A DNA stretch of 64,000 bases from Sphagnum compactum. Its lineage: Eukaryota. The number at the start of each line of letters is the position of its first letter. Position 1 is the first letter of the stretch. The DNA lies in the NCBI GenBank assembly GCA_965153455.1, contig OZ234493.1, forward strand, positions 19,520,213-19,584,212, given 5' to 3'. Shown piece after piece: positions 1 to 64,000 of this stretch. Under the pieces are notes generated by a model. The model saw nothing but the letters and a program-made list of their open reading frames with translations, searched no databases and was not told the origin of the DNA. The translations under genes were made by a program, and so were the position numbers.

Positions 1-1724
1 CAAAAAAAATATTTAGGCATGTTTTCATCATCATCATATCTAGAGAAGAATTGGATGTTTCTAATTTACGACAAGTACATAGTTCACATTCATCAATACT
101 AATAAAAATTAAAATCCTTTGATTTTGAATAGGATTGTTTCTTGAGGTTGAAGTCACAAGAGCGACCACATTCTATAACCAACGCAGGCAATGTACAAGA
201 AAAAACCCACCTAATTCACTAAAACAAACTTAAGGAATTTCTTCTATCGTCTCTATATACAACATCACTCCATACAAGCTGCAAGAACCCAATCCACCGT
301 TGTCATTATAAAATTGCCGTCATATATATGTACTGTACTCTTGCTATAGTTTACAGCTTCCTACTGTGAATGCACATTTATGAGTGCTCGAAGGCACATG
401 TCCCAGTTGCTTAAGGAGTTTCCTAAGCACACATTTACATACGCCTCAAGTGAAAATGTTTTCTTTTTGACGAATTTTTGCACCACAGCCACAGAAACAA
501 TCTAGTGCTACTCATGCAAAGGATTTTTGCAAGGGGAAAAAAAAGCGAATTTTTTCAGATTTTTTGGACTTTTAGTTTTGTTTAAATTTTAATTAAATTA
601 TTTTTAATTTTTAATTTTAAAAAATTCCCCCTGAAATCACGGTATTTAAACAATAGGTTCCAGCAAGCCTCCAAAGTATATGAGGATTTTTAAATTTTTT
701 TACTTTCCTGTGTGACCCATAGCCAAAATTTGGCTAATTCCTCTTGTGGACGATCGGCAATGTGGTTACAACATCAAGAAATCCAGAATTTGTTGTCAAA
801 GCAAACATCAGCTTCAATAATGTATTTCTGGCAAAACCATATTCAGATTCATCAAAGAAGTCAAAGAAAATTTATGGCGAATGCAAACATCAGGTTCATG
901 AAAAAGCAATCCAAATAATTTGTGGAAAAAGAGCCCAAAAAAATCACATTCATCAAGCATAGCCTAATTAAAAAGAATTTCTTTTTTGACAAACCCAAAA
1001 TTCAAAATTCATTAAAAATAAATTAGGTTACAGAATTTCATCCTTCCGTCTTTTAGAAGCCAACAAGTTACAAAGACCCCTAACATTATATTTGCAATAT
1101 ACTTGTTAATGCAGATAGTACAAAGAGTAGGTACTGCTGCAATTTTTTTCCCCTTGTCTGCCCTTTGCCCCATTTTTTCCCAATTTTATGATAGGGGGGG
1201 ACAAAGACTGTTTGAACAAAAGAGAGAGAGAGAGTAAGAGGAGGAGGATTTGGGTTTTGGCTGGTCAGATGTTCCGGGTAGAGAAAAAAATAAAACTCTT
1301 GTCATATGTAGCTGAAGTTCATTACACAGTTTAGCCAAATTTGGCTGTAAACAGGATATGAATGAAAGTAAAAAAAGTCTAAGCATCCTTCCCATTTTTG
1401 GCTACCAGGCTAAAACCCAATAGAGAAATCTGGTGACTAGAAAACAAAAGAAAAACAGAAGTTTTTAGCCATTTTGAGAAAAATATTTAGCCCGGAAAAA
1501 AAACTTTGAACTTTGAAAAAGAGACAGACAGACAGAGAGACAGAAAAGGGTTTGGGTTTTGGCAGGTCAGATTTCCCGGGCAGAGAAAAAACCAAAAATA
1601 AAATTTTAAAAAATTGGTTATTAGTAAATTACCTATTCAGCCTGGCAATGAAAGGTAATTTTTTTCTCGCCATAATTTTGGCGTTTAGCGATTCGTCCCT
1701 AGTAGTAGTAGTTTTCGCCATCGC

Positions 1725-1801
1725 CACTGCTGCTGCTGCAGCTGCCGCAGCGGCTGCTGCAGTTTGCCTGCGCAGTTCACAGTCTTGTCCGTTGTCGCGG
1801 A

Positions 1802-1843
<42 letters not shown>

Positions 1844-2015
1844 CTTTCTTTCCGCTCTTGCTCTTGTTGCTGTGACGCTTTCTTTCTCTTCTGTTGCGAA
1901 CAGAACATGGCCTAGTTTGCAACTGTGCATTGTTCTTTGATCCCTGAGCTGAAAGAAAGAAGCTTGAGAGAGGGACACACATACACACACACGCGCGCGC
2001 ACACGCACACACATA
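1725..2015 (+). repeat. Microsatellite cluster ((GCT)n, (CT)n, (CA)n/(CG)n) in the probable 5' leader of the subtilase
   Basis: GCT/GCA runs ~1725-1760, (CT)n ~1807-1838 and CA/CG alternation ~1975-2015, directly upstream of the ATG. Confidence 0.85.
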
Positions 2016-2176
2016 CAGTGCATGTACTGGGTGGTGTTCATTGTGGGAGACTCTGCTGCCTCTGGTGTAGGAGAATCTGCTGCCGTGTAGCTGGCATTGA
2101 TATCCTGTTTGGAGCTTTTGGTGGGTCCATGGCTGCTGCGGTGATGAGAACAACAAGATCATCATCGAGCTGGCAA

Positions 2177-5100
2177 ATGCAGGTGCAATGGTGTCTGGTT
2201 TTGTGTTGGGTGGTACTTCTTCTTCTTGTGTTGGCCGTGCATGGAAAGGAAACAATGGAGAAGAAGAGTAGTAGTGGCGCCAGTACAGATGTCACGGAGA
2301 GTCTCGAGGTTTATATGGTGCTTGTGAGTGGTCAGCCTGTGGTTGCTTACAAGGGTGGTCTGTCAGACCTCAATGCCACAGCTCAATTGTTCACCCGGAG
2401 ATGGAAATCTCGCCATCGCACTAGGTATGGCTTGGAAACAAACAAACATGCGTATTGCGCCCAGAAACACATTCGAGAGCTTGTTTCTCCAAGTTTTGGT
2501 TTTGGGTTTTGGGTTTTTTTTGTTTCATCAGCTTCTGATCTGGTGATCACCTGGTGGATCCACTGCCCGTTCATTCATTCCTTCATTCATTCGTGGTGAA
2601 GAAGAAGTTACTGTTGTCTTTGGCTTGACTACAAACTGGGGTTTTGTTTGTGGCTGAATTTGAGCTCATGAGCTCTGGAAAGAATCATCCAATGAGCATT
2701 TGAGCCAGGGATGGCTTTTTCCCAAGTCCTTGGATCTGGGCAGAATATCCCAAATTTAGTAACCAGCAGTCTAAGATCTCACAGAATCCTCACCCAATCC
2801 TCATGCCCATTCATACCCATTGTCTTTGTGGAATCCTCACCTAATCCTCATACCCATCCATACCCATTCCTAGTTCTCATTGTCATTGTGAATATGCCAG
2901 GAGACACCAACAGATTCTTTGGCTTTTTCTGTTTGTTTGGAAACTCTCTAAGCTCTGAGAGTTGGGGTTTCTTGTGGCAGAGGCTCCAATGCTAGAGACT
3001 ACTCGGTGAAGAAGTACAGAGCTTACCTGACAAAGAAGCAGGACGAGCTTCTTGAGAGCTTCTTCAAAACCCACCGTCGCCCCTACACCAAGCTTTACAG
3101 CTATCATCACATTGTGAATGGTTTTGCTGTGGAGCTCACTGCTGAAGAAGTATGCTGCTTAGGTTACATTATTATTCTTATGTACCTAAGTCATTCTTAG
3201 GTCTCTCCATTTTGGCAGAATTTCTTCAGAAACTCTCTGCCATAGCCAAATGACATGAAGAACAGCAATGTGTGTAAGTTACAGTTTTTACTTGCAGCAA
3301 TCAAATCCACTTACATTTTGTGTTGGGTTGGGTTTCTGTGTGTGGCATTGATTGTGATGGGGAAAAACCCTCAAAGGCAGAGCTCCTTGGGAAGGAACCT
3401 GGTGTCATGCAAATTGAGAAGAGCTACAGAGTTCAAAAGGCAACAGTCCACACACCGGAGTATCTTGGACTACCCGAAGGCATATGGGCCCAGGAAGGTG
3501 GATTTCTTCGTGCAGGTGAGGACATTGTGATTGGTTTTGTGGACACTGGAATCGACCCAACACATCCAAGCTTTTCTGCCACAGGACAAAGCCCTTACAG
3601 ACCTCTCCGATCATACCGAGGAAAATGTGAAGTTGCTCCTGAGTTTCCTCTTGGTTCTTGCAATGGGAAGATCATTGGAGCCCAACACTTTGCTGCTGCT
3701 GCATCACAAGATGGCATGTTCAATGCTTCTCTTTATTTTGCCTCCCCCTTGGATGGCGATGGCCACGGAAGGTTTGTCCTCAAGTCCTGGGCATTCTATC
3801 AGATGCAAAGAAAGATGTGTCAAGGCTGGAAAATACTCGATCGCTAGCACATTGTGGACAATAGGCTATCCTTCTGCTGCATAGTACAAAGCACATATGT
3901 GCCTGGTATGTGGAGCGGCTGCTGGTTCTGCCCTTCCGTCAATGTCATGTTGCATTTTCCAGCCATGGACTTGTCGCTGCCAAGAGACAAGAAACCATAA
4001 TGGCATGATTTTGACAATTCTTGACTCAGTGCTTTCTTTGTTGACCCACAAGGTGGTTGGTGGTTGTGGAGCAGCTGAAAACTTCTGCTTCTGTAGCCAT
4101 TTGCAAACAGTACTGCATTTCTTTCATATGTTTGTGTCTCCAGATGTTAGAAGCTGACAATGTTTGATTGTGTTGTTGTCAGTCATACTGCTTCCACAGC
4201 CGCAGGAAACCATGGAGTGCCTGTACTAGTGAATGGTGTATTCTATGGGAATGCCAGTGGTATGGCACCGAGAGCTCGGTAAGACTATATGTTTGTCTGT
4301 TGATTGATCTACCTGTCAACAAACCCCGGCGCATATCTCTTGTCCATGTTTTGATTTTAGGTGGTGCTTCTTCTTGTACTCCATGGTTGCTGGTGTTACA
4401 TAAGATTCTTGAACACAGTTTTAGAGCTCAGTTACTGCCAACATGAAGAGAGATTGATCTGGATTCTAGATCCTGTGGCAGCAGCCCTAATACAGCTCTC
4501 TGTGTAATTTACCTCTAAATTCCTGAAGGAGCTGTTTTGTTTGAAACCAACAGGATTGCCATTTACAAGGCATTGTACCGCATAATCGGAGGTTTTATGC
4601 CAGACGTTGTCGCAGCATGTGATCAGGTAGTTCTCAGAACTTTTGTTGCAGTTGTTGCAGTTTCCCAATCAATCTGGTTTGGGAAATGGGGATTGCTTGA
4701 ATGTATGTGTTCTTTGAAGCTAAAGATTGAGAATCTTTTTCAGTTTCGGACTTTTGAACTTCTTCTACTGGTGGGTGGGTTCTAGAGGGTAACTTGATTG
4801 TTTTTTTTCTTGGGGCCAAGCAGGCGGTTGCTGATGGAGTTGATGTACTTAGTCTCTCACTGGCACCGAATAGCCCACCTCCCGGTTCTATCAGCACCTT
4901 TCTCAACATCTTGGATGTGGCACTTCTGAATGCAGTCAAGGCAAATGTCTTGGTTGTCCAGGCTGCTGGAAATGGGGGTCCTCATGAACAGACTGTTACT
5001 TCTTTCAGTCCTTGGATAATCTCTGTTGGTGCCGGTGTTGATGACAGATCATACCCAAATACGATAGTACTCAGTGACAAGACTGTTCTTCCCGGGACTT

Positions 5101-7211
5101 TGTTGGCACGTAAGTAGTAAACTCTTCAAACAAAGGGAGGTTTTATTCAAGTAATGTGATCTGGTTGCATGGCAATGATACTTATGGTTTTGGTTGTTGT
5201 TCATGTACAATATGCAGCTCCAACAAAAGGCCCAATTTTCTATGACCTCATATTAGCAAATGATGCAGTTCAAGGTGAAGGCAACCCACTCTATTCTCCG
5301 AGTGACTGTCAAGTGCCTTCAATCTTTAACAAACCTTTGGTGCAAGGGAAACTTTTGATCTGTATCTACTCATTCAACTTTGTGTTTGGAGGCGCATCAA
5401 TGCAACAAGTGGTGACGACACTTGAAGCTTTAGGAGCAGCTGGTCTAGTCATGGTGGTGGAGTCAGATTCTGCAGGAAGCATGTTTACTCCCATTCCTCT
5501 GACAATGCCAGGCATTGTCCTTGTAGATGCAATGCATTCTGAGGCAAACACTCTTGTCCTTGATCCTGATCTTGCATCCTAAACCCAAATCACAAACTAG
5601 ATCAATTGGGAGCGAAACCTAAACCTTCCATTAAATACCTAATCCTCTGATTTTGCATGCACTGAATCACATTGTGAGGTTGGTTGAAGAATCCACTTGT
5701 AATTTTGCTGCAAATTGTGGTCTGACAGGCTTTGCTCACATATTATAGTAAAAGAACAGTCAAGGATGCGACTGGCAAGCCTGTTCAATTCGGAGCTCAA
5801 GCTAGAATTGGGGGTGGCCAGATTGCCACTTACAGTGGCCAAGGACAACAAGTGGCACTGTTTTCTTCAAGGGGACCAGACATGAAGGATTTCAATTTCA
5901 ACCAGGCGGATGTCTTAAAGCCTAATATCTTGGCACCCGGATACCTGATATGGGGAGCATGGACTCCTATTGGAATTGATAGCCCTAATTACATAGGTGA
6001 GCTGAACCCATTATTATGCACATCCAGCAAAAAAACTTGAAAAAAAAAAGACTGTAACATGCCCCTTTTTGCTGCATATGTGGTTGCACTGATTTTGGGC
6101 ACACTGATTTGATATGTAAATGGGTTTTAGGCCAGAGATGGGCAATGATGTCAGGGACGAGTATGGCGACACCGCATGTGGCTGGTCTTGCAGCATTACT
6201 GAAAGAGAAGTACCCTCTTTGGAGCCCAGCAGCACTTGCCTCAGCACTGGTAACCACTGCAGACCTAGAGGATTCACGGGGCATACCTCTTCAAGCTCAG
6301 CAAATCTCTGGAAGCTCTGCACCTTCATTGCAACCTGCCACACCTTTTGATATGGGTGGTGGTGCACTTAACATAAATGCTGCTGCCAATCCGGGTATTA
6401 TCTTTGATGCAGGTCAGTAATAATTCTTTGTTTCTCTCTGCTTTTACAAATGAAATTTGCACAATTGTGAGCATCGTCTTTTTTTTTGGGTGAATTTCCA
6501 GTGTGACTCATACAAAGGATTTTTGTGAAAAAAATGTGCCAAAGTCACTAGATTTCGAGGAATGTTTTTTTTCCCATTTTAAGACAATTGGTTCCAGTAG
6601 ATTGCCAAAGTATAGCACGATTCTTAAAATTTTCTACTTTCCTCTCTGACATGTATCCAAATTTGGCTAATTCCTCTTTTGGATGACCACAAAATTGAAA
6701 ACCCTAAACCTTAAATTCTTGGAGCTCAAAACCATCCAGTGCTGGCTGATCTAATTCAGATTGCTTGGGTAAAATTATGTTGGGAACAGGAGAAGCTGAT
6801 TATGTTGCATTTCTATGCTCTGCGGAGGGGGCAACTCGTGAGCAAATCTTTGCATCAACAGGTGGCATGTGCCCAAGTCTACTGGGACGATCCACAGATC
6901 TCAACACTCCATCGATCACTCTTGCCTGTCTGAATGGCACCCAGATTCTCTTCAGGACAGTCACAAATGTTGCCAACAACATTGAAACTTACACAATTAC
7001 TTGGACTAGTCCAGCCGACGTTGCAGTTGCCATTGCTCCTGTGACCTTCACTGTTGGTGGTGCTGGTGAACAACAGTCTCAACAGATCACATTCACTTTG
7101 CGAGCTACTGGCGTTTCAACTGTCTCTTCTTTCGGACGTGTTACATTTGTTGGGAATTTAGGTCATCAAATACACATTCCAATCTCTGTTACAAATAAGA
7201 ATCTGGAATAA
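2177..7211 (+). CDS. Subtilisin-like serine protease (S8A, SBT2.5/SBT2.6-like), 10 exons, ~854 aa, intact
   Basis: Exons joined by hand with consistent phase: 2177-2424, 2981-3149, 3377-3771, 4183-4278, 4554-4626, 4824-5109, 5218-5543, 5729-5996, 6131-6412, 6790-7211 (2565 nt, ends TAA). Signal peptide (WCLVLCWVVLLLLVLAVHG) and I9 propeptide (KLYSYHHIVNGFAV...TVHTPEYLGL). Catalytic triad GFVDTGIDP / DGHGSHTAS / SGTSMATPH, oxyanion AAGN, PA-like insert, C-terminal Fn3-like region (DLNTPSI...RTVTNV). Alternative in-frame ATG at 2129. Confidence 0.93.
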
Positions 7212-7299
7212 AATATGATTTTCTTCTTTTGATATGAAAAATCAAACCCAGAAATTAGTCAGTCTCATTTTGGGGTTTTTACTGAGAATCTTTTTCTCC

Positions 7300-7506
7300 A
7301 TTTTCTGATGTAGTGGTGATCATCCACAAGAAGAATTAGCCAAATGTGGCTACATGTCAGAGATGAAAGTAGATCATTTAAAGAGCCCTACTTTATTTCG
7401 GTGAATTGCTGGAACGTATTGTCTAAATATGGCAATTTCAGAAAAAAAAATCTTTGAAATGTGGCAGACTCCAGCAGATTTTTTTCACAAAAATCCTTTG
7501 TATGAA
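7300..7506. repeat. Copy of a dispersed ~200-300 bp repeat family marked by the palindrome TAGCCAAATTTGGCTA
   Basis: Related copies in both orientations at ~470-770, 1320-1500, 6490-6690, 21770-22000, 31430-31790, 33130-33340, 34270-34430 and 55490-55611 + 58286-58370. Confidence 0.8.
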
Positions 7507-7978
7507 AGAATGGAGGTAACTTTTTCATTCATCCTCTCTAATGTAGTAACCTGCGGTTTACCAAGGGTTCCCAGATTTTAGGGTTTGAGTTTAGGAAAAC
7601 TGGGTTGCCATAGAATGTATGATGTTGGTATACAAGTCATGCGAGGTCAGGACTTGTTTGAGTCCGATATTAACATGTTCATATTGAAGGCAAAATCAAA
7701 TTCAGGTCACACCATTCATGTGAAGGTCAGAAAATAAATGTTCAAAGTTTGCAGAAATCAGTTCGCTAGGAAACAAGAGCAACATCTGTTGCCAAGCCTG
7801 TTATTTGCTAGGGCACTGTATTCTGATATATTCACACAAGCAGTGATTGTTTAAATCCTTCATCTTGCCTGGCCCACAGCAAATGGCCAGCAGCGCAGAA
7901 TACAGTCTCCTCGAGCAAGCACTGCCTTTCTTTTCAATTTGGGAACGGTTCCAAATCACAATTTCGAGCAACACATTA

Positions 7979-10900
7979 TTAATCTATGCACGACTGACGG
8001 AGCAAAGCTTTGACCTTTTCCTCTTTGCAGTGTGCCCGCAGCTTGCGCAAACTCAAGTCTTTGACACCTTTGTGCCCAGGATTCTCCTTATCTGAGCACC
8101 TGAGAGGTGTCTCCTTGCTTTTAGGCAGTCTTACATTCAAAGGAATGTCCTTTAAAACACCAGGATTTTGCTGCATCCATAGAAGACATACCATTTTCAT
8201 TAAGTGTTTGGAAAAAGGAAAAGACTATGAGAAAACACTCAAGAGTGCAAAGTGCTTTGGATATGTGATGCTAGATGTGATGATGATTTTGACCATGCTT
8301 CTCACCTTTTTCCTCTCCTTGCAATGAGCATGTGGTTTACGCAAGGTTGTGTCCTCCAGATCCTTGTGTCTAGAGTTGTGCTTGTGTACTAATTGTCCAG
8401 CTTCCAAAGCAGCTCCAAGGATTTGTCTCTCCTTTCTACTGGTGGAATCTAAAACCAGCATCTCCCCACCAACAGACTGTTTCAGTTCATTAGATGTCTC
8501 ATTCCTGGCATTTGCCACCTCAGATTGACTAGAGTCTCCAGGAATCTTTGTGTGTGCAGCACTCTCTGCCTTCCATTCTGCATACTTGGACAGAATCCCA
8601 GTGGCCTTTGCTATAGTTGCATCAAGTTGTAGCTGGATCCTTGACAAAGGACTAATTTCTGCAGGAGCAGTCAGAACCTGGATGGGCACAGAAACCATCT
8701 CCAATGCATTGAGTGTTGAAGATGTCACTGAAGAGCTCTCCATCTGTGCCAGACCCAGAATGTCTGGTTCTCTGGCACTTTCATGATCCATGCCAGCACT
8801 CCCATTGCTGTTTCTCATGCCCAATAACTCCGTATGTAAGGCAACATTACTGACAGCATGTTCTGGATCTGGTTTCATGCTCTTCATTTCTACTAAATCT
8901 TGCAATATTTCTTTGGCTGCTTCTTCACCCACACAACCAGGTTTTGCATCCAAAGTAGCATTTTGAGCATCAAACACTACAGGCAGTACTGTCTCTGTCT
9001 GTAACAGCGCCACAGGATCCACCATTGGCACACTGTCACTTGTTTGTTTGCCAAGCAGGTCCTCAAATGTATCAAAAGCACTTTCCAGATCCAATTCTTC
9101 TGGTAATACCCCTGGTAATACTCTCTCCATCTGCAACAGCAGTCCTTGAGCATCTCCATGATCCAACTTTATTTCACTGTCATCTGGTTTTCTGCTGATA
9201 TCCTCCATGACGTCCAAGGCATCAGCTGTCAAAGACATCTCCAAAACCTCCATCTGCGGCAGATCATGAATGTAGTAATCCATCTCTGTCTTCCATTTGC
9301 TGTCTCTAATACCCAGCAGCTCCTCATGTAGTGCAGTATTGGTGACAACAAGTTCTGCAGCTGGATTCAAGCTCTCCACTTGCTGCAGTGAACCCTGCAC
9401 AACTTTGTCAGCCTCTTCACCACCAGCAGATCCACGTTTTGCATCTTCAAACTGGGTTGTTGGGCTTGCAGTTTTGACATCAAATTCTTGTGGAACACTT
9501 GTCTCCATCTTCAATTGCTGTTGAGTTTCATCAAGCTCCAACTTCAATGGCTCCTCACATTGTGAAGCAGTCTGAGTGATAGATTGTGTAGAGGAGGATA
9601 TGCTTCCTACCTGCAATCGCCCACCACCAAGAAGCTCCTTGTACACATCAAGATTCTCAACTTCCAGTCTCATGGGTGATGATGAAGGTCTCTCCACTTC
9701 AACCCAATTCTTCTGTTCAGGTTTGATGGCCTTGAACTCAGTTTCTGTGTACAACATGCTCTCCAGTTGCTGCTCCTTGTTCCCTCCTTCCTGTACAGCA
9801 CCATTGGAGGAAAGTAGGGTTGCTGCTGCTGTTACCCCTGCTGATGCTTTCAAGGTTGGAGGCTCTGCACTCGAGACATTGAACCCTGCAGAAATGTCTG
9901 CCAAAGGAGACATTTTCCTGGATTTTGTAGTAGCCTCCTTGGTCATACCACCAATCTCATGGGAGCTCCTCTTTGGTGCCTTGCAGCCAAGCATATTGCT
10001 CCGTGTTACCAACACTGCAGTGCATAGATAGCAGAGTCAGATGGTCACCAAAGAGTAAGGCTTGTCAGGTTCATCCTTTCTTGGTGGGCATGCTCTGCTG
10101 CCTTCCTCAACAGACTCCGAATGTAATCCTCTTCTTCTTCTTCCCAACATGCTATAGCACACTAAGAAAAAGACCGTTCTGCTGTTGAGGCAAGAATCTA
10201 TTTCACATGAGGACATGTGAAGAAACCATCATAGAACAGAGTGCAAAAGGATGAGAGCAACAAAGACATGCACCTTGTTTTTCTGTAGCAAGATTACTAT
10301 GACACTTCTCCTCAGGAATAGAGTAAAGCTGTCTGTCATTTTTCTTCAAACCGCGCCTCAAGGGAGTTGTATTCGGTTGCGGGAATCCCAATACCCTCTC
10401 ACCACTTGAGGAGGAGTGTATAGAACTCGGTTTCTCACTGCTGCGTCTAGCTAATGAAGAAGAAGAGGACGACTTTAAGGTGCCTGAGAGTATCAAGGAC
10501 GCCAATGAAGTCTCGGGAATGTCGGACTTCTTCTCGCCTCTGGCCTTCATGATCGTGGTCTTCGTCACCCCCAGAAACTGTGACTTCGCAGTAGCCTTTC
10601 GCTTTGTGCTCTGTACCTTCTGCAAACCACTCTGGAGGTCGATTGCCATGCAGCATTTCAGGAAAGAAATCATTTGCATCAGCAGGATTCGCATCTATCT
10701 GAAAGCAAATCTGCTAACTTATATCAAAATGATTCTGATATGGTGAAGCTCATGCAGATTTGCAAGCTCCTATAGAAGATCCGCACACAAAAACCCCACA
10801 AAACATCATCTCACAGGAAGAATAGGAAGAAAACCAGACAGAATGAAGCCAACCAGAAGCTAGAGAGGAAGCATCTTTTGCAATCCTAGCCGAGATGCAA

Positions 10901-11071
10901 AAGCTCTTCATGCAGAGGGAGCGCGAGGGGGAGTGGACTTACTGAAGAAGAAGAAGAGAGGCAGGCAGAGAGTGCATCGGCCATGGCGAGGTTAGTTTTG
11001 TTGGCTGGCAAGCTGTGCTGCTTGCACAAAGCCTGCAGCTCCTTCCTGGGCATCTTGTAAAGTTCCAACAT
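7979..11071 (-). CDS. Large acidic, probably disordered protein with N-terminal SAP/HeH-like motif (~790 aa); function unknown
   Basis: Exons 11071-10943 (MLELYKMPRKELQALCKQHSLPANKTNLAMADAL; donor GTAAGT), 10619-10274, 10014-8306 (within the 596-codon ORF) and 8170-8015/7979; phases are consistent. The last exon is uncertain: either a donor at 8014 or the stop at 7979. An extra small exon near 10050-10150 cannot be excluded. Confidence 0.75.
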
Positions 11072-11074
11072 CCC

Positions 11075-11083
11075 TCACATCAT
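11075..11083 (-). promoter_or_regulatory. Minimal upstream ORF ATG-ATG-TGA ending 3 nt before the main ATG
   Basis: Minus strand reads ttt ATG ATG TGA ggg ATG TTG GAA; the main ATG is at 11071. Confidence 0.5.
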
Positions 11084-11095
11084 AAAAATCCCTCA

Positions 11096-11731
11096 CCGTT
11101 GCACACAAAACTCTCGATCTCTCTCGTCCTCTGTAGTCCTCTCTCGATATCTGTCGATCTCCCTCGACTTCGTTCTCGGTTTTTCTCGACTTCCTTCTCG
11201 CAAACCTTCTTCACAAAGCTTGATTGTTACATTTGCAAAAAGAGTTTTAGAAATCTAAAAATTTGTAAAAAACATTCACCAGTTTCGACAACACTAGGCT
11301 AGTAGTACCACCAAAAGTGATCACAAATGCACCAACAACACAGCAATTCTTGTGTTCGCAATCTTGTTCTCTTCCTCGCTTCTCGTGTCGCACTCCGGGG
11401 CCTCCGTAGCATCGTCACGCTTGCGCGAGGACAGGCTTCAACGGCGCGCAGAATGTTCAAAGCCCGTTTGCGCAGTTACAGGACCCACCTGGTAGGTAGG
11501 TAGCTACCGACCTACCCCCTAGCTTTCTGCCTGCCTACCTACCTACCTAGAGCCAACGGTCGAGTGCTGCGAACAAAAAACCCCGCCCAAAAATTTGAAT
11601 TCCAAAACACACTGGATGATAACATCCAATGAATGGATGAAAGAACGAGTGACGCATGGGATGAAACCGGTTTCACATTTGGTGAACCTGTTCTTTTGGT
11701 GAAAGTGTTTAGACTGTTTAGATTGGAACGG
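11096..11731 (-). promoter_or_regulatory. Putative G2/M promoter: MSA-core (AACGG) cluster plus a TTTGAA element
   Basis: AACGG/CCGTT at 11096, 11440, 11464, 11555 (GCCAACGGTC) and 11727. CCCGCCCAAAAATTTGAA at ~11582-11599. All lie in the GC-richer region upstream of the SAP-like gene. Confidence 0.5.
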
Positions 11732-12342
11732 ATTTTTTCGGTGTTCAGAGTGTGGACACAGTAAGTAAGTAGATGTACAACATCTTATTTATTGGCAGGG
11801 CCTGCGTGTTTGTGATGCCGTGTTTAGATTGTAGTTACTTCATTTGTTGCTTGAATCTGCACTGGAAATCCTCGAAGAAAGCTTCTAAATCCTTTGCACT
11901 GAAAATCTTAGATGAGGTTCATGAGTCAAATCCAGTGAATCCACTGGTAAGACACTATTGTGACCCTGAATGAGAAAACGTACATCTTTCAGAGCCCTGG
12001 AGGAGCCCTGGAAGAGTCTAATACTTTATTGACTGATCCCTGTTTCTGACTGGCTACATAGTTTGATTGGTCCAAGTGGGTTGCTATTGTTAGAAGGTAG
12101 TCAGTCTCCCACCTCCTTACTGAAAAGTTCCAGTTTCAGTTTTATGGGTGAGGTTGGAAAAAAGTTAGTAACCAAAACTTGGATGTGAGAAATATTTTTG
12201 CAGGATCACATACTGAGCGTGGGTGGAGATTTCAAGCTTGGATTGAAAATATCAGCAATGTCTGGGGATGAAAATGTGGTTTCTAATAAAAGCTCTGGGC
12301 ATGTCGTCGTTGTATTGCTAGTTTCCTTTTGTTTATGATCAT

Positions 12343-12343
<1 letters not shown>

Positions 12344-12389
<46 letters not shown>
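12344..12389. repeat. (CT)n microsatellite
   Basis: About 23 consecutive TC units. Confidence 0.95.
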
Positions 12390-12396
<7 letters not shown>

Positions 12397-12699
12397 CCAT
12401 CATGTTTTCCAATTGCAACCCAAGCTTCAACAACCTAGAAAAGAATGTTGGTTTCCATGACTGAAGATGATAAATACAAATAGATTTCATAGTTCCAAGA
12501 TCATAACCTGGGCTGCAAAAAAACAATTGACAGACATTATTCACCCTCAAGAGCTTCATAACACGTAGTGCAAAGCTGCTCTTTGGAAAACTCATGGAGG
12601 CAAAAACAACAGAATGTGACAACAACATTCTTTTGCAAGACAAAAATTTTCAGCTCAGAAAAAATTTGGCAACATCACAGTGGCTGTTCAAACAGTGGA

Positions 12700-15045
12700 C
12701 ACTCAAATTCTTCTTCACTGGTAGAAATGCAAACACTTTGTATCAAGTGACCAAATCTGACGCACATGGAGAGCTTGCCATGAATCCATGTATTGATTTT
12801 CTGTGGCACAGATGAACCCTTCTTTCTCATTCAATGGTATTTGCTCACAATTAGACACAATGTAGATGTGCACAAGAAGTTGATGTATCCCTGGAAATCT
12901 GTTTTGCAAGAACATGAGTCAAGTCCATGTTGCTGTCGGGCAACACCGTGTGACAGGCAATTCTGCTGCTGGGTTCCAACCTGTTTTCAGAATCAGGATG
13001 TGTTTTGCATATGTTGTGGCAGCCACATTTCTTCTTGTATGATCAAGCTGGCAGCCACATTTAAGAGAAAAAACATTCCTGGATCATCTTGTTGTGTACC
13101 TCTCTTGAAGATTATACCTGGATTAATGGCAGTTGAGGTGTTGACAGCACCACTGCCAAGGTCAAAGGGTGATGCAGGTCCAGGTGACAATGTGCCAATA
13201 GTATTACTGCTGCAAGGTTTCCTCAGCTTGAATGGGCAATTGCAAAAGATCCAAGGAGCTTGTGGTGGTAAGAAGAAGTGCAGAATGGATAGCTGCAGGT
13301 CCTCATTGTGGGTGCTGTTGCTTCAGGAGTGCTATTATGCCTGCAATGTGCGGTGCTGCCATTCTTGTCCGTGACAGCATTGCAAAGCTTTATCCTCATA
13401 GAAAACCGTCACTGACAAGTTTCTGAGCTGATCCTTGATAGATGGCTGATGCCATGGCATGGTGTTGTTCTTCCTTTTTCTTTGCAACAGAGAGTGGCAG
13501 AGATCTTTGGAACCAATAACAGCAACAACAACAACAATGCTTTTTTGTGGCAACAAAAAGATCTATTTTACCGAGATGTTGGCATCAAAGATGAAAGTGC
13601 CAGGAAGAGGGAAAGGGCAGGATGGAGAATGATGGGCTTTTCCTTGGAGCTAACATCCAAGCTCCTTGCACTGATGATGATCAGACCTGCCATGGAGATG
13701 GGTAGTCTGGAACTGGTTGGCAATGTCATCAGCTGCATATTCTATGTAGTTGCAGATCAAGATCTTATTCTTGACAAGCAAGGCATTGAAGGGAGTCAGA
13801 TCTTGGCCATATGAGAAATACTCAAAGTCAAGGGTGGAGGTTGTGTCAAGGAATGCATCTCTGAGTAGATTAGCTGATAACAAAGCCATGTCAGGTGTAT
13901 TGGTAGTACATGTGTAGACATATGTCTTCTCTTTCACAGCAAAGAGAAGTGCTATGTCAAAGGTGTTCAAGCATGGTGCTCCTGTTACACTGCTGATTGA
14001 GCCAAAGGGATGCTGAGCATGTCCACTCCATCTAACACTGCCTGCAGATGCAAACCCCCTGCAAGCATCATGTTCTGTACACTGAGTAACAGAGAAAGAT
14101 GCAGAGAGCAGCAGCTCATGAAGATCATGATAAGAATCTGTGATAAGATCAAAGGAATGAGAAGCAGGAATCCTGAAGGTTGATAGTACCTGATCAATAC
14201 CAGCAAGAACATGAGAGAGGAAGCCACCATCACGGAACACTACTTTGTACAGAGCTATCCTGCACGAGCCAAAAGAAGAGGTTTCAATGAATTTTAGAGG
14301 CAGTTTTCTCATTCAATTGCCAGTAAGAGATCATCAATCCTGCAATGGAGTATCTTTGCAAAAGGAAGAATGCTGCTCAATGGAGGAAGAGAGAATAGAT
14401 TATACCAAGCTTGAGGAGCAACACCACTAGCAGTACCATAGTTGAATCCTTTCACCTCGACAGGAACACCATGATTTCCAGCTGCAACTAAGCTTGTATG
14501 TCTGTTGCATCTCCACATTTCTGAACAGTCTTTGCTCAATTTTCTTTCTAAGTATTCTCAACAAAAAGGTTTTGATATGGTCGTTGAATTTCAGGAATGT
14601 ACAGGTAATGTTCAGGATTCTGGTGGATTCAAAGAGTCTGGAGCTTTTTACTTATGTGCCATGGCCATCTCCATCAAACGGTGAATTGAAATCATATATT
14701 GCATTGAACAGGATCACAGCAATGAGTCCTTTGGAGAAATGCTGAGCACCAATGATCTTGCCATTGCAAGAACCGTAAGGAAACATGTCGGTCACAAAGT
14801 ACCATCCCTTCCATTTGTCAAGAGGATCATACCTGAATCTCATTTGTGCTTGGATGTTTTGGATCAATGCTTGTATCTAGCATGCCAATCATGATTCCCT
14901 CTCCTGCATGATCAGCTCCTCCATTTAATGGCCAAACTCTTCTCAGCAGCTCCAAGAACTCGGGTGTATGGGTTGTTGCCTTCTGGAACAGCCAATCAGG
15001 CTCAATCAAGATCACTGATGGATGTGCCTTCAACAATTTTGCCTT
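12700..15045 (-). pseudogene. Intron-retaining subtilisin (SBT2-type) pseudogene
   Basis: Fragments collinear with the intact gene: AKLLKAHPSV...KATTHTPEFL...GMLDTSIDPKHPS; GSCNGKIIGAQHF...PFDGDGHG; HTSLVAAGNHGVPV...ASGVAPQA; IALYKVVF...LAGIDQ; AVLDGVDMLS; FAMLSRTRMAAPHIAG...QHPQ*; PFDLGSGAVN...NPGII; FQGYINFLC. Lesions: frameshifts near 14850 and 13985, internal deletions, a donor mutated to ATAAGT at 14655, catalytic Ser codon replaced by AGA (13363-13365), and a premature TGA (13303-13305). The 5' end is unresolved and may extend to ~16150. Confidence 0.9.
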
Positions 15046-16026
15046 CAGATTTGGAGTCCAGTCTTCTCACACCCATTGCAAGTGTAAACCACAATGATAA
15101 AAGAATCCCAGTTACAGCAGCTCACGCACCAAAACAGTGTAGGTTCTTCTGCAGCTCTCTCATCGTTGCCCAGCTCAAGCTCAAACTCAGCCCCACATAT
15201 GACTATATGATCCTCTTCAACTTGCTCTTTGTCTCCTTCCTCCCCTTCTCTTTCTCTGGGAGCTATGAAGTGCCAAGGCACATGAGCTTTGAGGAGGAGA
15301 TACCAAAGATTGAGCTACCCAATTTGAGAAGCTGAGAGCCACTGAGAACCCCAAGAGCAGATCATTACTCAATTGTGAACCAGAAAGCTCTGGAAATTTC
15401 CAACTCATCTTCAACTCCAATCCAAGGTCATAAATAGCCAGGAGAGATTCCTCACAGCTGGTACACAAAGAAGCTCTGCAAACACTTGCACAACACAGGA
15501 ACTGTACCAGCTGAAAAGAAGAAAAGATACAGTTCAAAGCAAAGTCTGAGCTCTTGAGAAAATTGACACAATTACAAATGAGATCATATTGTCTAACTCT
15601 TCAACTGAGTAGATATGTACTTCATCAGATGTGAACACTTGGATTTCACATTGGTGAAGACAAAGAATCAGGAGCTGTGGAACACAAAGCACTAACTTTT
15701 TTAGCTACTAGCTGCTCAGCACTTAAAAGGAAACATCCTAGACTCTTCAATTTGCTGCATCTACCTCCACCAACAAGACTACTGTAAAACCACCCAGCTG
15801 AGAAGGAAACTCCGAAGAAGCTGTGAGCAGCAACATTATTGCAGATTCAATCCTAGAGCCAAAAGAAAAGAAAAAAACCAGCAACTCTTACACCATCATC
15901 GGATCACTGAGCTCTTTCTTGCATTTATGGAAAGGTTTACAAACCTGTGCTGTGTATAGCTCCAAGAAGATTGATCTCCAAGCTGCAGAAGCAGACAGCA
16001 GCGACATGGAATTGAAGAGGGGACAC

Positions 16027-16063
<37 letters not shown>

Positions 16064-18439
16064 AAAGGGCAGTGAAGGAGGAGAGTAGACAAATGGGGTT
16101 CTTGGGGGAAGCAACAGTTATGCTGCTCAGAATTCACGGCCACAGGACTTGTAATGGCCAACTACCAACCCCGCAACTGCTTTCATCCAACTGAAGAACC
16201 CTAACTCTATGAAGAACTCATCCATTTTGCCTCATGAAGTCATTATTAGCTCTAGCTAGCTTTACTCATGGATAAATTTGTTTCACTGTGGAAATAAATT
16301 ATAATTAAATTTTTTTTAAATTCAAAAAAATAAAAAAGAAGAAGGCTAGGAGTCACCATAGGCATTACTAGCCAAATGAAACATGATTTGTAGAACTAAA
16401 ATAATTGTAACATCTTTAGTTAAAAGGAGGTTCCATCCCTCAAACCTTTGCTACTCTTTTTCATTTCCCTCAACTCTCTTCCCCTTCAAAATGAATGCAA
16501 ATTTGAAGTTTCAACGAATGTTATTCAAATGTTGGTTTTGAAAGGAACCCTTTGTGTCCAATTCCAATTATCAAAATACTATTATGGAATCTCTAGCATG
16601 GTTTGAAGAACTATTCTTCAAATTTGTAAAAAAAAATTCTCTCAATGTTTTCAAAAAAAGAAGTAATTTGATCTAGTCTTTTAATGTGTTTAACTCCACC
16701 TACATTACATACAACTTAAGATATAAGATTTTTATAGTATTAGTTTTGTCCACAAACTTCAAACAACCAAGATAAAAGACTTTGTAATGCTCATTTTATA
16801 TAACCAATTAAAATTGGTCATTGGTTGGAAAAGTAAAGTTTTTTTTTTTTTAAAGTGATAATTATATGTTCAAAGAAATTGGACATATTTCACAAGGATT
16901 GCATCTTAGTTTTGGATATGGTTACAATTCCATTAGAAGGCTAGTTGAATTTCAATTCCAGTTGGATAACAAGATTTGGAACCTCTAGATCAATCACCCA
17001 AGAATTGACCAAATGCCTTTAACTAGCCAACACTAGTTTCAATTTCCTTTCCAACAAAAGGTCACATATGTATTAACTTTGAATCAAAGTATTTTTAAAA
17101 TGTACTTCAAACAAGGTCACCAAAGATGATACTTGTTTTATTTTTTCAAATTCATCTACATGTTGATTGTTATATTGCAATGTATTGTTAAATTTTTAAG
17201 AAATTCAAAATGTTGCAACTTTTATTCTTGTGAAAAAAAACATACAATAGACAATGGTTTTGTTCACATTTGGGGTTGATGGTGTTGTTTCAATTCGCTT
17301 TAGTAAGTTGAAACCAATCCATCACCATGTATCAACCCAAGTATACAAGTTTATGCCTAGTGGAAGTAAAATTTTGAAAAATCTAAGCTTGTCTCATACC
17401 CCAAAATATTTCAAATTAATTACTCGCCTTCAACTCATACCTCGTAGTTTGATTTTTCTTAATACATGTACCCAAATTTGACCACCTCAAGAAATGGGTG
17501 CAAGTACCAACCAAAAACCCAAAAACCTAAAATTATATAAATAATTATTGGAGTTTTATTATAAGATTAGGATTGCAAGTTGCAATGGACTCATTGTTTA
17601 ACGTTTCTTTGTTTCTTCTTGCTTTCACTTTCAATGCTTACACTTTGGCTTTTTATTTAACTCTATGACATTGCAAAAAACGTCAAGGTTGACGAATGTT
17701 CTTGCATCAAAAATTATCACCATCAATGCACATTATGCGTAACAGAGCTTAAGGAAGCTATGGACAATGTGTACATCTATTGAGCAAAAGAAGGTAACCT
17801 CTCTATCTTTTTGCAATTTGGATTCAATTTTGTTTTTTTTTATCTTGATTTGTTGAAAGTTTTGCAAAACAATTAAACAACAACAAAATGTTTGAAAACT
17901 CAAAATTTGTGATACATGTTTTGTAAGGGCAATCGCCTTTCAAGAGAAGGGTGGGGTTTCAACTTTGTAAGTAGACAAACTTCTTTTGTTGTTTTGTTGT
18001 GTTTCTTTGAATGTTTAAGAGCTTTTGACTTCAAACTTTGATTTTTTCTACACTTATTCTCTTTTTTTTTTTAAGCTTGTGAAATGTAACAATAGTGGTA
18101 GAGATTTTTGAAAGATTGTTGTGACATGGAAGTTGTTTTGTTTTATGTTGCATGTTAAGCCTCAAGCTTTAACATGTTTGTTGTGTATTCACTACATCAC
18201 ATGTACTAAAACAACTCCATGAACTTGCAACAATGGGGGGACTATCAAAAAAATTGATCTTAAAGTTTCACACCACTTATTAAATATTTGTTCTTTGAAC
18301 TATTTCTAAACCCTAACAATTAAAGATTGATTTTGATTGTGTGCACTTTTAATTCCCCATCATTGATTTCTTAATTGTGTCATTAGGTTCATTTGTTGTC
18401 ACTTTTTCTTTTTCACTTTACTATTGCAAACAACAATCA

Positions 18440-20300
18440 ATGGGTTTTTCTTCAAGGCCATTGATTAGCCTTCCTATTATAAACCCTAATCAAGAAACCC
18501 TACAAGCTTTTGCAAGAAATCGTAACAACAATGATGTGCAACTTTTGCATGAAATTGAAGAATTATTAATTGATCTTAAAGTTATTGTTGATGAATCCTA
18601 CATAGTTGAAATGCACATACGAAATTTATGGAAACAAGGTTTGGCTTGGAAGCTTCACAATTATATTTTTAAGGATCATTTGGCTCCAAAGGTGGTCTTC
18701 TTGGGCTAGAAAGATTCTATAAAAAAAGTTATGCCTACATTGGTGGAAAAAACAATGGTAACATATGCATCTAGCATTGGCTTCATGGTTACTAACCACC
18801 TGCATTTTATATTTATGGATGTTGAAAGGGGCTCATGACATCTTTGTTATTGTTGTTAATTTTAATTCTAACAACTAGGAGGCCAAACACATTACCATTG
18901 GGTTGTTTGAAGTTACTAACACTAATGGCACAATTATGGTTCCTAAATTACAACAACTTCTTGATTGTTTTTCTTTCACTTAAAAGATTTTGACTTATGC
19001 AAACAGTGAAAGGTCCAACTTACAAACATGTGCAACAACTTTAAATTATGTAGTTCTATGTAACAATTTGGTCATGTTGGAGCCATTTGATGGCTCAAAT
19101 TTTGGGCATGCAACATCAATGAAAAAATAATACATGGGCTATGTTCAAAGTGACATCCAAAAATGTAATATATGGCCCAAAAAACCTAGCAAGGGAAGGT
19201 TGGCATGGGACCAAGCTTGTATAGATTTTGGGTTGATGCCCAAAAAATAAAACATTCATGTGAAGACTAGGTAAGTGATTTTTATTTATTTTCTATCTCA
19301 TTATGTTCTACCTTTGAAATTTTTAGGTTGTTTATGTACTTCTTAGGAGTTGTAAACATGTTGGATGTTTGATTATGTTAGTGATTATAGGTTTGATAGT
19401 CGAGTATTATTATTCCAAGATGTTTTGGCTTTTCCAAACACAATTGCCCTATGTTATTATTGTTAATCAATAACAATCTAAAGCCTCATTCCTCCTCCAA
19501 AAACATGGGCAATTGTGAAGTTAAAATTATGTCTCCAATTGTGAAAGGTTGTGTTCTAAACCAAAGTTGGGGACATCGACTTCTTGGGGATGCTCTCCAA
19601 TTTATCATATCAACATGTCAAGAGATTCAAGAAAAGCTTAAATTTCAAAGAGTTATTGATAGCTTGACTAAAAAGGAGGTAAACATTTTTTTTCTTGGGT
19701 TCAAACAACTCATTGTTTGCATGAATCACCAAGTATTGGAGGCTTTTCAACCTTTCATTTCTTTTTTGCATGCATTTCACTTGAAAAAAAGGCATAACAT
19801 ATTAACATTGATGTTAGATCCCATGTTTTAAAACATGTAATTCATCAACACTTATGTGAAGTGTGAAAATGCTACTAATGTGGTTGCGGAGTATGATTAG
19901 AAATTGTTGCCTTTGGTGTTGGAGGATTTAAAATTGTTATTGGTGGTAAGGTTGAAGAATTTCGAAATTCTAGCTTTGCTATGAACTCTTGAAATTTGTT
20001 CCAAACCTCTAACACAAATGTAGATAATTTCAAATAAATTGTTGATAGAAAATTCTATTCATTCTAACATTATTTCGTGGATATAGAAGATTGTAATTGT
20101 GTTTTAACATGGTGGTGAATATAAGAACCTAAGTTTCCCACTGTGATTATACTAGCACAACACTTTTTGGGGATCCTAGCTAGACAAATTGATACATAAA
20201 GAATTTTTTTGTTGTTAGAATCCTCATTGCTTTATATAGATATTGTTTTTCAAACATACAACTTAAACAAATTGATATTTGTGAAAAAAAATTAATTCTT
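18440..20300 (+). mobile_element. Degenerate hAT-superfamily transposase
   Basis: LWMLKGAHDIFVIVVNF...KHITIGLFEV (first catalytic-Asp region, ~18810-18920), VKTR|FDS motif, LTLMLDPMF, and a hATC dimerisation-like LTWW*I*EPKFPTVIILAQHFLGILARQIDT*RIF (~20104-20210). Many stops and frameshifts. Confidence 0.8.
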
Positions 20301-22257
20301 TGATCTACATGTCAGATATGTCAAACCTTTTAACTTTGACATGTGAAATAGAGTCAAAGTTAACAAAAGAGCTTGAATTTTAAATTTGAAAACAAAGTCG
20401 AAACATGAAGAATTTCTAAACACATAATCCACTTTAGTTTAATTTTTAGGTTTATTGAAAATGATGGAATGATATTTATGTTAGGGTTATTTACCAATGC
20501 ATTTTTCCAAGATTCTAGATTGTTTATTGACTTTTTGTTTCATCTACTAGAATGGGCAAATTGGTAAAGTGGGGGTAAATAATGGATTGATGATATTTTG
20601 GATTTTTTGGGTGTTGGTTTTTGTGTCATGCATATATTTTTTGTTATTTATGTCTTTTGATTTTCTAGTTTCTCAAATCTTTTTTGTTGTTGTCCTAGTC
20701 TAGTTTTTGTCTTCTCATGGGGCTTACTTTTGTAATGCAAATACACAAAGGCAAGTTTGTAACCTCTTTTTCAAAGGGCTTATTTGATTGATTATCTAAT
20801 TTTTCAATTGTGCATTTTTTGCATGATTTTGAGTGTTTGTTGTCTTTGTCTTCTATTTAAGAATATGGGCAGATTGACAAAATGGGGAGATTTAATGGAT
20901 TTTCTTGATGTTTATTAGTATGTCACACATCTATTCTTTGTTGTTTGTTTTTGATCTTTTTGTGTTCTAGTAGTTTTGTCGTTCAAGACTTCTTGTTTTT
21001 TGTGTTGTTTTAGATAGTCTAGTTTTTTTAAGAACTTGTCAAAGTTCTTTGTTATTTTTCCAATGTGTAGTGATAGGGCTTATGTAACTTGCATTGGAAT
21101 TGTGCAATTTATCCAGTATCAATAGGTTTGATTTATCTCTGGTGGGGCTTTTGATGGGATTAGTTGTTTATTGATTGTTTGTGTGTTTGTTTAGGGATGG
21201 AATAGTGGATTGCTGAACATGGAAAAACAAAGAATTGCCTATATAAACCAATTTGGCAAAACTTTTTAATTGTGATTCATTAGGTTTAGAAAATAGATTT
21301 AGAATTTAAAGCTTAGAAGAAAGCAATGTTTATAAAATTTCCCCACCAATATATGATGGGATGGAACTTTGTAAACTTGTTGCATCATGACATATAAAAT
21401 CTTTTATGAGGTGAAGGTTCTCATTGCACATATAGTGGACTACATGATTATTTGTTTGCTAGAGAAGGTGAGGGAAATTTTTCAATTTTATTTGTGTTTG
21501 TTAATGCACTTTTGAAATAATTTGGGTATATGTCAAAGACCCAGATAGGCCTTTCTCTGTAAGAACCTACAAGATTACCTACAAGCTTTCCAAACAAGGT
21601 ATCTTTCAAAGAGCTGGATAGCTTAAAGACCCAGCATTTGTTCCTTGGTTGGGTTTCTATTAGAGAACTGGGTTGTATACCCACCTACAAATCCACTTTG
21701 ATTGTGAAGGTGTTCAGCCAGGTTCCTACTGAGCAACAAGTCCCAACCTTTACAGGTAAAAAAGCTCGCCAAAAAGCGAAATGAAAATTCAAAAAAGTAG
21801 TAATCTTTGGGATTTTCAATCCCTACAATTCAGAAAAAATCTCAGAAATTGGCCAGATTTCTATACTTAGTTCAAGTTGGTAGCCAAAATTATGGAAGCA
21901 TGTTAATATTTCAAAACTTTCATGTCTGGTTTATAGCCAAATTTGGCTAAATCTTCCTATGGTTGATTGCCAATTTGGCTACATCACAAAATTGACCAAA
22001 AAAATCACTGGGGGCCCTTCTTTGAAAGGAGGCAAAATATTTACGGCGATGGTCATTTGGTATCTGCCTGATGTGTTAAAAAAAACAAGTATTTGAATCT
22101 AAAGTAGTTTTCAATCAACAAAAGAACAAATCCCATCCTTCTTTTAAAAGAAGGACTTTAAAGCCAATGTGTTTTGGACAAAAATTTCCATCTTCGGGGA
22201 TTTTCACACTGTTGAAAAATCACACGATATGCCAAACCAAATAACAATTAAATTGTA

Positions 22258-22375
22258 ATGTGTAGGGGTAACACCCTTGGAGAACCGCGTTCCCAAAATA
22301 AGCACACGCCTGAGGTGGAGCCAAGGAGTGCTTATTTCAGGAATGCCCCACTCCAAGGGCGTTGTTACTCGACAT
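22258..22375. repeat. Imperfect inverted repeat / fold-back element
   Basis: aacacccttggag..gcgttcccaaaataagcac (22270-22305) pairs with gtgcttatttcaggaatgc..ctccaagggcgtt (22328-22363). Confidence 0.75.
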
Positions 22376-22540
22376 AAAACTCAATGATGTTTATTGTCTG
22401 ATTTTCTTGCAGTGGTACCCGGCGGGTACCAGAAAGGTAACCATTGGTCATCATGGTTTTGTTTTAAAAAGTAAATAAACTATCATGGGCATTTTGAAAA
22501 GCCAAACTTTTGGTTTTTGAAACGCCCACTTGGCAAATTT

Positions 22541-22609
22541 CATCAAACAAGAGTGCCTTCAACTACACTAGCAGAGTCATCAAATAAGAGTGCCTTCAAC
22601 TACACTAGC
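22541..22609. repeat. Short direct duplication (32-nt unit, 37-nt period)
   Basis: catcaaa(c/t)aagagtgccttcaactacactagc occurs twice. Confidence 0.9.
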
Positions 22610-24018
22610 GGACGGAGATCATGGAGGTCGGTTTTGATGAGAACATGATGATGCCCTGGCACAAAAGCTTGAAAGGAAAAAAACAACAACATTTGTCACT
22701 CACACATGTAAATACTGAAGAAGCTTCCCAAAGGTGATACATTAAATAAATAAATAAACAAATAAATTTGACTTTGTGGGTATAATTTTTGTAAGACAAC
22801 AAATGAAGAAAACAAACTCCAGCAACACTCAAAAGCTGGTATGTACTAGAATGGGCTACAGATCTTCAGACTTGTAGGTACTCATTTTTTGACAGACAAT
22901 TTGTAAAAGCTCTTCAAAGAAAAAGTTCCTTCTGCTGGAATGAATGTCTGGGGGAAATGTAAGTATTTGCATAAACAGCCAGCCACATAGCATTTTGATG
23001 ATGTCCCAGGATTTACAATTAATGAATATACCCCATCCCCATCCTCCACCCAACAAACACCAGGTGCTTTTTTTTTTCTTTTTCCTTTTTCAATTTTGTG
23101 ATATAAATTTTTTGGTGAATTCCCCCCCCCCCAAAATAGAGAAATTAATCAAAATTCACTCTACATAAACATATTCATCCAATTTTTTTTCCAATTCCTT
23201 TGTTGGAAAAATGATAGAATTTGTCCAAAATAATCCTCCTTCACTGACTCCAGAGGATTTTCTGGTAGATAGTGGGATGGGGATGAGGTTGTTAGGAAGG
23301 GATTATTAGGGTTGATTTTTGAAATTTTTGAAAAATCCCTATGTGGGAGGGGTAACACCACATTTTATCCCATGCATAGCCTTTGCTCAATGTCTATTCT
23401 TGTAATATATCTAATGTATACAAAAGGAAAAGCTTTTCAAAGCATGTATTTTGGGGTGTATGTAAAATGTGAATTGTTTTTGGTGATCAAAGAGACCCAT
23501 CAAAAAATAAATAAAAATTATAGACTTTGGGTGTACCTCACCCTAAACCCTAATTACTAATTACTATAAATCACCCACTTGCAACTTTTAATTTAATTTA
23601 ATTTTTTGACATGAAAGCTTAAAGAATTGGAGCTTAAAAAAAATAGTGTCTAGAGGCTGGTTCTAAGTTTATTTCAATTAAAAAATTTATTTGTTTTTTC
23701 CTCTTTTTCCCAACATTTTGAAATTAGGGTTTGAGGACCTGGGATCGGCCCAGAACTGATCTGGTCCTAGAACCCACAACTGGACAACATTTATTTATTT
23801 ATTCTACTTCCTGGCAAAGATTTAGTAATCCTTCAAACCAAGAGTGCAAGTAGCTGTAATAATATTTTAATCTGAAAATAATATTAAAAAAAGAAGTTCA
23901 ATCAAAATATAAATAATGAAAGTATGTGTGGATATTTTTACAAAATCAAAAATAAAATCATTCAGTTGGTTTCCATATTGAAATGGTTTTTTAACTCGTC
24001 AAGTATTGAAGTACCTTA

Positions 24019-24274
24019 CCCTAAGGTCAGTTTCGTCATTAAATAATCCTCAAATAATCCTCAAAATAGTGAAATGAAATTTTGCGAAAATATGAAGTTG
24101 ACATGTTGAAAATCATCATAATTATCATAGGCTACATTCTCAACAATTTCACTACTCATATCACAATATTATACTAGATGATGGAAAACATTTTAATTTT
24201 AAAATGAAAAAATGAATTCATTTTTTGAAAAAAATTAATTATTCATTTTGTCAATGTGGAAATTGACTCTAGGC
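24019..24274. mobile_element. Old TA-flanked MITE candidate (Tc1/mariner-type target)
   Basis: Ends ccctaaggtcagtttcgtcatt and (reverse complement) gcctagagtcaatttccacatt match at 16/22 positions; TA on both sides. Confidence 0.45.
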
Positions 24275-25398
24275 TACGATATTTATGAATTTGCATTCAC
24301 ATAAGTCCAGGAAGATAGGAGATACTATAGCTTGAATGTACATTTGTTAATGAAACCAAAAACTCTATCTCAAGACCCAGTATCACTTACACACCACATG
24401 ACTAAAAGATGGACCTAAAACATCAAGATGGGTTACTAAGGATAAAAATTGTAAATCGCAACATTATGGCTTACGAATAGAAGGATGAATAAGTACAAAA
24501 ATGAAAAATAGAATTTATGGACCTTATGTTAAGAATCTTTTGACTAAGAGCTTAAGTTTGTACTCATGAAGTTTGTAATTGACTATTTTTGGTTAAGCAT
24601 AATAGAACGAATTTGATTAGATGTTAGGAATTAAATTCCAAATAATTTAATGATTCATTCATAGAAGGATGATAATTTTAAAAGGATAATATGTATGTAT
24701 ATATATATATATGATGAATAAATGTAAATGAATGGTTCAATAATTCACCCCTATTTTTAAATATTTAAAGAGTTGTGGGTGACATTTCAAACTCATGTTT
24801 CCTTTCATGATTTCAAGTTGGTATTTCAAGAACATTTCAACCCATTACTCTACACCTAACCACCTCAATTAATTTGAGCACTATGATTCATTTCCAAGCA
24901 TGGTTACCATAGTAAGTTCAAAACAATGTCATGAGATTATTTGAATTCATGAAAAACCTTTAGTTTTGGTCTTTGGTGTAGGTGACAGCTTTATTTTTAG
25001 TTACGGGCTTGTCAACAGTTTTGTCCAATTTTGATTTTGTCCTTATGGCATTTCCAAGTGTTAGCTAAAACAAAATTTTAACGTTGAAGCACATCAAGGA
25101 GTTTGCACATGTCACCAAAGTTCTTACCCCTCTTGCCCCAATTTTGGTGTCCTCAAAGATGGTTAACATGTTACTAACTTTGCATTCACTAGACACAATT
25201 TCCCCTTGTTCGGGTTCCTTGTTGGACCTTCAACCATATTCAAACCTTGAGCTTTTTGTGAACTTTTTTAGGTTAGCATTTGTGTGCATGTCTCACTTGT
25301 GGGTTGGTGGTCCATCTAGCATGGTTTTCAAACATTTTTGAAATTTTTTGACCTTGAAAATTCAACAAGTATCTTTATTCAACTTCATAAGTTGTGTT

Positions 25399-26043
25399 GG
25401 GTGAAAGTATCCCTGGGTGGTATCACTATGAATCACTTCAAAGAATGAAAAAGGAACAAAAAACAACCAAATCATTTTCTTAAGCCCTTTATTTTAAATG
25501 TTTTCACAACTATAAATTTTTTTTTTCATGTTTATTAGTTGCATGCACTAATATTATGGCTTGAATTTTATTTTGGAATTAACAAAATTGAAAATTGTTA
25601 AAAATATATATTCTTAATTAAAATGGACCCTTCAAAAATTGATAGCTTTAACTTTGGAAATTTATAACTAAATTATATTTATTCAATTAATTGCCTAAAA
25701 AAACTTAAAAATAGAATGACTTCCAAAATACCTTAGAAAAAAATTCCCAAGAAAATTCTCAAATTATGTTTCAAGTTTGTGTTCTTGACCAAAAAGTTCA
25801 AGGAAATGAACTAACATTACATTCTTGAAACTTTTTCTAAATGCAATGATTAAAAACATCAAAATACACAATATTTATAATATTATTGAAATTTCAAAAT
25901 CTATGGAACCTAATAGATGTATTCATTAAAAAAATTTATGAAAATATTTATTGAAGTGTTTTTATGATTTTTCAAAGTTCGATGGGTCCAGGAAAATCAA
26001 GGTGTGACATTCCTAGTGGTACTACCCAAGGAAACTCTTACCA
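25399..26043. mobile_element. 645-bp MITE with ~35-bp imperfect TIRs and TGTT target duplication, nested in the retrotransposon
   Basis: Left end gggtgaaagtatccctgggtggtatcactatgaat; right end (reverse complement) tggtaagagtttccttgggtagtaccactaggaat. TGTT at 25395-25398 and 26044-26047. AT-rich non-coding interior. Confidence 0.8.
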
Positions 26044-27412
26044 TGTTCCCAAGTGGTCATTAGCCACATCCCTAGGTCCATGGCTCGAATTATTAGCGTT
26101 AATCGATTTTTGGCTTTGGCCAAACACTCTAATGGCATTTGCCTGATTGCAATGGGAGAGGTATTTTATCAACTAGTGAATAGGGTTTTATGCTTGTAGT
26201 TCTGTGATGTGTTTGCTTCTCATTTATCACCATATCAATTCAAGGTGGCGGTTAGAGGTGGTTGTGAGGCCATGATCCATCGTATTCAAGCCATTTTGGA
26301 TGCCCATCCTAATTAGGTGGTGTTTTAAGTAGACATTATAAACGCTTTCAACATCATTTTGCATAAGGTCATCTTCCTAAAGTTTCGGGCAATGGGAGGT
26401 TAACTGTTCTAACTTTTCCCTTTTGTTCATTCTTTTTGTGACGTTTAAATTCCTTTGTTTTTCAATCATCATTCTTCCTTAAGGACTTTGTTTATCATTC
26501 TTTCTTCTATGGGCATGTGCCAAGGCAACCCATTTGTAGGGTCTCTTTTTGTGTTTGTTAATTTTTGCATTTAACGTTGTTTTTCGAGGGTTTTCCCTTC
26601 GTGTCTCGTCCTTTCAATAGTCGATGACACCCATATCTTAGTGCTGCCCATTTTTGTCTCTTTCACCTTTGATCATTTTGCTTCCCAATTGGTTTTTGTG
26701 GGGTTGTTTGTTCAACCTTGTAAGTGTTTGGCTTGGGTTCCATCTAGTTTACTTCCTAGGTTCATAAAATTTTATTGCCCCCTTGATGGCATCAAAATCA
26801 TTGGTGTGTCCTTTGGTTCTACCTCTTTTGCCCCTTTTCTTTTGCAAAAGGTTTTAAGTGAAGATGTTCAACATGTAAACATGCTCCTAAAATTAGGGGA
26901 CATCCAAGTGGTTTTTGGTATCCTTTTTCGATGTTTCACGTAGATGCCTTTTTCTTTTTTCTTGTTGACCTTTCTAAGTTTTCAAAATTAGCTCATTGTT
27001 TTTACTCAACCCTAATAGAAATTTTTTAAAGACTTTTGGGTTTAAGCCTGAAGTCTTTTTATTCCATTGGTGGGCAGCTCTCCCCATTTTTAGTGGCCCC
27101 CCCATTAAGGTTGATTTTTTTGAAGGTCATTGCTCCAATTGCCTATCTAAGGAGTTGGGCCTTAGTTGCCCTTATCATGCTTCCAAGTTTTTGTTGGATT
27201 CTTGCTTGTCCTTATTAGAGGCAATAAACATGAGCAATTTGGGGCCATTCCTCTTTTACGTGCATTTGAAAAAAAAATCTCCTTTGGGGTTGCAACACAT
27301 GTGTCCCCTTTTGAGCAGTTGGCTAAAAGTGGTACAAATCACCTCCATGAAAATATTTTAGAAAAATTACACGAAAGGTCCTTTACTAACATCATTTCTA
27401 ATTAACCTTCTA

Positions 27413-27933
27413 CAGTAGAACCTATATAATTTTATCACCTAGGGACCGGCAGCCAGTGATAAAGTTTGAGAGGTTATAAGTTATGGGAGAGTTTGGAACT
27501 GTGAGGCGCAGGGTTCAAAAGTTGCAGGCTGCTCTTTTTTCCCATTTTCTTTGCATTTTTGATCATCAAGGCAACCCGTCTTTGGCAGAGAAAAAGGGTG
27601 AAAAACATCTGAAGTCCAACACTTTTTTTCCGAACCTGCTTGTAACCGGAGTATTGTCCCTCCAGCGCACTTCACATTTTGCCCTAAACTAGATATACAC
27701 GGTACAGATCTCCACCAGAATAGTCTTAAACAGAGGCCTATCACTAGCTATTTCCACCATAACTGATCGAGAAATAAACGAATTATAAAATTATAAAATT
27801 GTCGGGAAAGAGGAAAAGTGATAAGTTATAAGAATATAAAATTTTTGCCTAGTCCCATTGATGGACCGGGCTGGAGTGATAAAATTTGAGAGGTTATAAA
27901 ATTTGGGGGGATCAGTTTATAGAGGTTCTACTG
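27413..27933. mobile_element. 521-bp pogo/Emigrant-like (Tc1/mariner superfamily) MITE, TA TSD, nested in the retrotransposon
   Basis: TA|CAGTAGAACCTATATAA ... TTATAGAGGTTCTACTG|TA (16/17 TIR match). An internal direct repeat ggaccgg...agtgataaa(g/a)tttgagaggttataa lies near both ends. Confidence 0.9.
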
Positions 27934-30900
27934 TAATTTGCATTGGGTGTGCTTAAGGTCGTGTGTAGGCAATTGGTTATCACTCACCCAGTCATCCTTT
28001 TGTTTTCACATGGCTTTAGACGTTTTATCCACTATGTTGCACATTAGGTTTTTCCCATCCTTTAGTCCTTGGGGTGTCACACTGCATTTGTAGTTAGCCT
28101 TTGGATCATATGGGGATCCATTTTTTTTGTTACATTCATGGTGAAGAGAGGACGACCTCACATGATGTTGTGTGAAATGTTTTTGTAGCCATTGCAAAAG
28201 ATGTGAGATTTCATGTTTCACGAAAACAAACTTATGTCCTTACACCCCTTGCCTTGCAATCTTCGCATCATCAAATTAACATTGTGTTATTACTTGATGA
28301 TGTTCGCACATTGGCGTATGTTGTCATCGTTAACCCCACTTGAGTTGATTTGATTTTGCAAGTTGTTGTTTTTATAGGGTTGCTACAATAGTCACAATTG
28401 AGGTAAAGAACGATTTTTATCGTGATCAATTCCCAACGGACATGTTTTTCCCTCAAGTTGTAAAGGTTTTCAAATGTTTACACTAGTAGGTGAACGTGTT
28501 TCTTCATTAATGTGCCAACATGGCGTGGGGAACGAAAGGCATTAGAGGCCCTCTTCTTTCAATATTGCACGCATTTTATAGGTAGAAGGTGTTAATGGCA
28601 TTGTACTATGCGTAAGTAGTCTCTATTTTGACACATGTTGTTGTAGTAGGTGAGGGTTTGTGTAGGCTAAATGTCCTTTTAGGAGGTCCTCCCCTTTTTG
28701 TCTTTGATATGTTTTTTGTGACTAGAAGGGGTTTGGGAACTTGATGTTCCCTTTGTGGTTCGTCTTCTTAAGTGGTTCATTTCCATTCTTGGACATGGGC
28801 CCTTCCATATTGGTATTTGTTTTCCCCTTTTTTTTGGTGTTTTGGTTTATTTATGGTTGGCAAGGTGTCATCATTTTGGTATGAACTTAATTATCTCAAA
28901 ATTGGGGAACATGTGACATGTAATTACGGTTTAGGAGTGCTGCTCATTTGTGTGAACTGTCTACATCCATGATCTTGGTAAAGTTTACCACCTTTTCTTT
29001 GTTTTTCATCATTAAAGGAAGATATGCGGATGTTGTATGCAACATCGCTCAGTTATGGTGGGTGCAACACCTTGGATAAGCTCAAACATTTGTGGTGGTG
29101 ATGTTCAGGATGACGTTGGTTTTTTGTGTTCCCGAAGAATCCAAGCACAACGGTGGTGTCCTTTGTGCATTATGAAGACTTGTGGAGGAGAAGCTCTTTG
29201 GGTGGATTGAAGAAGTTCAATGGGCAGATAAGTAGAGTGTTGTTGTTGTTAAGAAGGCATATTTGAGTTTTATAGATGGCTAGTCAATGATTTTGAATGT
29301 TTTGTCTTCTTTCCGCTATGTGGAAATTTTGGAATTGTTGGCTAGGAATAATGATAGGTTCTTTAAAGGCATTGGGAAGTGATGAAGAACCATAGGGGTC
29401 AAGAGCTTGCCTATGTTAATTCCATTTGCTAGTGTCTATTTGATTCTTCTGATGTGATGTGAGGAAATGAAATTCTTCAGGGAGTGAAACTTGCATCAAT
29501 GGAAACTCTGAGGTTTTTAGCATTTTGTTTCTACCAAAATGTGATTTGAGAGTAGTCATAGGATGTTGATTTGTGCCCTGTAAAAGCTTATGTTACATGG
29601 TGTTGAGTGAGTGATGGGTGGGTGAGAATGTTTTGTTGTTGTTGTGGTTCTAGATTTTTTGAGTTGTTTTTTGAGTGTCATGTAATTCTATGGGTTTAGG
29701 AATTTTGTTTGGAGCATGCAATGTGTTCTAGGTTTTGTGTGCTTTGATGGAATCAAAGCTAACAAGGCAAAGATAGCTTAAGAGAGCAGACATTGGATCA
29801 ATCTGATCCCACGATAGTGGCTTAAATTACCAAGTAGTTACTCCAAGAATATGTACAAATGTTGTGGAGTTACTCTAGACCATCTCATTAATCTCATTTC
29901 TGCACTGATTTCCTTCTTCTCTTCAAGTTTACGTAAAGATGAGTAAGCTTGTGTGCCCTGTTCTTTTTTGGTTTACAAACCATTGATTTGTATCCTTTTT
30001 AAAAAATCAGAATCAAAGAACTGTCTATGCATTTATCAACAAACATGCCAAGATTTTCAAAAGCAAGCAGCTAAGCTGGCTGTATGCTTAATGACTTTTG
30101 CATCTCTGCTTTCAGATTGTGCTGTTTTAGACGTGAAACTCTGATTAGAATTCACCAAATGGTCCTAGTATGGGATCAGTCATCTGCAATGTACTTTAGG
30201 TATACACCTATACACACTGTGTTAAACAAAATTTGTGCATTTTCTCCAACTTCCACAGGCCCATCAAGATTGATAATCATGTGGGAGAGAGGGGTCGAAT
30301 TGGCTTGCAGATGGAGCCCATCAAAGAATGAGTAAAGGAGAGAACAAGCCATTTACGAAAGGTTGCACTATAGTAAATTCATTACATGAGTTTTCAGTTT
30401 GAGATTTTAGGGTTTAGGGTTTAACCGATTTTATAAATGACCAAATTTGTTGGGGGGGGTGGGGGGGGAGGAAAACAATGATCCCAAGACTAATTTCAAC
30501 ATAGGATGCTTAAAAAATTCAAAGTTTTATAAGTTCCTACTCGTGTGCAAGTTCAGCCAACTTGCAACACTCTCTTTGCCCAGTAAAACACATTTTGCCA
30601 ACTACAAAGTGCCATTCAAAGAGGAAAGGGGGGAAAAAAACGCAAACATTTTATGCCTATTATTAAGGCCTGAAGAAATCAATCAGCTAGCCTAGTACAA
30701 TTATTTATCTCAGAAAGGTGCCAAGAAGTCAAAGGAAATGGAAGGGCAACCTTTCAGCCATTGAAATCACTCACTCAAGAAGTTGGTTGAAATTGGTTGA
30801 AGTTGAACATGGGGTGGGATGGCTCAAGTTTGGTTTTTGCAAATGAGCGAGTTGTCATCATCATCATCATCATCACCTGCCTTACTGCGCATATTTCATT

Positions 30901-32284
30901 CATCATCCCTCCTCTAATTGTAAAAGTCTTTCTGTTATATGGGGCCCATGTCGGAACTCTGAACCTCTCTCTTACAACTGTAAGTTTGCCTGCCGTCTCT
31001 GCAAAGACAGCGGTGAGTGAGTGTAAGTAAGTACGTATGTATTGCAGCTATTGAAATTTCACCGAAGGCGGAGAACCACCGCTGCAAGAGCATCAGCACA
31101 TGGATATACACATATATGATAGTGCAATGAGGTTTTCATTGAATGACTTCATAACTGCATTGATGTTTCACGCAGATGATGCCATGAATCATTGGTGTGA
31201 AAAAATATGTGTAAGAGATAAATTGTCACCATGTGCAGTACTAAGTCTTCTGTGGCAGCCTGTTTTGTTTTTTTTGGGTACTAGGTGAATTTTTATTTAA
31301 AAGAAAATTAAAAAATGAATTCATTTCTGGTCATTTCAGTCTTCAGAACTTCTTCTTTTTTTTTTTCTTTTTTTTTTCTTTTTTTTCCGATGTTATTTAA
31401 TGTTACCAGAGTGCCGATCATTAATAACAAGATTTAGCCACAGTTGGCTATACAGCAGATCTCACAGTAGATTTTTTTTCAAAATCCTTCTGTGACTACC
31501 AGCTACTAAAGCTTAAGGTAGTAGTAATAATCTGGCGATTAAAATTTATTCATTTTTTGAAATCTGGCGAATTTGGGTCATTAACCCTGGCCAGAAGTAA
31601 CAAAAAAAAGAATTCTCTGGATTGCTACATTTGGTTACAGTAAATAGCCAGAAATATAGAAGGACCATTGAAAATTTTGTGTTTTTGTATCTGGATTATA
31701 GCCAGATTTGGCTAAGATGATCATCACTTTTCTTACGTCATCCTGTTGACAATTGCCACTTTGGCTGCATTAAAAAATTCCCCAATTTTGTTTTTAAAAA
31801 AGAAAATTCTTTATTTTGCCCAAGACACTCCTAAAATGAACTCCAAAATTCAAACACAAACCAATGTGAACCCCATTCACACTGAACTGAATTCTAACAA
31901 CAAATAATAATAATATATTTTAATTTTAGAACATATTTGAAAGTTGAGACCGACACAACGTAGTAGCTTTCTTTCAAATATCCGGGGGATATCACCAGCT
32001 TGATATATGCTTTGGTCCAAAGGCAAGTTCTATTAAAGCTAGGATTATGTATGGGACAATAATACAAGTGGTGGTTAGTTACAATGCTTTTTTAATATTA
32101 ACATCCTATTCTTGCTCTAAGGCCATTTTTATAAAAAATGGAATTGATCAATATTCTGAAATAGAATTATTGATGAATAATAATAATAATGAAATATGAA
32201 TATACAATACACAATTCATATTTCATTTTGTAATAAAATTGAAAATTTCAAATATTCAAAGCCTTTTTGTCCATTCATTCAATC

Positions 32285-32317
<33 letters not shown>

Positions 32318-33439
32318 TGAATGTAAGGCAATAGTGTTGTTTTTCTAGCGTTGCGACAAGGCACATTACAAATCATAATCGTTTGCCACCCTGCCTAGAA
32401 ACTTTTTTCTTTTTTAGAAAAAAGTTAATACCCGCTGGGTATCACAAAATACAATTGAGAAAAAGAAGCAACGAAGCTTTAAACAAGTGATAATAATAAG
32501 GGCCTATTGAGAGGGCGCCACCAGCACCGAGGTGCCAGACCCACACCCTGGGTTTGGGAACCCTAAACCCTAAACTGTTCCCTAGGGCCTTTACCTATGG
32601 TTTCAAATTGTTATGGGCTTTGTTTATGTGCTTCTAAAACATGAATATGAATATGAGTATTCAACTACAATTTCTTTTGAAGATTTGATATCATTTTTGA
32701 GTTGCAATTTTGAGTTGCCCTCTTTCTCTCACATGTGACCCATTACTTGCTGCAAATTGTAAACAATAATCAATCACTTGTGACATTAATGCAACCCATG
32801 TTCAGAAAATTGTCCTCTGTAATCCTCCCCTGGCCTGGTGGAATAATGGGTTCCAGGTCAGTGAATTTTGAAGGCCAGAACATGGTTGCAGGATTTCAGC
32901 CCCAATGACAAAGTTGTCAATCCATATTATTATTTTTTAGAGTTTGATTGACTTTTTTGGCTCTTTGGTCAGCCACTCCTGAGTCCTTAGCCACAGAAAA
33001 AGCAAGACCAGTTTTTTTTAAAATAATTTTTTAATTTATTTATTTAAAAATTTATTTAAAAATTTAATTTTCATTTCAAAAAATTATAATTTTAAAAATT
33101 CATTTAAATTTTTTTTTTGTGAGGTAGCCACACTGGTGATCAAATTAACCAAATTTGGCTACAGGTCAGAGGGGAAAGTACACAAATTTTGAGAAGAATC
33201 ATGCTATATTTTGGCAACCTGCTTGAACCTTTTTGTGTAAAATATGGTGATTTCAGAAAAAATTTCCCTCGCAATTTGAGGCTTTATTTTCCACAAACAT
33301 CCTTTACATGAGTTGCAATAGACTATTCTTTTTTGGTTGGCAACTGGAGAAAAATTACCCCCAAAAAACACACCGAGCAAGACCACTCACAAATTCCTCC
33401 AAAATGGCCATACTCAATGTTGGTCTCACAATCAGGCCT

Positions 33440-33960
33440 GTACACGGTATCAACACTGGTATCAAGGACCCTATCAAGCTGATACGACCAGACGCAATAC
33501 CAACCTTGTACCAATATGTGCCTTCTAAGGACTTGAGGTAATAGCGGGTATATACCAGTGTTGGTCTGGTATCAATTTATATTGATACCAGCTGGTACCG
33601 GTATTAGGTTCAATACTGATTTTGAGCTGGTATATGGCAGGTATGTGGCAGGTATATGCCTGGTATATAGACTGGTATGAGACGGGTATTACCTCAGGTC
33701 CCTACCAGCTGGTACTGGCCCTATTATGGGGGGATACCAGACTTAGGTCATACCAGAATGGTCTCGTGTTTGATACCAGTATTGATACCAGTCTCTGATG
33801 GTATATATCAGACCAATACTGGTATATACCTGCTTTTATACCAGTTTTAATACCAGGTGTATATACCTGCCTCATACCAGCCAAAAATCAGTCTTGGACC
33901 CAATACCCGGACCAGCCTAGTCTCAAAGTTTATTAAGGGTCTCAATACCAAGACCAGGAG
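33440..33960. repeat. GGTAT/ATACC-rich fold-back element (MITE-like)
   Basis: gctggtaccggtattaggttcaatactgattttgagctggtat... (~33591-33690) is the approximate reverse complement of ~33826-33916. Dozens of GGTAT/ATACC pentamers switch orientation near the centre. Confidence 0.75.
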
Positions 33961-35376
33961 GGTGGAAATTTGAAAAATACCTAATACTAGGAGACTTTAA
34001 ATCGGGCCTTCGTAGGGTTTAGGCCACTTGTTGGTCCCGGACCCTGATCTAAAGTGGCCCTAAAGGAGCTCTGCCCAGACCCTCCCAATCTCCCCAATCC
34101 CCCATAATTTGCAAGCTTGTTGGGAGAATGAAATTTGGAAATTTTATCTAATAACCTGGAGCGGCGTAAGTATTTTGGAGGATTAGCCACAAATCAGTTT
34201 AATAACCAACTTGGCCCCAAATCGACATGTCCACCATGCCAGTGTTTGGTGACAAAAAATGGGGCCACCCGATTTTTGCGGAACTTTTTTCACAAATTCG
34301 CCATATTTAGACATTAGTTCCTAGCTTTTTGCCAGAACATAGCCGGTTTCTCAACATTTTCCATTTACATCTCTGACCTGTAGCCAAATTTGGCTAAGAC
34401 TTCTTGCCGATGGTCACCAGCCCACCTACCTCACAAAATTGGAGATAGAGAGGGGGGGAACCAACAAAAAAACATGGTGTGGAATTTTTTTTGGTGTGGA
34501 ATTTCGTCAAAACGCTATAAATAAATAAAAACTGTAAAAAGGAATATTCAGTCACAATATTCTAGTTTTTTTCCTGAAAAAAATCGCCAGATTTCGAAAA
34601 AAAAATTAAACTTTCGCCACAATTTTCTTCTGATTTTAGTTGGTAGCAAATTTTACTATTTAGACAGGTTCTAAAAACCTGTAGCCATGTAATGCTAAAT
34701 CCCTCTTCAAATACTGGCCAATGACACAACATCAGAAAAAATAAAATAAAATAAAATTATTAGTTTTTAAAAAAAAAACTGGTTCTTTCATAACCAGTTT
34801 CAAAATTAATTGAACTGCATTTTAATTGGTCAGTTTGGCACAACTTCATTTTAAATGGTCATTTTGGCGCACAAAAAGTGCCAGTGAAGGGACTTGAATT
34901 CATTCAAGAGAGTTGATTGCTGGGCATTGAAAATTTGAACCCATCCATGATGCTGCCATGACTCCCAACAAGCGCGTGCTTATTGATGGCACTTCAATGC
35001 TAGGATCCCTTTGCTTTTGTATAAGTACTAGTTTATCATTGCAGCTCCTGACCTTTTGCCAGCCCACATTAATAGCCATCCTTTTGTCCCCTAATAAGTT
35101 TAACCCCCCCCCACACACACAATCCAGATCTTGTGGGTGACACAAATCCAAACTAGTAATGATGTTAGGCCCAGTTGGTAGTAGACAGACTGGGCATTTC
35201 AGACACATTTTTGACTGAAAAAAATGGCATTTATATGTATTATTATTAATTAATTAATTTTTGGTATTTATTTATTTATTTATTTTTCCCAAGAAGGAGG
35301 CGTTTTTTCTAGACATACACATCTGGAGTTGCATGCATAATTTCAGGAGATATGGTGTATATTACAATCCATTGAA

Positions 35377-35618
35377 TTATTCACATTTTGGAGATTTGCT
35401 TGCCATTAAAGAGAGCCACCTAAACACATGGTATAGTAGGTAGTGGAAGCCTCTTCCTAAATGACTTTTTTTTCTTGGGATAAATGTTAGACATTTGAAT
35501 TGGGTTATTCACATTTTGGACATTTGCTAGCCATTATTAAAGAGAACCACCTAAACACATTTAGGTAGTAGGTAGTGGAAGCCTCTTACCTAAATGACTT
35601 ATTTTTCTTGGGATGAAT
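35377..35618. repeat. ~110-bp imperfect tandem duplication
   Basis: ttattcacattttgga...ccacctaaacacat...gtaggtagtggaagcctctt...cttgggat occurs at ~35377-35485 and ~35505-35618. Confidence 0.9.
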
Positions 35619-36399
35619 TCTACCATCTAAAGGTTCACTCACTCACAAAGAGGGCTACCAGTTATATTATTTTTGTTCCAATTAACCATCTCTCTTTCTT
35701 TGAGTGGGGTTTTAAATGATCAAAATTTGTAGAGTAAATAAACCCCTTTGTCATTCAAATACAAAAAATTGATAAAATTAAATGATGGGTGCTAATTGAA
35801 CCTTTCAAAGAGGCATTTTGCCCCCAATAGGGAGAAAATACATAAATGGTGTAGATGATTCTATGAGATCAATAGTTGAAATGCGATTATCATTGTTGAA
35901 ACCCTAGCTCCTCAAAATTTGGAATGAGAGATGGTCTTTTACCAAGCACGCCATTAGAACTTCTTGAGAACATAAGGGAAATTTATTAAAATCCTTTTAT
36001 ATCCTAGCTACTTGCTTGAACAATGTGTAGAAAAATTGGCAATTTTTCTTCTTCTTTTTTTGAAATATTGACATTTTTGTAAAAAAACATTTCACCAAAT
36101 GGTGAAAAGTTGCCCAAAAAAATGTTGGGATAGAGTGGGGTTAGTTTTTTTTGTTTTGGTTTTTTTTCCATTCCATTTATCCCCATGGTGTGAATGAATG
36201 AACCTCTAGTAAGCATAAGGCCTACATCAATATTCATGCTGTAGTTGTAGGATACTTGACCTTCCTTTTTTTTTCCTCGGTAAAGGGTGGGCAGTTCAAA
36301 AAACATAATCCTTTGAGTTCTATTCAGCAAAATTTCGGTCAGCAATTAAATTATAGTTTCAGTTAAACTTCAGCCATACAACAAATAGTAGGTATTAAG

Positions 36400-37340
36400 T
36401 TAATCCCTTGTTGCCTCATCAACTTCACAATTTGTATTGTGAGGAGTTAGGGGTTAGGGGTACAAAGTAAGTATCCGAACATTCCAAGCAAGCTTGGTAG
36501 TGCAAGGCCATTGCTCTCCACACATGAGGAGAACCCAAAGTGGAGAGGGGCGAAACATACACCTTTTATTCATAAATTTCACGAAACAATTAGAAGGGAG
36601 GAGAGTCCATAGAATGGGCTCCCCTTTCTTCGTCCTGAAAATGTCCATGGTGTAGCCAAGTTTAATCAAAGCATTTGACAATTGTTTGAATCATAATTAT
36701 TTTAATGTCCTTAACAAGTTAGATGGGCTCTTTAACTAACTATGCCAACCAAGACAATGGATGCCCAAGTTGAGTTTAGCACGTCGGCCTTAAAATAGTG
36801 CCTTTTGTATTTACATAAGCAACTTGCAATCCATAAGAAATAAAGCAAAAGGCTATGAGGTAAATCAATGAGTTGTTAGTCAAAGAGAAAGTTGTTAAAA
36901 CTAACATTAGGTTAAATTTGATTGCTCTATTTGAATCAACAATTTCTTCAAGTAATAGTTTTGCCTAGGTAGAAGGTTGAATATTCCTAAATACATTATG
37001 CCCTTCCCTTTGGGAACCTTCATCATTTCTATAATTTGTGTCCCTTGAAATTGTTAAAACCCAAAACTAACTTGGCTTTGTTAATTATGCACGAATGGCT
37101 TTAGAAAAAATAGATTAGGTTGATTTGATTTTTTAAAGGTGTGAACAGACCCATCTCGAAATAGTGCCATGTTATCAACAAAAGATTTATCTCCCACCAT
37201 GGCCTCACTCATAAGAATAAAACCATTAACCCCAAACCTATGGATGTCTAACATGCAACCCAAGTAATGTTTTTTTTTCAGAAACATAAGGTGTATTAAA
37301 TGGCCACAAAACATTTGATGGGGAGACAATGATGGCAAGT
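36400..37340 (-). mobile_element. L1-type LINE reverse transcriptase fragment, decayed
   Basis: ...HYLGCMLDIHRFGVNGFIL...DKSFVDNMALF (FADD-like RT5 motif), followed by YLGI (RT7) near 36985. Stops and frameshifts throughout. Confidence 0.55.
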
Positions 37341-40005
37341 TTGAAATGCCAATGGTAAATATCCCTGGCTAAGATGCATTTTAATGAAACAAATTGTAGC
37401 TACATATGCACTTAAGCAATTGAATATGGGCGGTGATTTTTGAGAGCAAACGATAATGCACATTGGTGAAACCTTGTTTTAAATGATTGTTTGTGAGGTG
37501 ATCAAGTAGATGTAAAGGCATGGAATGTGACAAGCATTTATAGGTTGCATTGGAGTTTTTGGTAATTTAATGAACTTGGAAATAAGACCTCAACAATGAA
37601 AGCCTCAACTACAATAAGCATCATGAACATAACTTCAATTCCACATTGTGACAAAACAAAACATCATAGATAAGTAGACCAAAAAAATTAATGGACCAAA
37701 GGGGTTCAAACCCTAATCCTTTTATATCGTCCATTGCAACCCATTTTAGTTGTGCACAATCCACACACATACCATACCATACCATACATGCATGCACACA
37801 TTAATATGTATTACTAATACAAGTTGCATAAATAGTTGCAAATCGCCAACATTAAATCCAGCAGTAATATAAAAGAAACCAATAATCATGTAATGTATAG
37901 AATTTTAAAGAAAAGCAATTGCAACAAGGTAAAAAAAAGTGGGGTGGAAATCAAACCTCCATTCGTTTATATTTTTGTTTATGAGCCTTACCAAAAATTG
38001 GCATACATAAGGTATGAAACTAAAATGCTTCAACTACCAACAACTATAACATCCTCATGCCATTGTAAACTATTGGCACAATAAGAACATTGAAAAAGGT
38101 CAGATTTAAGCATTAAAAGTTTTCCCTATCTTCAATCTTGCTACACACTTTACGATAAACCATAATTAGATTTTCATCACACCCTACTTTTTTTAGTTGC
38201 AAATGACATTTTTTAGTTGCAAAAATTGGTTGCAAACAATATTTTTCTTCTAATGTACCACTATTTCATCCCATGGCAATATTGTAACCCACACTTCCTA
38301 GAAAACATGATTCAACTCCCATTTTTTCTTCTTACATTTGTTCTCTAGATTTTTTGGCTTTGGTTTTAAAGATCCAATATCAAGATCAAAAGAAGGTTCA
38401 ACAATATCGAAAGATCACAATGGTGATAAAGGATAGAAAACAATGAAATTTCAAAACAACAAAATTATGTGTATTGGATTTGACATAGGGACATTAAATA
38501 ACAACTTGTACGTAAAACCTAAAGGCGGTTGTAGTGGCCAAGCTCATCATGAAGACAAATAAACAATGCAAAAGATAGAAAAAAAAAACAACAATCACAA
38601 TTACAAAACCTTTCAAGTTTTTTTGAAATAGTAAATTGCCCCAAGTTTGACCTTTAATGAAGTTTGGAAATGCATTAAAACACAATGAACATTGTACTTT
38701 TGTGTAATGTAAAAAATTAGGAAGGTTTCTGTGTGACATCCATGCAACTTTGGGAAGAGAAAAGGAATATTGATCTATATTTTGCAAGTTCCATTTCACT
38801 CACCCTTGCAACGATCTATAGTTTGATGTCATGAAGGCAAAAAAATCATGTTGCTCCTTATTATTGATCTCCATGATGCACAATAAAGTTTGCAATCTCC
38901 TTCATGTTTAAACTACAATTCAAGCACAATATGTTTTTTATTGATGAAAGGCAATGATCTCTTGTACTAACCTACATAAAAAAAAATTAATGAGCCTCAA
39001 TAGTAGAATGAAAAATGGATGTAATATAAAAGGATGCAAGGTTGAAGAAAGACAACGATGTGAGTTCATCAAGTAGAGTAGTAAAGAAGAGTGACCACAA
39101 ATATTGAAAAGATGGAGAGGGGGAGGAGAGGGAAATGATGTTAAGTGGTTCCTTATCGACATCGATGAGATAGAAAATGAATGGAAGTTACACTCAACGA
39201 GATGACTTTGACTCTTACATGGTGCCCTTTAATTGTATAATCAAGAGCATGACAAACTTTACATCCAACAATTCAAAATTTGGCAAATTGGATGTTTGAA
39301 ATCCTTGGATTTAATAGAGGCATGTAGAAAGGCCCATTGGGAGCTCGCCACTTGGAAAAAAATCACCAAAAAAAAAAACATTGACCCCAAGGCATCCACC
39401 ATTAAAATGAACAAGTAAGGAAATAATAAAGTCCTTGTTTAGCGAACCTAAAAAGATGAAATGGTTAATTCCTTTAAGTCTTTCACTTCCATGTAAGAAG
39501 TAACCCCAAAACAAATAGTAAAGGCCATTTCACCTAAGTGTCATCAAATTCCAAAATCTTGACATCATAAACTTCCAATATCACAAATTTCAATATAATT
39601 TATTCAAAAATCATACAACAATATATATGTGGAAAATCCATGGGCTTCAAAATGTAAAAACAACACAAAAATATATATGTATTACTTCTATATAAATGAA
39701 GTGTCTTTCTTATGTTTGATGTTTTGATGTGAAATACATAAATTATGTTTTAACTAATTTCATACAAAATTTGTATTTACCTATGAACATATAAGACTTG
39801 TGATGGGTGCTTAAAAAAAAAAACCTTGATCTATTTTACTAAAAAGTAAAATAAAATTTCAATAACAATAAAACTAACTTTTGATTGTTATTTTTGGCCC
39901 ACACCACATGGTTTCATTCAATGGTCAAAACATATTGTTCAAAACATTCCTCCCCTACAAAATTGTTCTGATTAAGTTTAATAATGTCAGCAAATTATTG
40001 TAACA

Positions 40006-42370
40006 CACAATGAGAAAAAGGGGTGTTTTGCAATTGGCCTTGCAGTTCAATTTTTGAGTTATATCGAACACTTGCAACTCACTGTATTTATACGTTGTGA
40101 GTGTTACCAGACAAGTTGCAAGAGTTACAAGAGTTGTAATTCACTGTTTATATGATGCAACTCATTCCAACTCAATTATAACTTTGTCGCAACAATTCTT
40201 TTTCAACTATTATGCAACTCCCCTATGACTACAATTATAATGTCATGTTGACATCATTTTTCATCCATCCATCAAAATTTAACATGTGGCACTATGAATA
40301 TTTTTAGTGATTTTTTTGAAATATTAATATCCATCGTCCATTATGATTATTCATCTAGATGGTCTTGGATTATGACACGTGACACAATCAAAAAATTTCA
40401 CGTGGCATATTAATTGAATTTTGGAAATAAATATATATATGTACCTAGGTAGGTCAGTACATAACCATAGGTAGGTAAGTTGATATAGCTCCAGCCTACC
40501 TACTTACTTTCCTATTTACCTAACTACTTACTATTTAAGTAGGTAGAAAAGCAAGACCTACTTATTTGGATAGGCAAATAAGTACATAGGAAGGTAGAAT
40601 ATTAGACGAATAGGTGAATTAAAAAGTAGCCACATAAGTTTTTTAGTTTGTTATGTGTTTTGCCTTTAGGGTTAAACTTTTATGAACTCATCCCAACATT
40701 GCACATGTATTTTAATGTGAGAATGCAAGAGGAGACCCCTCCTTTTATATAATTTGTGAAATGAAATATTGAAGACAAAACATATGGGTAAAATATTTTA
40801 ATGGCACCCTAGTTGCAATTAAATTGTAACTACAAAAAATAAATTTCCACATGTTTTCTGTTTGATTTTAATTTTTTTGTTTGAAATTTATAATTAATTA
40901 TCTAGATTGATTACATGAATCAATTAATATAATTCAAATAATTAGTTAGTTGATTGATTCAAATAATTAATTATCAAAATAAGTATCATATAATTGATTA
41001 TCAAAATAAATATTATATGATTAATTATGTTGATAATTGATGATTTGAATTCAAATAAAATTCAATAACTATTCACCTACATTAACAAAGTTTCTTATTT
41101 ATAGTTTTATTTATTTATTAATTAAATTTATATAATTTGTTACTGAATTTAAGTAATTAGTTATTAGATAATTAATTAATTATTATACTAAATAATCAAA
41201 TTTGATTAATGAATTCAAATGAATAATTTATTATTTAGTTTATTTAATTAGTTCATAGTAATTAAATATATTACATATTAATTACTAATATTTAAATTAA
41301 TAACAAATAATTCATTATGAAATATTAAATAATAAACATGAATTTGAATAGAAGACAGTGAGGTATATAAATACATATTCATATGTACACCCTTATTGAA
41401 TGTTTAATAAAATGTACACATTGTTTTTAATTTCAATTCAAAAATCAACTTTCACCTTTCATGAAATTTTATGGTTTGATATGTATGTATACCAACATAA
41501 TATTGTGAATTCCAACGTAATGAAATATTATTAACACAACAATTGAACATCAATCACAAAAATGGAATTATAATATTTGTTGCAATTTCAAATTTTAGTT
41601 ATTTAGATCATTATGAAAATGAATTATTTTAATTAATTAATACAATAAAAGAATCGACTCATATCAGTGAAGCATTTATTAATCTAGTCTGGAAAAATTT
41701 GAAATGTATAAGCAATGATATCTATATTTACATACTCATAAACATTTTAATATACCATTCTAATCCAATTGAAGGCCTATATTTACACTTTCAATGAATT
41801 GTACAATCTATAAATCTTTTAATAGTACAAGTTGCCACATAGTTGACAACTAATTCTAAATGAGTCGAACATTTTAGTTCCAAAATAGTGGACAAGTAAT
41901 AATTATGTAGTGAAACCGTAGTGGCACATTTAGTTGTAAACCAGCTAATTTAGTTGACTCTTAGTTACAAACAAGTTGCAAATTCCAAATGTTATGGATG
42001 TTTACCTAGTCATACATGTGACATGATCATACACATCAATGTCGTACGCCAATTGCAAAGTAATTGTTCACTCAACATTAAAGCTACACCAGTTGCAACA
42101 CAATTGACATTAACCACTTTGTTGCATTTGTGATCATGGTCAAAGTATGGTAGACTATCATCGTATTTACTTTGTGTGTATATGCCCATATAAAGTCCAA
42201 GTTGCAACTATTGTGCAACTAAATTACAACTATGAAATATTCTAACATGACATTTTAATTAGTAATTCATCATATTTCCATACTATAGTTGTACCCTAAT
42301 TACACAATAATTTCCATGACGATCAAGTTGCATGTTGGTCTAGTCTTGACGAACATAATTTCTCAGAATG
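40006..42370. mobile_element. Non-autonomous CACTA-type DNA transposon (2.37 kb) with ACA TSD
   Basis: aca|CACAATGAGAAA ... TTTCTCAGAATG|aca: both ends are decayed CACTATGAGAAA, with the same 3-bp flank. Many subterminal GTTGCA/TGCAAC motifs and an extremely AT-rich core. Confidence 0.65.
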
Positions 42371-45300
42371 ACATGATAACAAATATCTTAATTAGGATAT
42401 TGTAAACACTCCTTAACAAAGTCAAGGGATGTTAATTACTTTATTAAAGATTTGCCCCCCTTCTTCGGTATTAAAATTCACCCCCCTAAGTTAAATTAGT
42501 TGAAAGTTTTCCACAATTTAGAATCTCCATAAACAATTTCAAAAAATTGAAAACCGTAATTTCCAAATTCTCTTGAAAAATGTTTGTGAGGTTCTATTCC
42601 TAACTAGCAAGGTGTTTTTTTTGACAAGTAAAAATAGTTTTAATTACTTTTTTAATGGTCAAGTCGATCATTTTTTCAAAAGAGTTAAAGTTAACAAAAT
42701 TGTTACAAAAATCTATGCCAAACTAAAATGGCACAAAAAAGTAAGGGATGATGTTGCAGAAAATTAGTTTTAAAATGCAATGGTGGTAAGCAATGGTAGC
42801 TAGGATACAATGTCATGTATGGAATTTGTAGCCTTAGAATTTTTTTTAAAAAATTTCATTTATTGCAAGGTAGCTACATCTGGACCATTATATTTTAGGT
42901 CTTTCACCACCTTTTGATAATGAACACAACCAAAGGATCACATAGGCACACATATTTCATCACCAACTTGTGTTCCATAGTTTATAGGTTTTACCAGCAA
43001 GTTCCAACAATTCAACATTTTTCAAAGTACCCACTTGTTTAGGTTTTTTTTTGCTTATGTTTTTCAAAGTTCATTTTTTATGAACAAATGGGTGATAGCT
43101 TAAAGGTTGAAGCTTGAATTCTAAAAGACCAATTACTACTTACATTTTTTCCATAACCATTTAACACATTTAATGTAGTTTAGGATATGGGACCTTTTGC
43201 CAAAAACTTATGTAATTTGGTTGGATGTAATCGATAATAACTTGTATAAATTGGGCCATTTTGTCAATTTTTGAATTGATGCATGTTGTTAAGTTGTAAC
43301 CATATTTAATTCAATGGTAGGCATTATTAGCACATTTGTGCAACTTCAAAATATTAGCCTTAACCACATAAACCATGTCACTAACTTCATTGCTAGACAA
43401 TAAAAAGCCTTTTTAGATTCCAAGATTGAGTCATCACATGCGTCAACTAAATAAGATTTGGCATAAAAAACTTGAAATATACCCCTATAATGTTTTTTAA
43501 GTAACTAACTTTTTTCCATCTTTAATTAACATTTGAATAGAAACAGTCTTATGGATCTTTCTATGAAATTGGAAAAAAATGTGAATTAAGTATCATCATA
43601 CCTCAACTAATTTGAGGTAGACGCATTATTTGGAGCCTCCAAATCCTTTTATGAAATTTCTATAAGCTTTTTTTGGGCATTGGACATTATTTTTTCACCC
43701 TCTCATCTTGTAGGTTGGCTTGCAATTGACCTTGGCAAGGGTCACCTTTTTTTCAAACTTCTCACATGCTCCTTTCTTTTTTTCCTATTTAACTTAACCT
43801 AATCCAACATTGCAATCTTTGAGTTTGCTTAGAGTTAATGCCAGGTGCCCCATCCAAAAGGCACATAGTTGAACTACCATTGTGTTATCTTTATTTTTTT
43901 TACAATCATGATATTTATTTGATAAAGTTACAAGGCTCTTTTTTATTCCATTTAAGTACCTAATACATGATGGGTAAAGCCATATCTATAGAACTATACT
44001 ACAACTATTCAAACCTCTTCATAAAACCTTTCCGTGATGCCGTGCTCTGCCCATCATACTCTAAGAATTACATTCTAAACATTAAAATCAACTCCTTCCA
44101 AGTTGCCTTTTGCAAGGAATCCTTTATTTTTCATCCACGCATCTACAAATATAGATTCTCCATTGATTCTTCAAAGGTTCAATATGTTTGTAAAAAATTC
44201 ACACATAACATACACACAAGGTTCATCTTTTTTTTCTTTAAAAAAATAAAAATGGTGTACCATTTTTTATATATTTAGACTTGTGAAGCCCTTTTAAGTT
44301 TTCTTCTTTGCCTTTTATACTAAAACTTAATGATTACATTTCCCTAACATTCTTTAACAAAATTTTAAATGAATACTATCACTTTCTGCCATTGTTAGTT
44401 TAAGAAATTCTAGCATGCCAAGTTGAATGCCTATTGCTATTGATATGCAAATTTTTAAAAAATATCTTTGTATGTATGTGCTAGTTTTATGATGTTGTTT
44501 AATTATTTTTTGGTTTGTCCAAACACAACCTAATCACCTATCCTTTCCTAGTATCCCAACTTACTTTAAGCTTCTACAATTGACTTGCCTACCTTTTTAT
44601 ATTGACATGAAGTAATCCCATTACCTCTCACATGGTATCCTTCTAGGTCCTCTTCAGTTGGTTCTTGCAATCAAGGTTAGTGAGCAAGCCATAATTAAAA
44701 TAAGACTTCACCTTTCCTCTACACTCATCCTTAGGTCTCACCCACATAATCATAGGTTAAGATTAGAAATCTCTTTCATCAAACTAGTCATTAGCACTTT
44801 CTTTCCTCTCGAATAAATATTGAGAGATAAATTAAATTAGTTAATTCTTGATACTACTAAAAAAAACCTCTAAATTAACCGATATCAAAAGATTATGAAA
44901 ATAATCCAATTTTCACATCGCTAAAAAACCAAGTAAACGGGTGCCATGTATTACTTCCCTTCTCCTCAACACATTACACCCTCCCAAACCCACATGTGAG
45001 ATGTGTTCCACCACATTGAAATCTCCCCTTAAAATCCAATTGTTCACAACCACCTCAACCATTTTGAACAATTTTCACACTATAGAAGTTAAAAAGAAGT
45101 CCTAACCATAATACCATGAAATCCTTCTTCAAGAGAAACCAAATTTAAGCCGATGCCTGTAGACTCACAAGATTGTCTCTTTTACTTCTCCCTTTCCGCT
45201 CACTCACCCAATTGTCCTCCTCTTCCTTTCCAATACACTTAAGAAACAAACTTTGAGCCAAGGCTATAGGACATTATAGTTGTTTAGACCAATCCACACG

Positions 45301-47975
45301 ACAAATGGGTGGTATTAGTCCCTTGTTATAGATCATTTAGATTAATGTGACATGTGCTATTGGCCAAGTGCAAACTCTAAAAATTTTGATTTTGATTTTT
45401 TAAAATTTATTTTTTCTAATGATAAAATTATTCAAAATTCAATATCTCCCCCACTGTTGGTCTAAAAATTTACAAAAATACCTTCACAAAATTTTACTCA
45501 TTGAGCACTTTCCAACAATACCAAAAGAGCACCCCCAATTTTCCTTAAAATAATCATTTTTAGTTTTATTGAATTTTCAATAACAAAATTGTTGAACATT
45601 AAGTAGTTCTTGCATTGTAGGTCTAAACATTATGAAACCACCTCCATGCGCCCCTACTTGTTGAAGGCCCCCTACTTGTTGAAGGCTTTGGACAACAGTA
45701 CCAAGAATGCAGGGGGTGATATTGTGATGGAGATCTCAACTTGACAAAGCAAAACAAACAAACCACAAATGGACAGATTGTACAAACCTCCTGTAAGGCC
45801 AATTTGTATTGTAGAATTGTTGCTTTGGCTCCAGACAAAGTATGGGTACATTCCTTTCCTGGCCAAAAAAAAATGTGGGTTTTTTTCTAAACATAAGAAA
45901 TAAGAAGAAACCCTGTATAATTTTTTTAATTAATAAAAAAAATTAAAAGAAAAAGAAATAGAAATAGACATAGTGTCCTTAGACTAAACCAGGGTGTCTA
46001 ACTGAGTTCAGACTCAGATTTAACATTTCCCAGGTTTTATATAGCCTCCAAAATGCCTCACACAAGCAGTTGATGGTAGGATGAAAAAGTGTTTTCCTGT
46101 CCATCCACCCATCCATCCATCCATCCCTCATGATGTCCCCAGCTTTGTTGCAAATCAGTTACGAAACAAAAATTCATACTGTGTAAATTGTTGTTGAGTC
46201 TGCAGGTATGGAAACAATCCCAGGTCTGGTAGTACTTAATAGTAGGTGTTGGTAGATAGGTAGGTAAGTAGGTGTGAGTGGGTAGGTAGATAGGTAGGTA
46301 AGTAGGAGTGGGTGGGTAGGTAGATAGGTATGAGTTCGAATGTAGGAGCCCTTTGTTGCCCTGCGTGTAGAATCGTTAAATATTTTTTTCAGTTATATGA
46401 TGTTGTGTCATTGGCTTGCATCCAAAGAAGGATTTCACATTAATTAATTAATGACATGTTTTTAGAACCTGTCTGATGTAAACCGGCCCCCATCATCGAG
46501 CACCTGTCTGTGACCAAACACTTTGACAAATCTTTCTCAATTCTTCTCCATCTTGAGTGATTTAAAATGTTTTATGAGCGCCTTCTCAAGCTCTACAAAT
46601 CATCTTCGAAATGCAAAGCCAGAAAAGATCAGCCCAAAAATATGTTTTTTTGAATTGCAAAACTGTTTTTTTTTAATCTTTTTGACTCGCTCTACTTTCA
46701 AACCATATAACTTTCTTATTTCTTTATTCATTTAAAATGATTTAAAAGTGTTATAAGAGCACCGCCTGAAGTTTTACAAAATCATCTTTGAACTCTAATA
46801 GCTATAAAGTAACATAAAATGAAAATTTGGAGTGTTCAGGAACCAGCCTTTGTAATGTTTGGTGGTTTGTTTTTTTGAGTTCTTAAGCCCCTTTACTTTG
46901 GGGGCTGTAACTTTCTCATTTCTAATCTGTTTCCAACGATTATTAGTGTATCAAATGTGCCAAGAGGCAGGGTTCAAATTTTGTTTGGACACCAAAAACA
47001 AAGGGAGCCCTCCCCTTGGATCTGGCCTGCCCTGAGCACTTAAGTGTTCGATCACCAACCAGTCTACCCTAGAGTGTAAAAAAAAAAAGTTTTAAACATG
47101 CTACCTAATTGAAGTCAGAGTCCAAATGAGATGTCCAAAAAAAAAACTTTTTTTTGAAAAATTTGGCAAAGTAATGGGATAGAGTATTATTGCCTTTTTA
47201 TTTTTCAGATAAAAATCAGTTATGGAATTTTTGTATTTATGAATTTGGTTGTTGTTGTAGTTTTTTCTGTTGTTTAGAAAGTTTCAAGCTACAGGTGTGG
47301 TAGTAAAACTACAGAAGGAGTTGGTAGGTAGGAGACGCTGGGCAGGTAAGTAGCAGTTGATAGTAGGTAGCTGGAGTAGGTAGGTAGGTAGGTAGGTACC
47401 CTGCCTGCAAACTGTCTGCCTGCCTGATCAGTTATGATTCTGTGTTTGTGAACTTTTGTTGTTGTTGTTTGTGTTGCTGTTGTTGCTGGTGGTGGTGGTG
47501 GTGGCAGACGCGGTTTTCAGGACAAATGGCAGTCACGACGAGCATTGAAGTCCTTACCACCCACCATAACTTACTCATGAATGAGAGTAGTAAAGATTGT
47601 CACTGCATCGTCCCTCCCTCCTTCCCTTCCCTTCCCTTCCCTTCCCTTCCCTCCCTCCGGGTTGATTCCCTCTGCACATCAATCACCATCTCCTCCAGCT
47701 GCTAAGCTTACTAGGCTAGGAGTCCTTCATCACTCACTGCGCAACATAAACGGACAAATGACGTGCGCTTTTATTACAACAAAGTTTCTCATAATAATAA
47801 TAAAAATAATAATGATCTCTAGTCACGCCGTGACTCATGATTCAACGGGTGGCACTGCAACCAAATCAATTAGGCCTTAATTACAGCGTGGTTGCTCCAG
47901 TAGTAGAGACTGTGTTACTGTAGTAGTAATAGTAGTAGTTTTTTCATTTCCATCCATTCCAGCTTCCAGTTCTCG

Positions 47976-47981
47976 TATATA
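47976..47981 (+). promoter_or_regulatory. Probable TATA box of the HRGP gene
   Basis: TATATA about 70 nt upstream of a GTGAGT donor at 48053, which opens a 5'-UTR intron ending TGCAG at 48225. Confidence 0.5.
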
Positions 47982-48247
47982 TTTGTGTTGCATTTCCTCT
48001 TCTCATAAGCAGCAGGAACTCGCAGCCGCAGCGGCAGCAGCTCAGCTTCGAAGTGAGTGTGTTATTACAGCAGCGATCGATCAACAGCTGGGTGGGTTTC
48101 CAGCTCGGTCATTGCAGTAGTACTCGCATACAGCTCGTAGTTGCTGCTAGCTTTTGTCTCTTTAAGCTCCGTTTGTGTCGTAGTTTCTTTTCGGGTCTTT
48201 CTTTGGAGGACGTGGTTTTCTGCAGTTGTCGTCTCAGTTTGCGCAAG

Positions 48248-48898
48248 ATGAAGGGAGGTATGGCCGTGTTTCTGTTGTTTCTGGCTGCGGTCGGCTGTGT
48301 GTCTCTGGGAGCAGAGAGTCGTCCTCTGCTGAGGGGCACGATGAAGGACCTAGGCGCCATTGCGGGGCTACTGCCCAGTTGCTCACCAGAGTATGCCCCA
48401 GCTCCAGAAGACTACTATCCGTCTCCATCTTACAGCTCCCCATCGCCTGCGTATTCATCACCATCTCCGGTTTACTCTTCTCCATCTCCAGTCTACTCTT
48501 CCCCATCACCAGTATACTCTTCCCCATCACCAGTATACTCTCCATCACCCGTCTACTCGTCTCCATCGCCAGTGTACTCATCTCCTTCACCAGTCTACTC
48601 GTCTCCATCACCTGTGTACTCTTCTCCTTCACCAGTCTACTCGTCTCCATCACCCGTGTACTCTTCTCCTTCACCAGTGTACTCTTCTCCTTCACCAGTG
48701 TATTCTTCTCCTTCTCCAGTGTACTCTTCTCCTTCTCCAGTGTACTCTTCTCCTTCACCAGTGTATTCTTCTCCTTCTCCAGTGTACTCTTCTCCTTCAC
48801 CAGTGTATTCGTCTCCTTCCCCAGCGTACTCGTCTCCTTCCCCAGCGTACTCGTCCCCTTCCCCAGTCTACTCTTCTCCTGCACCTGGAGGGTACTAA
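48248..48898 (+). CDS. Secreted extensin-like hydroxyproline-rich glycoprotein, 216 aa, (YSSPSPV)n
   Basis: Signal peptide MKGGMAVFLLFLAAVGCVSLGAES, short spacer with one Cys, then 22 heptads, ending GGY*. Third codon positions vary among repeats while the amino acids are conserved, which identifies this frame as coding. 5'-UTR intron 48053-48225. Confidence 0.9.
   Translation: MKGGMAVFLLFLAAVGCVSLGAESRPLLRGTMKDLGAIAGLLPSCSPEYAPAPEDYYPSPSYSSPSPAYSSPSPVYSSPSPVYSSPSPVYSSPSPVYSPSPVYSSPSPVYSSPSPVYSSPSPVYSSPSPVYSSPSPVYSSPSPVYSSPSPVYSSPSPVYSSPSPVYSSPSPVYSSPSPVYSSPSPVYSSPSPAYSSPSPAYSSPSPVYSSPAPGGY
48431..48889 (+). repeat. Coding 21-bp tandem array, 22 units (one 18-bp unit)
   Basis: 459 nt = 21x21 + 18; consensus TAC TCT TCT CCT TCA CCA GTG. 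Confidence 0.95.
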
Positions 48899-51800
48899 AA
48901 CTGGAGGGAAAATTATGGTCAGTCAGATGCGAGTGTCAAGGTATGTGCAAATGTATGGGAAATGCATTACTTGATGAGACCCTTCTTTTTCTTATTCTGA
49001 AGCTCAATAGTTCAGGTTTAGGAGAGCTCTTGATAGCTGGCGTTAGATGCATGCGCATGCAGGTCATGGTAATTTTGCAAGTAATGGAGCTGATGAGTCC
49101 CAAGGGCAGTGATTCAAGACCACATGAATCCTCAGTGTTTCTGCCAATGTGGGCTTGGTTTGCAGGTAATAAGCCGAGAGCTATGCCGGTGTATCTGGAA
49201 GATGTTGTGAAGAGAAGAACCTCGGTAGGCTGCATTATTTCTGGAGAAAGTGAGATTCTTCCTATGGAGCTGTGACATAGTTCACGAAATTTTCCGAATA
49301 AACAGGGGGACTGGGTGCATAGCTGCTTGATCAATATTCTTGGTGAAAGCTTTGATTGGCGTTTTCAGCTACTTCTCTAGGATGATGGATGGGATGGGTG
49401 GAGAAGCCAACAAAATCTTTATTTCAGTAAATTTTTTTCTCTCTGAGTTTCCATAACATTTTTAGGAATCTGTTATATTTTGACACTTGCCAAGGAAAAC
49501 AGAAAAGCCCAGCTGCTGCATTCATTTGTTTGTTTGATGGTAGTCGTCATTCTTTTGTGTCAAGTTCATTGCAGCAGCCAGTCCATCAAGACTCTTGATT
49601 CAAAAATCAGTGCCCTTACTGGTATTGTTGTGCTTTCATTAACTGGCATCTTGGTTCTGCCTTTAAAATGACATCAATAAGGACGATTAACATGGAAATG
49701 CATTTCAACATGGAAAATCCATCACCATACAGTTCCATCATTTCCACCTATGACCATTCTCCAGATTGTGTCATTTTCTAACGATATATTACATGAAATA
49801 AATCTTCCTGTGATGATCATACACTTATAATGTGTCTGTTGAAAATGGTTTTGAAAAAAATGGCGTTCACTATGCCACCCAAGACCTTAAGGTCGTGCAT
49901 CAACAGCACACTTGCCCCACATTATGTTGGGTGAGTTGCCTAGCTCCCCTTAAAAAGCATGTGTGGGCACACCACTGAATGCATGAATATCATTCTATAG
50001 TACATGTACAATAACTGGAGATTTCTCTCTTCACACTGTTGCTTGTTGCTAGTCTACTTAGTCAATTCATATCAAAGTCCTGAAACTTCTTCCTCTGCCA
50101 TTCCCAGTAAACAGCATAGTTATTTCTGGTTTTTTCCCCGCTTAGCTTTCGTGTTGTGGTTCTTTCATTCTCGGTTTTGTTTATCCTCAGTAATGACTTG
50201 ACGAAAATGTGTTAACCTTGTTTATGCCTCTTCTTAGGAATGGACATTTCTTACAAGAAAATGTATTTGAGAGTTTGTGAACACCAGCGTTGGGGAAAAA
50301 CAAATTAACGGATTTGTGGCACTGGCTTGTCCAACAAATTCTCACTTTTCAGAGTAAATGTCCAACAAAATTTTGATAATGTCCAACTTATCTTCCAAAT
50401 TGTGTAATGTTCAATTCCTTCTTATCCCCCTGTTCATCTCTCATGCACGGTTATGAACATGACATTGCACTAATTCTGTGCCATATTCTTATCATATATC
50501 ATTCTTGTAATCTTGCAACACAAATCGTGTGACACTCTACTATGTTTATAACAATCTTGGACATGTTTTGGACATGTGACATGCATCATTTCAAGTTTTA
50601 TCATCATCAAGTTAGAATGCTTGGGTCTTTGTTGGATTATAAAATTGTATTATGTAAGATATCAGAAAAACCTAAACTCATGCATTCACAAATTAGTAAC
50701 ACAACTCTCATTTGTAATGCAATATTCTGATGCAATTCTGACTCAATTCGTGCAAGCCATAGGGCATACACATCCCAAGAGAAGAAATGGACACCAAAAA
50801 AAGAGGGACCAAGAGGAGAATTACTAGAATGATTTTGCTTCCATGAGGGCACAAATGATAAGGGCACCATAACACACATGGCTACTCCAATCTTTAACTC
50901 CACCCTAAACTTACACCACACATTGTACCCCATCATTCAAAATTGTGTGTATGAGAAACATATGCAAGTGGATTGATAGGTGCATTGGATATCCACAAAG
51001 GATTTGCAAAGACAAATGGGAAATAGTGGATTACCTATGAAGGAATGACGTCTACTAATGGGTGATAAGTGAAAGGCACTCATATTTTTAATAATTGAAG
51101 AGGTATCAAATGCATACCACCATGGCAAGTTCTCATTTTCTAGTTCCAATGATGAGTAATTGGAACTCATATAAGGGGGATTTTTTGGAATCCTTCTTAT
51201 AGTTGTCCATAACATTCCAAAGACAATTTTAGAAATAACTACCTCATTTTCAAGCCTAATTACTTCCTTTTTTTTAATAACTACTTCCTTTTCCTATTAA
51301 CTTTCTTAATAATTATTTCCCATTGTTCATAATAATTACCTCACCCTTTTTCCCTATCCAACAACATGGATATGAAAAAACAAATTAACATGTGTCTTTT
51401 CATGTCCATGAAATGCATATTAATTTAAATTAAACTTGACATTGACATAAATAATGACAAATTATTGAAAATCATATGAAAACATCTTTAAAATTAGAAA
51501 GGGTTGATTGTCAATGGTAGTGCACAACAATGTAAAGCTCAAATAATTAACAAACAATTTAGGCAAAGGAAATAACATTTTTAAAATGTATTTGAATACA
51601 AAAGGAAAAAATCACCACCTATAATCAAACACCCCCATTGTTAAATTCAAACACAAATGTTTCAATCAGTTGAAAAAAAGAGTTTATATGGATTCAACTT
51701 AGTTAAATCACTTAACTAAGTTAACCACCACAAAGTGTTGAGGATTTTTTGTTCTTGTCTTCTTCTCCAATTTTTCACTTATTAATGATCGCCCTTTGCA

Positions 51801-52399
51801 AATTTTCAAACCTAAATTATATGGTGTATCCAATTTATTCAACATTAATACAAAGACAAAAGAATGTTCAAACTTTTTCTATACCCAAATTTTGACAAAG
51901 TCCAAGCAAGTTGAATGGTGGGGACAATCCAAAAAATCAAAGCACTAGAGGAAGTTAAACTACTTTGTTTTTTGGATTGTATAACTGATCATAAGGTGAA
52001 GTCAAACACATAGTATGGATTGGCATTATTTGGCTAATTGTGCTCAAAGAATTAGCAAGTAATATAAACATAATACAAACAAAATCCAAGTTTATTTTGT
52101 ATGCAACCTTGATTCCTCCTCACCAAGTTGACAAAAACTCAAGGGCCACACTATGGTGAACTAATTGTCAATTAGGATTGACATCTTTTCACCCTTGACA
52201 AAGAAATTTTTACATATCATGACTTCTTTGAATATCATTGGTCGAAATATCCATGGTTGTTCAACCAAGCTTCATGGGTGGAGAAGCTTGAAACTGTATA
52301 ATCTCTAATATGTAACTACTTAAATTGTTATCAAATTTTTATTGCCTTCTTGGTGACTACTGAGATTCTCATCATCATTACTTGTAAGAGGAAGAAGGC

Positions 52400-53260
52400 A
52401 TGTAGTGATTTCCCCAAAACCAAATTGAATCACATGTCCCCCATTATCTCAATCCACAAGTTGAATGGTGCCAAACAACATGAATTTTTTTGGATAATAT
52501 CAAAGGACAAAAATTTAATTCAAATCCATAGGCTTTGGGGCTGAAAACATTTTTCCCACAATATTCAAAATTGCAAATGGTTGATTTGTCAATCAATCAA
52601 ACATTTGAGGTTGTATCAAGAGATGAAAATAGACAATCATTCCATTGCACATTTTGTTTGAACCAACAAACTTCAAAAACAATCTCCTTTGCAAGGCTTT
52701 TGAAATCTAATTCAATTACCTCCTTCAATACACCAACATAATCAACAATACCTTTACCTTCTTTAAACGCATGTCATATACCAAAATTACATGTCCACCT
52801 TTTAGCATCAATCACTTTAATTTGAAAATGCCAACCAAAAGCACACATTTCAAAGTATGCCCGTGCATTATTTTCACAACCAAATATGAAAACAAAAAAT
52901 TCTCACATGTTGAGATTCTTTACAATTTTAAACTTAACTGAGACACATATTTGTTTCCTAAACATGTATGTGTTCCACAAATGTGGACAATACTTGACTA
53001 CTTGAACATATTTCTGACTTTTGTTTATGTATATATTTTAGATGATTATAAATGAAAAACAACTAACTCAGAATATCAAAGTTTTGTTTAGTCACTTCAT
53101 CTTGGTTGCCATGATAGTTATTACAATCCATATGCCAAAGTTTTAAATCTAAAAAGGGAATGGTCTTTGCATGTGATGACCCTCGCCTCAACTATTGTGA
53201 ACATCTTTGTTCAACTTCTTAACTGCATTGTATTTTTTCACCCATTTTTTCATTTATTAT
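52400..53260 (-). mobile_element. CACTA (En/Spm) transposase relic, DUF4216-like region
   Basis: RWTCNFGI*HAFKEGKGIVDYVGVLKEVIELDFKSLAKEIVFEVCWFK (~52660-52800) resembles the YxGxxxxIxELDY..F.CxW motif of CACTA transposases. The element probably spans ~50.3-54.3 kb; its ends were not resolved. Confidence 0.65.
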
Positions 53261-55604
53261 GTATCTTATAGAAAAAACATGTTCAAGTGTCAAAAAGGTT
53301 GTTTGAACAGAAATGACATGACAATTTTTCAATTGTCATCAAATTGACATCACATCAATTTTTTTGTCACAACAAACACATAACTAATTTTAACCACAAT
53401 TTATGGTGGTATTTTTTGAATTTTTTCAATTGAAAAGAATATAGGGTAATTCACATTTTAAATCTAAGTGGAAAATACACTTTACAAGTGAATTTTTTTT
53501 ATATATAACATGCAATAGGAAAAAAAAAATTGCATGAAAATGTTAGAAATTAAATTAAGTTTAAGTTTTACTTGTTATTGTAACATTTTTACATCTGATG
53601 TTAATTTTTGGAAGTAAATAATACTTTAAGAATATATTAATTCATTTGCTTTATGATTGCACGTAAATGTGTTAAGGTCACATATAAATATTATGATTTT
53701 TAAAATTCTAGTTATATGTAAACATGCTACAATCTCATTTATAAAATTAAAAAAAAATCATTTCTTACAATTGCATATAAGAATTGTTTTAAAGAAAAAC
53801 ATTATGGTTGCATATGAAAGTAAATAATCTTAACATTGCACATAGAAAATAAGTTTATTACCTCATTATATTTGAAGTCACATGAAAAAATGTTAACATT
53901 GCATGTAAGAAATATATTTTTTGATTTAACTTTTATAGTTCATATAGAATTGTGACAATCACACATAGAAAACAAACTAATTCATTTTATTGATGATTGT
54001 ATGTAAAAATGTTTTAATCACATATATTGTAATCACAATCACTTGTATGGGTTCTTTCCCTCATTTTTAGTTTGGGTTTGGCCAAGTTTGGTTGCATGAT
54101 GTACACTTATGGACATTTGTATGAGAACAAGGTTTTTTGGGTTTTCTGAAGGTGTTAAGGGTGTTATCAAGCATAATTTTTTTGGCCACATGTATTATGC
54201 TAAGTGGTTGCTTGTATGATTTTTTAAAAACTATTTTAGACACCCATTGTTTAATCATATGTATTATGGTTATGGTTGATTGTATAAAAATAATTATTTA
54301 AAAAATTTCAACAATTGTAGTTTCAGTGGCTTGTTAAAATGTTTATTTCATTTTATTTTCTTTACAGTCATGTGTTGTTTAATTCATTCAAGTTTAAATT
54401 ATATTTTTCAATATTTTGTAAAATGACCAACAAATAAGAAGTAAAATAAAGGAAAACAACATGGGGTGTAATATATTTATACAACAATGATCATTCAAGA
54501 AATTTTACAAATTAAAATTTAGTTGGTCTACCTTTTGTAAGATGAATCATCATTTATGCACAAATATTGCTCATCTTTCTAAACTCAAAGAACATGTGCA
54601 TCCAAATTTTCAATGATGTCATGGCATATTTTGCATAAAGTAACATTCACTTAGTCATGGTTATTACTCCACAAATTCTTTCAATGTTTCCATATACCTT
54701 TCAAATTTCAATAAAATACATCTATTAAGTTACATTGTTATTTCACTTCATGTACCAAAACTATCAATAAATGTTCTTGGCTATCAAATAATGAAATTGA
54801 AACTAACATTTGAAGAAGAATTATCACCACAAATATTTCACTTTCCATGATTGCAAATTTCATTCAATCCCCATACTTGGAACAAATCCCAATAGGTACG
54901 GTGTGTTTTGTAGAAGGGGTATTAATTGAAACAAAAAAAATGTTGGCAATCATGTCTAGGATTAGAATATACATGTAGCCAATGAGATGACTAAACATAA
55001 ACCCAAGAGGGTTCATTTTCTTTCCATGGGGGGTGTGATAATGGATTTTTAAAATTCTTCTATTCCCACATGTGTTCGTAATAGCACTTCAGTTTATCCC
55101 ATATTCTTTGTCCAAAGTTTTCCCCTTTTCACTTATATAGGTGAGAGGCATTCCATCCTCACATCAAAATAGTTATTTTGGTGAGCTTTCCAAGTTTATT
55201 TATTTATTTATAATGGTGGGCCAATCAAAATGGCCCGTTGCAAAAAAAAAACAAAACAAAATCAAATCAAATAATAAAACAAAAGTTGGGGAGGCAACCC
55301 ATCCAATGAATAGGAGAGGAGAGATGAATAGATGAGTCATGCCAAATTATATTAAATTGATTCCCTCGCCCCTTGTGTCATAAACCCCCAAATCGAAAGA
55401 AACAAATGGCATCAAATGATATTGTTAAATTCATGTGATTTCAATCTTGAAAAACAACCGTCCTCAAGTTGAGTGAATGGTGCAAAATAATCACATTGTC
55501 AATTTCCATAAGAAGAATCAACCAAATTTTGCTATGGTTAAAGATAAAATAAAAAATATTTAAGAATTACATTATATTTGGGCAACCTATTGGAAGTTAT
55601 TGTT

Positions 55605-56228
55605 CTAAATACTAGTAGGTAACCCGTGGCTACGCCACTCCAGCCACCCCGAACGCTCCATAAATATTGATGATGACTCCAGAAATATTTCCCAATCATT
55701 TTTTAAATGATTAAAATTCTTGTTTGTTGCCTTTAGAGAACCCTTTGTAATGAAATACACCATGCCCACATCAATTTTATCATAGAACCGATCCACAACA
55801 TTGTTGAAGCAAGTAGCTCGAATCTCTCCATTATCTGCATCCAAAAGGTCAAAGGAGAAAACCTTGCCATCTCCCCTGGCGTTGTGGAAACGGCGGACAT
55901 CACTCTTGGCAGTCACTCTTACTTTGATAGTCCACCGACCCTGGTATGGATTCAAGGCGGCAATTGGGACAATTCTGGCAGGTGCTTCATTCTTGGCAAT
56001 GGGTCCTCTATTTGAATAAACAGGGGCAGGTTGGTAGGGAGGAGCAACACTGGGTCTTCCATATGTGTTTTGTTGCTGAACTTGCTGATTATTAACCCCA
56101 CCTACTTCACCCATAGCTAGCCTCTGAAAGTCACCAGAGTTAGTCTGAGGCACAACACTCCCTCCTCCATGTCCATCAGAGTAACTTCCATTATTGGATT
56201 GACCTACACCTCCTTTAATATTCATGTC
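55605..56228 (-). pseudogene. RPA1: Helitron-captured fragment of Replication protein A 70-kDa subunit (linker + DBD-A OB fold); ORF open
   Basis: PPYQPAPVYSNRGPIAKNEAPARIVPIAALNPYQGRWTIKVRVTAKSDVRRFHNARGDGKVFSFDLLD..GEIRATCFN...KGSLK...FNHLKNDWEIFLE. Homology stops at ~55668. No DBD-F, B or C is present. Acceptor CAG at 56231-56229. Confidence 0.88.
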
Positions 56229-56684
56229 CTGTATGTTTTTTGTGATAAACCAAGATAGGACATCTGATTGATACCCTTTGTTTCTTGTATGTATTTGTGA
56301 TCAAATTATGTTTTCATTGATCTTGATAAACCAAGATAGCTTGAAAAAAAGAAAGTCATAAGTTAAAATTTCCTTCCCTTCTCCCTCCCTTCATAAAGAA
56401 CATACCAGGAAATCTTGATGTCCTAGCTTCATACAATTTCAACAGCTTCATGTTATCATACAATTGTTGCAAGAAATGCATTACTTTGTCAGGGAGAGAG
56501 GCTTGAGACAACAAGTGTCTAGGTTGAGCATTCAGGTCAATCATGCCTGATACAGGCTGGTTGTTCTCGAGCAAACCCACTCAAATGGACTAAACACTGA
56601 AACCTGCCATCCTTTGGTGATACATCCCACTACTGTCCTTGCATGCATAAGGTTTACTTTGGCAGGCTGAGTTTCCTGCATGAC

Positions 56685-56847
56685 ACTTCCAATGCAAAGC
56701 TGCTAGAGAAAGCTGCACTAAAAAGAAATGATGACAGATCACAGACATGTGTTTATTGCTTAGGAACTTCCAATGCAAAGCTGCTAGAGAAAGCTGCACT
56801 AAAAAGAAATGATGACAGATCACAGACATGTGTTTATTGCTTAGGAA
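56685..56847. repeat. Exact 81-bp tandem duplication inside the Helitron
   Basis: acttccaatgcaaagc...tgcttagga is repeated at 56685 and 56766. Confidence 0.95.
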
Positions 56848-57971
56848 AGGTTGGTTCTACCAGTCAATTCCTGGAAGCAGAAAGTACAGCATCATGAATG
56901 CTCTTGGACATGTAGACAATGACACACTATGTAGTGGAGCAACGATGCCAATGCACATCCATTTTCAAGTGTTTCTCAGGTCCTTTGCAATTTGCAGAAT
57001 ACCTGTCTCCAGTGCCATATTGGTTCTTTCTGTTGCATCATTGACAATATAAACTTTTGGTGCTAAGTTTTCAAAATACCTGATAATATCCATTTTGCAA
57101 CCTAATTCCAGCACTTGGTGATTTGCAGACCTTAGGAGCACACAATCAAACAAATGAGACAAACAAACCCTAACTCAAGTCTTTACCCACTGATAAGTGG
57201 AGTATGGAGGGTACTTGTGTCCACTTCATCAGCAAACTTGGTGAAAATAGATACAAACTATCAGTCCCAAGAATCTAACATATGAGATTTTCTGCTGTCC
57301 TTCCTACAGGTCCATACTGCAAGGAAAGCTGCTGAGTACCTGCATATTCCAACACTCACCTGGCATGGGTGAAGCAGGAAGGAGGGCCTTGCACGTAATG
57401 AGTCACATTCAGAAATCCCTGTACCCTGTGCAAGAAAAAAAGAATCAAAGCAATAATGGCTCTGACTGACCTGCAAACCTGCACAGGATCAAATGGTATC
57501 AATGTGTTACATTCTACTCTCACACCTAAATGACTAACACAGGGAAGATGGACACTGATAGTGGCAAATTAAGTAACAGAGGATCATCCACATTGCAATC
57601 TTAGGTGCTCTCCACTCCACCTGCAGCAGATGTTATTGGGCCTGCAATCTTGACATACATAGAGAGGAAGAGAGCAAGGGACTGACGTTAACAAATATAG
57701 CCGCATTCAATAGAGATTTACCCATTTTCTGCCCATGTTCACCTGTACACAAACAATTTGTTGGCTCTTATAGCTCCAATTCCAAAACATTTCAAGTTGC
57801 TGGCCTATGATTTTTTATGAATTTTTTTGATGAGGATTGTTGAATTTTGTTATGAATTCATTGCAGCTCTTACTTTGATTCTTACATTCTGGAGGTCAGC
57901 AAATCTCTTAAATGTGCCATTGGCATCTAAAGTTATGAATTGAAAGACAGAGAGACACAGACACAGACACA

Positions 57972-58102
57972 CAGAGAGAAATACAAAAGGGATTTGAATG
58001 TGGTCTCATTGAACATTGCTCTGCTCTTATCTGAATGCATCTTCTTCAGAGAGAAATACAAAAGGGATTTGAATGTGGTCTCATTGAACATTGCTCTGCT
58101 CT
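57972..58102. repeat. 56-bp direct repeat (75-bp period) inside the Helitron
   Basis: cagagagaaatacaaaaggg...ttgctctgctct at 57972 and 58047. Confidence 0.95.
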
Positions 58103-59779
58103 GATGTGAAGCATATGTCTGTCTCTTGGAGCTTTTTCAGAGATCAGAGACATCATGGCAATTTCTAAGAATTTGCTTTTCAAAGATGTTTCCCAACTGC
58201 CCTAACTGCCGCCGGTTCCGGCGTAATGTTAAAACGCAGAACGTCTTGTGACACACAGACACCACTGTAGCTTTTATATATAGGATGGCAATTAAAAAAA
58301 AATTCTTAAAATATGGCAACCTTGGCACATTTTTTTCACAAAATTCCTTGCATGAATCACATTGGATTTTTTAAAAGTCAATTGTCAAAAAAAAAAAAAA
58401 ACATTAGCACAAAATGTTAAACATTTTAATGGACTTAAGAGCTTGTAAAAACACCTTTCATTCCTTTTTTTGCAAAATGATAAGACTTTTCTTATACACT
58501 AATTTACTTTTTGCAAGAATTTATAATGTTTATTTACTTGTTAATATGTGGGCACATAGGCCAATTTGTAAGAATGAAACACAAATGGAAAATAAGACCT
58601 AAAATTTGAATTCTTGTCATAATGATTAGAACCAAGTTGATGGAAAGTGATATTTTTGTGACATGAATAGCAACAAGCAACTTTAACATTAAACATCATC
58701 ATCATTCTAAGCATGTTTCAAAATTTCCTCCAAAATCAATAAAATCAAGTCCAAAAAGCTTTAGGATTTAACATTCAAAATGTTAAATGTTAAATCCTAT
58801 TTTTTAGATTTGTATTTAATAGGTGAGATGTGCTTTGGAGATCTTCACTTTTTATAAAGAGCTCCAACTATCCATTGGAAATAGTTTCCAATTGTTTAGA
58901 AGGAAATTTGAAAGGGAAATAGATACTATTTGGTTGAATTAGTTTTTTGCCCTTATATTCAAACTTGGGCTCTGTGTTGCTTCACTCTACCAATGATGAT
59001 GAATTGTTTTAAAAAAGGATATAGATGTCATATTAATTCATATTTTGGGAAGGGAAAGATGTATATGTTATTTATGGAGTTTCATAAATGTGTTCGTATT
59101 TGTGTCAAAACATATTGAAATTTTTTGGGATCTCCAAATGCAATGTTTGTTGCATATGTTATTGTGAAAACACCACATGATGAGTTGTCTATTTGCTACA
59201 TTACATTTGCATATGTGTATAACAAGTTATTCACATTTATAAGTTTGCATAATAATTGGATTGTGTTGCTAGGCAATTTTTTCGTCATTAGCATATGTGA
59301 ATTGTATATTGTACAATGTAAATTAGGAGGTGACATGTGGATTTTTATTAATATCCAATGATAGTTGTTTATGAATATGTGTTGAAGACATTTTTTGACA
59401 CATGTTGATTTTTTTCCTATGATTGCATATGTATGTTATTCATATCCTAATGATTGTAATTTTTCAACATATAATATTTGCATAACACTTCCTAAATGTT
59501 GGTCACTTAGCCATCCGTCACATTGCCTTCACTCTTGAAAGTTGGCTAAAACCTTAAAAACCACAAAATTTTCATGGTTATTTTTTTTTCTTAAAAAACA
59601 CTTGCCAACTTGTAAAAAATCACAAAAAAAAAGACACCTGTTACATATAAGAAATAAACTTTTAATTGATTTTTACAATTACACCTAAAATGTTATAATC
59701 ACATGTAAATAATTACTTTATCAATTCATTTTGTGTTAAAGTATTATGGTGGGATGTAAGAAATAAAGTTTACAATTTA

Positions 59780-60960
59780 GGTACGCCTTTGTAAGTTTAA
59801 CTTGGTTAACTTAGGATTTATTTTGGTTAACTTAGGTTTTGTTTAAATTTTTCTTAAGATTTGCCTTAGTAAACGTATATTTAATTGAAATTCAAACCAG
59901 GCTTAGTTTTGGGTAGCCTAGGTTGAACCTAAATTTGATCTTAGTTAGTTTAGGTTTTGCATAGGTTTAACATTGATTAACTTGTGCTTAACCTTCACTA
60001 ATCCAAATTTAACCTTTAATTAACCTTGGTTATTTTAGGTTTACCTAGGTCTAGTTCAATTAAATTGTTAGGTTAACTTAAGTTTTATCTAAATTTGGTT
60101 TTTGTTAGCTTAAGTTAAGCCTATGTTAACTTTTATTTAACCAAAATTTAACTTAAGTTTAACCAAAATTAACTTAGGTTTTGCCTTGGTTAGCCTAGGT
60201 TTGACTAATGTTAACCTAAGTGTAATTTAACATTTTTTGCATAGGTTTTACCTTGGTTAATAAATTAAGCAATTTGGTTTAGTTAAAGTTTAACCTACAT
60301 TTAATTGATGTTTAGTTTAGTTTTAACCTAGGTTTAGCTAACATAATAACATAAACTTAACATAAATTAACCTTGGTTAATTTGGGTTTAGCTTAATTTA
60401 ACCAAGGTTTCACTTTGGTTAACTTATATTTAACCTATTTCAGCCTAATTTAACATATGTAACATTAGGTTATAGTAGGTTAGCCTATAATAACTTAAAA
60501 ATGTTTAGGTTATCCTTGGTTAGTTTAAATTAACCTTGATTATTCTAGGTTATGTTAGGTTAGGTTTGTGTTAGTGTGGGTGGATCTAGGTTAATTTATG
60601 TTATCCTAAGTTAGCTTATGTATGCCCAAGCTATTCTAGGTAGGCTTAGGATAACCTAGGTAAGGATAATTCAACCTAGATTTGCTTAAGGTAATCTAGG
60701 TTATGCCTAACTTAGCTAGGGTACATATGTTTTTATACTTAGGTTGTATTAAACTATTGTTTCTAATTTGTGGTGGGTAGCTTTGTTACAAAAAAATAGT
60801 TGTGGTGCAATGGTTGAGGATTCAAACCCTCAAAATGAAGGTGAAAGGTTCAAATCCCCACACTTGCAATCTAAATGTTCAACCTAGGTTACCTAGGTTT
60901 GTTGCCAAAATAACTTGCATAGGCCACCTAGGCTAGGTAGCCTAGCTAGCTTTATTTGAC
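59780..60960. repeat. Degenerate TAACC/GGTTA/CCTAGG low-complexity array (probable CACTA subterminal region)
   Basis: About 1.2 kb dominated by ttaacc, ggttaa and cctagg in both orientations, upstream of the TnpD relic. Confidence 0.75.
60796..60868 (+). other. Decayed tRNA-like sequence / Pol III A- and B-box pair
   Basis: A box TGGTGCAATGG (60803-60813) and B box GGTTCAAATCC (60847-60857) at tRNA-like spacing. The stems pair poorly, so this is not a functional tRNA. Confidence 0.5.
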
Positions 60961-61749
60961 TATGTCATGAATGGCATCTAGCATGACACAAGTGGGGAAA
61001 AAATTTCATTTTTTAACTTTAGGTTGCCACATGGCAACTCATAAACAATCAACAAAAAAATGATTTGATTAAATTTCCATGCGGTAACACATAATAATTA
61101 AGCAAAAAAAAATTGATGCTCTAGGCCTAGGTTGCCACATGTAAATGTAGTTATTAACATTTAGGTCTAGGCTACTTAGGCCAAGCACATGGCAACAAGC
61201 ACTAAAACCCTAAGTTGAAAGAAACAAATGGTATCAAATATAAGACTATATTTTGACAACTTATGAAACTTGTTATCTAAATATCGTGTTTTAAAAAAAA
61301 CAAAATCAACAAACTATGGCAACTTTAACACAAATTTTCAAAGAAATTCTTATATGAGTCACATTATAATTTTTTGTTGCCAAATGCCAAAAAAATATTG
61401 TCATAAAACCTTGTTGGCATCTTAATGGACTTATAAGCTTATAGAAATACCTTTCATTCTTATTTATGCAAAGTGAAAATAGTTGCATTGTATACCAATT
61501 AACCTTTGGCATGAAATTTTAATGTTCATTCAAACCTAAATTAATCATTATGAATTCACATTTATTGTATTTTATAAATATCATTCACTTCACCTAATAA
61601 AATAAATATGCAAGTTCCAACTATCTTGAAGTAAACTTTGGAATAAACCAACTACTATTTTAATGGTTTAATTAATCTTTTGCCCTTATACCCAATCTTA
61701 ACAAATGATTTGCAACAATTTGCAATTTGTGCACAAATTATCTTGCTCC

Positions 61750-63330
61750 TATTATGGGTGTGAATAGAGGTCTTTTATTTTCGTGCTCTTGGAATGGTTT
61801 CTTAAAAAATGGTTTCCAGATGGTTTCATTGAAGCAAACCATTTCCAAGTGCGTCTCATTGAAGGTTTCACTTGGAAATGGTTCACTTCAATGAAATGCA
61901 CTTGGGATATGATCACAAAGCATTTTCAATTCTTCAAGAAACAATTATACTATGTATTGTCATAGTTCTTCATTTCGCATGAATGATCAAATTGAACATA
62001 ATAAATGTTCTTGTGGTGGATAGGTCTAGTGGTAGGTTATAATTCACAAAACAAATGGGCCACATTGTGTATTTTGAACTAAAATGGAAATATGAGTTCA
62101 TACCATAAGTTGCAAGATTGAACTTAAAAGTTTAAGTTCAAATTTCAAATTGAAACCGTTTTGTTTCAATATGTGCTTAAGCCTTTAAATATGATTATCC
62201 CTATCAAAAACAAGATCACTACTATGGTTCTTTTTGTGCCATTTCATCACAACAATTTGATTTTGGTCAAGATCAATTGTTGAATTCTTAAAGCTAAGAA
62301 GTTAAATTAGATTGTTCACAATTGGTGGAGTAAAACCTATCACAAGCAAATTATACCATTCCCTTATTCAATTCTAGACCTTGACAAACGAATTGCATAG
62401 GATTGATGGAAACCAAGAAGTTGCAAATCAAGTGAATTCATTAGATTTGTGGATGAAATGAGTTGTATCAAACTATAACATTTATAAACATAACTCTAAT
62501 TATTTCTTGATCAATTGAAAGTGTTGTGGAATGAAGGTTGTTGTGTACAAAACATGTCAAAGCTAATGAATATTGAATTTGAAGTTAAGGTCATATTTAT
62601 GTGGATAATGCATGATTATTTATGTCTTGACATTTGTTCACGTTACATTACAAAAAAAATTCAATGTTTATAGTTATACTCAACTTGTTACACTTCATTA
62701 TGGGAAGTGCTATTGAAATTTGAACCTTTCATTGGTTTGTAAAACATCATTATTTAACCATATTGTAGCTTTTGACTATGTGTCAAAATTGTCTACTTGC
62801 ATTCTATTTTGTTATAATAAGGATCCAAAGTGGTGTAACACCCAATAGAAAAAGTCATGAAAATTAAAATCTTGTTAAACGTTTTGAAAGAACTACTTTT
62901 GAACCTTGTGATTTTTAATATAGGGTTGTCGACAAAAGGAAAACTTGCAAATTTTTAATCCATACATGACCTAGATTCAAGGTGTTCGAAAAAAATTGAA
63001 GAAAATTATCTTTGATGAACATACCTATAGATCATCCATTTTGAACTAAATCAAAACACTCATTCAATGCGCTTTAAAAAAATTGTCAACCACAATAGCG
63101 AATGACAATAAAAATGTTGACAACTATACATGGAAAAAGATGTTTGAATTCATGAAAGGTTTTGGGAGATTGCATGGCTAAGGAACTTGTATGAAAAGAC
63201 TTTCTGCATTTTAAAACTTGGATTATTCACCATATTTGGTGATCCACCACCTTCTTGATCCAATGCATGTTGTGAAAAATGTTAACAAATCATTGTTAAG
63301 CCAATTGTTGAGGAAACATATTTTGAAGCA
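61750..63330 (+). mobile_element. CACTA TnpD/Tnp2-type transposase relic
   Basis: Cys-containing segment ~61950-62020, EVKVIFMWIMHDYLCL (62581-62628) and MKRLSAF*NLDYSPYLVIHHLLDPMHVVKNV (~63190-63283). These correspond to the WTIHDYP and LPYW..LDVMHIEKNV motifs. A decayed right TIR is possible at ~63460-63472. Confidence 0.8.
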
Positions 63331-64000
63331 TATAGGGCAAACATTAAGAAATGAATTGAAATTTATTTTAAATTTATAAATCACTAAAATAATGATCACC
63401 TGTAACAATGTCACAATCACATGCCAAAACTATATATATATAAAAGAAAATAGCTTCTTTTTTTGTTGTAGCATATTGTAGTTAATTTTTAAATATTATC
63501 ATTGCTTGTAAGTCTTGTTTCTCCTTTTGACTTAAGTTGCACAATTCCTTGTATTATATTCAAGTAAAACAAAAACAAAAGTTGGCTAATGCTACTCCCA
63601 TGAAGAAGGGAGGTTGACTTTCCTTTATTAATATTTGCTTGAATATTATAAACCAAATTAGCTTGCCTATCAATGCTGAGGCATTACGGGAACATGGAAT
63701 GCAGTGGTGATTCCAATGAGTGTAATGCACTCTTGTGAACAAAACCAAAAGAAAAAAAAATAAAGAAAAGAAAAGCCACCTGCCAGCCTAAATGCATACT
63801 ACTAGTCTAAAGCAAAAAAAATGCTAATATAATTCATTACCACAAGTGTTGTTTTTTTTTTTTTTTTTTTTTGATATCAAATATTCTGGAAAATTTTAAC
63901 CAATTTTTAAAAAAAAAGTAGTCGAATTTACAGTGGGAAAAAAAAAATCCAAAAAAATCCCAATTTCTTTGTCAAAAAATGGCAAAATTTCGCCAGGAAA

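Follow-up and report, generated by a model that had tools for sequence, protein, structure and literature searches.

The element and its boundaries

The 64-kb stretch of Sphagnum compactum DNA analysed here (hereafter the window) carries on its minus strand a 2,674-bp sequence (55612..58285) that has the appearance of a non-autonomous Helitron copy, with a 5'-TC (58285-58284) after an A (58286) and a 3'-CTAG (55615-55612) before a T (55611). It opens with the left (5') terminal sequence of a high-copy family (58144..58285, minus strand, the inner limit being approximate) and closes with the right (3') terminal sequence, which is 46 nt long (55612..55657, minus strand) and comprises a hairpin (55626-55647), a 10-nt spacer and the CTAG, the T at 55611 lying outside. 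Between these ends lie a 547-nt fragment of RPA1 (55667..56213, minus strand), a 9-nt filler between this fragment and the 3' terminus (55658..55666, minus strand), a 127-nt stretch of non-RPA sequence that abuts the fragment on its 5' side (56214..56340, minus strand) and apparent pieces of two more genes, which are dealt with below. Elsewhere, the window contains the exons of a subtilase gene (3278-7211, plus strand; Peptidase_S8, E 3e-14; fn3_6, E 3e-18), a 603-codon open frame that has no Pfam family (8225-10036, minus strand) and a long proline-rich ORF (47939-48898, plus strand) with about 20 SPSPVYS-type repeats and a weak PXPV match, which resembles an extensin-like wall protein.

The RPA1 fragment belongs to a reading frame that crosses the 3' end of the element. 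On the minus strand, 55605..56300 is open for 231 codons from stop to stop, which places it among the eight longest of the 28 stop-to-stop frames of at least 120 aa in the 64-kb window. From its ATG (at 56225) to its stop (TAG, 55607-55605, the last sense codon being at 55608), the ORF (55605..56225, minus strand) is 206 codons long and consists of four non-RPA codons, 182 RPA codons and 20 codons of filler, terminus and flank. An earlier note on this DNA had described a stop-free 206-codon ORF encoding part of RPA, which reads through the hairpin and CTAG and stops in flanking DNA at 55605-55607, and all of this was confirmed. Pfam detects a single OB domain in the ORF (PF01336, OB-fold, E 6e-11), and past the end of the element the frame takes in the T (55611) and two further codons in the flank before it reaches the stop, which sits 5-7 nt inside flanking DNA.

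The limits of the element emerge from its copy excess, which was judged from the contigs of two DNA runs (X1 and X8, from two organisms) on 55000-58900 and from metagenome contigs. In X1, contig depth is 25-30 in the flanks, 385-825 in the interior (55655-58143) and 11,295 and 11,903 in the two terminal bins (55524-55654 and 58144-58274, respectively), that is, 15-25 times the depth of the flanks in the interior and ~400 times at the element ends, ratios which have to be taken as orders of magnitude only since contig depth is not copy number. The second organism displays a similar excess in both the interior and the terminal bins (4,076 and 11,761 in X8). The single-copy flank contigs of X1 end at 55638 and start at 58259, which is exactly 27 nt inside both element ends, and the TC...CTAG ends coincide with the boundaries set independently by contig depth. 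Insertion was between A (58286) and T (55611), with no target-site duplication (the flank is not duplicated at the element ends). Terminal inverted repeats are lacking too, as the 17 inverted pairs include none that links the two ends. In addition, the termini are joined to many different interiors, as seen from loose ends that lead into other sequences in the two organisms.

These properties correspond to the definition of canonical Helitrons (HLE1) given in the available part of PMC11417382, which asks for A|TC...CTRR|T ends, a subterminal 3' hairpin ~10-12 nt ahead of the CTRR and no inverted repeats, and the same source reports Helitron-like elements in Sphagnum magellanicum. The ends at 55612 and 58285 are thus, by all appearances, the defining ends of a canonical Helitron, and the earlier note was correct in placing the cargo inside an element with Helitron ends (A|TC at the start, CTAG|T at the end). 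A repeat that is not a Helitron but a segmental or other transposon-mediated duplication, merely ending in TC and CTAG, would sit well with three observations: (i) the 3' hairpin (6-bp stem, 10-nt loop, 10 nt before CTAG; -5.2 kcal/mol) is weak, with 86 of 200 shuffles folding at least as well (z = -0.01), (ii) Pfam detects no RepHel, Helitron or PIF1 domain in any of 35 ORFs (13 others from the element plus 22 from the loci) and (iii) no clean empty site was found, the paralogous repeat at 61203-61530 being only roughly consistent with an A/T insertion (it aligns from ~58290-58300, which supports the right boundary, and its left side is fuzzy and loose). We nevertheless consider such a duplication very improbable, owing to the equal ~400-fold depth excess at both ends, the sharp and symmetric boundaries, the many interiors found on the same termini, the lack of inverted repeats and of a duplicated flank, and the A|TC, CTAG|T and 10-nt hairpin spacing, which fit the canonical definition (PMC11417382, in the part available).

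Beyond a partial match in L015 and a diverged relative of the left end in L012/L013 (~1.8 kb upstream of the RPA fragment that these loci carry), no full-length termini are present in the 69 metagenome loci, and the L015 match (338-361, 24 nt, to a stretch of the 3' terminus) is the only partial one to the 3' end among these loci. Within the window, the 27-nt terminus has no second occurrence at up to three mismatches, and the only parts of 55001-59000 that recur are two tandem duplications inside the element and an old repeat in its flank. This old repeat is AT-rich and dispersed (70-81% identity; 58286-58534, 61203-61530, 6497-6571 and 7429-7506) and adjoins the 5' end of the Helitron, which to all appearances inserted into or next to one of its copies.

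The interior of the element is apparently a patchwork to which several host genes, in either orientation, have contributed pieces. One piece is a fragment of a second host gene (56359..56574, minus strand), which over ORF residues 3-74 shares 93% protein identity with P0202, an uncharacterised 148-aa model. It has no Pfam family, and RNA (reads and one contig) covers 56484-56573 alone, as an exon joined to other exons at either end; the RNA loose end upstream of it translates to P0202 sequence. Another is a 35-nt exon-like piece of a third transcribed gene (57861..57895, plus strand), which appears in RNA within another transcript: 22 polyA reads cover it, run on into unrelated sequence at either end and have their first mate on the minus strand. 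This piece is also found in X16 contigs. The 13 other ORFs of the element have no Pfam family. There are also two tandem duplications, a perfect 81-bp one (56685..56847, 2.0 copies, 100% match), which is presumably very recent, and a 75-bp one (57972-58114, 1.9 copies, 95%). Other interior copies (in contigs of X1, X8 and the RNA library X16) have 39-40 extra nt at 57082-57083, and one X1 contig skips 80 nt at 56978-57059.

Origin and truncation of the RPA1 fragment

The RPA1 fragment, whose blastn limits recur across the close loci that span them, contains part of the linker and the whole of DBD-A, and comes from inside the large third exon of the gene with a 48-nt in-frame deletion. It is identical to the host gene L001 at 524 of 547 nt (95.8%, with one gap that corresponds to this deletion), which agrees with the earlier description of the cargo as host-like, L001 being a full-length RPA1 gene. 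Indeed, L001/L002 is matched by Ceratodon RPA1 in tblastn over aa 1-26, 11-99, 90-605 and 598-855, with an INTS4-like gene upstream of RPA1, and the third of these segments (aa 90-605) is one open 1.56-kb exon, within which the window fragment wholly lies. An intron-less, cDNA-like form of this gene is found in L003. A second, more distant full-length RPA1 paralogue (L009) shows ~85% nt identity to the window fragment, and has its first three exon-like segments tandemly duplicated upstream of the RPA1 gene (4079-5276 and 7647-10227). The 69 loci from the metagenome contig scan may include copies from several related moss species, so family counts mix genomes. The closest named proteins to the window ORF are partial RPA1-like models of Sphagnum fallax.

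L001 itself was ruled out as the direct donor, because it has the minority state at ~10 of the 23 differences, where the dispersed copies share the state of the window. The donor was probably a closely related allele, homeologue or species variant of L001. To judge from its likeness to L001, the RPA piece was captured from the host recently and has no relation to the ancient RPAs of angiosperm Helitrons, descent from which its near-identity to core host RPA1 would exclude.

As for what is encoded, the RPA70 architecture is incomplete in the window, where only aa 230-362 of the 919-aa Ceratodon RPA1 are matched by tblastn (76% identical over these residues). In comparison with host RPA1/RPA70, the window fragment is devoid of the N-terminal OB, most of the linker, DBD-B and DBD-C with its zinc motif, and it has a 16-residue deletion and a 20-residue foreign tail. 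The earlier reading of an RPA1 linker followed by a complete DBD-A holds for DBD-A; the linker is partial, with 16 residues fewer than in the host gene. RPA sequence does not reach the start of the ORF, whose first four codons, like all that lies upstream of 56213, are of other origin. Residues 108-211 of the ORF match the DBD-A of human RPA70 (1jmc and 1fgu, solved structures of DBD-A/B; E ~5e-31). An AlphaFold model of this domain (the last 133 residues of the ORF, 114-row alignment; pLDDT 81.4, pTM 0.72), which superseded a poor first model based on a 19-row alignment (pLDDT 51), fits 1jmc_A at 1.3 Å (108 columns) and matches the isolated yeast DBD-A (1ynx) along 109 of 114 residues, which argues that the ORF encodes a complete DBD-A OB fold. 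Two aromatic residues, which we take to be those of DBD-A that stack on DNA, are conserved in the alignment of the ORF to 1jmc/1fgu and, since the frame is intact as well, a working OB fold could be made if the window copy were transcribed.

At the junction, RPA1 homology ends at 55667. The 9-nt filler comes next, without a match in RPA1 (as judged from L005) or in the family terminus (as judged from L015 and from the loose ends of X8 at 55657 and 55667), and after it the 46-nt 3' terminus of the family. The switch from RPA into the terminus, which had been put at ~55668 and at the last ~55 nt of the element, is thus real, but it lies at 55667/55666, and only 46 nt are terminus, the other 9 nt being filler. 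In X8 contigs, generic family sequence departs from the window at 55657 into unrelated family sequence, which L015 carries too, and another X8 contig (depth 393) leaves the window at 55667 and runs on into the next RPA residues. The junction and tail of the window are absent from the 69 metagenome loci and from 201 proteins.

A longer version of the captured segment is found in L005 (2,777 nt), which matches 56340-55667 of the window (674 nt) at 96.9% and has in common with it (i) the breakpoint at 56213, (ii) the 127-nt upstream non-RPA segment, which is the source of the ATG, and (iii) the 48-nt deletion. Past 55667, L005 continues for ~1.3 kb of RPA1, taking in DBD-B, the host intron and the exon after it, and has four in-frame stops. 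Host mRNA diverges from the window at 56213 (as seen from an RNA loose end), and this position was ruled out as an intron acceptor because the host gene has one continuous exon there, which makes it a rearrangement breakpoint. The deletion is also common to L012/L013 and occurs in P0126 and P0153, which reach further upstream. The window copy is thus a 3'-truncated derivative of a longer captured RPA1 segment, and its fusion is not a fresh capture. Of the recent and independent capture that had been suggested, what stands is that the piece is recent and host-derived, with 95.8% identity to core RPA1 and no descent from the ancient angiosperm Helitron RPAs; what does not is a fresh fusion, for the window copy is a truncation of a longer segment such as that in L005.

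Many RPA1 fragments have breakpoints that differ from those of the window, spanning host exon positions 492-1560 (L022), 540-1228 (L054) and 11-855 (L012). In P0001, P0123, P0128, L013 and L019, the DBD-A region shows head-to-tail duplication or unusual joins, which is likely to be further rearrangement of the amplified RPA1 family. The 689-nt fragment in L054 lies ~2 kb from retrotransposon RNase H and integrase domains (6297-7935, minus strand), so some RPA fragments reside in transposon-rich DNA of other kinds.

We infer the following series of events, in what would be their order: (i) a host RPA1 genomic segment, from in or before the third exon through the intron into the next exon, would have been taken up, (ii) the captured segment would have gained the 48-nt deletion, (iii) a burst of amplification to roughly 15-25 copies would have been followed by repeated rearrangement, (iv) in the window lineage, the 5' part would have been replaced at 56213 by unrelated sequence that happened to bring an ATG and (v) the whole stretch from the end of DBD-A to the final 46 nt of the element would have been lost, leaving the 9-nt filler, possibly through an internal deletion repaired by end joining. 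Because this internal loss would have fused DBD-A to the terminus, the frame would run by accident through the hairpin and CTAG into the flank.

Selection, transcription and the status of the ORF

A maximum likelihood tree of 17 sequences of at least 400 nt (the near-duplicates L003, L010, L013a and L062 being dropped) places the 15 dispersed copies together beside L001, in a single star-like clade without internal resolution (support 92/85); the paralogue L009 lies outside, and the window has a tip length of 0.018 substitutions per site. Substitutions were counted against a 22-copy family consensus (made without L001, L009 and six near-duplicates), p being that of a binomial test against neutrality. 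The window has nine nonsynonymous and two synonymous changes (pN/pS 1.31, p = 1.0), the pooled family 184 and 68 (pN/pS 0.80, p = 0.11) and the host gene L001 six and eight (pN/pS 0.22). All four changes private to the window are nonsynonymous, and transitions make up 9 of the 11 changes private or near-private to its lineage. Stops or frameshifts are present in the large exon of 17 of the 19 dispersed metagenome copies (48 stops in 5,860 codons), and the full-length genes L001, L009 and L010 have no stop across it. At this stop density, ~1.5 stops are predicted in 185 codons, which gives a chance of roughly 0.2 of finding an open frame, and that of the window is therefore unremarkable. These counts follow a neutral pattern, with no coding constraint, both in the window fragment and in the dispersed family.

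Expression was assessed with a polyA RNA-seq run of the same species label, ~12% of which was read and in which 75 reads mapped, 65 of them only partly. The window alleles are absent from these reads at all nine diagnostic sites covered (55789, 55876, 55881, 55921, 55968, 56207, 56511, 56521 and 56542), where 4/4, 6/6, 6/6, 6/6, 5/5, 6/6, 4/4, 3/3 and 9/9 reads, respectively, have non-window letters, the base at 55968 being host-type as in L001. Reads over the RPA part run upstream past 56213 into the host exon (by translation of the loose ends), and host RPA1 mRNA is present in the run. Reads with the Helitron 3' terminus (55609-55647) joined to other flanks or interiors (13 and 16 reads) imply that other family members are transcribed or lie within transcripts. 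The reads falling on the element can therefore be assigned to host RPA1, to other copies of the Helitron or to the genes from which the other fragments came. This does not amount to evidence of absence, ~12% of one polyA run having been read, and the window copy may be weakly expressed or give rise to small RNAs.

Altogether, the neutral pattern, the broken sister copies, the polyA reads without window alleles and a junction that recurs in none of the 69 loci and 201 proteins lead us to read the RPA1 piece as passive cargo, and they largely coincide with what the earlier note had named as evidence against its own idea. Very probably, the window element is a non-autonomous canonical Helitron with a patchwork of host-gene pieces, in which truncated RPA1 is carried along and the ORF is an accidental read-through. 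The ORF at 55605..56225 is without sign of function.

A different view, which the earlier note had raised, is that the ORF is expressed as a free single-OB protein, helping with the ssDNA intermediates of Helitrons or interfering with host RPA. It finds some encouragement in an open frame with an ATG, in a DBD-A fold that is complete and confidently modelled, and in the RPA-like genes that Helitrons of other lineages carry (PMC4683698; PMC11417382, as far as the available parts of these sources go). We nonetheless regard a functional protein of this kind as extremely unlikely, in view of the pN/pS of the window and the 17 of 19 sister copies that are broken, of the lack of window alleles among the polyA reads, of the missing junction in 69 loci and 201 proteins, and of the origin of its ATG in unrelated joined sequence, in a copy that is a deletion product. 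Its domain content speaks against it as well: DBD-C, which is required for joining the RPA trimer, is missing, and DBD-A alone binds weakly, high-affinity binding requiring DBD-A and DBD-B in tandem. As regards copy number, which the earlier note had proposed to check, RPA-derived DNA is multi-copy and not single-copy; the fusion itself has no second copy among the 69 loci and 201 proteins.

The multi-copy nature of this DNA underlies another possibility, namely that the 15-25 RPA1-derived copies, that of the window among them, are transposon DNA under silencing, and that the small RNAs they produce match host RPA1 as well and could affect its expression or methylation. Plant transposons with gene fragments can yield siRNAs, and the excess of RPA-derived sequence at 97% likeness or more, the ~96% identity to the host gene and the predominance of transitions in the window lineage (typical of decaying repeat DNA) are all compatible with such a scenario. 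Against it, host RPA1 is evidently not shut off, its mRNA being present in the polyA run, and nothing singles out the window copy, so that we deem a role through small RNAs improbable and retain passive cargo as our reading of the fragment.

Comparison with other gene-carrying elements

Non-autonomous Helitrons that carry gene fragments have been described in maize and bats (PMC4528327; PMC4778049), and in the available portions of these reports they resemble the window element in their TC...CTAG ends and AT target, in a 3' hairpin (putative in the window element), and in being mosaics of several host genes in both orientations, with chimeric reading frames and rearranged or novel 3' regions. 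The differences are that the host here is Sphagnum and that one of the cargoes is the host's own RPA1. Moreover, unlike in elements with de novo ends, the 3' terminus in the window is the normal one of the family, apparently joined to the cargo via an internal deletion and a filler. Pack-MULEs, which are DNA transposons carrying gene fragments (PMC1947982, in excerpt), are comparable in that host gene fragments, amplified and mostly non-functional, are found in a non-autonomous element, but they have terminal inverted repeats and target-site duplications, and the window element has neither.

The most pertinent comparison is with the plant Helitron RPAs (PHRPA, e.g. in Mothra), which are depicted in the accessible text of PMC4683698 as whole genes of monocots and dicots only, forming a clade outside core RPAs with a mutual identity of ~21%. 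Both cases involve RPA70-type OB-fold sequence within a Helitron. By that published description, however, the window fragment differs from PHRPA in being 95.8% identical to core host RPA1, reduced to a single domain and in apparently neutral decay, and it falls outside the PHRPA definition, as it is nested beside full-length host core RPA1 in the tree.

What the element might mean goes beyond the window copy. It would document in a bryophyte the kind of gene-fragment shuffling for which the Helitrons of maize and bats are best known, and it would show that core host RPA1 can be picked up by a Helitron. The latter bears on the debate over the origin of Helitron RPA genes, i.e. host capture versus horizontal transfer, the second of which is argued for in the accessible text of PMC4683698. 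There is perhaps an outside chance of something more, in that moss Helitrons may very recently have taken up and amplified nearly the whole DNA-binding core of host RPA1, comprising DBD-A, B and C together with an intron, and that an intact copy may serve as the ssDNA-binding protein of the element, or the copies may act collectively via small RNAs on host RPA1. If the reading with an intact copy were true, RPA1 would have been acquired afresh, separately from the cases in angiosperms, Helentrons and animals, and would be seen while most copies (that of the window included) decay as by-products.

There is also a warning for annotation, since the numerous short models called 'replication factor A' that are found in genomes of the Sphagnum type and in moss metagenomes would be transposon-borne pseudogene fragments. 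A more distant RPA-like OB protein, with 45-53% identity, is represented by P0189 and P0197 (from Sphagnum balticum and S. jensenii), which may include another chimeric model, the OB protein in P0189 being fused to an apparent piece of another protein.

Follow-up and report, generated by a model that had tools for sequence, protein, structure and literature searches.

A 2674-bp element in a moss genome, very probably a non-autonomous HLE1 Helitron carrying fragments of RPA70 and B-box genes

Positions 55612..58285 of the 64-kb stretch of Sphagnum compactum DNA analyzed here (the window) are occupied on the minus strand by a 2674-bp element whose ends could be read and whose flanks are contiguous in paralogous copies of the repeat in which it lies. 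Its GC content is 41.0%, versus 36.0% for the whole window. Read on the minus strand, the element opens at 58285 with TCCTATATATAAAAG, and the A that precedes it is the complement of the T at 58286; the junction thus reads A|TCCTATATAT..., with the 5′ TC of canonical (HLE1) Helitrons. The 5′ terminus, A|TCCTATATATAAAAGCTACAGTGGTGTCTGTGTG (58250..58285, minus strand), has ~31–36 nt in common with family members. At the other end, 47 nt common to the family (55612..55658, minus strand) finish in ...CTAG at 55612, which agrees with the CTRR of HLE1, and the next T is the complement of the A at 55611. A sub-terminal hairpin lies at 55626..55647 (minus strand), either as a 6-bp stem with arms GTGGCT (55642–55647) and AGCCAC (55626–55631) around a 10-nt loop or, more tightly, as the 5-bp stem and 3-nt loop GTGGC-GTA-GCCAC (55626–55638). 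Exactly 10 nt, GGGTTACCTA, separate it from CTAG, in keeping with the ~10–12 nt of an HLE1 hairpin. This is a weak hairpin, with a folding energy of −5.2 kcal/mol for single-stranded DNA (z = −0.01), no better than that of shuffled sequences, 99 of 200 of which fold equally well; its weight comes from position, not stability. The element also contains a perfect tandem duplication of 2 × 81 nt (56685..56846) and a second one at 57972..58110, with 64-nt copies that are 97% alike and 75 nt apart.

The flanks are the left (55488..55611) and right (58286..58370) halves of an old dispersed repeat on the plus strand, delimited by alignment to its paralogous copies. When 55300–55611 was spliced to 58286–58600 and compared with the whole window by BLAST, four alignments crossed the junction: 7323–7506 (72.6%), 6683–6497 on the minus strand (74.3%), 61247–61530 (69.6%) and 33143–33264 (69.7%). 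A fifth, 768–643 (minus strand), ended exactly at it. With MAFFT, all five copies read through ...CTAAATA|TGGCAATT... with no gaps and no duplicated bases. Because five repeat copies cross the junction in this manner, we place the insertion between A and T, with no target-site duplication (TSD), as in HLE1; the "empty sites" of this comparison are paralogous repeat copies and not an allele of the insertion locus. The last plus-strand base of the element and the last base of the left flank are both A, and the cut could therefore sit one base further left; the TC...CTAG cut is preferred because it matches family ends elsewhere. All of the Helitron features reported by a sequence-only reading at 55612..58285 (A|TC start, hairpin, 10 nt, CTAG|T, no TSD) are thus present, and the collinearity that it had claimed between the joined flanks and the unbroken repeat at 7323..7506 (plus strand) holds without a gap over the junction, there and in the other copies. 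The repeat copies are just 67–74% alike, in agreement with insertion into an older repeat. Two of them, 6497–6683 (minus strand) and 7323–7506 (plus strand), form an inverted pair. None of seven inverted pairs joins both element ends (pair I3 lies in the flanks), and the element, at A|T and with no terminal inverted repeats, differs from HLE2, which is defined by a T|T target and short terminal inverted repeats.

Neither 24-nt terminus has a further copy in the window at up to three mismatches. Family members were found in one scan of moss-associated metagenome contigs with a 24-nt motif from the 3′ end, which gave 84 exact matches in 83 loci and 63 distinct end-plus-flank combinations. Among these distinct ends, 35 are CTAG and 17 are CTCG; T comes next in all 52, and the flanks beyond it are unlike one another. 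Among the fetched loci, the 17 distinct CTCG insertions make up a sister subfamily whose end does not conform to CTRR. A like 5′ end lies upstream of the family 3′ end in 12 loci, with A before TC in 11, and in the twelfth (L034) it abuts the CTAG of another Helitron. The two-ended elements measure 391–693 bp, 2298 bp (L077) and 5553 bp (L018). Over the 3′ 47 nt, L028, L034 and L048 match the window element at every position; most other loci are 91–98% identical over 46–47 nt, and values are lower for L002 and L064 (~89%) and for L074 (85%), the comparison extending over 53 nt for L064 and L074. Contigs have loose ends at 55650–55658, where subfamilies diverge, and 12 contigs of the DNA run X8 and 10 of X11 turn to unlike sequence exactly at 58286. 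Copies at different metagenome loci, then, have their termini in common, as expected of HLE1, and the many insertions at A|T junctions supply what the earlier reading had made its own test, namely that the termini recur at such junctions. These comparisons place the element in a large family with ~31–36 nt of 5′ end and ~47 nt of 3′ end in common.

The same observations bear on whether the element arrived by transposition at all. Its limits coincide to the base with the family termini, between A and T, and dozens of other insertions end at the same terminal positions, which argues against the introduction of a copied block containing Helitron ends through repair of a double-strand break or through segmental duplication. 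Such copying would be consistent with the fact that no empty allele of the insertion locus was seen: in none of the three DNA runs X2, X8 and X11 is 55611 joined to 58286 by a contig, the left flank being barely covered in X8 and X11. We nevertheless regard it as extremely improbable. A 426-nt contig of X2 (55213–55638) matches with 0 differences and enters the element by 27 nt, where the threshold for bridging was 31 nt; X2 may be the source of the window itself.

Read depth, in which summed contig depth does not equal copy number, rises from ~2–5 in the flanks to 69–172 in the interior (one bin 0) and 1243–1339 in the end bins in X2, and from ~39 to 387–1007 and 4751–10924, respectively, in X8; the end bins are at least 10-fold deeper than the interior. 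That 58112–58255 also lies far above interior depth might suggest that the 2674 bp comprise two or more nested or tandem Helitrons, as might the head-to-tail Helitron pairs in the family (L034, and a joint of 58283 to 55618 in X11). However, the flanks close exactly around the entire 2674 bp, the 3′ and 5′ motifs each occur once in the window with no internal family terminus, and on inspection none of the seven internal CTRR|T sites is preceded by a hairpin-like palindrome. Moreover, across the 83 loci, matches to the element consist solely of its last 45–53 nt and one 61-nt interior piece. A composite of several Helitrons is accordingly very unlikely, and we treat the element as a single unit. 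A point against the Helitron family reading as a whole is that 5′ likeness to the fetched members stops after ~31 nt, and that the very high-copy 58112–58255 is matched in none of the 83 loci.

The family includes relatives with the coding capacity that the window element lacks. Pfam was run on 99 of 169 ORFs of ≥100 aa, from 15 loci (the 70 left out belong to the repeat loci L044, L047, L048, L053, L076 and L069 and the short elements L021, L041, L058 and L061, with a few further ORFs, mostly antisense). Helitron_like_N (to 1.4e-59) and/or PIF1 (to 5.2e-68) domains were found in 7 of the 15 scanned loci (L007, L018, L023, L028, L032, L064 and L065), each time in sense orientation and immediately before the family 3′ end. 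L028 is also one of the loci identical to the window element over the last 47 nt, and L018 retains both ends over its 5553 bp with a translation containing FITMTCNP, GMPHAHILL, YLYKYVYKG and GLGSTGKTF, although its RepHel reading frame is broken. Relatives that code for Rep and/or a PIF1-type helicase upstream of the same 3′ end, another HLE1 trait and the kind of partner for which the earlier reading had proposed a search, are therefore present among metagenome contigs, from which all of the RepHel copies come, rather than from the window's own genome. Among the matches listed, the RepHel proteins closest to the family are S. magellanicum gene models (78–87% identity). No Rep or helicase was found in the five element ORFs by Pfam scan, nor any Rep/PIF1 in the window when four translated Rep/PIF1 ORFs of L007 and L018 were run against it by tblastn; the description of the element as non-autonomous is upheld.

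The cargo of the element consists of host gene fragments; at the protein level, the genome finds its best matches in Sphagnum. An RPA70 fragment comprising the linker and most of the OB-fold DBD-A occupies 55668..56213 (minus strand), within a frame (55605–56300) that is open over 231 codons. It matches PF01336 (6.2e-11) and, in the PDB, RPA70 of 1jmc (4.7e-31), and is 75–80% identical to ordinary land-plant RPA70. To residues 67–264 of the RPA model P0002 it is 85% identical, and for the comparison that accompanied the tree its protein identity to P0002 is 96%. In a tree of 34 rows hand-picked from 121 segments (87 left out), the fragment falls within a starred 13-row clade (97/92) together with Ceratodon RPA70, Sphagnum models and unnamed rows, and P0002 is a zero-length branch. 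This part of the cargo is a single exon derived from the core RPA70 of the moss itself and truncated within the first OB fold, and it is too short for a working single-stranded DNA-binding protein. Upstream of it in the element, a piece of a B-box zinc-finger gene exon (56485..56574, minus strand) is followed by an apparent intron (GTAATG...) from 56484 downward; it is 97% identical to P0124, a B-box protein of Sphagnum troendelagicum, over 41% of a 74-aa frame, and after ...SLPDK the P0124 protein differs from the element frame. The cargo is made up of two pieces of host genome, both in sense, namely a B-box exon with its intron and an RPA70 exon, and the element is cargo-bearing, as had been suggested. 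The four other element ORFs gave no Pfam hits at E ≤ 0.1. Short islands at 57349–57380, 57615–57650 and, on the opposite strand, from 57861 onward are matched by spliced polyA RNA reads, which then pass into unlike sequence; the islands are probably more gene pieces.

How the RPA fragment came to adjoin the 3′ terminus can be approached from the ~9 nt of filler (55659..55667, minus strand) between the end of RPA homology at 55668 and the start of family homology at 55658. Contigs have a loose end at 55667, and those leaving the window copy there read on as the next RPA residues, TVEPCFEGDG, by comparison with P0002. Their depth is at the level of the interior (393 versus 358–451 in X8; 108 versus 78–105 in X2), and this equality fits one repeated unit longer than the window copy. 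The window copy is therefore probably a cut-down version of a longer, multi-copy relative in which the RPA part continues further, the break having been rejoined to the family 3′ terminus through the filler. Depth of this kind weighs against another history for the same Helitron, in which filler-DNA repair or template switching gave the window copy or its direct ancestor a short RPA piece straight from a host gene, with no deletion from a longer RPA-bearing element. We think this direct route rather unlikely, although the 96% protein identity of the fragment to P0002, itself on a zero-length branch, would suit it, as would the presence of RPA in none of the 83 family loci and the lack of RPA domains in all five of the RepHel models from named Sphagnum that were among the matches listed.

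Derivation from a longer relative, the history we prefer, raises a broader proposal: that Sphagnum Helitrons captured the moss core RPA70 and amplified it to tens of copies, of which the window copy is a truncated offshoot. Under such a proposal the captured part would be the three DNA-binding OB folds, with most of the N-terminal domain missing. It is favored by the family-level depth of the RPA-continuing contigs and by the domain content of the models: P0002, which represents 68 member sequences, has PF01336, PF16900 and PF08646 but not the N-terminal family PF04057, and in P0001 the OB fold is duplicated. It is disfavored by the same lack of RPA in the family loci and RepHel models and by the degenerate look of several RPA copies. 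On balance, we hold both the amplification and this extent of the captured part to be quite doubtful.

The description of the element as young receives indirect support from the perfect 81-nt duplication, from the open 231-codon frame and from the ~1% by which the window copy differs from its relatives' collapsed contigs (21 of 1704 nt in X2 and 17 of 1913 nt in X8). Expression of the window copy itself was considered and rejected because, at all 15 listed RNA-covered diagnostic sites in the element, every read carries the relatives' letter (all 39 at 56511 and all 35 at 57367, for example).

Taken together, these results very probably identify a complete, non-autonomous, canonical Helitron of the HLE1 type, inserted in an older repeat, with a two-gene cargo and belonging to a family that contains RepHel-coding members. 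Nicking by RepHel, strand peeling and insertion of a circle constitute rolling-circle transposition, and family membership suggests that the element may move in this way. A relative's RepHel protein, acting in trans, would nick at the 5′ TC, a PIF1-type 5′–3′ helicase would then peel off the transposon strand, peeling would halt at the hairpin/CTAG signal, and the single-stranded circle would be pasted into an AT dinucleotide. The element leaves the understanding of this mechanism unchanged. Its interest is that of a base-exact gene-fragment Helitron in a bryophyte for which family termini, relatives both short and long, and partners coding for RepHel are at hand; these clean bounds, termini, relatives and partners make it a useful seed for curating Sphagnum Helitron families. 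Capture and shuffling of host exons and introns by Helitrons is best known from maize, and the RPA70 and B-box pieces indicate that it operates in mosses too. Some of the many truncated RPA70-like Sphagnum gene models may have arisen through such capture, cargo status having been shown for this one copy.

Canonical plant Helitrons were reportedly described in 2001 by Kapitonov and Jurka, with non-autonomous carriers of gene fragments in maize and Arabidopsis. HLE1 features are set out in PMC11417382. The element has in common with canonical HLE1 its 5′ TC, 3′ CTAG, hairpin ~10 nt before the end and A|T target, the lack of a TSD and of terminal inverted repeats, termini common to RepHel-coding relatives, and several host-gene pieces (exon and intron) in one orientation. 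It differs in that its host is a moss, its sub-terminal hairpin is short and weak, and a sister subfamily ends in CTCG instead of CTRR. Helitrons are already known and counted in Sphagnum, and ours is a further ordinary HLE1 gene-fragment carrier: in its supplement, the HELIANO survey counts 2762 HLE1 and 555 HLE2 elements in Sphagnum magellanicum, with a genome of 36.3% GC (PMC11417382). In the parts of that survey consulted, the sole Sphagnum family shown is the HLE2 family HelenSM92, at TT/TT sites, and we found neither the element nor its termini and cargo described at family level (PMC11417382). HLE2/Helentrons, for which the same source gives a target between T and T and short inverted repeats at the termini (PMC11417382), belong with our element to the rolling-circle Rep and helicase superfamily; unlike them, it sits at A|T and has no such repeats.

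The closest parallel to the RPA cargo is plant Helitron RPA (PHRPA), known from Helitrons of angiosperms such as the Mothra family of rice; Roffler et al. report that PHRPA forms a separate clade outside the core RPAs, occurs in monocots and dicots only and was not found in earlier-diverging plants (PMC4683698). Should longer copies encode a working single-stranded DNA-binding protein that aids transposition, this would mean that a bryophyte Helitron acquired RPA recently and independently, in parallel to the ancient PHRPA of flowering plants. In both cases an RPA70-like sequence in a Helitron adjoins the 3′ end (PMC4683698). In contrast to PHRPA, however, our fragment does not branch outside the core eukaryotic RPA70 clade in a tree set that contained no PHRPA reference and so bears on this indirectly; it lies inside the moss core RPA70 clade as a truncated single exon, still 75–80% identical to the RPA70 of land plants.

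Inspection of both strands of the candidate Helitron (55612-58285; 2674 bp, sense on the minus strand) bore out the termini proposed from sequence alone. On the minus strand the element begins TCCTATATATAAAAG, immediately preceded by A, and ends ...GTGGCT-GGAGTGGCGT-AGCCAC-GGGTTACCTA-CTAG, immediately followed by T. The hairpin can be drawn either with a 6-bp stem and a 10-nt loop or more tightly as GTGGC-GTA-GCCAC, but it lies 10 nt from CTAG whichever drawing is used. Because its folding as single-stranded DNA (-5.2 kcal/mol, z = -0.01) is no better than that of shuffled sequence, its weight comes from position and not from strength. Within the window, neither 24-nt terminus has a second copy at up to 3 mismatches; each occurs once.

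When the flanks of the element were joined by script and aligned against the window, four alignments crossed the junction, at 7323-7506 (plus strand, 72.6%), 6683-6497 (minus, 74.3%), 61247-61530 (plus, 69.6%) and 33143-33264 (plus, 69.7%), and a fifth (768-643, minus) ended at it. The first is the repeat that the sequence-only reading had described as collinear with the joined flanks. In a multiple alignment, all five repeat copies run uninterrupted from CTAAATA into TGGCAATT with no gap or duplicated base, so the element entered as a single 2674-bp block between A and T without target duplication, as had been claimed; the left cut is ambiguous by one base, with A on either side. These "empty sites" are paralogous repeat copies and not an empty allele. 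With copies only 67–74% alike, the repeat that was struck is old, in agreement with the earlier reading. An inverted pair of this repeat (6497-6683, minus; 7323-7506, plus) flanks the last exon of a subtilase gene at 4758-7208 (plus strand) with Peptidase_S8 pieces and with fn3_6 in that exon. Elsewhere in the window, long open frames overlap on both strands at 47939-49364; their Pfam matches are of low complexity only (PXPV repeat, and FBF1 under its cut-off), and the stretch is probably coding sequence of a repetitive or proline-rich kind.

Scanning JGI metagenome contigs with a 24-nt motif from the 3' hairpin region gave 84 exact matches in 83 loci, which reduce to 63 distinct end-plus-flank combinations because some loci are one site recovered from several samples. 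Read in the sense direction, 35 of these end in CTAG, 17 in CTCG and 11 in rarer variants. The next base is T in 52 of 52 CTAG and CTCG ends, with nothing in common in the flanks beyond; for the 11 rarer ones, whose ends were placed by hand, the T weighs less. The CTCG ends (among others L006, L011, L015, L025, L030, L037, L038, L040, L046, L050, L059, L072, L079 and L082) form a sister subfamily with the same hairpin; its 17 distinct insertions all have T and then unrelated flank next to the end, and a Helitron 3' tetranucleotide of CTCG in place of CTRR is non-canonical. Twelve loci also carry a 5' end like that of the window copy (TCCTATATATTAAAGCAAACGTGG...) upstream of the 3' end, preceded by A in all except L034; these elements measure 391–693 bp, 2298 bp (L077) and 5553 bp (L018). 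The termini thus recur between A and T, as the sequence-only reading had anticipated. At L034:2390-2440 (minus strand) the CTAG of one Helitron abuts the TC of the next, a head-to-tail pair, and a contig of sequencing run X11 holds a 3' end region and a 5' end with 9 other letters between them (joint 58283 to 55618). Locus L051 (1-61) shares 61 nt at 98% with the interior at 56277-56337, which lies between the two captured gene pieces (B-box and RPA; below), then passes through a different stretch to the family 3' end, and family members with reshuffled interiors therefore exist.

The window contains no RepHel (Rep plus helicase) protein, and the element is therefore non-autonomous, as had been proposed. 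The suggested search for an autonomous partner, made over 99 ORFs in 15 of the loci with long upstream sequence, turned up sense-oriented matches to Helitron_like_N (best 1.4e-59), to PIF1 helicase with the Pif1 2B domain (best 5.2e-68), or to both, a short way upstream of this shared 3' end in seven loci (L007, L018, L023, L028, L032, L064 and L065). L018 has both ends, and translating it gives FITMTCNP, GMPHAHILL, YLYKYVYKG and, at Walker A, GLGSTGKTF; these correspond to Helitron Rep motifs and to motif I of the helicase. The L018 frame is interrupted by stops and shifts, and this copy is therefore decayed. The last 47 nt of L028 are identical to those of the window copy. Among named RepHel proteins, the nearest are gene models of Sphagnum magellanicum (78% and 87% identity).

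The description of the element as cargo-bearing held, with pieces of two genes inside it. An open frame of 231 codons at 55605-56300 (minus strand) contains an OB fold (PF01336, 6.2e-11) and matches DBD-A of human RPA70 (1jmc) at 4.7e-31. Its best relatives are Sphagnum proteins (83–93% identity), ordinary land-plant RPA70 being mostly at ~70–80%. Homology to the Sphagnum RPA model P0002 covers residues 67-264 and ends at 55668 within the OB fold, followed by nine bases without assigned homology and the 47-nt family terminus. A tree of 34 rows chosen out of 121 groups the fragment with Sphagnum copies (96/81), nested in a 13-row clade (97/92) that includes RPA70 of the moss Ceratodon; it is therefore host core RPA70 and not the divergent plant Helitron RPA (PHRPA). 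Many Sphagnum RPA70-like gene models (P0001-P0006) have no N-terminal domain family PF04057. The OB fold is duplicated in P0001, and unusual substitutions occur in several models. Such models resemble gene copies that are decayed or carried by TEs and that swell the RPA family as annotated. The second piece, in a frame at 56356-56580, matches a B-box protein named from Sphagnum troendelagicum (97% over 41% of the frame). This match stops at ...SLPDK, where the window continues GTAATG, which indicates an exon piece with its intron. Spliced polyA RNA originating elsewhere matches other short islands, and the interior holds two tandem duplications.

Read depth in run X2, possibly the window's own source, was ~2–5 in the flanks, 69–172 in the interior (one bin at 0) and 1243–1339 in the two end bins; the corresponding values in run X8 were ~39, 387–1007 and 4751–10924. 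At 58286 contigs enter mutually unlike sequence (12 in X8, 10 in X11), and several contig groups depart from the window sequence at 55650-55658, so that the shared 3' terminus has its inner limit there. Summed contig depth does not give copy number, but the pattern is that of termini whose family is far larger than that of the interior. Just inside the 5' end, 58112-58255 has the top depth in X8 (10924 vs. ~450 in the interior) and in X2 (1243) is exceeded only by the 3' end bin; none of the 83 fetched loci matches it, and opposite-strand RNA reads map to 57824-58255.

Contigs at interior depth (108 in X2, 393 in X8) depart from the window copy at 55667, and beyond this point their letters can be read as TVEPCFEGDG, with which the RPA models continue. 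Multi-copy relatives therefore appear to hold a longer RPA piece, and the window copy seems to be a shortened derivative of them. Against the collapsed contigs it has 21 differences over 1704 nt in X2 and 17 over 1913 nt in X8, or ~1%, which fits the recent origin proposed for it. No empty allele was seen in X2, X8 or X11, the left flank being nearly uncovered in X8 and X11. RNA reads carried the relatives' letter at all 15 listed diagnostic sites covered (e.g., 39 of 39 at 56511) and never that of the window copy, so this copy gives no sign of expression.

In every defining feature open to in silico testing the element agrees with canonical Helitrons (HLE1), and "complete Helitron" is an accurate description of it, given its ends, target, lack of target duplication and shared family termini. 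In contrast, the T/T target and short inverted ends of Helentrons (HLE2) are absent. It is a correctly identified, well-bounded and ordinary member of a group already known from Sphagnum: the available part of a survey of S. magellanicum counts 2762 HLE1 and 555 HLE2 in a genome of 36.3% GC (PMC11417382), and the window has 36.0% GC. That part of the survey holds no description of this family that we could find (PMC11417382), and full-text search brought up no paper that treats gene capture by Helitrons in Sphagnum. That Sphagnum Helitrons recently took up and amplified the host's own RPA70 seems improbable. The fragment differs from PHRPA, which the accessible text of Roffler et al. (PMC4683698) reports from monocots and dicots only: PHRPA is divergent, whereas the piece carried here is core RPA70, set in the moss RPA70 clade.
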